From Stegostoma tigrinum (lineage: Eukaryota): a stretch of DNA of 64,000 bases. Location: assembly GCF_030684315.1 (NCBI RefSeq), contig NC_081387.1, positions 6,118,497 through 6,182,496 on the forward strand, read 5' to 3'. Positions 1 to 64,000 of the stretch are shown here, piece by piece. Made by a program: the position numbers and the translations under genes. Position 1 is the stretch's first letter. Each line of letters starts with the position of its first letter. A model generated the notes under the pieces. That model saw only the letters and a list, made by a program, of their open reading frames with translations, had not been told where the DNA came from and ran no database searches.

Positions 1-1830
1 CTGAGGATGGACACGTTGGAGAGGGAGTGGGACGGGGAGTTGAAATAGGCGGTGACTAGGAGGTTAGGCTGGCCTGGCAAAGATGCTTGGTAAAACGGAC
101 ACCTAGTCTACGTTTGGTCTTAACAATGTAGAGAAGACCACAACGGGAACACTGGATTCAATAGATTAGATTGGAGGAGATGCAGATGAAGTTCTGTCTC
201 ACTTGGAAGGGCTTTTTAAGGCCCTGAAGAGAGGTGATGTGTGGGTAGGTGCTGCATCTTTTATGGTACCCGGTGGTTTGGAGTAATTGGGGTGGGGAGA
301 GTGGTGTGAACTAGGGAATGGTAAAGGAAATGGTTCTTGCAAAAGGCAGACAGGGGTGGTGTCTAATTAGAGTTGGCAGAAGTGTTTGAGAATGAAACGT
401 TCGATGCGGATGGGATAGAAAGTGAGGATAAGGGGGACCCTGCTTTAATTATGTTTGGGTGGGGTGGTTAAGAGCTGTGGTGTGGGTAATGGAGGAGGTG
501 TGGTGGAGGGCTATCTGGAAGAGAGAGCAGGGAATAAGAGCTGCAGACATCTGGGATGCTTGGGATGGGACATGTCCATGTCAGACCGATATAGATGGAG
601 GAACTGGGAAAACAGGATGGAGATTTTACAGGATACAGGGTGGGAGGAGGTGTAGCCTTGGTAGCTATGAGTGTCTGTGGGTTTATAGTAAATGTCAGTC
701 CGTAAATTGTCACCAGAAATGGAAACGGAGAGGTCAGGAAAGGAGAGAGCGGACTGTGAGTTATTGGCGAAGTCGATGAACTGCTCCAGTTCAGCCTGGG
801 TGGAGGATGCTGCACTGTTGCGATCGTCAATGTCACGGGGGAAGAGTTGGGGAACAGCGCCGGTGCACGTACTGAAGAGGGACAGCTCAACATAGCCAAC
901 AAACAGGCAGCCTCAGCTGGGGCGCATGCAAGTGCCATGGCAACACCCTGGATTGGGGAAAGTGGGAAGGTTTGACGGAAAAGTTAGTGAGAGTGAAGAA
1001 TTAGTTCAGTGAGGTGGTGGGGGTGGGGGTGTTTCTGGCTGGATCCGTTGGGGAGGGAAAACTGAGGGCCTGTAGGTCATCTTTGTGGGGTATAGACACG
1101 TGTAGCGATTGAACATTCATAGTAAAGATGAAGCTCTGGGGGCCAGGGAACTGAGAGTTATCTCTGAGAGGTGGACGGCGTGGTTTGTGTCCCAGATGAA
1201 GGTGGGGAGTGCCTGGACCAAGGGGGAGAGAATGGAGTCGAGGTGGGAAGAGGTGGTTTTGGTGGGGAAGGGGTATGCGGAGACAATGGATTGGCCAGGG
1301 CAGTTGGGCTTGTGGATCTTGAGGAGAAGGTTGAAGCAGGCAGAGAGGGGCTGTGGGACTATGGAGCTGGGGGCAGCTGAGGGGAGATCATCGGTCATCG
1401 GCAGTGTGGGAGACGGTGGCTGGAAAGGGAAGCGAGGATGGGTGGGAAGGTTATTTGAAACTGGAGAACTCAATGTTGAGTCCTCCGGGCCATAGTAGGG
1501 TCATGGTCAAGGCAAAGATAGGACATGGTGTCTGACAATTGACCTCTGTGATATAGAGGTCCGTCCTCCAGACTGCCCCACCTTTCATGGCAGGTTTGAC
1601 AGTGAAATAGGGATTGGTGTCGAGAGAGTGGAGCGCTGCATGGTTGGAGGGGAAAAGTTTGAAGGGTGCAAGGGGGTTGGGTGGAGAAATTGAGGCGATG
1701 AGTGTCACTTTGGCAATTAGCAATGAGGAGGTCCAGGGAGTACAAGAGGATGGCAGTGGGTGTCCAAGAGGAGGCGAGAGATTGGAGGTGGGAGAAAGGG
1801 TCCTGGAGGGTGAATGTTTTCTTGATGATC
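1..1830 (-). mobile_element. Degenerate Penelope-like retroelement (RT + GIY-YIG), runs off the window start
   Basis: Minus-strand frames give PLE motifs: KPA.KGGAV (PADKG), KIHKPNCPG.SIVS, LDSILSPLVQALPTFI.DT, AMG..M.PS, and a GIY-YIG remnant near 100-200. Many stops and frameshifts. Confidence 0.85.
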
Positions 1831-1945
1831 CCTTCATTGAAAGCTCATCTGGTACATACCTTACAGTGGAGTGTGAAGCTGTTCAATTACTTCAGCAGGA
1901 AATTAGCCAGCTCTGTTTCATACTGAACTTTGAACTGTTCTGACA

Positions 1946-2700
1946 ATGCCATCTTTGGCAGGGCAGCCTCAAAAATGTCCATCTTTTTCATCCACCAAGG
2001 ATTCCCAGCCACTTAGCCGTGTTCAACCCATCTCACATACTTCTGCCCTCACCCCTTCCCTTCCTCCCCACAACGATAGGTTTCCCTGGTTCCCCACTTA
2101 CCACCCTGCCAGCTTCCACATCCATAGCATTGTAAGAAGCCATTCCATCGCCTCCAACAAGATACCAGGACAAGACACATATTCCCATTCCCTCATTGTC
2201 AGCATTCTACAGGGATCTTGTCCTCTGGGATACTCTGGTCTACTCCTCCTTCATTCCCAACACGCCCACAAATTCCCACAGCATCTTCCCCTGCAATTGC
2301 AGGAAGTATAATACCTGCCCGGTTACTTCCTCCTTCCTCACTATCCAAGGCCTGCAGGCACACCTCCCTGATGATGCAGCAACTCACTTGCAGTTAATTC
2401 AATCCAACCTCCTGTATTCACTGCTCACAATGTGGTCTCCTCTGCGTGGGCAATGTGAAATGCAGGCTGGGTGACTGCTCTTCAGAACACTTAGGTTCTG
2501 TCTGTAAAAACGATCCTGAGCTTCCTGTTGCCTGGCACTTCAACACCCCATCATGCTCCCAGGTCAACACTTCTGTTACAGGCCCGCTGCAGTGTTCCAG
2601 TGAGCCTCGGCACAAGCTCGAAGAACAGCATCTTCATTTTCTGCTTGGGCAGCCTGCAGTCTCGAGAGGTCAATATCAAGTTCAATAACTTCAGAAACTC
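1946..2700 (+). mobile_element. Penelope-like 3' fragment (thumb + GIY-YIG endonuclease)
   Basis: FPCNCRKYNTCP, RLGDC.SEHL.SV and LPVAWHFN.PS match the PLE copies at 10000-10700 and 60500-60960. Confidence 0.8.
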
Positions 2701-2724
2701 ATGGCATCAGGCCCCAAAAACCCA

Positions 2725-3330
2725 TCAGTTCCTCAAAATACAGGAGTCATTGCAGTTCCCTGGATACTCAAACAGACTTGCATTATTTTTGCTGCTTGTC
2801 GTACTCAGTCACTCCGTTATAGTGTGTGACATACAGGGCTGGCCTACTGCAGCCTTGCTGGCAAGATACGTGCTGTCAATCATACCCTGCACTTTTAGGA
2901 ACCTGGGCATTGCTACAAAACGCCTGGTTCTTCCTTTGATAGGATGCTGCAGTTCATGCTAACACTATATATTGTCCAACCCATATCACAATGCGTCTGT
3001 GAATACCCATGTGCAATGATGGGCGGCAAACTGCAATTTCACGCATATTACTGCGCACAAGCTGAAACGATCCAGTCACAAGGAAAGTCAGAGCAAAGAC
3101 TACTGCCAGGGATACTGGCAATCGTTAACAATCCATCAGACCCGGCTCCATCACTGCATTGTGCAGGTCCTCTGCCAGCTTGGCAGGTCACAGAGAGAGG
3201 ACACTGTTTATCTTGAGAAACTCAGTCTTCTCTGGTACGACTGCTCTGACATTGCCAAGTCCCCCATTCTAACTCTGTGCACACAGTTAAATGTGCATCT
3301 AGGCACATCTCTGTTGCAACAGCAGCCCTC
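2725..3330 (-). mobile_element. PIF/Harbinger (HARBI1-like) transposase remnant
   Basis: Manual minus-strand translation across frameshifts: MSEQSYQRRLSFSR, LPVSLAVVFALTFLVTGSFQ, FLKVQGMIDSTYL (cf. GAIDCTHV), YPGNCNDSCILRN (cf. YPGS.HD). Confidence 0.7.
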
Positions 3331-3599
3331 CTCACCCTGTGCAGGTTGGGCACCGCCAATCAAACCATGTGGGTCCTTTTCCCAGGGTATTTGGACGTAC
3401 CACCACCCCACTGCCTACTCCTTACCCTCCATAACTCTCCTCCTCCCTTTCACCTGTCCCTCTCCCATTCCTTCTTCTCCATGAGCCCTTTACAGATAGT
3501 GCTTCCCAAACTCTCCCACTGTGAGCCCATTTGGAGGCCTAAAGTTCAGCGAGAGGTTAGTGAGGGTCTGATACAGGGGTCGGGGGTTACAGCTGTTAC

Positions 3600-3735
3600 A
3601 AAAGCAAAATACAGAGGTTACTGGAATTCAAAAACAGACATAGAAAGTGCAGGAGAAACTCAGCTGGACTGGCAGAATCAGTGCAGAGAGAAACAGAGTG
3701 AGTGTTTCAAGTCTGACAGGACGTCTTCAGAACTG
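3600..3735 (-). mobile_element. Short PLE-terminus fragment with hammerhead-like core
   Basis: Reverse complement reads agttCTGAAGAcgtcctgtcagacttGAAACactcactctg, followed by the same terminal sequence as 28349-28530. Confidence 0.55.
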
Positions 3736-3829
3736 ACAGATATTAGACTGGGCCACAGGACTCTCATGGCTCTGACTGCCTCAGGACCTCTGATTCGACT
3801 GAGCCTCCTCACGGGACACCATCCCCAAC

Positions 3830-5240
3830 CCCATCCCCCACTTAGCACCCACTCCGGGCTCCCTCCTCACCCAGCTATTCTCCAATGGGCACCCACCCAG
3901 GATACCTTCCAAACACTCCATCCCCAGTTGAGCAACTCCTCGGGGCTCCGTCCCCACCCTCCATTCCCCAATGAGCACCCACCCGGGGCTCCCTCCACAC
4001 TCCCGTTCCCCACTGAGCACTTACCCGGGGCTCCCTCCACTCCCCCATTCCCCACTGAGCACCTACCTGGGGTTCCCTCCATACCCCCGTTCCCCACTGA
4101 GCACCTACCTGGGGCTCCATCCACACCCTCCATTCCCCACCGAGCACGTACCCGGGGATCCCTCCATACCCCCGTTCCCCACTGAGCACCTACTCGGGGC
4201 TCCCTCCACACCCCCGTTTCCCACTGAGCACCTACCCGGGGCTCTCTCCACACCCCCGTTCCCCACTGAGCACCTAACCGAGGCTCCCTCCACACCCCCG
4301 TTCCCCACTGAGCACCCACCCCGGGTTGCATCCGCACACTTCACCCTGTATTGAATCCCCACCTGGGGGTCCCTCCCACCCCCATCTCCCTCCCACCCCC
4401 ATCTCCCTCCCACCCCCATCTCCCTCCCACCCCCATCTCCCTCCCACCCCCATCTCCCTCTGAACACCTACCCAGAGCACCTCCCACCCCCACCTCCCAC
4501 TGAGCAGCAAACCATGGCTCCCTCCCCACCCTCCATCTCCCACTGAACCCCAACCCGGGGTTACCTCCCCACCCCCACCCCATAATGAGCACCAAGCGGG
4601 GCTACCTCCCTACCCCCCATTCCCCACTTATCACCCACCCGGCGCTCTGTCCCCAACTCCCATTTCCCACTGAGCACCCACCCGGGGGTCTGTCCCCAAC
4701 CTCCATTTCCCACTGAGCACCCACCCGGGACACCCTCGCTTACCCCCCTTCTCCCACTGAGCACCCACCCGGGGCTCTGCCCCCAACCCCCATTTCCCAC
4801 TGAGCACCCACCCGGGGCTCCCTCCCTTACCCCGCTTCTCCCACTGAGCACCCACCTGGTGCTCCATTCTCAACTCCCATTTCCCACTGAGCACCCACCC
4901 GGGACTCCCTCTCCAAACCCCCATTTCCCACTGAAGCCCCACACGGGGCTCCCTCTCCTCCCTCCCTTCTCCCGCTGAGCACCTACCCAGTGCTCCGTCC
5001 CCAACTCCCATTTCCCACTGAGCACCCACCCGGGACTCCCTGCCTTACCCGAATTCTCCCACTGAGTACCTACCCGGGGCTCCCTCCCCTATCCCCCATC
5101 TCCCACTGAAGCCCCACCCAGGGCTCCATCCCCAACCGCCATCTCCCACTGAAGCCCCACCCGGGACTCCCTCTCCCACCCCTCGTTCTCCACTGATCAC
5201 CCACTGGGGGCTGCCTACTCCAACACGCCACTGAGCTCCC
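3830..5240. repeat. C-rich minisatellite, ~42-bp unit (CCCACTGAGCACCTACCCGGGGCTCCCTCCACACCCCCGTTC), with an internal 19-bp sub-array at ~4371-4460
   Basis: CCCACTGAGCAC recurs with a 42-nt period (e.g. 4051 and 4093), which explains the PPFPTEHLPGAPST repeat ORFs. Confidence 0.95.
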
Positions 5241-5784
5241 AATTGGGAATCAAGAACATCACACTTACTCATTGATGGATCCAAACCTACATCCATCTCC
5301 ATCTCCACCGCCCTCCAACCCCCCAAAACAAGTCACACCTCATCTCCCCGGAAGCTGAAGGGTGGAAGTCAAGCCTTTCCTCAGCCCCGAGCAATCAAAC
5401 CACCAGGAAACCGATGTGAGAATGCGCCTGGCGCTATCCTAAGGCTGGGAGCCAGGGGGTGAAAGAGCATTCGGCCGCTCAGGAGCTTCACAAGCTTCCC
5501 GCGGCCAACATGAACACAGTGGGCAGACCGGGATTTCAAAGCTGCCCGCTCGCAGCGGGGATCAGAGCTTTGTGAGCACACAGTTAGTCCGGCTTTAGGG
5601 CAGGAAGGTATGGTCCAGGAGCTTCTTTCACACCTGGATCTGTCTGAACCCTGACTACCCTCCCAAAGTCTGTAAGAAAGAGGAAATTTCCAGGGTCTAA
5701 CACTGTAATCCCTCGGCTCCTGCTTCACAGTCTGGACCTCAATGAGCCTCCTGGGAACTAGTGACAAACAATTGATTCTCTCCT

Positions 5785-7706
5785 TAGATAACAAAGTGTG
5801 GAGCTGGATGAACACAGCAGGCCAAACAGCATCAGAGGAGCAGGAAAGCTAACGTTTTGGGCCGAGACCCTTCTTTATAAATGGGGGATTCTGAATTGAA
5901 TAGGGAGAATGCAGAACATAGAACATGACAGCACAGTACAGGCTCTTCGGTCCTCGATGTTGTGCCGACCTGTCATACCGATCTCAAGCCCATCTAACCT
6001 ACACTATTCCATGTTCGTCCATATGCTTGTTCAATGACGACTTAAATGTACCTAAAGTTAGCGAATCTACTACTGTTGCAGGCAAAGCGTTCCATTCCCT
6101 TACTACTCTCTGAGTAAAGAAACTACCTCTGACATCCGTCCTATATCTATCACCCCTCAATTTAAAGCTATGTCTCCTTGTGCTAGCCTTCACCATCCTA
6201 GGAAAAAGGCTCTCCCTATCCACCCTATCTAACCCTCTGATTATTTTGTATGTTTCAATTAAGTCACCTCTCAACCTTCTTCTCTCTAATGAAAACAGCC
6301 TCAAGTCCCTCAGCCTTTCCTCGTAAGACCTTCCCTCCATACTAGGCAACATCCTAGGAAGTCTCCTCTGCACCCTTTCCAAAGCTTCCACATCCTTCTT
6401 ATAATGCGGTGCCCAGAACTGTACACAATACTCCAAGTGCGGCCACACCAGAGTTTTGTACAGCTTCACCATAACCTCTTGGTTCCGGAACTCGATCCCA
6501 GTATTAATAAAAGCTAAAACACTGTATGCCTTCTTAACAGCCCTGTCAACCTGGGTGGCAACTTTCAAGGATCTGTGTATATGGACACCGAGATCTCTCT
6601 GCTCATCTACACTACTAAGAATCTTACCATTTGCCCTGTACTTTGCCTTCCGGTTACTCCTACCAAAGTGCATCACCTCACACTTGTCTGCATTAAACTC
6701 CATTTGCCACCTCTCAGCACAGCTCTGCAGCTTATCTATGTCTCTCTGCAACCTACAGCATCCTTTGTCACTAGCCACAACTCCACCGGCCTTAGTGTCA
6801 TCTACAAATTTACTAACCCATCCTTCTACGCCTTCATCCAGGTCATTGATATAAATGACAAACAGCAGTGGACCCAACACTGACCCTTGCAGTACACCAC
6901 TAGTAACTGGTCTCCAGGATGAACATTTCCCATCAACTACCACCCTCTGTCTTCTTTCAGCAAGCCAATTTCTGATCCAAACTTCTATATCTCCCAAAAT
7001 TCTATTCCTCTGCATTTTGTACAATAGCCCATTGTGGGGAACCATATTGAACGCCTTGTTGAAATCTATATACACCGCATCAACCGGTTTACTCTCATCT
7101 ACCTGTTTGGCCACCTTCTCAAAGAACTCAATAAGGCTCGTGAGGTACGACCTTCCCTTCACAAAACAGTGCTGACTATCCCTAATCAATTTATTCTTTT
7201 CTAGATGATTATAAATCCTATCCCTTATAACCTTTTCCAGCACTTTACCAACAACTGAGGTAAGGCTCACTTGTCTATAATTACCAGGGTTGTCTCTACT
7301 CCCCTTCTTGAGCAGGAAAACCACATTTGCTATCCTCCAGTCATCTGGCACTATTCCTGTAGACAATGATGAGTTAAAGATCAATGCTAAAGGCTCGGCA
7401 ACGAGAGGGAGGTGGATAGAAGATGGATAAAGGAGAAGTTAGGCTGAGAGGAGACAGACAGGTCAAAGAGGCGGGGATGGAGCCATAAAGGTGAGTGTAC
7501 CATTGGGCTGCAGGGTACGCCAGCAAAATATCAGGTTCTCTTCCTGCAGCCTTCAGGTGGCATCGTTGTGGCACTGGAGGAGGCCCAGGATGGACATGTC
7601 GTCTGAGGAGTGGGAGGGGGGAGTTGAAATAGTTCGCGACTCGGAGGTGCAGTTGTTTAGTGCGAACCGAACATAGGTGTTCCGCAAAGCCGTCCCCAAG
7701 CCTCCT
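5785..7706 (-). mobile_element. Inverted 3' arm of the Penelope-like element at 7707-11523, split by a CR1 insertion
   Basis: 5785-5905 is the reverse-complement PLE terminus. 7400-7706 is reverse-complement GIY-YIG/3'UTR sequence abutting the + strand element. Confidence 0.7.
5911..7400 (-). mobile_element. CR1-clade LINE, 5'-truncated; RT ORF 5999-7384 (461 aa)
   Basis: PGNYR.VSLTS, DF.KAF, SGV.QGSVLGP, SKFVDDTK, LEYCVQFW.P and RRLRGDLIE motifs; TTCTATG-type 3' tail near 5915. Confidence 0.95.
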
Positions 7707-10700
7707 TTCTTAGTACTTGCCTACAGAATTGGATTATCCCCAATGGATTACAGTCCACGTTTAGGCCTTCCCAATTTGGCCCCAACCGTGACAAATGCCA
7801 CATTCGGAACATCGAGGCCCTTAAAACATGTTTCTCCCTGCGACTCCTGAAACACGCACTCATAGCAATGTGTCAGCATCTCCTGGTACTCCCATCAAGC
7901 CTACCCCAGCTTAGAGCCTCCCTCCCCCAGGCCTGCAAACGACCTCTCCTGTTCTTCATTCTTTGCAGGATCCACAGCCTGAACTCACAATTCTACTCAG
8001 CTTTATTGGACACTAAAAACCGTGAATACAGTAAGCATACTGATATCTGCCATCCAACATGGGCCTCCTCCACCCCCCACCCCTGCAAAACCCCTACCCA
8101 CAAACTTGCCCACAATGTTTCCGCAGTCATTGGCCATGTGGCCACTTTCGGACGCCCATGGGTGACGTCACATCCTCCGCTGCCGGGGTACACCACTTCC
8201 GGTATAGTGAATGCCATCGACACTGCTGCTGATGCCACCGCCTCCGTTTCTGAGGCCAACCCCACAGACACTGAGGACGCACCTGCTGGCATTGATGCTG
8301 CCACCGCAACCAACATCCAGGGCTTACCGACTGACTCCGCTCCGCCCACCGCCGACGCGAATGTCGCTTGGCCCACTGCCGACGTCGGTCTGCCCACCAC
8401 CAACCACCGACGCCGACATCACTCTGCCCACCGCCAACTACTGACGCCGACGTTCCTCTGCCCACCGCCAACCACTGACGCCGATGTTGCTCTGCCCATC
8501 GCCTCAACAGCCAGCAGCTCCAGCCCTTCCGGGTCTTCACCGCCCCCCAGACCTCCCCAAAACTGAGGGCAAATGGTCAGTCCTTAGTAAAGGGCTCACC
8601 CCTGTCCCCCTCCACCCACACATCAACGAATACCAGTCACATTTGGACATCGAGCAGTTTTTCCGCCGCCTTCGCCTCCACGCCTACTTCTTTAACCAGG
8701 AACCTAACCCTCCCTCCACTGACACCTTCATCCGCCTCCAACACAAATCCTCTTCCTGGACACCATCCCCAGGCCTCCTACCCTCCCTGGACCTCTTCAT
8801 CTCCAAGTGCCATCGAGACATCAATTGCCTCAACCTCTCCACCCCTCTCACCCACTCCAACCTCTCCCCCGCAGAACGGCAGCCCTCCGCTCCCTCCGTT
8901 CCAACCCCAACCTCACCATCGAACCCGCAGACAAGGGTGGCACAGTTGTAATATGGCACACTGACCTCTACATTGCCCAGGGCAGATGCCAACTCTTCGA
9001 CACCACCTCCTACCGCCCCCTTGATCATGACCCCACCCCCGTTCACCAGCATCTCCCAGACCGTTCACAACCTCATCATCTCAGGTGACCTTGCAGTGAG
9101 CCTCCAACCTCACTGTTCCCCAAACCTGCACTGCCCGCTTCTATCTCCTTCCCAAAATCCACAAACCTGACGGCCCTGGTCGACCTATTGTCTTTGCCTG
9201 GTCCTGCCCCACGGAACATACTCTACCTATCTCAACTCCATTTTCTCCCCCTTGGTCCAGGAACTCCCTACCTACATCCGTGACATCACCCACACCCTCC
9301 ACCTCCTCCAAAACTTCCAATTCCTCGGGCCCCAAGACCTCATCTTCACCATGGACGTCCAGTCCCTGTACACCTGTATTCCCCATGCAGATGGCGTCAA
9401 GGCCCTCCGCTTCTTCCTGTCCCACAGGCCTGACCAGTCCCCCTCCACTGACACCCTCATCTGCTTAGCCGAACTCGTCCTCACCCTCGACAACTTCTCT
9501 TTCAATTCCTCTCATTTCTTACCGACAAAGGGTGGGTGGCCATGGGTACCCGCATGGGCCCAAGCTATGCAGGTTACATGGAACAATCCATCTTACGGAC
9601 CTACACTGGCCCCATCCCCCACCTCTTCCTCTGTTACATTGATGACTGTACTGGTGCCACCTTGTGCTGCCACGAGGAGCTCAAACAGTTCATCTATTTC
9701 AACAACACCTTCCACTCTAACCTTAAGTTCATCTGGTCTATCTCTGATACCTCTCACTCCTTCCTGGACCTCTCTGTTTTCATCTCTGGTAACCATCTGG
9801 AAACCAATATCCATTTCAAGCCCACTGACTCCCACAGCTACCTGGAATACACCTCCAGTTTCCTGCAAAAAAGCCCACCCCATTCCCAATTCCTCCACCT
9901 CCACCGCATCTGCTCCCAGGATGAGGCATTCCACTCCCGAACACCTCGGACGTCCTTGTTTTTCAAGGAAGGCAACTACCACCCACAGTGGTCGAGAACG
10001 CGCTCGATCATGTCTCCTGCATTTCCCGCAACTCATCCCTCACACCCTGTCCCAGCAATAACAACCAAAATAGAATCCCCCTCACCCTCACGTACCACCC
10101 GGCCAACCTCCGTATCCAACGCATCATCCTCCGACACTTCTGCCATCTGCAATCCGACCCCACCTTCAAAGACATTTTTCCTTCCACACCCTTATCTGCC
10201 TTCCAGAGCGATCACTCTCACTGTGGCTCCCTGGTCCGCTCCACACTCCCCTCCAGCCCCACCACACCCGGCACTTTTCCCTGCAACCGCAGGATGTGCT
10301 ACACCTGCCCGTACACCTCCCCCCTTCCCCTCATCCCAGCCCTCAAGGAGACTTTCCACAACAAACAGATGTTCATCTGCACATCTGCTAATGTGGTATC
10401 TTGTATCTGCTGTTCCTATTGAAGCCTCTCTACATCGGGGAAACCAAGCGGAGGCTTGCGGACCGCTTTGCAGAACACCTACACTCGGTTCACACTAAAC
10501 AACTGTTCTCCCAGTCACAAACCATTTCAACTCCCCCCTCCCATTCTTCAGACAACATGTCCATCCTGGGCCTCCTGCAGTGCCACAACGATGCCACCCA
10601 AAGGTTGAAGGGACAGCACCTCATATTCCGCTTGGGAACCCTGCAGCCCAATGGTATCAATGTGGACTTCACAAACTTCAAAATCTCCCCTTCCCCTACC

Positions 10701-11523
10701 GCATCCCAAAACCAGCCCAGCTCATCCCCACCCCCCCTAACCTGTCCTTCCTCCCACCTATCCATATACCTTGTTTTTCAAGGAAGGCAAATTCCCCCCA
10801 CAGGATAACCTATCCTTATTTCCAAATCACAAAACTTCCTAATCCTACTTCATTGATTTAACCAACTCCATCCAACTGTAACTGGTTATTTCCTGGAAGC
10901 AGTTATTTCCTCGCTTCGTACTGACTTCTATGATTTAAATTCTTCATCCTAGTTATTTCCAGTGTGGAGAGTGAAATGTTCACTGGCAGATCACCTGCAA
11001 AATTGTAACAGTCAATCATGGTTTGAAAATGCTCCAGTTATTAGCAGAGGAACAGATCCTGCTATTCTCAGATTGATTTATAAGGGGGAAGAACGTCCAC
11101 CTCATTAATCCCCTTTAGCATTTTATATAACTCGGTCAGATGCCACCCATTCTCTCACCTCAAGCCCCACCCCCATCTCCTACCTACTAACCTCATCCTG
11201 CCCCCTTGACCTGTCCATCCTCCCTGGACTGACCTATCCCCTCCCTAGCTCCCTATCTACACTCAACTTTTCTGGCCCCACCCCCGCCCCTTTGACCGAT
11301 CTGTCTCATCTCCACCTATCTTCTTCTCTATCCATCTTCGATCCGGCTCCCACTCTCTCCCCATTTATTTCAGAACCCCCTTCCCCTCCCCCATTTCTGA
11401 AGAAGGGTCTAGGCCTGAAACATCAGCTTTCCTGCTCCTCTGATGCTGCTTGGCCTGCTGTGTTCATCCAACTCTACACCTTGTTATCTCAGATTCTCCA
11501 GCATCTGCAGTTCCTACTATCTC
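7707..11523 (+). mobile_element. Near full-length, frameshifted Penelope-like retroelement (N-terminal region, RT, GIY-YIG, hammerhead-bearing terminus)
   Basis: CLQNWIIPNG, VLSKGL, PADKGG, FTMDVQSLYT.IP, AMGTRMGPSYA, CYIDD, LYIGETKRRLADRFAEHL. Terminus CTGAAGA..GAAAC near 11397-11421. Interrupted at ~10769-11141 by foreign sequence. Confidence 0.92.
10831..11141 (+). repeat. ~310-bp local duplication of 14781-15091
   Basis: Near-identical from aaaacttcctaatcc to ataactcggtc.gat at offset 3950. Confidence 0.95.
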
Positions 11524-11524
11524 T

Positions 11525-12120
11525 AGAGCATTAAGTTTGGGAAGTCACAATGCAGCTGTATAGAAGTTACACTACATTTAGAATATTGTATACAGTTCTG
11601 GTCACCACACTGCCAGAAGAATGTGAAGGACTTGGAAAGGCCTCAGAAATGGTTTATCAGGATATTGCCGGGTTTGGCGGGTATTAGGTACAAGGAGAGA
11701 TTGGAAAAGCTTAGTTTGTTTACAATTAAATGTTGAAGGATGATGGGTAACCTGATAGAAATTTACAAAATTATGAGAGGCATGGATAGGTGGAGTTTAA
11801 TTCCTTCCCACAGATAGAAATGTCAATCCTGGATTACATACATTTAGTTTAAAAGAGGGTAAGTCTGAAGAAGATGTATAAGGCAATTTTATTCCACAGT
11901 GGATGTTGAGTGCCTGGAATGTACAGCTAGACGAGGTGGTGAACATGACACAAAAACAACATTTCAGAAACACCTAGACAGATATATGAATGGGCAGGGA
12001 ATAGAGGGATACAGGCCATGTAAAAAGCTTTTTTTATTTTAGAAATGTATCTTGTCTCAGTGCAAGCTTGTTGTGACAAAGTGCCTGTTCCAACACTGCA
12101 CCGTTCTTTGTTCTCTTTGT
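11525..12120 (+). mobile_element. CR1 LINE 3' fragment
   Basis: LEYCIQFWSPH and LIEIYKIMRGMDR motifs plus CR1-type 3'UTR. Confidence 0.8.
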
Positions 12121-13489
12121 ACTTTGTTTGAAAGTTTTAACTGCTGATTGACCTCACAGGAGTGGGTTATCCAGTTACACTAATTGCACTAATCAACAGA
12201 TATCACATGGAATACTTTGGCTTGTTTGCTTGGTGTTTTTGTTCATTTATTTTCCAACGAGGTATACACTATCAAGCTAAAACATTGTCAGGTAGATGTC
12301 AATGTTGCAGCTCTCCTGGAATTGCCTGATTGGCATTGAAACAAAAGGAACAGTGTTGCTCTTCAGCACTTAGAATTTGTTGTGTAGGCTCTTACGGTTT
12401 AAAAACAAATTCAGTCTTTTGCTGCATCTGTCTAGCTATGTATAGTTCTGAAGTATTGTGCACAATTTCTGTCTACTTATTTGAACTTTTGTACATTTCC
12501 CTCAATACCTTCTGAGGATGGAGGGTTTATATTATGAAAAATGTGATCTCATTGAAAACATATGCTCTTTGGGAATTGAATAGAGTAGAGAATGGTAAAA
12601 TGTATTGCATTTCACTTATCATTTCCAAATCCCCTTGAAGTCTAGGGGTGCAGCATAAAATTTGGATGATCTGGAGCTACGTGGTGAATTCAGATATGTT
12701 TGTTCCCTCAGTTGGTGCTCATAGTCATTGGTCACCATTCTGACATGAACTTTCAATTCCAGCTTTTATGGATTGAATGTTAAATGTTAAATGCATCAGT
12801 TAAATGTTTTGGGTTTTCAACCTATATCCCAGACAATTAGCCTTGGCTTCTGGACAATTAGTCCAAGGATATTAACATTTCACCAGTGTCTCCATTTCAG
12901 GTCTGACCAAAAACAGGTGAAAAAATTACTATCCAGGTTGTAATGCAGATATAGCTATCTTAGAGACTCTAAAATAAATGGACAGTTTAAACCATGACTA
13001 TTTACTGCACCACATTTTCAACACCATTCAGGGACGTGGCAGTTTATTAGTATGTCTACCACCATCCCAGTTGCTTTCATCATTGTTGACATGTTTGAAC
13101 ATCTTGTGCCCCCTTCCCAATGAAACAGCCTGGACACCCTTTAATCTTTGACAATGAAACCACCAGGTTTGTTGTCAGGCAGCTGTCAGAACCAGTCAAA
13201 GTTTCAACTTATTTTTATCGTAAATGAAAGACATAGTCCGAAAGTATCATAAAATTGTGAATCTTATAATTGTAATAAATGTGACTGGCATCCATGAGGA
13301 TAGCATGTGGTGGGATATTCTGTGCAGGGATATTGTAGAATTACATTGGGCGCACAGCACATGAACAGCCCAGTGAATGTAACTAGTTCATGCAAGTATT
13401 TGTGTGCCACTTGAGTCTACCTTGAGATCTTTTCTTATTATTCTCAGTCAATATAACTGTCTATTCCCTTCTCCTTTGTATAATCATTT

Positions 13490-14631
13490 AACAGTAAGAG
13501 GAGCCCTGATGCTAGCAGTGAGGAGGAGGAAGACAGCAATAGCTTTGATGCAACCTCCTGGGAGATGGGACCCAACATCATGATGAAATTCTCTTCAGCT
13601 CTGAATAAGACGGAAACAAAGAGCTTAGTGATAATGGGAACTGCAGATGCTGGAGAATCCAAGATATCAAAGTGTGGAGCTGGATGAACACAGCAGGCCA
13701 AGTAGCATCTCAGGAGCACAAAAGCTGACGTTTCGGGCCTAGACCCCCTCTGATGAAGGGTCTAGGCCCGAAATGTCAGCTTTTGTGCTCCTGAGATGCT
13801 GCTTGGCCTGCTGTGTTCATCCAGCTCCACACTTTGTTATCTTAACAAAGAGCTTAGGTTTGACAACAGAGGTCCTGAGGGAGTGTCAGTAGCTGCGTGC
13901 TGTGGTACAGGGACTGCAGTCTCAGATTAAAATGGGTTTGACAAAATTGAAGGAAATCAGGAAGTCTCAACAAGATTTGAACAACAGATTGATCCGGATG
14001 CAAATAAAGATTTTGACTCAGTGATTATGGTCACATTCAAGTACAGAAATATATCAGTGAGGGCGTTACATACATAACCAACTGTCAGAAATTATACCAT
14101 ACCTGTCACCATCCCCGATCGAAGGAAGTGTTCAACGATGGATGCTGGAGAATCAGTCCAAATAAATGTATCTGGTTTGATCATGTCAGCAAAAAGCACT
14201 GATTTGAATATGAAACCAGAAAGGAGAACAGAACATGCAGAGAGCTGAAGGAAAAGTATGAGAAGGTCTCTAGTGAAAAGATGGAACAGCAGAAAATCAT
14301 GAAGAAACTTCAGCAGGAGGTAGATGATGTGCACAGTGTGGGGTCGAAGCTGAAAACATCATCTCAGTGCATTCTAAGACTTGAGGAAATCGGTCTCAGA
14401 CCAAACCCATTCTTCACCACAGAATACATCGAGCTGTTGATTCAACCCCAGAAAGAGGAGGAAAACCCTGGAGTTAATGGAAAGAATCCAGTCACTGAAT
14501 GAAATCAAACAACAGGCTGAGACAATGGCAAAAATAACCAGGAAAGAGGAGCTGCTGACAAACAAATCCAAAGATGAACGAGCAAATGGAAGGCAAGATC
14601 TTGAAGAGAGGCTTTCTGATGTTTGCAGTTA
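13490..14631 (+). pseudogene. Pseudogene fragment: C-terminal region of an uncharacterised septin/AIG1-type GTPase-associated protein family of fishes
   Basis: Joining across the insertion and frameshifts gives FDATSWEMG..MMKFSSALNKTETKSL/LTTEVLRECQ*L.AVVQGLQSQIKMGLTKL, YITNCQKLYHTCHHP, CIW, FEYETRKE, RLEEIGLRPNPFFTTEYIELLIQ, MERIQSLNEIKQQAE. AATAAA near 14668. Family assignment is from memory. Confidence 0.65.
13629..13843. mobile_element. 215-bp palindromic PLE-terminus mini-element with hammerhead core; 14-bp TSD AACAAAGAGCTTAG
   Basis: TSD at 13615-13628 and 13844-13857; ~90-bp inverted arms; CTGATGA at 13750. Confidence 0.9.
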
Positions 14632-15039
14632 GGTCCAGTCTTCAAAATAGCTCCATCTCACGCTCGAATAAATAAAAGCAATAATGAAACATTTAATTAA
14701 CAATGATATCATACAATTGTATCAAATATCTGAAGCAAATTGGTTCTCTCTGTTAATGAAAGAATTCATTTACAAATAATAAAACTTCCTAATCCTCCTT
14801 CATTGATTTAACCAACTCCATCCAACTGTCACTGGTTATTTCCTGGGAGCAGTTATTTCCTCGCTTCGTACTGACTTCTATGATTTAAATTCTTCATCCT
14901 AGTTATTTCCAGTGTGGAGAGTGAGATGTTCACTGGCAGGTCTCCTGCAAACTTGTAACAGTCAATCATGGTTTGAAAATGCTCCAGTTATTAGCATAGG
15001 AACAGATCCTGCTATTCTCAGATTGATTTATAAGGAGGA

Positions 15040-17220
15040 AGAACGTCCACCTCATTAATCCCCTTTAGCATTTTATATAACTCGGTCTGATCCCAACCCC
15101 CCACCCCGCCTTTATTCTTCTGAACTGCAGGGAGTACAATTCCAATCTATTCAAATGATTCTCATAAGTCAGCCCTTTCGTCCCTGGAATCATTCTGGTA
15201 GACCTCCCTTGAACTACCTTCGGTGCAGCTACATCTATCCTCAAGTAAAGAAACCAAAGCTGGATGCAATACTCAAGGCATTAGGAAGACCACGCCTGAT
15301 GAATTTGAAACAATGCTTCTTTATTTCTTCAATCCAGTCCTTTTGCAATGAATGCCATGATACCATTTGCCTTTCTTATACATGCTGCATCTGCATAACT
15401 AGTCTCTATCATTCATGTACAAAGATGCCTGATCCTTCTGCATTGACACAGTTTGATTTTGATTCCCATTTAAGTAAAAATTTTCATTTTTATTCTTCTG
15501 GCCATAATGGACAATGTCGTACTTATCCACATGAAACTACATCTGACAGATTCTGACCCATTCCCTCAACCTATCAACATCCATCTCTAAACTCTTTATC
15601 TCCTCATTACTGCCTGCTTTCCCACCTATTTCAGTATCATTCATGAATTTTGTATTGTTACACTTTGTCCCTGCTTTCAGATCATTTATATAGACTGTAA
15701 ATAGTTGAGGTCTGAGAACTGAACCCTGTGGCACCCCAATAGTTCCAATTCACCATCCAGATAAGGACATATGTATCCCGATCATCTGCGTTCTGTCTGT
15801 CAGCCAATCCTCTATCCAAGCCAACACCCAATGCTTAACCCCCTGAGATCTAGCCTTGTCAGACATCTTCTGGAAGTTCTACTATATCATACCCACCACT
15901 TTCCCAATATCCACCACTTCCCCATTATCCACATTGCCGGTTACATCCTCAAAAAATGCAGCAGGTTTGTAAAGCATGATATACCCTTCAAGAAACTGCA
16001 CTGACACTGGTGAATTGAGCTTTGTTTTTCCAAGCGTGCCAGTCATCTCCTTTACAATTGACTCTCACTATAGAGGTCAAACTAGGTGGCCGACAATTTC
16101 CCACTTTTTGCCTCTCTCTTTTTTTGATTAAGAGTGTCAGATTAACAAGTTTCCAATTCATTGGCACCTGCCTGGAATCCAGGGAATGTCGGAATAGTGG
16201 TACCACTGTGGCTTAGCTGACGAATCAGTGCTCTTCCATGTTGTGCAGCACTAAGAGGAAAGACTGAAGGAGACGATGGCACAAGAATGAATCTTGGACG
16301 AGGCATTTCAAATGACCACTATAAAGAGTGACTGGGCAGCAGCACAACAGATTGAGCTACCTGAGTCCAAAAGGGCATAGCTGCTAGACTGGGTCTGCAG
16401 TAGGTGATGCATGTAAAATATACTCATCCTATCTTGTGATGTGAAAAATCTGCACATTGTGAAATTAAGGATTGAGTTTATCGCTAAGTTTTGGATCCAG
16501 AGACAGAGAATCTGATCTGTTTTACATTCACTTCAACGGATTAAGAGGATTTTTGTCTGTCAGAAGCAGTCAGACCTACAGTCTAGGGATAGTAGGAACT
16601 GCTGATGCTGGAGAATCTGCGGTAATAAGGTGTACAGCTGAATGAACACAGCAGGCCGAGCACCATCAGAGGAGCAGGAAAGCTGATGTTTCGGGTCTAG
16701 ATCCTTTTGATGCGCTGTGACTAGACTTTCCATACAGACAGACAAACACATGAACAAGGAACAAGAGTAGGCAACTTGACACTCATTACTTGCTCCAACG
16801 TTCAGTAAGACAACGCTTGCTCTGCTTTTAACCTCAACTCTACATTCCTGCATTTCACCATCTCCTTGGTGATCAAGATTTTCCTGACCTCTGTTTTAAA
16901 AATATTTAATGATTCTGCATCCACTGGCTTTTGAGGAAGGGAATTCAAAGACTCCCAATCCTCTGAGAAAAAACTTATTTTTAAACTATGATCCCCAGGT
17001 CTCAATTTACTTACAAGAGGAAACACCCTCTCAACATTCACTTGCTGAAGTCCCCTCAGGGAATAAAATTAAGCCAAATCTGACTCTTCTAAATTCAAGA
17101 GAATTCAGTCCTAGCCCAACCAGTCTTTCCTCGTAAGACAATCCACTCATTCCAGATATTGGTATCGTAAACCTTCTCTGAACTGTTTCCAATGTATTAG
17201 CATCCTTCTGTGAGATCATG
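15040..17220 (-). mobile_element. Cluster of decayed CR1/L2-type LINE fragments with a PLE-terminus piece (16585-16705)
   Basis: PQGSVL.PQLFTVYINDL, NWKLVNLT.L.KK and LE.VQRRFT motifs on the minus strand. Confidence 0.75.
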
Positions 17221-17559
17221 TTGAAAGAACCAGACGACCAAGATCAGTGAGTGGCGAAAACAGCCTCTTTATTGTACATTCACAGCGGCATGATGTGGGG
17301 TGAAATAGAATCCCAAATCATATCTCAAAATCAGCATCATTAGACAGAATTTAAGCATACAGTATCATTCTAACACTTCAGTGTTAAGCAGTAGATATTG
17401 TACATCAGCTTTCCTGCTCCTCTGATGCTGCCTGGCCTGCTGTGTTCCTCCCGCTCCATACTGTGTTATCTCTGATTCCAGCATCGGCTTTTCTTACTAT
17501 TTCTGATAATGTACAAAAACTGTTTTGCAGGAAATTGGAGATGGTTTAAACATTTGCTG

Positions 17560-19835
17560 AATATTAGTGGTTATTGCTGAGTGTTAATGGTTATTTTAAT
17601 GAGATTAGAGTGTCTCTCTTGTTTGTCCTTGCATAATTCAAAAGATATTAGTCTTGATATTTTTAAGGTTAGAATTTCAATTTTAGTTAAAGGTATCTTG
17701 TGTTTTTGTTGAAATAAAAGTCTGTTTTTTGTTGATGGTGTAGAAAGCTCCGCAATAACTTTTCCTTTCACATCCTATGGGGTCATCTGTACATATCCAG
17801 TGATATGGCCAAGGAATATGACTTGAATTTTTGTGAATTCACTTTAGCCAGGCTTAGCAACAAGCCTGACTTCTGAAGTCGAGTGAACAATTCCAAAAGA
17901 CGCTCCAAATGTGTCCAAAAAAAGACAAGATCATCTACTTACACCATACAATTGAATAACCCCCAAATGACCTGATTGGTTAGTCTTTGAAATGCGGCTG
18001 GTGCATTTTTCATACCAAATTGCATAACTTTGAACTGGTAGAGTCTATTTGGTGGCATATAAGACAAAATTTCCTTCACTCTTTTCGATAAAGGTACCTT
18101 TCAGTATCCTCTGAGTAAGTCAAGCTTAGAAATATAAGTTGCTTGTTCCACCTTCTCAATGCAATCTTTCAATCTTGGAGTAAGGTATAACGCAGATTCT
18201 CTCACTGTGTTGTCTTTTTGATCATCCACACACACAATTGTTGAGTACCGTCTGGTGGATACCATCACTGTGGGGGAGCTCCATTCACTGTAACTCATTT
18301 GATTATGTCATCCCTGAGCATGCTTTCAAACTCTTTTTGTGCCCATTTTAGTGTAGTAAATCTATAAGGATATTTCTTAATTGGAAAAGCATTTCCTGTA
18401 TTTACACCATAAGTAATTATTTTCCTACTTCCCAGCTTATTTCCGCATATATCTTTTATGTGATTGCAATTTTCCTCATTGTCCAATTCAGTTTGAGGAA
18501 AATCAAATTCAGAACAACAAGCAGGACAGGGGTCTAGGCCCAAAACGTTAGCTTTTGTGCTCCTAAGATGCTGCTTGGCTTGCTGTGTTCATCCAGCTCC
18601 ACACTTTGTTATCACAGAACATGAATACTGACAATATTACCTGGCAGGGTGACGAAATGTCTGCAATCAAACACACTGGCTCAGCCAACAAGTCTACAAC
18701 CTTGGTTCTTCCCTCTGAGTTGTCATGAGTAGACATTCTCGTTTCACTTTTCTTTTCTCCCAAAATTTCTTTTCAGTATATTCACACTCATTTTTCTTTC
18801 TATGTGGCGTTCTTATCAAAGAAATCGCCTCTCAATTTCCTTTTGATGCAGTGAAGCCCACTATAGCTTTCCTTTAAAAGTGCACGTACCACTGAGAGCA
18901 TTGTTAACACCTTAGCCCCACAAGCGAAACTACGAATTTTTGAACTCCTGTTTCCACATGGTGTGCTGGTTTCACCTGCTGTCTAGCCAACTCACCCACT
19001 TTATTAAATTTCTCCCCAATATTTAACCTGTAGTCCAAATATGTAGTCTCTGAACTCCAACTCATCAATTTTTCCTTAATTAATTTAAGCAGTCCCCTCT
19101 CCTCAGGTCCAAATGCTATTCAAGCAGACTGAATTTTGTTGATTCATGAGGTACAATCCAAATCGCAAAGGCTGTACAAATGGAATTCCCTTATCCCAAC
19201 TGTGATGATATTGTGGCATTAAGGGGAGCATTTTGTCCTTTTTTTTCAGAAGAGGTTTCAAGGCAGAGGCACTGAGCAGTCTACAGGAGCCATGAAACAG
19301 CTCGTGTGGCTTTGTGTTTTTTTTAAAAAGTTGAATAAAAGGAGCAGAGGTCAAACTCCTACAGAACCAAGACTTTTAGTTTTTATCTTTCAGCAGTTGC
19401 TGTTGGGATCTTGAAGAAGTGGAAGCTGCTTTTCTCTCAGTTACAGCCAAAAGCTGGGGTTCTCTGCCTGCCATTGGAGTTACATGTGAGACAATCTGCT
19501 TTCTGAATTCATCTTCTGCCAAGGGTGTGTTTATGGGATGTCACTATATTGGAACGGTTAATTAATAATTGATACTGCATCTATTATTCTGTTAAGTTTT
19601 TCAATAGAGTTCAATTATTCTTTCTTTTTTTTGTATTTGAACTACAGTGGATGAATAAAGTGGGTTTAGCTTTAAATCTAGTCGCTTTACCAATCCAATT
19701 TTCTGAGTATTTTGAAAGGGTTTAGTCTGGTCCATAACACACTCCCCTGGATAGTCTTGACTATAGGCTCTCAACATAGTTTTTAAAGTTTGATGCCACT
19801 GTAATAATGCTCCCTGTAATTCTGGACGGTACACA
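17560..19835 (-). mobile_element. Gypsy (Gmr1-like) pol fragment with integrase upstream of RT
   Basis: In reading order: YRPELQGAL.QWHQTLKTMLRAY and WDKGIPFV (integrase), then EWSSPTVMV, SKLDLLRGY and FGMKNAPA.FQRL (RT). Confidence 0.8.
19201..19739. mobile_element. Solo LTR inserted in the Gypsy integrase
   Basis: TG...CA ends. Shares GACCAGAC.AAACCC..TCAAAATA with the LTR-like pieces at 52413 and 55165, and splits the integrase motif PG.|WDKG. Confidence 0.7.
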
Positions 19836-19864
19836 ATTAAGTTAAATTTAAAGTTTTGGCAAAG

Positions 19865-20280
19865 ATCTGTAGCTCAGGCTGAGGGTGAGTTTGCTGACTT
19901 GCTCACCAAGCTGGCTTGTTCTCATTCAAAAGTCGCCCCGTGCTAGGTGGCATCATCAGTGGACCCTCCAACAAAGCAGTGTCACTCTACTCTGCTTGGA
20001 GTTTAAATTGATACCACCGATGCACAACAAACTCTTCACAATATCAGTGCACTCAGACAATGAAGGCCATCAGTTTAACTGGGACAAGGTAACTGCAGTA
20101 GCCCAAGCCAAACATAGACTCACAAGGGAATTCCTAGAGGCATGGTACTCTACCAGTAATGAAATCAACAAACATATAGAATTGGATCCCATACAGATCA
20201 AAACCAGAAATGACAGTACTCACTATAACGGACCTGACTGTATATATTCCGAGTACAGTAGAATAACATCGCTTCATCAG
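19865..20280 (+). mobile_element. 3' end of a second Penelope-type family with a short inverted terminus
   Basis: ISVHSDNEGHQFNWD...REFLEAWYS...INKHIELDP (GIY-YIG C-terminus). Reverse-complement CTGATGA-containing terminus at ~19865-19990. Confidence 0.7.
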
Positions 20281-21640
20281 GGACAGGGACAGCGATAACA
20301 GGATGAAATAGGGACAGCAGTAACAGGATGGGACAAGGATAGCAATAGCAGGATGGTACAGGGACAGCAGTAACAGGATGGGACAGGGACAGCAGTAACA
20401 GGATGGGACAGGGACAGCAGTAACAGGATGGTACAGAGACAGCAATAACAGGATGGCACAGGGATAGCTGGAGCAGGATGATACAGGGATAGCAGTAACA
20501 GGATGGGACAGGGACAGCAGTAACAGGATGGTACAGGGATAGCAGTAACAGGATGGTACAGGGATAGCGATAACAGGATGGTACAGGGATAGCAGTAACA
20601 GGATGGGACAGGGACAGCGATAACAAGATGGTACAGGGATAGCAGTAACAGGATGGTACAGGGACAGCAGTAACAGGATGGTACAGGGACAGCAGTAACA
20701 GGATGGGACAGGGACAGCAGTAACAGGATGGGACAGGGACAGCAGTAACAGGATGGTACAGAGACAGCAATAACAGGATGGCACAGGGATAGCTGGAGCA
20801 GGATGATACAGGGATAGCAGTAACAGGATGGGACAGGGACAGCAGTAACAGGATGGTACAGGGATAGCAGTAACAGGATGGGACAGGGACAGCGATAACA
20901 GGATGGTACAGAGACAGCAGTAACAGGATGGTACAGGGATAGCAGTAACAGGATGGGACAGGGACAGCGATAACAGGATGGGACAGAGACAGCAGTAACA
21001 GGATGGTACAGGGATAGCAGTAACAGGATGGTACAGGGATAGCAGTAACAGGATGGGACAGGGACGACAGTAACAGGATGGTACAGGGACAGCAGTAACA
21101 GGATGGTACAGGGACAGCAGTAACCGGATGGGATAGGGATAGCAGTAACAGGAAGGGACAGGGACAACAGTTACAGGATGCGACAGCAACAGCAGTAACA
21201 GGATGGTACAGGGATAGCAGTAACAGGGTGGGACAGGGACAGCAATAACAGGAATCGGGCAGAGAGACGCTAACAGCATGGGACAGGGACAGCAGTAACA
21301 GGATGGTGTAGGGACAGCAGTAATAGGATGGTACAGGGATAGCAGTTACAGGATGGGACAGGGACAGTAGTAACAGGATGGGACAGGGATAGCAGTAACA
21401 GGATGGGACAGGAATAGCAGTAACAGGATGGGACAGGAATAGCAGTAAGAGGATGGTACAGAGACAGCAGGAACAGGATGGGAGAGAGTCAGCAATAACA
21501 AGATGGGACAGGGATAGCAGTAACAAGAATGTACAGAGGCAGCAGTAACAGTATGGGACAGGGACAGCAGTAACAGGATGGGGCAGAGAGACACTAATAG
21601 GATGGGACAGGGACAGCAGTAACAGGATGGGACAGGGAAC
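20281..21640. repeat. 25-bp minisatellite (GGGACAGCAGTAACAGGATGGKACA), ~54 units
   Basis: Directly visible 25-nt period. Confidence 0.97.
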
Positions 21641-23838
21641 CGCAGTTGCCAAGGCAGGTGAACAGTTCAAGGCACTAATTACCTGAGGCTCATTGTCTGA
21701 GAACATTGCAAAATTTGTTGGAAGTAAAACTTTATCTATGGCCTCTTCCATCCTTAGCGAGGCTTCTCAAACGTGCAAGGTTATATCGTTGCTTCATCAA
21801 GTTGAGCTGTTCTCAGAAATGTACTACCATGCTCCAAACACTCGACAATGAAATGCAGCGTGTGTTCCTTAGCTGTAGGACAACCACAGACCCTATTCAC
21901 TGCAAACCTAGGTTTGCAGGCTCTGTACTTGCACTAGTTCTGCTCTCCGTTTGTCTCATTGTGAAACTGCACCTCACCTCCAGAACATTTCTTTCAGGCT
22001 TCAGGATAATCTACACAACAGACAAGAACCTGTTCCATCTCCTCCCCCTATAAATACAATCAAAGCTCGCCCAGGCTCCATTTTAAAGAGTCAGAATGCT
22101 GATGCTTTTGTGTATGGATCATTTATATTTCAGTCTAAACAACAGACAGTGTAGACTTATTGTGTCATCATTTCCTCATAAGTCAACCCGTCCATTCCAG
22201 GTATTCGACTCGTGAACCTTCTCTGAACTGCTTCCAAAGCCTTTACATTGTGCATTAAATGGTAAGATTAAGACTGTACACAGAACAGTAGATGTGGTTA
22301 CTCAGTGCCCTTTATAACAAAAGCATAACCTCCCGAATTCTACATGAAATTTTGAACATGTATGCAGGTACAGTGTCATGCTTTTGTAGTCATATACATT
22401 TCCAAAAATATTGATTCACACTAATATAATACATTCACACACTTTCAATGGCACATGCAATACAATTACGGTTGTCACGCTAGCTTACGCTTTCGATGTC
22501 TCATAATAATACACCAGAGTCCCTCACTCTCAGGCACGCAAACAGGTAAACTCACGTTCAATAATTTCCCTCAACATGAAACCCATTCACTTGAACCATA
22601 CATGAAGTGTCTTTTTACCAGTTGTGGGTGAATCACTGCAGCGAGTGGAGACACTCGTGGTTTCTCTGACATCTCGTCTTTCTCAGCAACATTTATTCTA
22701 AAACAAGAAAACTGTCAGATGTCAGATTAAGTGTGTGGCCATGCTTAACCCATATGAGTCCCAGTAATGCCTGTCCCTTTTTGGGGCACAGGGAACATCC
22801 TCTGTTCCAGTCCTGCTCGAATACTCACTCACAACTCTTTCTCTGGTACATCAATGACGTCATCAGTGCTGCTTCCTTCCCTCTCGTGGAATTGGAAATA
22901 TTTAGTAGTCTTCCTTTTCATTTCCACTCCACTCTCAGTTTCACTTGATTCACCGGGAATGAACCAGGGAAATAAACCATCATAGTTAGAAATGAGCTGG
23001 TTGTACGGAGCTCATTGGAGATATATGAGATGAATCAGTTAAGTCTATCTCCTTCACCAGTTTTACTGGTTATAGCTCTTGGTTGTTTAGTAACATATGT
23101 ATGGACACGCGGTACATGCTTCGCACTATGGGGCTGTATTTAAAATAACAAACGAAATCAGTGAGTGGTGAAACTGGCCTCTTTATTGAGCATGCAGAAG
23201 CATAGTTTGAGGCGGCGATGGAATCCTGAAGTACAGTCCTTTCAGTTGCCTCTTTATACACTGTTCTTTCATATATTAAAATTCTATCAGTATGCTGTTC
23301 CAGAGTTTTATTTATTGTACACAGAAGTTTGTGTGATATCTGTACTGGGGAAGCAGGAGATTGCTGAAACATTTGCGAAATGCTGGCTGCTACTTGGATC
23401 AGAGCGTCTGTTCGGTCTGCTTGCATAATTAAGGGGTGTTGGTCCTTTTAACTTTTAAGTTAGTGAATGTTAGTAAAAATACTAGACCTATATGATCCAA
23501 ATAAGTTAGAAATTATACATGCATTAAATAAAAGTATGAAGGATATTAAACTGATTACCACACCTGGGCTGTGAGATTTTGTTTACTATTTGTTGGTGTG
23601 AGCTTCATTCATTCATGAAATTTCACTGAAGCATTGTTTTGGTAGTAACTGTCTTAAGGAAACAGAGGTCCTATTCAATATGTATTTAACAACATGTTTT
23701 AGGGTACTAATGAAGGAAATGTGTTTGATGTTCTGCAATCTATTCAAGTCCTGAGAGATGGTTGCTAAGGAGCTGATTAATATTATAACCTTTTCACTGT
23801 TTCATGCGGGTTGAGGAGAAACTATGGCAGTGAGGATA

Positions 23839-24046
23839 ACACAGTGTGGAGCTGGAAGAGCACAGCAGACCAGGCAACATCAGTGGAGCAGGAAGGTTGA
23901 CGTCCCACTCAAGATCCATCTTCAGAAATTGAAAGAAGTGTCCTGACCCGAAACGTCAACTTTCCTGCTCCTCCGATGCTGCCTGGCCTGCTCCAGCTCC
24001 ACACTGTGTTATCTCTGACTCCAGCATCGGCAGTTCTCACTAGCTC
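23839..24046. mobile_element. Older palindromic PLE-terminus mini-element
   Basis: Inverted arms around ~23925; diverged 15-bp TSD atggcagtgaggata (23824) / atgctggtgaggata (24047). Confidence 0.75.
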
Positions 24047-25229
24047 ATGCTGGTGAGGATACTGTTTCTGAACAGTTTAGTAGTCTTTGATATTTACTTG
24101 AAGGTAGCTTTTGACGTAAATAAGTCTGGTAAGGATTCAGGGTGTGAAGAAGCAATCATGGGTTTGTAAGGAATGTTTTATTTTAGTTTATCTCATGACA
24201 TGTACTCACAATGTGCTGAATTATGATGTTAGGAAAGTGACATGAAATGTGAGACAGTTCCCTGCAACTACACTGGAACTACAAAAATGTTCCTATGAAG
24301 CTGCCCCTCCGCACCCCCCCACCCCCACAATATGCCTCAGAGGAGGTGGAGGCAGATGCTATATGGAATTGAGGAACAGGCACCTACCTGAGACTCAGGC
24401 CTCTGCATTTGTGCAGGCACAGCCACTGTCATTGGAACAGACAGCACAGGGACGGTCTCTGGTGGAGATGATGCAGAGTGGTGCTGAGATGCTGTGAGAA
24501 CGTTCACCTTTTTCACCAAGCTACACATCCTTAGTTTTAGTACGCAGACGGGTTAGCTGGGCCTGGCTGCTGGTTGTTGTGGCACCAGTGAGAATGCACT
24601 GTGAAGGGAAAGCAGCTGCTCAGGTATTCCATAGACATCAGCGTTCATACACTGAACTGGCTGCTCCAGGATACTGAATGACACTTACACCCTCTACACA
24701 GATTTCCCATTGAAAGAAGAGAAACACTAGGATGATTAGGAGCTTATAATTTGACAATGAGACCAGGCACTTACTGCCCAGTGTCACAGCCACTTGTTCT
24801 CACTCAGCTCGGAAACAGCTTTTCCCATTATCTCCATGAAAATGTTCGCTTTGCTTCTCTGTTTGTGAAACCACATCAGCCCAGCCCCTACCCCTGGTGA
24901 GTCATCTCTCTTCATAAAAGTAAATTAAATCACTGAACTATGATTCCAAGTCTTTCAGTAACTCTTTAAACTGACAACTGTTTAAACCTCCCCTTTAATA
25001 AGGTTAATGCTTGATGCTACTTTCAACATGATGTTGCTCAGCAGCAGGGACTGCATGGACAGATCCTCTTGATGAATGAACCAGTGAGCTACAATCAGGT
25101 AACATGGAAGAAGGTTGTTTCTCATCCATGTCATTAAACTCCAGACTGAACACTCTGTGCATAATCCACTCCATGAACCCCCATGCTAGGATCTCTGTGC
25201 ATGACCCCCAACACCGATACCTCATAACA

Positions 25230-26130
25230 TTAGATGAGAAGGCAAGCTGTGAATGGGATAGAAACTGCTAATGGAAAGACATCAAAAGGTTAAGCAAGCA
25301 GGCAAAAAGTTGCCAAATGGAGTTCAATGTGGGAAAATGTGAGCTTATTCATTTTGGGAGGAAGAACAAAAAACAGGACTATTTAGTTGGAGAAACACTG
25401 CAGAAAGCTGCAAGACAAAGGGACTTGGGGAAACACGCATGAAGTACTGAAAGCGAGCGTACAGGTACAGTAGGTAATCAGGAAGGGAAATGGAATGTTG
25501 GCCCTTATTTCAAGGGGGTTGTATTATATGAGTAGCAAGTCTTATAGCAAATGTACAAAGTGATGGTGAGACCACATCTGGAGTATTGTGAGTACTTTTA
25601 GTCCACTTATTTAAGGAACGATATATCATTAAAGGCAGCTCACAGAAGGTTCGCTAAGATGATTCCTAGTATGGAGGGATTGTCTTACAAGCAAAAGCTA
25701 AACAAATTTGGAATCGACTAATTGGAGTTTAGAAGAATGAGAGGTGATCTCATTGAAACATATATGATTCTTATGGAGCTTGACAGTGTAAATGCTTTCA
25801 GGATGTTTCGGGATGAGTGGATGTTTCCTGTCATGGGAGAGTTTAGGACCAGAAGGACAAAAGGGGTTCCAATTTAAGACTAAGGAGGAATTTCTGCTCT
25901 CAGAGAGTTGTGAGTCTTTGGAACACCTGGCTACAGAGAGCTGTGGGGTAGAAGCCTTGTGTATATTTAAGTCTGAGACAGATACTTTCTGGATCAAGAA
26001 CGATTGAGGGTTGTGTAGAAAGGCAAGAAAGTGGATGTGAGGAATGTCAGATCAGCCATGATTCAATTGAATGGAGGATCAGGTTCGAGGGGCTGAATGG
26101 CCTTCTCTTCTTCCTATTTCTTAGGGTCTA
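25230..26130 (+). mobile_element. CR1 LINE 3' fragment
   Basis: QMEFNVGKCELIHFGRKN, VRPHLEYC and RMRGDLIETY motifs plus 3'UTR. Confidence 0.85.
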
Positions 26131-26593
26131 ACCCACTCCATTAAGCCCCAGACTGGGCTCTCTGTACATGAGCCACTACATTAACCCCCACAATGGACCC
26201 TCAGTGCATCTCCCACTCTATTAACCCCTACTTACTGGATTTTCTGAATTTGACAAAGATCGCTAAGTTCGGCTCCTCACCCATCTCATTAATCACTGAT
26301 TTCCATTGGTTCCCAATAAACAACATCTGGACTGTAAACTTCTCCTCCTGGGTTCAAATCCTTTCATGCCCATTGCTTCTCAGTTTCTGTGATCTCCTCT
26401 GGGCCCCACGGTCCTCATCAAACCACATCTCATTCCGACATCTCGATCATTCCACATTAAAATCAACCCACACTGTGGGCTGTACCTTCAGTCAGCTGGG
26501 CTCTAACTCTCTCCCTCCTCACAACTTTCCATCTCTCTTCAATAAGCTCCATGTCACTAGCGCAGTTTTGAAAAACTGTCACTGGATTCCGGA

Positions 26594-26836
26594 CAGTCGG
26601 AGCTGCAGATGCTGGAGAATCTGAGATAACAAGGTGTAGAGCTGGACGAACACAGCAGGCCAAGCAGCATCAGAGGAGCAGGAAGGCTGATGTTTTGACC
26701 CTAGACCCTTCTTCAGAATCCCCTTTCCCCGTTCCCCCCGCCATTTCTGAAGAAGGGTCTAAGCCCGAAACGTCAGCTTTCCTGCTCCTCTGATGCTGCT
26801 TGGCCTGCTGTGCTCATCCAGAACTACACCTTGTTA
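26594..26836. mobile_element. Palindromic PLE-terminus mini-element nested in another PLE-terminus element (~26565-26925)
   Basis: Inverted arms, each with CTGAAGA; TSD tcactggattccgga (26579) / tcactgggttcggga (26837). Confidence 0.8.
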
Positions 26837-27085
26837 TCACTGGGTTCGGGATGTTAACTCTGTTTTCTCTCCAGAGATTCTGCCAGACCTGCTGAGTTTC
26901 TCCAGCAATTTCCGCTTTTTGTTTGTTCCGCTCCAGGAGTTTCCGCCCCGAGGTCATATCCTGACCAAACGGCCGTTTATCAATCTTTAAAATCTGCCTG
27001 ATAGCAGTCGCTGAAAGGTGGGGCGGGGAGCCTATATTGGTTAAAAATAATCCTACAGAAGGCAACATCAAAGCACCTCAGTGTT

Positions 27086-27178
27086 TTACAAGCAAAAGCT
27101 AAACAAATTTGGAATCGACTAATTGGAGTTTAGAAGAATGAGAGGTGATCTCATTGAAACATATATGATTCTTATGGA
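27086..27178 (+). repeat. Exact 93-bp copy of 25685-25777 (decayed CR1 sequence)
   Basis: Identical from ttacaagcaaaagc to gattcttatgga. Confidence 0.95.
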
Positions 27179-27259
27179 CAAAAGGAACCGTTCAAAACGA
27201 GAAAATGTGGCTTGATACTTTATTTTGTAAAAGTTCCCCTGAAGAGACTTGAAGCGTTT

Positions 27260-27690
27260 ATCTGAAGAAGGGTCCGAAACGTCTGCCTTCCTGATGCTGC
27301 TTGGCCTGCCGTGTTCACCCGGCTCTAAACCTCGCTATCTCTGATTCTCCAACATCGGCAGTTCCTACTACCTCTGAGGCATTTATCACTGCCTTCAGGG
27401 GGCAATAGAGATGTGACAGATAGTAAGAGCTGTAGAGGCTGGAGTCAGGGATAACATTGCGTGGGGCTGGAGAAACACAGCAGGTGAGGCAACATTAGAA
27501 CAGCATGAAAGTTGATCTTTTCGGGTCGGGCTCCTTCTTAAGAGAAAAAAAACTACGTCCAGAGATAATGGGAACTGCAGATGCTGGAGATTCCAAGATA
27601 ATAAAATGTGAGGCTGGATGAACACAGCAGGCCAAGCAGCATCTCAGGAGCACAAAAGCTGACGTTTCGGGCCTACACCCTTCATCAGGG
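27260..27690. mobile_element. Three adjacent PLE-terminus (hammerhead) fragments just upstream of the MHC promoter
   Basis: + fragment ~27260-27375 (CTGAAGA..GAAACGTC); - fragments ~27415-27540 and ~27561-27690. Confidence 0.8.
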
Positions 27691-27743
27691 TCCATCTGTT
27701 TTTGTTTCGCAGTCTGAGTTATAACGTCTCTGAGATACTTCGT

Positions 27744-27785
27744 CCTGGTAACTGGTGATGAGGAGCTGTTTATTTCTGTAATTGG
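27744..27785 (+). promoter_or_regulatory. MHC X-box / Y-box module of class I gene 1
   Basis: CCTGGTAACTGGTG (RFX X1-like), a 23-nt spacer, then ATTGG (inverted CCAAT), ~200 nt upstream of the ATG. A paralogous module lies at 46061-46101. Confidence 0.7.
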
Positions 27786-27982
27786 ATACTTTTCTGCGTC
27801 TAACTGGTGCTTTTGTTTTGCAATCCGGAAATGGGTGAAATTGAACATAAAACATAAAACGCTGCGTCGAGCGACTTGTTTTTTGTTATTTTCCAGTTTA
27901 TAGAAAGCGATTTTTTTTTGTTCCCGGTCAGGATATTTAAGTTCCCCGTGTCTGATCAGAATTGGGAAAGTGGATTCCCAGA

Positions 27983-28034
27983 ATGTTGCTGATCCTTTTT
28001 TCCATTTCCCTGTGTTTTTCCTGGGTCTCTCCCG
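27983..28034 (+). CDS. MHC class I exon 1 (signal peptide MLLILFSISLCFSWVSP)
   Basis: Hydrophobic leader followed by a G|GTGAGT donor; paralogous to 45806-45857. Confidence 0.9.
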
Positions 28035-31000
28035 GTGAGTGCAGAATTCAGCATTCCGTTCTCACTTTCTCTCTGGGGTGAATGTGAATCTCTTGGTGCC
28101 AGTTTGAAATGAGGGATGCTATCCAGCCAGCCTTATATTTTACACACTGAAGACACTGATGGGATTTTCTTTTAACTGTTGTGTCATTGCACATTTATCC
28201 GACTGCTCGGCCAGCAATTAATCCTCGATTGCCTTGGGGCAGGTAGGCCGACAGTGCTGTGAGGGAGGGAGTTCAGGATTTTGACCCAACAGCAGTGAAG
28301 GAACGACAATATATTTCCATGTGAGGATGGTGAGTGGCAATTGGAGGAACAAAAAGTTGCTGGAAAAGCTCAGCAGGCCCAGCAGCATCTGTGAAGGAGA
28401 AAACAGAGTTGAAGTTTCGCGTCCGGTGACCCTTCCTCAGAACAGCACAGATGCTGCCGGACCTGCTGAGCTTTTCCAGCAACTTTGTTTTTGTTCTGGA
28501 TTTCCAGCATTCGCAGTTCTTTTGGTTTTTAATTAGCTGTTGGAGGATCATGCCTGTGGCGGTGGTCCCATGTATCTGCTGCCCTTGCCCTTCCAAGTGG
28601 CAGAGGCCACAGGCTTGAAAGGTGCTTTCCGAGGGATCCTTGATGAATTTATGCAGCGCATCTTATAAATGGTACACACTGCTGGTGGTAGACTGAGTGA
28701 ATGTTGAACGTTGTGGATGTGATACGAATCAAGTAGGCTGCTTTGTCCTGACTGGTGTCAATCTTCTCCATCGTTGCAGCTGCACTCACCCAAGCAAGTG
28801 GTATGATTTCAGTCATGCTCCTGATGTGTTGCTTGTAGATTGTGGACAGGCTTTGGGGAGTCAAAAGGGAACCTATTTATTGTGGTATTCCTAGCCTCTG
28901 ACCTTGTCTTGAAACCACTATATTAATGTGGCCAGTTGAGTTCAGTTTCTGTTCTTTGGTAAAATAAGAACATTATAACCAGGAGCAGGACTAGGCCAGC
29001 TGGCCCTTTGAGCTTGCTCTGCCCTTCCTTAAGATAATAGTTGAGCATTTTGTAGCCTCCATTCCACTTATTGATTTCTCACCATCACCCCTAATTCCAT
29101 TAGAGTTCAAAAGATTATATATCTTAGCTTTAAAAACATTCGCTGAAGAAGCCTCAATTGCTTCACTGGGCAGAGAATTCCACAGATTCACAACCCTTTA
29201 GGTGAAGAAGTTCCTCCTCCATTCAGTCCTACATCTGCTCCTGCCAATTTTGAGGCTGTGTCTGCCCTCCTGTTCTAGTTTCACCCGCCATTGGAAACAA
29301 CCTCCCTGCTTCTGTCTCGTTTATTCCTTTCATAATTTTATGTGTTTCTATAAGATACCCTCTCATTCTTCTAAATTCCAATTAATATAATCCCAGTCTA
29401 CTCAGTCTCTCTTTATAAACCAACCCTCTCAACTCTGCAATCAACCCAGTGAATCTCCTCTGCACTCCGCCCAGTGCCAATGCATCCTTCCTCAAGTAAG
29501 GAGTCCAAAATTGAACACAGTACTCCAGGTATCGCCTCACCAGCACCTTGTACAGCTGCAACATAACCTCTCTGCTTTTAAACTCAATCTGTTTGGCAAT
29601 GAAGAACAAAATTCCACTTGACTTCTTAATTACCTGTTATACTGCAAACCAAATTTCTGTGATTCATGCACAAGGGCACCCAGGATGTTGATTGTTGAAA
29701 GGAATTGGCGATGATTGCTTTCCTAATCAGTGATATCCACATCCCACGAAACAAAGTTAATTTTTGGATGATTTTAATTTTTATATTAATTTTAATGGGG
29801 GGGGGGCACAAAACAGAGTCATCATCCCTCATTGAAGTCTTCTAAACATTCTGGGCAGGAGGAAAGTAATCCATTTTTAATCCAGCCCAGGCTGTCATGG
29901 TGGAATAGGTCAGCTTATCTCATCCACGTCCTCCTACCTTGTATAAAGGGATGATTTTGAAGCTCAGAGGTGTAACCCTGCTCCAGATCGTCTATCTCCC
30001 TGTTTATACTGTTAGCCAGGATTCTGACAGTGCGATAAAGTGGCCGATTATTGAAGATTGTCAATGTGTGGATAGGCCTCACTTTGATCAGATGGTGGTG
30101 TGTGTTAATAGTTATTAACCTGAGCCTTTCACTGATTATTTTACAGACACTAATGTGCTCACTATGGTATACACGGCAGTCTCTGGCATTGAAAAATTTC
30201 CTGCTTTCAGCGGTGTTGCAATGATCAATGGAGTTGAAGTTGATTATTATGACAGCAATATCCGTCAGATGATGCCCAGACAACAATTCATGGCAGATTC
30301 ATTCAGTGAGGACTTCTGGAAAATGCTCACAGATATCGGGAATTCACGAACAGACACGGCAATAGAGAATCTGAATTTAATCATGAAGAACATGAACCAG
30401 ACTTCTGGTAAGATGAGAGATGCAGTGTCTCTCACTGACTGCCCTGTTTACTGAGTGCCAGAAAGGTACCCCGTCATATTTTGACAGCAGACTGTGACCC
30501 TGGACTGTATGGTGTGTTACACACTCTCTGAGTCACGGTCACTGGGAGCATTACTCTGTAGCTTCTCTCTATTCTGATCAAGATATCGATTTAGTTGTGT
30601 CATAGAACGTAAAACAGCACAGCACAGAAATAGGCCCTTTGGCCCACCGTCTCTGCACCAGCCACGGTACTGTTTTAAAACTAACCGTAACTGCCTGCAG
30701 GTGGTCTGTATCCCTTATTCCCTGCCTGTTCATCTGTCTGTCTAAATGCCTCTGAAACATTGCTATTACATCTGGTTCAGCCACCTCCTCCGGCAACATG
30801 CTTCAGTGACCTACCACACATTGTATTAAAAAAAAACTTCTGTCACACATCTTGGTTAAATTTTCCCTCTCACCTTAAACTTGAGGCCCCAAGTATTTGA
30901 CATTTCCACATTGGGGAAAAAGACTCCAACTATTCACCCTATAAATGTCTCTCAACAACGAACACCTTCCTGAAAACAGACCAGGATTGTCAACCTCTCC

Positions 31001-34000
31001 TTACAGCTTTTGAATAGGTGTAGAGATCTACAGCATGGAAAAATGGCCTTTCAGCCCATCTGCTCTCATCCAGGCAGCATCCTGGTAAACCTGTTTTGAA
31101 CCTCTCCAAAATCTCCACATCCTTCCTGGAGTGCGGGAGCAGAACTACCTTAAAGTCTTTCAAGACCCAGCACCTCCTCCTCCTTAATATCAACATGCCC
31201 GAGAATATCAACATTCCCCTTTCTAATCTTACCATCATCCATGTCCTTCTCATTGGAGAATACTGATACAAAGTATTCATTAAGGATCTCACCCACTTTA
31301 TCAGGCTCCATGCATAAATTCCCTCCTTAGTCCATGAGTGGATCTACTTTTCCCCTGGCTAATATATATATAAAATGCCTTGGAATTGTGCTTAATCCTG
31401 CTTTCCAAGGTATTTTCATGGCCCCATTCAGCCCTCCTAATCCCTTGTTTAAATACTTTCCTGCTTCCTTTATTCTGATTTCAGTTTCTTAAATCTTACA
31501 TATGCTTTCTTTCTCTTTTCGGCTAAACTTTCAATATCTCTTATCATCCAAGGTTCTCAAATCTTGCCATCTTTCCTTGTCTTTTATCCTCACAGGACCA
31601 GGCTGTTCCTGAATTCTGATTAACTGACTATAAAAAGTCTTCCCACACATGTCTGGTGTGAGTTTTACCTTCGAACCGTCACTCACAATCTAATGTCTCC
31701 AATGCCTGCTAAATACTGTTATAATTCATTTTCTCCCAGTCTAGCACCTTCACCTGAGGACTAGCCTTATCTTTATCCATAACTATGTTAAAACTTAGAG
31801 GTACGATCACTAGAAGTGAAGATCAGGAGATTTGTATCTCTGTCGACATTATTACATGACCGCGTATAAGGTACCATTTGTTGTCCATCCCTGACTATTC
31901 CAATGGGATGGTTTCCTGGACCATTAGTAATGTGGATCAGGAATCATATTTTGGCTACTCTGGGTAAGGATGAGCATTTCCTTCCCTAAAAGATAGGTTT
32001 TTACAATTCATGACAGTTGCTATGGTCACCCTTTCAAGAGTCGCTTCAGATTTAGTAATGGCGTTTAAATTTCACCAGTTGCTGTCTTTATGTTGAACCT
32101 ATGTCCCCTGAACACTATCCCAAGCCTCAGGATTACAAGTCCAGTGCAATCACCACATTACCACCAGCTACCCTGGGGTCAGATTTATCATTGTGTGAGT
32201 AAGAATCCATAAAATGGTTGTGATCCTTTGTAAATGAGCATCTTGTTGGGGAATTCTGTCATCTCACTGGGTCTCAGTATCTATTCATATATAAAGGGGA
32301 GAGATCAATCTTCTCCAGTTACAGAGCGGACAATATGAAAGGAGAGTAAATATGTCCACGGTAAGGAAGTGGAGATAATTAAGAAAAGATCATGGGGCTG
32401 AAGCTTCCCATTTTCAAGCTAAATACAGATTTCAGGGAGTTTCCTGATGAATTTCCCATCATGGGCTTGCAACTTATGTCACACAATTCTACGCTCTGCT
32501 ATTCATGAATAAACAGTTTGATATAGTTTGGGCAATACCAGAGGTAATTACCACTGCAGAGGAGCCTTGAGTTGCTCAGAAGTTAGAGTCATATTTAACA
32601 CCCAGTCCCACACCACTTCAAATGCTATAAGCCTGAGACTGTCCTCTCACGCTGCTGCTCCAGTGAGAAGGTGGCCCAGCAAGGTGAAGCTTCATCGACA
32701 GAGACCTGGAGGTGCTGGAGGACCAGGTAATGGAGAGGAGGACAGTGTTGTATCCTGCTGACTGGCAAAGGAGGGCATACCACCAGACCAAGGTGAATGT
32801 CTGGAATTCCCTACCCCAAAGATTTTTGGAGGCTAGCTCACTGAAAGAATTTAGCAATCGTATAAAGGCACAGCACTGCTAGAAGAAGTTAATGATGTTC
32901 TTCATCTGCAAGTGTAAATGCCACCACCTTCTCTCTGCTTCCTCACACTCACTCTCACTCTTCCACTGCACAGTAACCTTACAACTCTCACCATTATTCA
33001 GAGCATCACAACTCAATGCCCCTGACCCACTTCTTCCTCCCAAATGACTAACCCTGCCTTCCCTCTGTGTTTCTTACTCACTCACTGAGGACCACCTTTC
33101 CTGCCCTTGCATTATCATGAACTGCTCCTCCATCCACTGTCATCTGACTCTATCCTTCCCATTGCCTCAAACTGAAGCAACATATCACAGATGCTGAAGA
33201 TCTCTAATAAAAACAGAAAGTGCTGGAGAAACTCTACACATCTGGCAACATCGGCGGAGAGAGAAACACAGAGTTAACATTTCAAGTTCCGTGTGTCTCT
33301 TCTCTATAAATCAGTTCTGAGCGCTGAGTTCCAACGAAGAGTCATATCAGATTGGAAATATTAAGTTTGGTTTCCCCCACTTTGTCACATTACAAGAGAA
33401 TTTCTCAAATCTTCAGGCTGGGAGGACCAAGACGGGAGGAACTGATCACCAATGTTTGATTCCTTAGTCCCAAGGAGACGAAGACCCTTGAACTAACTGG
33501 AGAGGAGTGTGACCATTCATATGGAAACACTAAAAGCTGCAAGTCTCTGTGTCCCAGTGAGCAATATTGAGCTGGGACTGCATGGTTCGCCCATTACCAC
33601 CACTGCCAACATCTTAATATGTATAAACCTATTGAACAACAAATGCCCTCTCCTCTTTTGCAGGCAGCACCCACACAGCTGCCACCCCAAAGAGGCAAAC
33701 CCCCACAGTGCATCTGCTGCAGCCCCACTGCTGGGGAGGGCATCACTACACCCCCAGAGGGCACATCGGCAATCTTACACCTGAACCCACTGCCCACAGT
33801 TGAGTGACATTCTCCGCAGTGGGATCTCTTTCTAAATTTAACACAGCCGCACATTCTGATGAGCACATCACTGCAGTTGGTTGTGGAAGGAATAGCCCAG
33901 GTCGCTGGCATTTGGAGGATGGCCAGAGACTGGGCGCCTGCTCAGCCCCAGGCAGAAGATAATCTCATTGTGTTAGCCATTCATAATTTCACCAAACTGC

Positions 34001-37000
34001 GCACCCAGAGGAGCAGCAGGTGGGTTTGTTAAGTGACATTGCGTTGAAGGTTAGAAGAGTCCATCATGATAATTTTCCCCAGCTGGCTCTGCATGCCGTG
34101 TGTCTGATTGTTTCCATGGAGAGTTTAGCAGCTGCTGTTGGAGACTGCGGGCCAGCGGAACCCTCAGTGCCAGCCGATAATATACACAGATGTGGACTCC
34201 ATCACTGTGGCCAATGGTGCTCTGTATCAGTGACAAGACCAGAAGGGGAACAGGGAGTTTGACCTCACTTCATAAAGACATGAGGATAAGGAGCAGCAGT
34301 AGGCCATTTATCCCCTTCAGACTGACCCATCACTTAGAAGATTAGAGCTGATTGGTCCCAGGTCTCAACTCCTCATCACCCTCAACTCTCCACTATTTCA
34401 AAAGCCTATCTCCCTCCTATTTTTAAATGCTTTCAGTGATCTAGCCTCCATAAATCTCTGGGATAGGGAATTCCAGACATTCCCCATCCTCTGGGAGAAG
34501 AAATTCCTTTCCATCTCAGTTATAAATGAGCATCCTTATTTTCATTAACTGTATCCCTCCATTCAAGAATCCCCCATCAGTACAAATATCTTCTGAACAT
34601 CTACCCAGTCTCAAAATCTTAAATGTTTCATTCTACTAAACTCTAACGAATACAGGTCAAACCTGTTTAGCCATTCTTGATTGCCATTGGATATTATTCT
34701 TGACTCTAAGCTTGCTCATATCTTTCTATAACCTGAATTTTTCTGCTCTGTCTTTGTACAAGAGCAAAAAAGAACACTAGCACCTCCCATTGCTGTACCC
34801 TTTCTGGAAATTTGTGATGATTCCATGTGGGAATTATTCGGAATAGCACGGTGTCTCAGTCCTGTGATGCCCGAACAATTGCACCAAACAACAATGAGGC
34901 TTTAACACAGGGAGCTGCAGTACAGTGGACATGTGGTCCTCCAAGAAGAAGGCTGTGCAATGCCTCAGCATGCACCTCTGACATCTTACATGGTGATGCA
35001 TGCAACACAAGTTGTGTCACTCATGAACATTGGGATATTATAACCATGATATGAACACATCCTCCATGCTGCAACACAGCTCTCATTCCCTTTGTCACCA
35101 CGAAGTATAGCATGCAATGTCAGTGCACATGTTGTCACGTACTTACACATCACTTTAGGCCTTATGCTGTGCTAAGAACTTTATAATGTGTTTGACAATT
35201 GATGACTACAGGCAACACTGTTACATTTGCTGATGATTCTGCTTCCCAGCAATGACAAAAATGAAACTATCCTGTTCAATAGAATGGACATGATTGCATA
35301 TAGAGTCATAGAGTTGTACAGTTATACAGCATGGAAACAGACCCTTCAGCCCAACTCATCCATGCCAATCAGGTCTCCTGCTTGAGGCTATTTTTTGTAA
35401 CATATGTTGTACTAGGGTTTAGCAGTCGATATGAAGTAATTTGACAGTAACTCATTGACCCTTCAGTACCTGATTAATGCAGTTGCCTCCTGAAGTAGCC
35501 ACAAGTGCATCCTGCCCCCACAGACCAAACAGAGCAAACACACTGCACCCACTGTAGGAGAGCTGGCACACATTTCTCCTTTTTTTTTGTGCAGTGGAGA
35601 TTTGGTACAAGATGGAATGCAAACCGGGCTGTGCTCCTTACAATGAAATCCAAGCACTGTCTGAAAATCAAACTGCCACATCCCCAACTAATTATCTCCT
35701 GTTCTCTGTAGCTGTTCCTGTTAAGCACATCAGCTTCAATTGTCCGTACCTTTCCATTTTCATTTTATGGTCGATCTCTCCCATTTCCCTGATAGCTCCT
35801 GGCTGACCAACTTACCTTGCCTCTTTTGCAACATACAGTTCCACATTGAAGCCAAGGGTGGCACAGTGGCTCAATGGTTAGCACTGAGGCCTCACAGTGC
35901 CAGGGGCCTGGGATTTATTCCACCCTCGGGTGACTGTCTGTGTGGAGTTTGCACATTCTCCCCACGTCTGCGTGAGTTTCCTCTGGTTTCTCCTGTTTCC
36001 TCCCACAGCCCAAAGATGTGCAGGTTAAGTGTATTAGCCATATAAATTGCTCCATTTTATCCAGGGATGAGTAGACCAGGTGGATTACCAATGGTAAATG
36101 TGGGGTTATGGGATACAGTACTGGGTGGAATGCTCTTTGGAGGGTCACTGTGGACTTGATGGGCCAAATGGCCTCCTTCCACATTGTGAGCATTCTGTGA
36201 TTGTGGTGAGTTGCAAGAAATCCCCACCATCTCTTGCTCCCTTTATTTCTATCTAATTCTAGATCCCCTTTCCTCTCTGTGTGTGACTATCTATTAATTA
36301 TTGCTGATTGATGCCTGTTTGGTCACTGACAGGAATTCACACGCTCCAATGGATACGTTCTGTTGAGGTCAGTGATGACGGCTCCATGAAAAGATCGATG
36401 AGATTTGGATTTGACGGAAAAGATTTCATTAGTTTAGAGCCAGACAGAATGAGATGGGTTGCAACCAATCACTTTGCAGTGAAGCTGAAGGAGAAATGGG
36501 ATTCTGATGAATCCTGGAACAACTACTGGGAAAGATATTTGTTAGGTGTATATATCCAACGTTTGAAGCAATATCTTGAAGCTGGAAAGGAATATTTCAA
36601 AAGGAAAGGTATGTATTTCAATTTTGATCCTATGCCTTGATTCACTGATCGATGAAACCATCTCACATTTGGGGTCTGTTCATTTTCATCTTTTTCCATC
36701 ACAGTTCAGCCTGAAGTGTTCATCTTCAGGAGTGAGCCCAATCGCCAAGACAAGCCGCTCACTCTCTCCTGCCTGGTCACTGGATTTTATCCTGCAGACA
36801 TCGAGGTGACCTGGCTGAGGAATGGAGAGGTCCTGTCTGAGACACAATCCTCGGGGATTCGACCGAACCATGACGGGACTCATCAGATCCGGAAGGAGAT
36901 TGAAATCAGTGCTGGGGATGAAGATCAATATTCCTGTCAAATTGAACACAGCAGCCTGGCAGAGGCCAAACTCTATCAGTGGCGTAAGAATCTAGATAAA

Positions 37001-39094
37001 ATGTGTGTTCGTATAAGAACATGGGTTTACGTTTAGCCCCTTGAGTCTGTTCCAGCATTCAGTTAGGTCCTGTCTGATTTGTCCCTCACTTCCTTCACTC
37101 AACATTGTTCCAGGTTTCTTCCTACCCTTCCCCAACAAAACCCTCCTGATGTCAGGCTGGAAGCATTCAGTTGTTTATATGAACAATAAATATGTTAAGA
37201 GGGTAGCCTAGACCCTAACTTTTCCCTTTTGTTCCAGATGCAGTTTTAAGGGTCAAAGTACCCGTTTAGCAAAACATAATTTATTCAAATACAATTGCTA
37301 AAATGAAACAAAAGAAAGAAAAAACTTGGAATAGTGTAACTCTATTGGAATAGTTAACAGAATAATAGATACAGTAACTATTGCTCATTAACTGTTCCAA
37401 TATAGTAGCATCCCATAAGCAAATGCTTGGTAAAAGGCAAATTTGAAAATAGATTTGTCTCACATGCAATCCAGCAGCCCAGGAAGAGAACACCCAGCTT
37501 TTGACTGTAATTAAGGGAAGGAAGAATGCCTGCCATTTCTTCACGACCGCCATCATCAAGTGCTGCTGAATATTACAACCAAGAATTGCTTGCCTCTGTG
37601 AGTGGGAGCTTGGCTACACCAATTCAGGCTGCTTCTATTGTTCCAGTTTCTAAAAAGAAACCACTCAAGGCTTCACAAGTTACTTATTTTTCTCCTAGTC
37701 TGCTCAGCATCTGTCTTCCAAGAAACCAAAAGAAAACACACCTCTAAAGCTGCAGCATTGGCACACTCACAACATTTTGGTGAGACAATTCCAGACTTCG
37801 ACTCCCATTTTTCAGAAAAAGTGCTTTCTAATATCACTCTTAAAAGACCTCATTGTTACTTGAAGATTGTTCTCTCTTATACCGGAGTATATCACCAGAT
37901 CTTTTTACACTCTCATCAATCAGATCTTTGGTGACTTCACTGGAGAGTGAAATCAGGTGAGGGTAAACCCAGCGTTTAAACTAATCCCATCAATTCCCAA
38001 TGAACGGGAATCAAGACAGAACTGAGAATGAATCTGGGAACCAATACAATTCTAATATTATTCTAATGTCTTTTAGAAATCTTTGAAAATAGTGTGGAAC
38101 GTTTCCATCTTGCCATTCTGATTGGATTAGTTACTGCAGTGTCGTCAATAGTCGGAATAATCATCTGGAAAAAGCCCTGGAAAGGTAAGAAACAGGGAGA
38201 GGGTAATGTAGAACTAAGGGGACAGGGTAAATGTAGGGTGAGTAGTGGAAGTACAGGACACTGTGTTGAGTGGAACTGACTGAATTCCCAAACTCAGTTA
38301 CACATGTATAAACACATTCTTGTTCCCTCTCTGATCTTCCTTTGTATGATAGGCTGAGACCAGGTTGAATATTGATCATTAAAACCATGCCACACATTCA
38401 CATCCTCACTGACTGAAGATTGATAGAATGGAAGAGATCTCCAGATTCTCCCTGATGTTTAAGGATAGATGAGAGTGTGAGAATGAGGATTTCTGTCACA
38501 GTCTCTGTTCCCCTATACTTGTTATGTTCTCACTCTCTGAGAATGGATTATTCCCCATTCTCATGGGCATCTATTTTGTTTCTGCAGATTCACCAACTGG
38601 GACCTACATAACAGCTCGCAGTAAGTTACTGAGCGGAAAGCGTGTTGGGGATGGTACAGAATGCATTGGAAGTTGTAGAATTGCATTCACCTCGGTGTTA
38701 CTCAGGATGCCAGACATGCCACATTCCTCACTCTCCAGTCCCTCAATTCCCAGTCACTTATCCTCCTCTCACTCCTCGCGACACACCTCAATCATTCTCC
38801 CTTCAGTCCCTTGCCCTTTAATCTCTCATCACTACTCATTCACCATTCAGTTCCTCACCCAAAACTCTCTCATCATCTGGTCCTCCGTCAGCTCTTTCAC
38901 CCTACAAACTCTCAACTTCAATTGCCTCTGTGCTGTGCTATGTGAGTCTGGTTAGTTATATGCTGAGTGTGATTGAATCCTGGATCGCGTGAGTGATGGA
39001 GAATATTTCAGACTGATTTTGTATGTTATTATATTTCTCTTATTCTGTTTATGTTTTCTCAGCTTCTGATGTCTCCATTCCAGCTCCTTCATGA
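27983..39094 (+). CDS. MHC class I heavy chain, nonclassical-type, intact (346 aa): join(27983-28034,30147-30407,36333-36608,36705-36983,38077-38184,38588-38620,39063-39094)
   Basis: All introns are GT-AG and phase 1; 1041 nt in frame. Exons encode leader, alpha1, alpha2, alpha3 (C1-set), TM and two cytoplasmic segments. Confidence 0.95.
28349..28530. mobile_element. Palindromic PLE-terminus element (second family) in MHC intron 1
   Basis: Inverted arms; minus strand gttCTGAGGAagggtcaccggacgcGAAACttcaactc; ttggagga present on both flanks. Confidence 0.75.
28560..29690 (-). mobile_element. Non-LTR retrotransposon fragments (CR1 at 28965-29690) in intron 1
   Basis: TPQSLSTIYK..IRS.TE..PLAW and LEYCVQFWTPYLRKD motifs. 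Confidence 0.75.
30147..30407 (+). CDS. MHC class I exon 2 (alpha1)
   Basis: DTNVLTMVYTAVSGIEKFPAFSGV...DYYDS...PR...FW...NQTS; ttacag acceptor and gtaag donor; N86 sequon. Confidence 0.95.
30600..31800 (-). mobile_element. CR1 LINE fragments in intron 2
   Basis: CR1 3'UTR (catagaac tail) and ORF2 remnants. Confidence 0.7.
32680..32925 (+). mobile_element. Myb/SANT-like ORF remnant of a Harbinger-type transposon
   Basis: FIDRDLEVLEDQVMERRTVLYP ... QHC*KK.ND, split by a short LINE-derived piece. Confidence 0.5.
35855..36200 (+). mobile_element. tRNA-derived V-SINE (HE1-like)
   Basis: A-box TGGCTCAATGGTTAGCAC and V-domain GTGTGGAGTTTGCACATTCTCCCC..GTTTCCTCCCAC. Confidence 0.85.
36333..36608 (+). 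CDS. MHC class I exon 3 (alpha2, no cysteines)
   Basis: GIHTLQW...FGFDGKDFISL...W...KEKWD...YL...LKQYLEAGKE. Confidence 0.96.
36705..36983 (+). CDS. MHC class I exon 4 (alpha3, Ig C1-set)
   Basis: LSCLVTGFYP.DIEVTWLRNG...PNHDGTHQ...YSCQIEHSSL. Confidence 0.97.
37175..37765. mobile_element. Solo LTR-like repeat in MHC intron 4
   Basis: Similar to 52413-52990 and 19201-19739 (CCTAGACC, AATAGATTTGTCTCAC, CATCCCATAA). Confidence 0.65.
38077..38184 (+). CDS. MHC class I exon 5 (connecting peptide + TM)
   Basis: LAILIGLVTAVSSIVGIIIW followed by KK; ttttag acceptor and gtaag donor. Confidence 0.9.
38588..38620 (+). CDS. MHC class I exon 6 (cytoplasmic, DSPTGTYITAR)
   Basis: 33-nt phase-1 exon, ctgcag / gtaagt, YxxA motif. 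Confidence 0.8.
39063..39094 (+). CDS. MHC class I exon 7 (TSDVSIPAPS*)
   Basis: Polypyrimidine-AG acceptor, SDVS motif, TGA. A GTAAGT donor at 39099 suggests a further UTR exon (acceptor ~39296, AATAAA at 40000). Confidence 0.75.
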
Positions 39095-40399
39095 TTCAGT
39101 AAGTGTCATTTTAACTTTTATCAGAGATATATTTGTAACTTTCCCCTCACCTCTTGACTAATTCCACCCTCTCACCCTCACTGTCCCAGACAGTGTTAAA
39201 ACCTGTCAGACTAATTTTACTCCCTTGCCCACCCTGAAGTGACTGCATTGTGTCTGTCCATTCCTTACTTTGTGGGCTTTCTGGGTTCCACTGCAGGACA
39301 TTCCCGGAGCCTCATTGAGGAATGAAGGAAATCTCCTGTTCCAGTGTGAACATGGACACCATTGAACATCCTTCCATATCACAGCAGGCAAACAGATTTT
39401 TGGCTCATTGTTCGCACCCAGTCCTTTCAGGAATGAGATCGATTTTTTTTTCTAGGGAATGTATTTCCACTGACTGAACAGTGAATCCCGGATTTGCAGG
39501 AATGGGGGGAACCTGATTCTTCAAGTGAGACCTTCTCAAGTCATGATCCAATCCCATCTCAGAAACGTGAGCAGCTTCACTGTCAGAGGAATCTTCACAG
39601 ATGGTTTCTCCCTCACACTTTCTCAACTTCACTGTCTTCAGTGGTTCAGTCATTTACCTGAAATGAAACAATGTCCTGAGGTAACTCAGAGACAGTTTTT
39701 ATATTGTAGGCAACTGAATGATTTTGCACTTTTTGTCAACAAATTCTAGTGGTCATGTACATATCTGTGTAAAGTTTGCAACTGTCTATCGTTATGCTGA
39801 TGAAAAATACTTGCTATTTGTTTGTTAATATTTAACATGCATTCTATTTTAAGCTGAACAGCTGTGTTTTGAATTTGAAGTACCCGCTGTGAACTCCTGT
39901 GTGATGTATAAATTTTACAATCGGATTTATTTACATTGTTATTTACACTGTTATTCATCAATGTTTAACCATAAATGCCGATAATGGTGTTTTGCAATTA
40001 ATAAACAATGGTTTATGGTTGATTTTTCCACTTTCTTCAATAATGATTTCATGAGAAAGGTTTAATTCGTTCACTCAGCAGCTTGTGGCTCTTGGAATCA
40101 GCAGTAGATGAGCTTCAATTCATTGTGAAGTGGGGGAGTCAGGTCCATTCAACTCTCCAATGAGCCATCCCCAAATGAACGGAGAAGCACAAAGTGATGT
40201 TTGTATCTTGTGTGTTCAGAGTTTGATGGTTGATAATGCTTGGGAGTGTTCATTCCCCAGCTGCTGGGAATCAGGAATATGTCACAGACTGGTGACCAAG
40301 CAGGTATTGTAGTGAGGAAAAGGCAGGGTCACCAGCTGAATGTTTCAACCAGGTCTGAGCTCACAGGCTTCTGCAGTGTGGCAGATCAATGGGAATCTT

Positions 40400-40745
40400 C
40401 ATTGTCAACATTTCCTTCTGATAGGCAATGCCTTTGGACACAACGGTTGGAGGTGGGGGGGGTGGTAGTCAGTGTCAGCTGTCAAAGGGAGTTGTAAGAG
40501 GACCTGGAGAAGATCACAGAAGGAAGTGAGACAGTAACTGAGCTGGAGGGGAAAGGGGAATGACATCCAGATGAATAGGAAGGTGAGCACCCTGGGGTGG
40601 GAGGGCAGCTGAAGTGGCACTCTCACTCCTGTCCCCACATTGCACCTTTGGGTTTTAAGTTGAGGAACGTCCTGAGTGTGGGATGATAATCAGATCACTA
40701 ACTCTCCATATCCGTGCCCCGTTTGACATGTGGGAAGCATTAGGG
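40400..40745 (-). mobile_element. Old Penelope-like 3' fragment
   Basis: G-rich reverse-complement similarity to the PLE GIY-YIG C-terminus and 3'UTR. Confidence 0.5.
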
Positions 40746-42519
40746 CAGCCATGAAGGTGATGGTGTGCGGTTACTGGGAGAGTGTGAGAGTTGTGAATGT
40801 TACATTAGATGAGTGGCCAAGAAAGCTAAAAACTGAACCTGTAATCTCCTGCAAATATCTCACACTCTTAGCAAGACACTAAAGAGTGCCAGCAGTCTGG
40901 GTGAGAAACATGTGAATGTTCCCTCCTTCAAGAATACACAGGGGCAGAAAAGGGGTTAAAAGACCTTCAATCCTGGTCTGGGTTTGTCTGGGGACAAACG
41001 ACCTATGGTGCGGGCTAGTGTGCTGTGAATGTCACAGCTCAAGGAACAACCATTCAAACAGCTTTGTGCTGCATCTAGAACAAGAGGGAAATTCTTAATC
41101 TGTGTTCTGGCATCAGGCAATGCTGAAAAGAAGGACAAAGGAGTTCCATTCAAGCTCCAGAGCCAAGAATCTCAAAATTGAGTATCAAGTAATGCAACTG
41201 GTAATACACGCAGCAACGGCCACAGTGTTCAGATATTCATTACTTGCAAACAATTCAGATTGACAAATTTTCTTTTTAACTTTCATATTTTTCACTTGCC
41301 CCTATTTCTAAGCTTGTATTGTGCACATTACTTTCCTATTTCTTTTTGCCGTTAATATTGAATAAACTTGCTTTTAATTAATTCAGGATACTCTGATTAC
41401 GTTAGAAAAATATAAGTTCATTCAGTTGGATAAGCAGGGACGAACACAAACACACAAACACAGACAGATGGATTTATACAGGCACACAAACATGGTGCCC
41501 AATTCCTTACCCCACTGATAGAGCTTGGCCTCTGCCAGGCTGCTGTGTTCAATTTGACAGGAATATTGATCCTCATCCCCAGCATTGATCTCAATCTTTT
41601 TGGATCTGATGAGTCCTATCATGGTTTGGTCGAATCCCTGAGGATTGTGTCTCAGGCACAAACTCTCCATTCCTTAGCCAGGTCACCTCGATGTCTACAG
41701 GATAAAATCCAGTGACCAGGCAGGAGAGAGAGAGTGGCTTGACCTGACGGATGGGCTCACTCCTGGAGATGAACACTTTGGGCTGAACTGTGATGGGAAA
41801 GGGTGAAAACTCAAACAATAGACAGACACTGAATTGGAGAGCGATTTCATAAATCAGTGAAGTTTGACCAGAATTTGGGATCAAAACTGAAATAAATATT
41901 CCTTTCTTGCTTCCAGATTACTGTTTAAGTATTGAACAAATGCTTCTTCAAGGTGGTTTTCCAAAAGTTGTTCCAAGCTTGATCAGAATTCCATTTCTCT
42001 CTTACCTCCACTGCGTGATGATTTGCTGTGACCCTTCTCATTTTGCCTAGTTCTAAACTAAAAAAGTCCTTTCCATCAAATCCAACTTGCATTGATCTCT
42101 TAACAGAACGTTTCTGATTAGAATCTTCTTCAAGAAACTCAACAGTCTGTATCCATTGGAACGTGTGAATGCCTGTGCGTGATCAAACAGAGAGATGATG
42201 ATCAAACAGAAATAATTGGTCAGGGAAAATCACGAACAAATTTGCAGAGAAGGGGATCTGGGATCAGATAGAAATGTCAGATCAGAGTCACGGTCTGAAC
42301 AGAGTGGAAAGGGTCATAGCCTCAATTTGAAATGTTGAGGAAGCATTTTCTGGTCAAGATGGTGGTGGAGTAGGACCCTCCAACAGGAGCTCGTTCTGTT
42401 CATTTCCTATTTCCTGTCTCTTTTCCCCTTGTTGATGTTCAATCCTGAGGTACAGTGAGCTGGAGACACAGAGCTGAGCAGGGAGAGCCAGCAGGCCACA
42501 GGCAGGGCAGTGTCGTCAA

Positions 42520-42800
42520 ATGGGCTGGAGGATCACATGGAGCAGGGATAGCCAGTTGGTTGGAGGATCACATGGACCAGGGAGAGCCAGTTGGTTGGAG
42601 GATCACATGGAGCAGGGAGAGCCAGTGGGCTGGAGGCTCACACGGAGCAGGGAGAGCCAGTGGGCTGCAGGACCGAGCAGTGTGGGCACAGGCTGGAGGC
42701 TTGAACAGAGTGGGGGCAGACAGTGGGCTGGAGATCCGGGCAATGTGGGCACAGGCAGTGGGCTGGAGGCTCGAGCAGAGCGGGGCAGTTGTTGGACTGT
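42520..42800. repeat. 35-bp tandem repeat (TGGAGGATCACATGGAGCAGGGAGAGCCAGTTGGT), degenerating 3'
   Basis: Units start at 42526, 42561 and 42596. Confidence 0.85.
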
Positions 42801-43154
42801 GGTCCGATGCTGGCAGTTAGCAGCCTGTGAGCCGAGTCAGACCACGTGTGGAAGTTCGCTGCACTGACCTACCGTAGGTCCCGTATGGAAAGATTGTAAT
42901 GCATATCTTTTGAACATTATTCTCAATTTTTCCAAACTTATACAATTAACAACTGTAAGCAATGTAACACTTATTCCTTTCTTCTTCCCTTCGTTTCTGT
43001 AATCTGCAACAATGCTCTGGACTACAGTACTTTGTACCTAAGGCGGTGCCACAGGGGGTGACATTGAAAACTTTGTCTGTATTCCTGATCTTCCACACTT
43101 CAGTACCTGCGACAATAAAGGAAATTCCAGATTAAAATTCTAAAATCAGTTCAG

Positions 43155-44625
43155 TGACCTCACAGCTGCTGCGGGATGGTCTGAGTGGAGTGACCGAGGG
43201 GTCAGTGCTGGGGGATGGACTGAGTGGAGTGACGCAGGGGTCAGTGCTGGGGGATGGACTGAGTGGAGTGACCCAGGGGTCAGTGCTGGGGAATGGACTG
43301 AGTGGAGTGACTCAGGGAACAGTGCTGGGGTATGGGCTGAGTGAAGTGACCCAGGGGTCAGTGCTGGGGGACGGACTGAGTGGAGTGACTCAGGGATCAG
43401 TGCTGGGGTATGGGCTGAGTGAAGTGACCCAGGGGTCAGTGCTGGGGGACGGACTGAGTGGAGTGACTCAGGGATCAGTGCTGGGGTATGGGCTGAGTGA
43501 AGTGACCCAGGGGTCAGTGCTGGGGGACGGACTGAGTGGAGTGACCCAGGTGTCTGTGCTGGTGGTGAACTGAGTGGAATGACCCAGGGGTCAGTGCTGG
43601 GGAATGGACTGAGTGGAGTGACCCAGGGGTCAGTGCTGGGGAATGGACTGAGTGGAGTGACGCAGGGATCAGTGCTGGGGTATGGGATGAGTGAAGTGAC
43701 CCAGGGGTCAGTGCTGGGGGACGGACTGAGTGGAGTGACCCAGGTGCCTGTGCTGGTGGTGAACTGAGTGGAGTGACCCAGGGGTCAGTGCTGGGGGATA
43801 GATTGAGTGGAGTGACCCAGGTGTCAGTGCTGGGGGATGGACTGAATGGAGTGACTTAGTGGTCAGTGCTGGGCGATGGACTGAATGGAGTCACCCTGGG
43901 GTCAATGCTGGCAGATGGACTGAGTGGAGTGTCCGAGGAGCCAGTGCTGGGGGATAGATTGAGTGGAGTGACTCAGGGGTCATTGCTGGGGGATTGACTG
44001 AGTGGAGTGACCCAGGGGTCAGTGCTGGGGATGGACTGAGTGAAGTGACCCAGGTGTCAGCGCTGGGGTTGGACTGAGTCGAGTGACCCAGGGGCCAGTG
44101 CTGGGGAATGGACTGAGTTTAGTGACCCAGAGTCAGTGCTGGGAGATGTACTGAGTGGAGTGACCCAGGTGTCAGTGCTGGGAGATGGACTGAGTAGAGT
44201 GACCCAGGGGTCGGTGCTGGGGGTGGACTGAGTGGAGTGACTCAGTGGTCAGTGCTGGCAAATGGACTGAGTGGAGTGAACGAGGGGCCAGTGCTGGGGG
44301 ATTGATTGAGTGGAGTGACCCAGGGGTCAGTGCTGGGGGTTGGACTGAGTGGTGTGACTCAGGGGTCAGTGCTGGCAAATGGACTGAGTGGAGTGAACGA
44401 GGGGCTAGTGCTGGGGGATTGATTGAGTGGAGTGACCCAGCGGTCAGTGCTGGGGGTTGGACTGAATGGTCTGACCCAGGGTTCAGTGCTGGGGGATGGA
44501 CTGAGTGGAGTGACTGTGGGGTCAATGCTGGCAGATGGACTGAGTGGAGTGTCCCAGGGCTCAATGCTGGGGAATGGACTGAGTGGAGTGACCTTGGGGT
44601 CAGTGCTGGTAAATGGGCTGAGTGT
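43155..44625. repeat. 39-bp G-rich minisatellite (GTCAGTGCTGGGGGATGGACTGAGTGGAGTGACCCAGGG)
   Basis: 39-nt period (43201, 43240...); source of the GSVLGDGLSGVTQ ORFs. Confidence 0.97.
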
Positions 44626-46060
44626 ACTGTTCATGATAGATCAGTTGTGGGATTAATGTTTTGATTGACTAATCATAGTTTCAGCAGGAACATGGGCCCA
44701 TCCTCACCTCATGAATGCACAGTCCTGTTAATTTCTGCCAAATGAGTCTCCTCACATTCGCTATCGATGAGGGTCTGCCTCTGATCATCTCCTTGATCAT
44801 CGTCACTGTATTATGGATGCTGGGCTCAAACAGGCAAGCAGAACAAATAGGGCACAAACACACGAGAAAGTGTTCACACAAATGGGCTTGTCCCACAGGC
44901 ACAAAAAACAAGCAGCCAGGATAATGAGATGTTCACACTCTGGTGTGAATGATGCTCGGTCGAGAGAAAATGAGTCCTTCCCGTGGGAAGCCCAGAACTG
45001 CCATCCAAAGACCTTCTACTTGGACAGTAAAGAGATAGGATGTCCCAGTCCATGAGGTTAGATGTCCCATCAAAACAAAATTAAAGACCGAGCCGTTTAG
45101 CCATCTCTTTACCTTTCACCCACCCCATCCTATCCCACTTCCTGGGAGGTACCTTGGGGTAAGATTCAAAAACCATGGATAGAATTTGACTGTGATTGCA
45201 TGAATATTTACAAGTTCATTCATACATTCTAATAACGTAAGGTCCATGTAAAAAGTGCATAATGCCTCCTCTTGGTAACAACTCAAGGAGATCCATTTTC
45301 CCTTCAGAGGGGTGCACCTCATTTCCGTATGCATGACTAAACACCGGTAAAGCTTGCAAATTTCTCCCTCTTGTTTATGTAGGTCATGGAAATTTAAGAG
45401 AAAACCATTCTTTTCAAGAACACCATCACAGCTGAGCCTGGGTTGGGTTAAACATGGGGCATCCTTCTCCTCCTCCCCACAGTGTTTACAGACTTTAGAA
45501 AAGGAGGGATGAAGCTGTTTGGCTTCTCTCAATCGATGTGAAAATTGAACATTGTCCATTCGAATCATTTCCCATTTGCTCCGAGCTTCTCTGATCTGCG
45601 GGTTTTCTCGTGCTGCAGTCAGGAGACCTGCACACAAATCCCATCAGAGACTCCCAGAGACTGTGCTGCCTTCAGTGAGTAAAATATCAGGCTGGCTGTA
45701 TAACAGGCGGCTGGTCAAACATCCCCTATTTCAAACTCTCACCAAGAGATTCACATTCACCCCAGAGAGAGAGAGAGAGAGAGAAAAGTTGAATTCTGTC
45801 CTTATGCGGAGAGGCCCAAGAAAAACACAGGGAGATGGAGAAAAAGATCAGCAACATTCTGGGAATGTACTGCCCCTCTTTCAATCAGACAGTGAGAACA
45901 AAACACTCTGACAGGAAAACAACTGTTGTTTTCAGACTGACAAAACAGAAATCCTTCTCTACCACGGCTCCATTTCACAATTGAGAAAGCATTTTGACCT
46001 TTCCCGAAATACAAGCTGCAGAACCAGAGTCAATGACTGGTCACGGTCTCAGTGAAATAT

Positions 46061-46218
46061 CCAATAATGACATGATGAAGCATCTGTCACTTGTTACTGG
46101 GGAAGGCATGCTCAGTCAGTTTCAGTTTCATCCTGTCAGAATTTGTCTTCCTTCCATTAGCTGGAAACAGATACGGGTATTTCTATTAATAGAGTTCCTC
46201 TCCAGCTGGGGAATCATC
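46061..46218 (-). promoter_or_regulatory. Class I promoter of paralog 2: kB-like, ISRE, X box, Y box
   Basis: On the sense (-) strand: GATGATTCCCC (46208-46218), GAAACTGAAACT (46118-46129), CCCAGTAACAAGTG (46088-46101), a 22-nt spacer, then ATTGG (46061-46065), ~200 nt upstream of the ATG. Confidence 0.8.
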
Positions 46219-46349
46219 TCAGCTTGGGACTGAATAAAGGACAGTTAAGTGGTTGCATTGATGGATCAGTGTTTGAATTCTCGCTTCCCACGCAGCCAGG
46301 TTAAATTCCCAGCCAATGAGTAGTAGTCAGTTCTCGAGTACAGGAAAGC

Positions 46350-46840
46350 CATTGAGTGCTTGGCTACATGGTGTAAGAGACAACAGTCTCCCCATTGACA
46401 TGAACAAAACAAAGGAGCTGGTCAGTTCTGAGGAAAGGTCTCTGGACCCAACACATTAACTCTGTTTTGACCTTCACAGATGCTGCCTGAACCGCTGAGC
46501 TTTTCCAGCAACTTTGTTGTTGTTCTTGAGCTAGTCATTGGCCACAGGAAGCGCTTTGGAGGGTAGACTCCTGGCTGCATCAATGATGCTGAGCTGGAAA
46601 TGGTGGAAAGCATCAAGTTCCTGGTAGCGATGATCACCAACAATCGCTCCTGGTCCACCCATGTCCATGTTATATTCAAGATAGCGCAGCAACACCTCTC
46701 CTCCCTCAGGAGGCTAAGGGAATTCAGCATGTCCATTGAGACGCTTACCAACTTTTATAGATGCACTGTAGAAAGTATCCTATCAGGATGAATAGTATGG
46801 AAACTGCACTGCTGAAGTCTGCAAGAAGCTGCAGACAGTG
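46350..46840 (+). mobile_element. Rex1/Babar-type non-LTR fragment containing a hammerhead PLE-terminus insert (46425-46527)
   Basis: KTKELV, SIKFL..ITNN.SWSTH, AQQ.L..LRRLR, TNFYRCTVESIL. The insert is flanked by gagctggtca / gagctagtca. Confidence 0.75.
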
Positions 46841-46879
46841 GTGGAGGTAGATGTGAAAGATGGGGTTGGTGATGAGGAC

Positions 46880-48330
46880 TGTGATGGAGACTAAACCTAT
46901 TGTAGCCAAAGGCCTGGTGGGGATCTGTTTAAATGCGTCTGAACCTTGCCTAGTTTGGACAAAAAGGATGCAGAAGCCTCCTTCATTTCATTTCAGAAAG
47001 TATCTGAACAAATGAAATGACTGACCATGCAGATATAGATGATTCAAACAAAGTTAGTCGGTAAAGCTAGTGAGGTGCTTGCCTGACTATCACAGGAGGT
47101 ACCTGGGGAGTATGAGGAGGAGATCAAAGCCATATGTGCAAGTGAACCAGTGCCAGAAGCTTACAGACTACATTTAGAAATCTAAAGAGGGATTCTGGTC
47201 AAACTACATAGAGCTTCAAAGAATCAAACAAATCAACTTTGAGAGGTGCATAGGGACACTGAAAATAAATCAGATACATGGCCCTCTGAGAGAAACCATT
47301 ATTTTGGAGGAGTTCAAAAATTCACTTCCTGAGGTAGTGAGAACTCATGTGGAACAACACTGGGTTCAAGCAGCAAGATCAACAGCAGAGATGGCAGATG
47401 ATTATGAATTGGCTCATAACTCAAAGTTTGGCTTCCAACATCAATTTCAATTTGTGATGTATAGAAACCAGGGAAAGAGAAATCCTCAGGTGGTAAAGGA
47501 GAGGGAAGTCTCATTGAAGGTAATAAAAGATGATTTAGCACAAGTTAATAAGGAGACCCAAGATGTGAAAAGAGATGTAAAAAATACTCAAGTGTTTTCA
47601 CTGTAATAAATTGGTCACGTAAATTGCAATGTTGGTGGTTTAGAAAAAGCACTGGGAAGATGAATGTGGTAGATCAGGATAAGCTAGTTGGGTTTGCTAG
47701 GTCAGTAAAGGAGATGACAGTGGAACTTATAAAGCTGCAAAAGGAATGTACAACATGGTCAGGGCTTGGCTGAGAAGTAAGTGCCAGATCTCTTTAAATA
47801 TTGTACTTACATGGAAGGTTTACTGATGTGTACCGGGAGGACCAGGGAAAGAAATTAAGATTTTAAGAGATATGGGCCAAGTCAATATTTAATGGTGAGA
47901 GATGAGGGGATATGTAATTCAGAAGGAGTATTGACAGAAAAAGTTGTAATATGTTGAATTCAGGATGAGAAGAGTTTTGTTCCCTAATATATAAGATGAG
48001 GCTGGAGAGTCCAGTAAGAAGTCATAACGGGGTAGTCAGAGTAATAGAGAAACTCTTTGTTCTGGAAATACAGTTTATCCTAGGAAATGAGATTGATAGC
48101 TCACAGGTAGAAATGATGCCTCCTGTGGTTGAAAAGCAAATGGAAAATCAGACAACTGAGGTGTTACAGGAAATATATCCTGGAACTTTCCCTGATTGTG
48201 TGGTAACAAATCACAAAGCCACAGGTTGAAAAAAAAGGAGAAATGGTAAGGAAGTAATGTTCAACTATCAGAAACATTTAATCAAAAATAGAACAGGTGG
48301 AACAGGACAAAGTGAATACTTTTTGTGAGG
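46880..48330 (+). mobile_element. Gmr1-like Gypsy gag-protease fragment
   Basis: ILEEFKNSLPEVVRTHV...AEMADDY, decayed CCHC knuckle, KILRDMG (protease LRDTG-like), FILGNEI. Confidence 0.75.
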
Positions 48331-48367
48331 TTAGATCAGAACATGACACTAAAACTGAAATATATAT

Positions 48368-48592
48368 CTTTCCTTTCAAAATATTTCTTTCCAGCTTCCA
48401 GATAACTGTTTAAATTTTCATCAGAATCCCATTTCTCCTTCAGCTTCGCTGCAGAGTGATTTGATGCAACCCATCTCATTCTGGCTGGCCCTAACCTAAT
48501 AACGTCCTTTCCATCAAATCCAAATCATATTGACCTCTTCACAGAGCCATCATCACTGACCTCAACCTAGCTATCTGTTGAAGTGTGAATTC
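48368..48592 (-). pseudogene. Isolated MHC class I alpha2 exon remnant (paralog 3)
   Basis: VEVSDDGSVKRSI*FGFDGKDV...RMRWVASNHSAAKLKEKWDSDE...YLEAGKKYFERK; internal deletion, stops and donor GT>AT. Flanking intron sequence is also homologous. Confidence 0.9.
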
Positions 48593-50349
48593 CTGTCAGT
48601 GACGAAACCCAGATCAATAATCAAGAATTAATTGCTAACTTAAATTGATAATTTAATTGGTCATTTGTTTTGATCACAGGATGCATTCTCGGGGATGTTG
48701 TCCAGGTCGTTCCTTGACCACTCTGTCAGCCTCCCTCAGGCACTGACCCATGATGGGACTCCATGTGTTATTTACGAGGACACTGTCCTCCATTGAGCTG
48801 TGAAATCTCTTCCCCTGACCTTGAGAGAATGGTGATGAGAAGAAATCTTACTGTTCCTAAAGTTTCCATTTCTCTCTCGTCGATGTAACTTTTCAAAAAA
48901 TTGCTCCAGCAGTTCTGTTTCAATCATCATGAGGTATACACAACTATAATCAACAATTGCAGTTCATCTATTTCTCTTCTATATTCCTCATAATTCCCTC
49001 ATTATAAATTTCATCATTTAGAAATTGATTGCTGATTGGCAATTACCTTAATTACCTCACAGACCAGCTCAGAGTGGGCACCATGAGGGGAAGGTTGGTG
49101 TTAGATGAGCTTGACTCTTTAGCTGGGCCCAATCCCTTCCCCTTTCCTGATGACCAAGATGTGGGACCTATTCTGTCTCTTTCTAATTCAACTTCTTAAA
49201 TTTAAATACAAGAAATGTTTTATGAGCTCACTTTGCTGCATGCCACATTTTTCTTTTTTAATCACTCATCTTTTCAAAGGCATTCATTACTTGCATTCAC
49301 TGTTCTTCACTGAGCAAGTTGCTCAAGCTTTCTTCATTCTTTAAACACTTTTTAAAAACAAAGTCAATATTATTCCAAACTAGATCTGAAGCAACTGCCA
49401 CCCAGATTTCTTGCTGCTGAGAATAAAAAGCTCATGATAAATCTGACTGCTTTTTGGAGAGTGGAAAAAAGGGGTTGTTTTGCTCCAGGAGAAATGGAAA
49501 GTGTTGTCAGTGATCAGCGTATCTGGCAGTATCTCTGCAGAGAGAAAGAAGGCCAGTGACACTTCATCAGAACTAGCGCATTTGGGCCTGAAGCATTGAG
49601 TCTGTTCATCTCTCTGCAAATTCTGCCTTAGCTTCTGAGAATTTCTAGTATTTTCAGTTTAAATTTCAGATTTCCAGCATCTGCAATACCCAGCTGCCCT
49701 ATTATAAACTTCAATGGCATTTATAAATCTGGTTAGTTCAAAATGAAAGTGGGAAAATATTTATCACTCAATGTAGAAAGTAATGTTTCTTTTATGAACG
49801 TCTTGTTGTGTCAATAGAAATGTCGTTGTCAGGAAATTGGCTCTACTTCAAGATTTTGCTATTTTTAAAGTTGAAAGTAAAACCAAGGTTCATTCACCAA
49901 TCCATTTTGGGATTGTCTTTTGGGATACCTGTCTGAATCTTTTAGATATTGCAGTTGGATATTGCCTCAGAGCAGGTCCAAAGAAGCAGAGCTTGTTGCA
50001 TAAATGAACAACCAAAATATGTGCAAAGGTCTGCAAAAGTAATGTTTGTAAAGTGGGCCATACTTAAACCTAGGCTATCAAAGTTCTTTCAAATCAAGGA
50101 ATGGATAGTCAAATCTTTTGTTACGTGCATAAAGAAAGTTCAACTCTAGCTCTTTGGCTGTAGTTGCAAATTCTGGGCCTCTAAGGGATCAGGGTAGGGG
50201 ATGAATGGGGCTCACAAAAAGGGCCTATGATCCCTCTTCCCCCTGGTCATGGACCCTGGATTTCACAGCTGGGGGATGGATTTGTTCTTGCAACTCGCAG
50301 AATAAAAGAAATATTTGTATCAAAAGGCTGCGTGGTTAGCAATCGAGCA

Positions 50350-51385
50350 GCATAGAGCATTTTAGCTATGAGGATATACTTGGGTCATTTTCTTTAGAGC
50401 AGAGAAGGTTGATGGGGAGCTGGCTGAAGTGTGTGTGATTATGGGGTACATGGACAGGGCAGAGAGGAAACAACTGTTCCCCTTGGTTCAAGATTAAGGT
50501 GAAGGGCCAGAGGTTGAAAAGGGATTCGCAGACAACATTTTGCACCCAGACAGTGGTGGGAAGCTGGTATGTATGGACTGTGAAGGTAGTCAAGAGGGTA
50601 ACCTCACAACCTTTGAAAAGCACCAGATGAACACTTGAAATGTCATGATTATGGACCAGGTCATAGAGACATAGAGAATACAGCTTGGAAACAGACCCTT
50701 TGTTTCAACTCATCTATGCCGACCAGATAAATTTCGTCTCAATTGTCAGCATTTGGTCCATATCGCCCTAAACACTTCCTATTCATATACTCACCTAGAT
50801 ACTTTTGAAATGTTATAATTGTTCCAGCCTCCACCACTTCCTCTGGCAGTTCATTCCATACACGCATCATCCTCTGCATGAAAAAGTTGCTCCAGAGGTC
50901 CCTTTTAAATCTTTCCCCTTTTAACTTAAACCTATGCCCTCTAATTTTGGACTCCCCTACCTGGGATAAGGACCTTATCTATTTACTCTATCCATGCCCC
51001 TCATTATTTTATAAACTTCTATAAGGTCAGCCCTCAGCCTCCGACATTCCAGGGAAAATAGCTCCGGCCTTTCAACATCTCCCGAGAGCTCAAACCCTTC
51101 GGCCCTGGCAGCATTTGTGTAAATCTTTTACGAACCCATTCAGGTTTCACAACATCCTTCCTATTGCAGGGAGAGTATAATTACACATAGTATTCCAATA
51201 GTGGCCTAACCAGTGTCCTGTACAGCTGCAACATGACCTCCCAACGCCTATATTCACTGCACTGACCAATAAAGGAAAGCATACCAAACACGTTCTTCGC
51301 TGTTCTATCTACCTGGAACTCCATTTTCAAGGAGCTATGAACCTGCATTCTAAGGTCTGTTTGTTTAACAACATTCCCAGTGACC
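50350..51385. mobile_element. CR1 fragments (+ 50350-50660; - 50660-51385)
   Basis: QLYRTLVRPLLEY motif and CR1 3'UTRs. Confidence 0.75.
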
Positions 51386-51419
51386 CTTCTCCGAGGAAAG
51401 GTCATTGGACCTGAAACAA

Positions 51420-52380
51420 ATGCAAATGCCTTATTAGCTCTACCTAACAACTTTATTTGGATCAACAATGTCCACATAGTCAATGACCATTTCATTTCTT
51501 TAGCCACTTTCTCAAATAAAATGGAAAAAGAGATCTCTACGGCCTTCTCATCAAACTTAGGCGACACTAGGACATACTTAAACAGATCACCACCAGGTCT
51601 TTCACTATGAGGTGACTGCTAACCATCACTATCGTCATCACCACCCCTACTGTTCACCTCTACTTCCGTCATTCTAAGATTCCAGTTCAAATTTCCAGAA
51701 TTCAAAAAGCCTTTTCTCTCTTCCTTTCATCTCTCTTTTTCAAGTTTTCTTCTGTTTTCTATCGTAATTCAGTCTGTTTCCTTTCTTTTTTATGTTCAAG
51801 CTGCTTCAGTGGCAATTGAATTTTAGTCATTTTCAAAGATCCCAAAGCATTTCTGGCGATTGCAAATGTCAAATTATTGCTGCAATTCCCCCCAGCTTCC
51901 TCGTGGACACGGGCAATTACAGCTCGAACTTGTCAGCCAGTTTCAAAAGCCATGTCTCACGCACCTTCTGTAAACTACCTCAAGTATTTTCTTGGACAAT
52001 GGGAACTGCAGATGCTGGAGAATCCAAGATAACAAAGTGTGGAGCTGGATGAACACAGCAGGCCAAGCAGCATCTCAGGAGCACAAAAGCTGACATTTCG
52101 GGCCTAGGCCCATCATCAGAGGGTCTGATGAAGGGTCTAGGCCCGAAACGTCAGCTTTTGTGCTCCTGAGATGTTGCTTGGCCTGCTGTGTTCATCCAGC
52201 TCCACACTTTGTTATCAAGTATTTTCTTCACCACCCAGGATACTGTTAGCAACTGAAAGCCACTGTCACACAAGGCACACTTTGTTTAACTCAAAAGAAT
52301 ACAATGTAGGAAAAAGAAAACACCATCACTCACCATTCACAGTCTTTTGAAGCCAAAAATCCAAAACATAATCTGAAATT
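51420..52380 (-). mobile_element. Gmr1-like Gypsy gag N-terminal fragment
   Basis: PKFDEKAVE...FEKVAKEMKW...WTLLIQ.KL.GRA. Confidence 0.7.
51994..52214. mobile_element. 221-bp palindromic PLE-terminus mini-element; 14-bp TSD TCAAGTATTTTCTT
   Basis: TSD at 51980-51993 and 52215-52228; CTGATGA on both strands (52113-52119 reverse, 52125-52131 forward). Confidence 0.9.
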
Positions 52381-52412
52381 ATAGATTTTGATCATGATAA
52401 AAGCCTCCAGTT

Positions 52413-52990
52413 TGTTATAGACCAGACCAAAACCCCTTCAAATATATCAAGGAAAGAACCTAGACCTTTTTTCCATTAATTAAATGTTTGAAGCAAATAC
52501 GCTTTATTCTTATCCCATAGTTAAAGTACAAAGAAAAGATAGGTAGTTTTGGGATAACTTAACTCTATTAGAAAATTTAACAGAATAATAGATGATTAAA
52601 CTACTAAACAGCAACTATTCCAAGATGATAACATCCCATAAACACACCTTTTGCAAATGCAAATTCATTAAAATAGATTGTCTCACCTGCAATTCTAGCA
52701 ACAGAAATAGAATCTAAGCTTTTCATTTTAACAGACCAAGGGATAAAAGATTCCACATTCAGTGCCCAGTCCCCAGAAAATGATGAAATCAAAACTAAAA
52801 CTCTGTTTCTGTGGGAGCTTGACTCCACCCATTAATGCTGCTTTTAGTTTGCCTATTTAAAGAAAAACAAGCTCTCACAATCTGCGCACTTTATTAGTTT
52901 GGAGGATGGAGCTCGGCATCTGTGGCTCAAAATCTCTCTTCAACATAAAACAGAGCAAAATGTACCTCTTAAAACCATTGTCTGATCACA
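52413..52990. mobile_element. LTR (TG...CA) of the Gypsy family
   Basis: TGTTATAGACCAGACC start and TCACA end; homologous to the other LTR copies and adjacent to the gag fragment. Confidence 0.7.
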
Positions 52991-55164
52991 AAAGTTGTAT
53001 GGAAGCTTCAGGATGTTCTAACCAGATAACCTCCTGAGCATATTGGCTGAAAATATTCAAATTCATTGAGCCAAAAATGTCTTGGCACAGAAAAAGAAAA
53101 CTGTTCAGCCAACACATGTAGGTTGGTCAAAAACAAGCATTTAAATATTCAATCCAATTTCTTGGCACTTAACCAATAGTCTTGCATCTTTTGGTGTTGC
53201 CAATGTACATCCAAATATTTCTTAAATATTATGAGGGGTTCTGCCTCTACCATCCTTACACACAGCAATTTCCAGGTTGTCACCAAATATTTAGGTGTAA
53301 AGGTTTTCCCACGTATCATCTCTCAACGTTTTGTCCCTTAACTTAAATTTATACCCCTGGTCATGGATTGCTTCATCAAGGGGAGAATTTCTCCCAATCT
53401 ACTGTCTCTGTGCTACACATAATTTTATACAGCTTGACCATGTCCGTTCTCAAATTCCTCTGTTCTAAGGAAAAGAACCCCACTGTGCTCAATCTCTTTT
53501 GTCACAGAATTAGAGGTAATCTTATTGAAAAATGAATGATTCTAGAAGTGACACCACATACATTGGGATGGTATTTCCCCTTTTATCCAATTGCAACCTT
53601 GCAACACGTGGAATCTGACATTACTTTAGATACGTTGAATTTTCTCCTTTGCCCCTTTGGAATTAGCTCACATAGGCTCAGGCCATTGTTCAAATTCAAA
53701 GCTGCATCAATGATTCTGGAAGTGAACAGGAATGTGCAGGTAAATCTCGAATGAAATCAACTATTATTTTATCTAACTGTAAAGAACAATGATGTTCCAA
53801 ATGGCTTGGCTGTAATTTTGTTCATAATCGTCTTACAAACGGCAAGGTAAGTCAGTTTGCTGGGAGGGTTAAAAAAAAGGTATTCAGTGTTCTGTTGATG
53901 TAACGTTAATTCCCCAGGACTAGAAGTGAAGTAGATCTAACCCAACACCAACGAATTAACACTTAATCTGCCCATTGCCAAGTTTATCCATGAGATTACT
54001 TCTAATGCTAGACTGCATTGATCGAGAGTTCAGGCTTCAAAACCTATTATGGTACTAGATACTATTGAAACTCAGAAACTTCTCATCAATGGATAATACT
54101 GTTGCTTTTAGCCTGGCTCTCAAACATTCCTTGAAATAACTGGCACTGACAATAGTTCGTGCCCAACGTTATATGGCAGTGAGGCAATCTCTCTTTAAAA
54201 ATAAACGGGTATTCAGACAACTGTACACAAACAGGCACAAGGCGCAGCCTGCCACCAACTCACAATACACAATAGTACACACAGAAAGAGTAATGATATC
54301 TCTTTAACAGCCTACCACTGGGACCAGCTTTAATGTTGCCACTGAAGGATTCCTAACTTTCCAACTTTCCACCAGATACTTCTTTATTCCCTCTCTGAAT
54401 AGATAATCATTTTCAGAGAGCAGTTCACCCCAAAAGAGCAGCATTGTCATTCCAATCACTTTTGATTCCGACTTCTCTGCCAGACAAGTATGGGGAATAA
54501 CTTGGTGAGAAATTAACAACTTGTGACCTTTACTTAAGTAAGCACACATCCTGTATTGAAAAATATCACCTCATTTGTATTGTTAATGTTGACTGATCAT
54601 AAGCAGTGAGCAGGGTAATTTTGATGAAAATCTTCACCCTAGGAGCGGCAAAATTCCAGGCAGCTCAAAACTTCAAACACTTGAAATATTCCCAACATTG
54701 TCACTTACCAATCGGAAAAAAATACACAGAAGTGCATCATCATTTGCTGGGCAGGATAAATATTCTCCATTTCAGATATGGTGAATAAATCTGGAACTGA
54801 AAGCAGATGCAAAGGAATAAATGCAGCACATTTATTAAATGGTTAACAAAACTGAGATGATCAGATTCCCCTTCCAGAAAATGAAATAGATTTTTAAGTA
54901 TAGGTATAAATGGAATTTCCGAAAGATAAATGCAACAGAATCACACCAAGCAGCAATGTGAAAACAACCAGGTAATCATTACATGGTGATGATGACAACC
55001 AGCACAAGGAGGTGAACTAATGTTAATATAATCAAGGAATAACACTGTGGCTTCAAGAAGAGACATTATAACAGAGCAGGCTATAGCTAAGAGATGTGTT
55101 TTGCAGAGAGATAAAAGTAAGACAAATGTTTAAAAATGTGATTGATCAGGTACTGCACAAAAGA

Positions 55165-55690
55165 TGTCGTGGCCAAACCAAACACCCTCAAAATATATCA
55201 AGAAGGTATTGCTGATTTTAGCTTTTATCTCATTTGAAGGCAAATGTTCCAGATGTCTTTCAAAGTGTCAGAAAAATATGTTTTAAGCAAAACAGTTTTC
55301 CTCATATACAACAAATACAATGCCAACATTAAAAAAAAAGAAATTGGCATAACATTATCGAAATACTTAACAAAATAATGCATTATTTGACTACTCATCA
55401 TCAGTTGTTCCATTACTTGTGTGTGTGTGCATGTGTGTGTGTGTGTTGAAATGAACCTTTGGAAAAGGCTAATACAGAACCACAGATTGTCTCATGTGCT
55501 GTCTGCATTTCATAAGGAAGCAACACTAAAGTAAATCATCTATTAGCAGAGAAAGAGCCCAATCTTTTGGCTGCACCAGCGTGAGAAAGAGAGAGAGCTG
55601 TATCAACTCCAAAACCCCAACTTCAACTCAAAGCAAAATGAAAACGTTGGGTCTGTGTGAGCCTGACTCCGGACACACGGGCTTCTTTTT
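55165..55690. mobile_element. Diverged LTR-like repeat with (TG)n microsatellite
   Basis: GCCAAACCAAACACCCTCAAAATATATCAAG start shared with 52413. Confidence 0.55.
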
Positions 55691-58427
55691 GCAGAATTAG
55701 AGTTATAGAGATGGATAGAACTGGAATAGACTCTTCAATCCAACTCCTCCATGCTGACTATCTAACCTAAAATAATCAAGTGCCATTTGTCCACATTTGT
55801 TCACATCTCCCTAAATCCTTCATGTTCATGTACACATTCAGATGCCTTCTAGCTGTTGTAACTGTACCAACCTTTAGCACTTCCTCCGGGTGAAAAAGCT
55901 GCCCCTTAGGTCCCACTAAAAATCTTTCCCTTCTCACCTTAAACCTCTGCCCACGAGAACAGAGAACGAGAACACAGAAAACACAGCACAGGTTTGAGCC
56001 CATCAGCATTTTTAACTAATCCCTTGTGCCTAAGCTTAGTTCATAGCCATCCATTGCTTGCATATTCATGTGTTTATCTAAAAGTCCCTTAAGTGCGCCC
56101 ATCATGTCTACATCTGCCAAAACTCCTGGCATGTGCACCTGACTCCTACCACTCTCTGGTGAAAAATCTTATCTCTCACGTCACATTTGAAATTTCTCCC
56201 ACTCACATTAAATGCATGTTCCCCCGTAGTATTAGATGTTGCAAATCTGGCGGGGGGTGGGGGGGGGGTGGGGGTGGTGGGAGGTTCCTTCCATCAGCCT
56301 GATCTGTGAATCTCATTATTTTATCAATGCCTATCAAGTGTTCCACAGAACCAATCCAAGATTTTTCTATCCTCTCTTTGTAGCTCATATCCTCTAATCC
56401 AGGCAGAACCCAGGTAAACCTCTTCGGCACCCTTTCCAAAGTCTCCATATTCCTCCTGTAATGTGGTGACCAGAGCTGAATATAATACTCTAAATTTGAT
56501 CCAAACAAAGCCTTATAAAGTTTCAACATGACATCCTGACTCTTGTACTCAATTCTGTGATCATTAAAATAAAATATATCATATGCCATCTTTACCAATC
56601 TATTTGTGTAGCCACTTTCAGGGACTATGAACTTGAACCTGAAGATCCATCTGTATATCAATATTGTTCAGGGTTGTGCCATTAATTGCATAATTTTCCT
56701 TAACAATTGATCTCCCAAAATTTGACACTTCACACTTACCTAGAGTAAAGAGCATTTATCATTTTTCTAGCCATATCGGCAACTGATCTATATCTCACTG
56801 TATCCTTTGACAACCATCTGCACTCTCCAGAACCGCACCGATCGGTGTGTTATCTGCATACTTACTAATACACTCACCTACATTTCCATTCAAGTCATTT
56901 CTATATGCTTATTGCCTATATATACAAATACATACATACACAAATATATAAGTAAACATATCGCAAACAGCCGAGGTCCCAGTAGAGATCCATGTGGAAT
57001 ACCACTATTCATGGACCTCCAGGCAGAAAAACACTCTTCCACTACCACCTGCTCCCTTCTATGGGCAAACCAATTCTCAATCACGGCACAAGTCACTGTG
57101 GATCTCTTGCATCCTGGACATCTGGATGAGCATACCATGAAGGTACTTGTCGAAAACCTTAAGAAAATCCCTGCAGGCAATATCTACAGCTCTATATCAT
57201 TGATCACCTTCACGACTACCTCAAAAACTTCAGTCAAGTTACTGAGACATGGCTTGCTCCACACAAAGCTCAGCTGATGCTCCTTAATTAGGTAATAATT
57301 TTCCAAATGTGCTAATATCCCATCCCCAAGAATTATTTCCAACATCTTCCCAACTCAAATCTGAGAATCATTGATCTATTGTTTCCTGGATTATCTCTAT
57401 TCAACTTCTGGAAGAGTGGAAAAGCCTTAGTTACTCATCAGTCCTCTGCGACTTCTCCAGTGACAAAAGAGGATACAATGATCTTGGTCAATGCCCCAGA
57501 AATCTCCTCTCTTGCCTTTCTCAAAAACTTAGAGTAGATACCATCGGGCCCTGGGGACTTATCCACCTTAATATTCTTCAACAGATGCAACGCAACTTCT
57601 TTCTTGATCTCAAAATGCCCTAGCATATCCCCATGCTGCACATTAATCTCACTATCCTCCATATCACTTATCTCAGTGAATGCTGACATAACGTACTCTT
57701 TTAGAATGTTACCCATACCTTGTGGTTCCAAGCATAACTTCTGTCCTTTATAATTGAGTGGTCCAACCTTCTCCCTAATTACCCTCTCCTTATTAAAGTA
57801 TATGTATATTGCCTTGGGATTCTCTTTAAGCCTTCTTGCTAAAATAATTTCACAGTACCTGATTGTTCTCCTAATTCCCTCCTTGAGTTATTTCCTGTTT
57901 TCTTTATATTCCTTATGGGACCTCTCTGATTTTCATTTTTTAAAGCTTACACATGATTTATTTTACTCCTTTTGATGAAAATCACAACCTCTCTTGTTAT
58001 CCAAGGTTCCTTTACTTTGGCATCCTTGTCCTTAATCCTTTCCAGAACACAAAGGTCCTGAATCCTGCTCAGTAGGCCTTTAAACTGAATTTGATGGATA
58101 ACAGCTCATCCCAATTAACACTCCCTAGCTCCTGTCAATTACAGATGTAATTTGCCTTCACCCACATTGTACCTTCCCTGACTCATCCTTATTCATAGCT
58201 ATTTTAACACTTCAAGAAATGTGATCACTGTTCAAAATGCTCTCGCGAAATGCTCATTCCGCTGTCAAATCTTATTAGCCAAATATGGTCCGTTCTCTCA
58301 TTGAGCTATTCATACACTGTTTCAAGAAACCCTCTTCAATGCACTTAACAAATCCTTCCCCATCTAAGCCTCTTGCTGTCAGGGATTCCAGTCAAAATTG
58401 AGGAAATCAAGTCACCTACTGTGACAA

Positions 58428-61400
58428 TAAAATGTGAGGCTGGATGAACACAGCAGGCCAAGCAGCATCTGAGGAGCACAAAAGCTGACGTTTCGGGCCT
58501 AGATCCTTCATCAGAGAGGGGGATGGGGAGAGGGAACTGGAATAAATAGGGAGAGAGGGGGAGGCGGACCGAAGATGGAGAGTAAAGAAGATAGGTGGAG
58601 AGAGTGTAGGTGGGGAGGTAGGGAGGGGATAGGTCAGTCCAGGGAAGACGGTCAGGTCAAGGAGGTGGGATGAGGTTAGTAGGTAGCTGGGGGTGCGGCT
58701 TGGGGTGGGACGAAGGGATGGGTGAGAGGAAGAACAGGTGAGGTAGGCAGAGACAGGTTGGACTGGTTTTGGGATGCAGTGGGTAGGGGGGAAGAGCTGG
58801 GCTGGTTGTGTGGTGCAGTGGGGGGAGGGGACGAACTGGGCTGGTTTAGGGATGCAGTAGGGGAAGGGGAGATTTTGAAACTGGTGAAGTCCACGTTGAT
58901 ACCATATGGCTGCAGCGTTCCCAGGCGGAATATGAGTTGCTGTTCCTGCAACCTTCGGGTGGCATCATTGTGGCACTGCAGGAGGCCCATGATGGACATG
59001 TCATCTAGAGAATGGGAGGGGGAGTGGAAATGGTTTGCGACTGGGAGGTGCAGTTGTTTGTTGCGAACTGAGCGGAGGTGTTCTGCAAAGCGGTCCCCAA
59101 GCCTCCGCTTGGTTTCCCCAATGTAGAGGAAGCCGCACCGGGTACAGTGGATGCAGTATACCACATTGGCAGATGTGCAGGTGAACCTCTGCTTAATGTG
59201 GAATGTCAATTGGGGCCTGGGATGAGGGTGAGGGAGGAGGTGTGGGGACAGGTGTAGCATTTCCTGCGGTTGCAGGGGAAGGTGCCGGGTGTGGTGGGGT
59301 TGGAGGGCAGTGTGGAGCGAACAAGGGAGTCACAGAGAGAGTGGTCTCTCCGGAAAGCTGACAGGGGAGGGGATGGAAAAATGTCTTGGATGGTGGGGTC
59401 GGATTGTAAATGGCGGAAGTGTCGGAGGATGATGCGTTGTATCCGGAGGTTGGTAGGGTGGTGTGTGAGAACGAGGGGGATCCTCTTGGGGCGGTTGTGG
59501 CGGGGGCGGGGTGTGAGGGATGTGTTGCGGGAAATACGGGAGACGCGGTCAAGGGCGTTCTCGATCACTGTGGGGGGAAAGTTGCGGTCCTTCAAGAACT
59601 TGGACATCTGGGATGTGCGGGATTGGAATGTCTTATCGTGGGAGCAGATGCGGCGGAGGCGGAGGAATTGGGAATAGGGGATGGAATTTTTGCAGGAGGG
59701 TGGGTGGGAGGAGGTGTATTCTAGGTAGCTGTGGGAGTCGGTGGGCTTGAAATGGACATCAGTTACAAGCTGGTTGCCTGAGATGGAGACTGAGAGGTCC
59801 AGGAAGGTGAGGGATGTGCTGGAGACTGCCAGCTATGCCTGCCTCTTTGTAGGTTACGTGGAACAGTCCCTCTTCCGCACCTACACAGGCCCCAAACTCC
59901 ACCTCTTCCTCCGGTACAGTGATGACTGTATCGGCGCCGCCTCTTGCTCCCCAGAGGAGCTCGAACAGTTCATCCACTTCACCAACACCTTCCACCCCAA
60001 CCTTCAGTTCACCTGGGCAATCTCCAGCACATCCCTCACCTTCCTGGACCTCTCAGTCTCCATCTCAGGCAACCAGCTTGTAACTGATGTCCATTTCAAG
60101 CCCACCGACTCCCACAGCTACCTAGAATACACCTCCTCCCACCCACCCTCCTGCAAAAATTCCATCCCCTATTCCCAATTCCTCCGCCTCCGCCGCATCT
60201 GCTCCCACGATAAGACATTCCACTCCCGCACATCCCAGATGTCCAAGTTCTTTAAGGACCGCAACTTTCCCCCCACAGTGATCGAGAACGCCCTTGACCG
60301 CGTCTCCCGTATTTCCCGCAACACATCCCTCACACCCCGCCCCCGCCACAACCGCCCCAAGAGGATCCCCCTCGTTCTCACACACCACCCTACCAACCTC
60401 CGGATACAACGCATCATCCTCCGACACTTCCGCCATCTACAATCCGACCCCACCACCCAAGACATTTTTCCATCCCCTCCCCTGTCAGCTTTCCGGAGAG
60501 ACCACTCTCTCCGTGACTCCCTTGTTCGCTCCACACTGCCCTCCAACCCCACCACACCCGGCACCTTCCCCTGCAACCGCAGGAAATGCTACACCTGACC
60601 CCACACCTCCTCCCTCACCCCCATCCCAGGCCCCAATTGACATTCCACATTAAGCAGAGGTTCACCTGCACATCTGCCAATGTGGTATACTGCATCCACT
60701 GTACCCGGTGCGGCTTCCTCTACATTGGGGAAACCAAGCGGAGGCTTGGGGACCGCTTTGCAGAACACCTCCGCTCAGTTCGCAACAAACAACTGCACCT
60801 CCCAGTCGCAAACCATTTCCACTCCCCCTCCCATTCTCTAGATGACATGTCCATCATGGGCCTCCTGCAGTGCCACAATGATGCCACCCGAAGGTTGCAG
60901 GAACAGCAACTCATATTCTGCCTGGGAACGCTGCAGCCATATGGTATCAATGTGGACTTCACCAGTTTCAAAATCTCCCCTTCCCCTACTGCATCCCTAA
61001 ACCAGCCCAGTTCGTCCCCTCCCCCCACTGCACCACACAACCAGCCCAGCTCTTCCCCCCTACCCACTGCATCCCAAAACCATCCAACCTGTCTCTGCCT
61101 CCCTAACCTGTTCTTCCTCTCACCCATCCCTTCCTCCCACCCCAAGCCGCACCCCCATCTACCTACTAACCTCATCCCACCTCCTTGACCTGTCCATCTT
61201 CCCTGGACTGACCTATCCCCTCCCTACCTCCCCACCTACACTCTCTCCACCTATCTTCTTTACTCTCCATCTTCGGTCCGCCTCCCCCTCTCTCCCTATT
61301 TATTCCAGTTCCCTCTCCCCATCCCCCTCTCTGATGAAGGGTCTAGGCCCGAAACGTCAGCTTTTGTGCTCCTGAGATGCTGCTTGGCCTGCTGTGTTCA

Positions 61401-61458
61401 TCCAGCCTCACATTTTATTATCTTGGAATTCTCCAGCATCTGCAGTTCCCACTATCTC
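58428..61458. mobile_element. Young Penelope-like insertion forming a ~3-kb inverted repeat; 16-bp TSD TCACCTACTGTGACAA
   Basis: Left arm 58428-~59830 (-) mirrors ~60013-61420 (+). RT C-terminus and GIY-YIG (LYIGETKRRLGDRFAEHL). TSD at 58412-58427 and 61459-61474. Confidence 0.95.
61328..61362 (+). ncRNA. Minimal hammerhead ribozyme motif in the PLE terminus (mirror copy ~58485-58516)
   Basis: CUGAUGA-A-[GGGU cuag GCCC]-GAAAC-GUC. Helix III is reduced to palindromic ACGU and helix I is only ~2 bp. Confidence 0.65.
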
Positions 61459-62484
61459 TCACCTACTGTGACAACCGTGTTGTTATTGCATCTTACCATG
61501 GTCTGCCTGGATATCTGTTCCTCAATGTCACGGTGGCGGTTAGGATTCCGAGATTATATCCCTATCAACAGGAATGCATCTATCATATTTTTGAACTCTA
61601 CCCACATTGTTTCAATGGAAGAGCCTCTACTGTGACATTTTCCCTGATTAGTATTGCATCTCAGTCACCTCTTTTAACTTCCTCTCTATCTTGTTTAAAA
61701 TAACAAAACCCTGGAAATTTGAGCAGCCAGCCCTGTCTCTCTATCTATCTCAACCAAGCCTCTGCAATGGCCACAGCATCATAGTTCCATGTACTGATCC
61801 AGTTTCTAAACTCAGCTGCATTAATGATAATATGCCCTGCATTGAAACAAGCACACTTTAGCCCATTAGTACCGTTGTGTTTAATCGCCTGTCTCTGCCT
61901 GTCCTTCATTTACAAATTACAGCTCCTAACATCTACCTCCCCCTCAATCCCCTCCACTTGCTGATTTCCTGCTCTGAATCTCAGACACCTGACATTCTGG
62001 CTAACTATCTGAATTAGCAGTAGTGAAACTCCCTGCGACTATATTGGTTCCCCTCCAGTTTGCATGCAAAACCTCCCCCTGTATAGATTCCCCCTGCCCC
62101 AGAAGAGGTCCCAATGATTCAAATACCAGAAATCCTTGCCCTGCACCAGCTATTTTTCCGGACATTCATCTGTCACACCTTTTTATTTCTTGCCCCACTA
62201 GCAGGTACTACTTGGAATAACCCAAAGATTGCGACACTTGAGGTTCTGCTTATCAGCCTCTGTTCTAACTCACCATACTCACTCCTCAGGACCTCATCCC
62301 TCTTTCTACCTCTGTCATTGATACCAATGTGCACAACGAAGCCTGGCTGCTCGCCACCCCACCCCCTTAAGAATTTCATACTACCTCTCAGATATAAATT
62401 TGATCCTGGCACTGAGGAGGCAATACACCATACTGGAGCCTCTAACACTGCCTCAGAAATTCTTGCCTGTACATCTAATTAATG

Positions 62485-64000
62485 AGCATCCTACTACTAT
62501 CGCTTGCTTGGACTTTGCCCAACCCTGCCTTCCAGCAGAGCCAGTAATGGTGCCACAAGCCGAACTGCTACTGTTATACTCCCCCGAGAGGTTATGCTGG
62601 AGCCTAACTTTACGGCTCTTGAGCTCAATCCCTCATTAATGAAAGGTAACACACCATACGCCTTCTTTACAACTCTATCCACCTGGGTGGCAGCTTTCAG
62701 GGAACTGTGGACGTGAACCCCAAGATCCCTCTGCTCCTCCACACTGCCAAAAATCTTTCCATTAACACTGTATTCTGCTTTCAAGTTTGTCTTTCCAAAA
62801 TGAATCACCTCACACTTTTCAGGGTTAAGCTCCATCTGCCACTTCTCAGCCCAACTCTGCATCCCTTTGTAACATCGAACAGCTCTCCATACTATCCTCA
62901 ACTCGACCAACCTTCGGATCGTCCACGAACTTACTAATCCATTCTTCCACTCCGACTTCCAAATCATTTACAAGAATCACAAAGAGCAGAGAACACAGAA
63001 CAGATCCCAAATGAGCACCATGATGAATATTTTCTGTCTACTACCACCCTTTGGCTTCTAAGGGTCAGCCAATTCCATAACCAATCTGCCACATTTCCCT
63101 CTATCCCATGCCTCCTTATCTTCTGCATGAGCCTACCATTGGGAGCTTTATCAAATGCCTTACTTAAATCCATGCATACCATATCCACTGCTCTACCTTC
63201 ATCCACATGTTTGGTCACCTCTTCAAAGAATTCAATAAGGTTTGTGAAGCATGATCTACCCATCACAAATCCATGTTATCATCAATCAAACTATGCATAC
63301 CCAGGTGATCATAAATCCTATCTCTCAGAGCCCTTTCCAATAATTTTCCCACTACTAACATCAAACTAACTGGCCTATAATTTCTGGGGTTATCCCTATT
63401 CCCATTTCTGAACAAGGGAATAAGGTTTGCCTCTCTCCAATCTTCAGGGCAGTGAGGATGAAAAGATCATCGTCAAAGAAGCTGTGATCTCTTCCGTCTC
63501 TTCCCATAGAATCCTTGGATAAATCCCATCAGGCCCTGGGGACTAATTTATCTTCAACTTCCTCAAAATTCCTAGTACATCTTCCTACTGACATCAACCT
63601 CCTCTAGCCTACCAGCCTGCTTCACACAGTCCTCCTCTACAACTCGGCCGCTCTCGGTTGTGAATACTGAAGAAAAGTATTCATTGAGGACCTCTCCTGT
63701 GTCTTTGGACTTTGTGCACAAATTTCCTTTCCAATCCTTGATAGGCCCGACCCTTTCTCTGGTCATTCTCTTATTCCTCACACACATGTAAAAGGCCTTG
63801 GAGTTTTACTTGATCCTATCTGCCAAAGTTTTCTCATGCCCACTTCTAGCTCTCCTAAGCCCTTTCTTCAGCTCCTTCCTGCTTAACTTGTAGCCCGCTA
63901 GAGCCGTTTCCGATCTTTGTTTCCTCAACTTGATATCAGCATCCTTCTTTCTCTTAACCAGTCATTCAACCTGTCTTGACAACCAAGGCTTCCTCATTCG
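62485..64000 (-). mobile_element. CR1 LINE ORF2 fragment, runs off the window end
   Basis: RSCFTNLIEFFEEVTK...DLSKAFDK and WAEKWQMELNPEKCEVIHFG motifs. Confidence 0.88.

Follow-up and report, generated by a model that had tools for sequence, protein, structure and literature searches.

The window, as the whole 64-kb stretch analysed is called here, holds on its forward strand an MHC class I gene of seven coding exons (27983 to 39098) with AG/GT flanks throughout. Its spliced coding sequence translates into 346 amino acids identical to the NCBI model XP_059495571.1 of Stegostoma tigrinum (P0006), confirming the intact spliced reading frame claimed in a preliminary description of this DNA. Exon 1 (27983-28034) encodes a leader peptide of 17 residues plus 1 nt, exon 2 (30147-30407) a cysteine-free alpha1 domain with M7, F59, N84 and a sole N-glycan site at N86, and exon 3 (36333-36608; 276 nt, open frame) the alpha2 domain, with S100, V101, Y164 and R167 as well as W97, W147, W152 and W156. 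Exon 4 (36705-36983) corresponds to an alpha3 C1-set domain whose C203-C259 pair is intact, exon 5 (38077-38184) to the connecting peptide and the transmembrane segment, helical in the model described below, exon 6 (38588-38620) to a tyrosine-containing cytoplasmic segment, and exon 7 (39063-39098) to the cytoplasmic end and stop codon. The order of leader, alpha1, alpha2, alpha3, transmembrane and cytoplasmic exons, the Pfam matches to MHC_I (PF00129, residues 22-191) and C1-set (201-281), and a predicted class I fold place the product in the class I superfamily. Exon 6 is skipped in the NCBI isoform P0080; its tyrosine lies inside an SPxxTYxTA motif common to most of the tails printed and, judging from the motif, is a possible trafficking signal.

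Groove residues are given in HLA-A2 numbering, taken from a published alignment and checked to be gap-free against cysteine-bearing alpha2 exons of the same genome; this register also agrees with alignments to PDB chains. On the reverse strand, the window contains a broken paralog with an alpha2 and a frameshifted alpha3 (41506-42172, ends approximate; V101 and a 5-codon insertion), an orphan paralog leader exon with a degenerate splice donor (45806-45857), for which no alpha1 exon was found within the 64 kb, and a broken alpha2 fragment (48367-48592) showing V101, frameshifts, a stop and a 46-nt deletion over position 164. The preliminary description had used the two alpha2 paralogs as evidence of a shared loss. 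V101 is indeed present in both, and F164 is read in the copy at ~42 kb across a 1-nt gap, but, since both are broken and neither has an alpha1 exon inside the window, they add little to the case for a lineage-wide loss. Both recur nearby (L015-L019, contig G000:C44 at 6.16-6.20 Mb and 6.356 Mb), and L016 and L017 translate identically, which points to a recent segmental duplication. The window also shows a broken coiled-coil-like coding fragment (13900-14700, forward strand) with sub-threshold Pfam matches only, and tandem repeats and LINE/SINE-like fragments that produce long spurious open reading frames (3900-5300, 7600-11700, 20100-21700, 42450-44650 and 58300-63400).

In the intact gene, codon 101 reads GTT (Val, 36362-36364) and codon 164 reads TAT (Tyr, 36551-36553), while cysteines occur in the protein only at residues 11 (leader), 219 and 274 (the alpha3 pair). 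The substitutions of C101 by valine and of C164 by tyrosine in cysteine-free alpha1 and alpha2 domains, as first described, are therefore correct, and with 0 Cys in these domains an alternative disulfide is ruled out. The C101-C164 bond is well conserved and is considered to stabilise the part of the groove unsupported by an Ig domain (PMC8236899). The gene likewise departs from the classical class Ia (UAA) signature of G100-C101-C164, W167 and eight terminal anchors. The absence of the bond is thus real and unusual for class I, yet it is a trait of an already described shark lineage.

Public contig sets were aligned on the alpha2-alpha3 stretch, covering four runs from at most four samples and two studies; their kind is unrecorded, and they are read as transcript-derived because the contigs are spliced. 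Splicing was seen at the three of the seven junctions examined, namely alpha1-alpha2 (three of the four runs), alpha2-alpha3, where a 96-nt GT..AG intron is skipped (four of four), and alpha3-transmembrane (three of four). Codon 101 is covered in three runs and codon 164 in four, and alpha2 appears without variant letters in all four, in contigs that drop rare variants and represent at most four samples. Alpha2 dN/dS values range from 0.28 to 0.44 against 12 paralogs of the same genome (two with stop codons, which were skipped), and the whale-shark ortholog (P0081) is 92% identical, differing at 27 of 346 residues and at just 4 of 92 in alpha2, with V101 and Y164 retained. The gene is intact, spliced, expressed and conserved. 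That it might instead be a young pseudogene whose cysteines were lost through decay, as the many broken neighbouring copies could suggest and as the preliminary description had considered, can practically be dismissed given the open frame, the contigs spliced in every run of both studies, the low dN/dS and the near-identity of alpha2 with that of the whale shark.

The extent of the loss was evaluated with three protein searches, two of which gave the best 120 of 174 and the best 120 of 205 matches, yielding 189 proteins and 206 alpha2 domains. Once domains missing either site were dropped and duplicates collapsed, 91 family domains (alpha2 at least 50% identical) and 64 domains of other class I molecules were set side by side, the family set including close paralogs, so that its counts are not independent. 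Among the matches listed, G100 and C101 are each found in 0/91 family domains versus 64/64 of the others, C164 in 8/91 (each without C101) versus 64/64, W167 in 0/91 versus 61/64, and Y159 in 19/91 versus 57/64. Loss of the cysteine pair is therefore not a chance event, the complete pair occurring in none of the family domains and in all of the others. Relatives come from at least 13 shark species among the matches listed, including Heptranchias, Pristiophorus and Heterodontus, and span both main shark branches. All 21 ray alpha2 domains among these matches carry G100-C101-C164 and are at most 41% identical to the family, and no chimaera record is found among them.

From 100 proteins, some of which gave two modules, 94 ectodomains passed length and duplicate filters and were placed in a tree. 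The 80 that belong to the family group together as a single clade (SH-aLRT 100, stem 0.67), although long branches meet, which bears on where the family attaches among the lineages. Within this clade, the gene and its ortholog from the whale shark make up a branch apart. Changes between C164 and other residues number five on this tree, so a cysteine at 164 without its partner has been retained or re-acquired on several occasions. A loss shared by the lineage rather than due to decay, as proposed at the outset, is thus borne out by the absence of C101 in all 91 family domains, by their single clade and by the dN/dS range given above. Elsewhere in these proteins, residue 59 of P0006 (HLA ~45), a methionine in this gene, is a mostly unpaired cysteine in 30/80 family ectodomains, three of which also have cysteine at residue 52 and might form a new alpha1 bond. 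The two-module proteins P0004, P0005, P0017, P0090 and P0098 were taken for annotation read-throughs, each having a transmembrane segment between modules and several of them also a second leader. On the contrary, the ray proteins P0147-P0156, of up to 1391 residues and with multiple class I modules spaced ~270-276 residues apart, have no room for a transmembrane segment between some modules and, judged on this spacing, might be real tandem ectodomains.

Contig G000:C44 carries a BET-domain gene (5.34 Mb) and a beta2m exon (~5.449 Mb), followed by 19 alpha2 matches of the Cys-less family (5.53-7.07 Mb), UGA-like exons (6.25 and 6.78 Mb), UDA-like exons (6.41 Mb) and an alpha1 exon resembling UFA (6.44 Mb); outside this cluster, UBA-like exons occur at 10.7-11.15 Mb. 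Lineage names were assigned by eye against published queries and P0145. Within the cluster, the UGA-like exons form two near-identical copies (L025/L026 at 6.25-6.27 Mb, L045/L046 at 6.78 Mb), UGA being described in a review as single- or low-copy; L013 (7071219-7071491), a broken alpha2 exon of the family, encodes Cys at position 100 followed by Ala, and L050 (6715924-6716103) is an alpha1-like exon that by eye fits none of UAA to UGA. The arrangement of a multicopy family with a brd2-like (BET) gene, beta2m and UDA is the one given for UEA in the accessible text of PMC10751288, where multicopy UEA and single-copy UDA are placed beside brd2 and beta2m in a shark MHC-Ib cluster. UBA and UEA are, according to the review text available, the two expanded shark class I families, and the white-shark gene LOC121291255 (P0017), which includes a member of the Cys-less family, is classed as MHC-Ib in PMC10751288.

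The nurse-shark query 'Gcirratum_UCA_NODE_26056' (PMC10751288 Supplemental File 10) is, by eye, identical to the gene at 71/92 alpha2, 85/93 alpha3 and 38/87 alpha1 positions, and has V101, L164 and no alpha2 cysteine. Query and gene thus share V101, the cysteine-free alpha2, a multicopy family, the brd2-beta2m-UDA cluster and a shark-only occurrence in the sample, while they differ at position 164 (L against Y), and the closest zebra-shark match of the query is the neighbouring paralog L002/L003. Since alpha1 identity is only 38/87, the gene belongs to a different subgroup. UEA is reportedly present in sharks and was not detected in rays or chimaeras, is said to lack the conserved classical peptide-terminus anchors, and reportedly comprises three sublineages of weak tissue expression. 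The distribution seen here, with at least 13 shark species and 0/21 ray domains among the matches listed, fits this description; as to the anchors, M7, F59, N84 and L143 differ from the list in the available text of PMC4364491, whereas K146, W147, Y159 and Y171 are kept (4/8). UEA, the first candidate of the preliminary description, is supported by synteny, by the multicopy cluster and by the nurse-shark match, and the name is the most likely one on synteny, copy number and the UEA abstract. The label 'UEA' has 0 occurrences in the available text of the PMC10751288 supplement, in which the nurse-shark query is labelled UCA, and we infer that the latter is an older working name of UEA. Lineage identity as UEA, together with lineage-wide cysteine loss, can be held with high confidence.

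An undescribed lineage separate from UEA might be invoked because the comparison sequences carried no UEA label and because the gene and its whale-shark ortholog branch by themselves. Considering, on the contrary, that (i) only one large multicopy family was seen in the brd2-beta2m-UDA cluster and the gene is part of it, (ii) it falls in the same clade as relatives of the nurse-shark query (P0049), L002/L003 being near that query in alpha2, and (iii) the family is found in sharks and absent from the 21 ray domains among the matches listed, such a lineage appears very improbable. The gene is most likely a further member of an already described shark lineage, with Cys-less sequences already in print. 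The preliminary description held that membership of a known Cys-less sublineage would remove the novelty; this largely applies, Cys-less alpha2 domains of the family and of dogfish UCA having been published, except that the trait belongs to the whole lineage and not to a sublineage. The literature search, to which the primary UEA and UDA papers were external, found no prose saying that UEA or UCA lacks the alpha2 cysteines, and those papers probably state the loss.

Other shark class I molecules help to delimit the family. To our knowledge, UCA is confined to dogfish sharks. By eye, the published spiny dogfish UCA sequence (AF515705) likewise lacks G100, C101, C164 and W167 and shares W97, V101, W152 and W156 with the gene, but it has V164 and F147 and only 34/92 alpha2 identity, so that the gene was rejected as dogfish UCA, which appears as a Cys-less relative of a different lineage. 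No dogfish UCA protein was among the matches listed in the protein searches. Shark UAA, UBA, UDA, UFA and UGA share class I architecture and chromosome with the gene, while their alpha2 domains are only ~29-39% identical to it, their queries as printed all retain C101 and C164, and so do the UAA-, UBA-, UDA- and UGA-like exons of this genome. A ray query in the same supplement, Pamandae_UHA (PMC10751288 Supplemental File 10), also has a Cys-free alpha2 as printed and is highly divergent, unlike this family. Outside cartilaginous fishes, HLA-F and Xenopus XNC4 are nonclassical like the gene and offer a functional analogy only, without orthology. HLA-F retains the disulfide. XNC4, according to the accessible part of a review citing unpublished data, possibly binds unusually long peptides without conserved terminal anchors.

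The preliminary description also proposed that a Val/aromatic hydrophobic pair replaces the bond. V101 is present in 83/89 family domains and bulky hydrophobics are preferred at position 164, given that 66/91 domains have L, F, Y or W there, and both V101 and Y164 are conserved in the whale-shark ortholog. These observations would suit a conserved pair that substitutes for the disulfide while keeping the classical geometry. However, position 164 takes 11 different residues among 91 domains (L31 F25 Y9 C8 S7 G4 D3 V1 H1 T1 W1), being aromatic in just 35/91 and G, S, D, T, H or a lone C in 24/91; it ranks by entropy as the fourth most variable of 91 alpha2 positions and requires 24 changes on the tree, in comparison with 4 at position 101; and G100 and W167 have gone as well. 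The pair as proposed is not supported in view of this variability, and its role as a substitute for the bond seems improbable.

What is conserved and what varies in the groove suggests another explanation. In class I, the fixed residue G100 (pbG10) is described as breaking the strand, lifting C101-C164 and raising W167 (pbW77) to block the groove (PMC8236899, in the text available). In the family, W147 and W156 are each found in 91/91 domains, W152 and G116 in 89/91, R114 in 76/91 and W97 in 62/91, while tyrosine at position 7 falls outside the six commonest residues in the 80 ectodomains, valine being the usual one. Entropy averages 2.14 bits over 11 positions of the A end, compared with 1.32 bits over 11 positions of the F end, and 1.74 at residues 157-174 against 0.69 at 103-156. 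This contrast between ends is partial, because high variability extends to the F-pocket positions contributed by alpha1 (77, 80, 84) and because the gene retains Y159 and Y171. Among 10 paralogs, pN/pS reaches 0.67 at 157-174 versus 0.35 at 103-156, a raised value that is below 1 and does not demonstrate positive selection on the helix. The family retains T143 (59/80), K146 (72/80) and W147 (80/80), varies at positions 5, 7 and 99 of the groove floor, and has Q96, D122, P235 and Q242, which we take to be beta2m contact residues, in 80/80 ectodomains each. An AlphaFold2 model from a 56-row alignment displays a class I fold with pLDDT of 83-93 in the alpha1/alpha2 block and a pTM of 0.60; such models are biased to known folds, and this one indicates nothing fine-grained on the pocket. 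Its top Foldseek matches are MR1 and chicken BF2 (TM ~0.72-0.76 by target length, 30-35% identity), and in the PDB copy searched no chain of this family was found, the best sequence match scoring 177 bits.

Taken as a whole, the gene probably represents a nonclassical, multicopy and shark-wide family, most likely UEA, in which the disulfide was lost with the N-terminal lock. A single loss of the C101-C164 bond is likely, within the breakdown of the lock that shuts the groove at the end for the peptide N terminus. Without G100, C101-C164 and W167, the first strand of alpha2 would run regularly, and the C-terminal helix of alpha2 would rest on the floor through V101, L160, V/I165, L168 and the groove contents, with position 164 acting as a free, paralog-specific shim rather than as half of a conserved pair. 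The molecule would probably associate with beta2m and be displayed on the cell, and a hydrophobic ligand would be held at the conserved W97/W147/W152/W156-K146 end, whereas the A-pocket end facing invariant-type T or NK receptors would differ from paralog to paralog. An altered A-pocket end is a reasonable expectation, held somewhat less firmly than the overall reading. Concerning the ligand class, we tentatively favour a long peptide or lipopeptide anchored at its C terminus, ahead of an empty MIC-like groove or of a lipid or small molecule. Since mutation of C101-C164 abolishes the interaction of HLA-A*02:01 with TAPBPR (PMC6926029, in the text available), UEA would likely mature by another route.

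The alternative that survives best is a collapsed, empty groove in a protein that, like MIC, would serve NK-type receptors as a stress or self ligand, the variable alpha2 helix being then a contact for receptors or pathogens. W147, W152 and W156, invariant or nearly so, could together with W97 fill the groove, many of the variable positions sit on the helices, and classical class I and MIC-A are not alike in the geometry that depends on G100 (PMC8236899, in the text available). On the contrary, the retention of T143, K146 and W147 along with a variable floor at 5, 7 and 99 suggests ligand contact, and the invariance of the presumed beta2m-contact residues also speaks against it. An empty groove is accordingly regarded as unlikely, although as less so than the Val/aromatic substitute.

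Returning to the preferred reading of a disulfide lost with the N-terminal lock in UEA, neither the lineage nor its sequences are new to the literature; the gain is a structural prediction open to testing, together with an expressed and well-conserved member to which it applies. The remaining value lies in the coupling of the cysteine loss to those of G100 and W167 and to a variable position 164, in a family for which the PDB copy searched holds no structure; coupling of the lock losses (Y7, G100, C101-C164 and W167) was not found in the papers searched. It is conceivable, though we hold this only tentatively and less firmly than the choice of ligand class, that UEA/UCA is a large, ancient and naturally disulfide-free family with the entire N-terminal lock dismantled, the helix around 164 diversified among paralogs and the tryptophan cage kept, binding open-ended hydrophobic ligands. 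An expressed Cys-less family present in six shark orders provides a natural experiment on the function of the bond and on class I folding and loading in its absence and, if the reading is true, these sharks would fold such molecules and bring them to the cell surface without the bond that human class I needs for recognition by TAPBPR.
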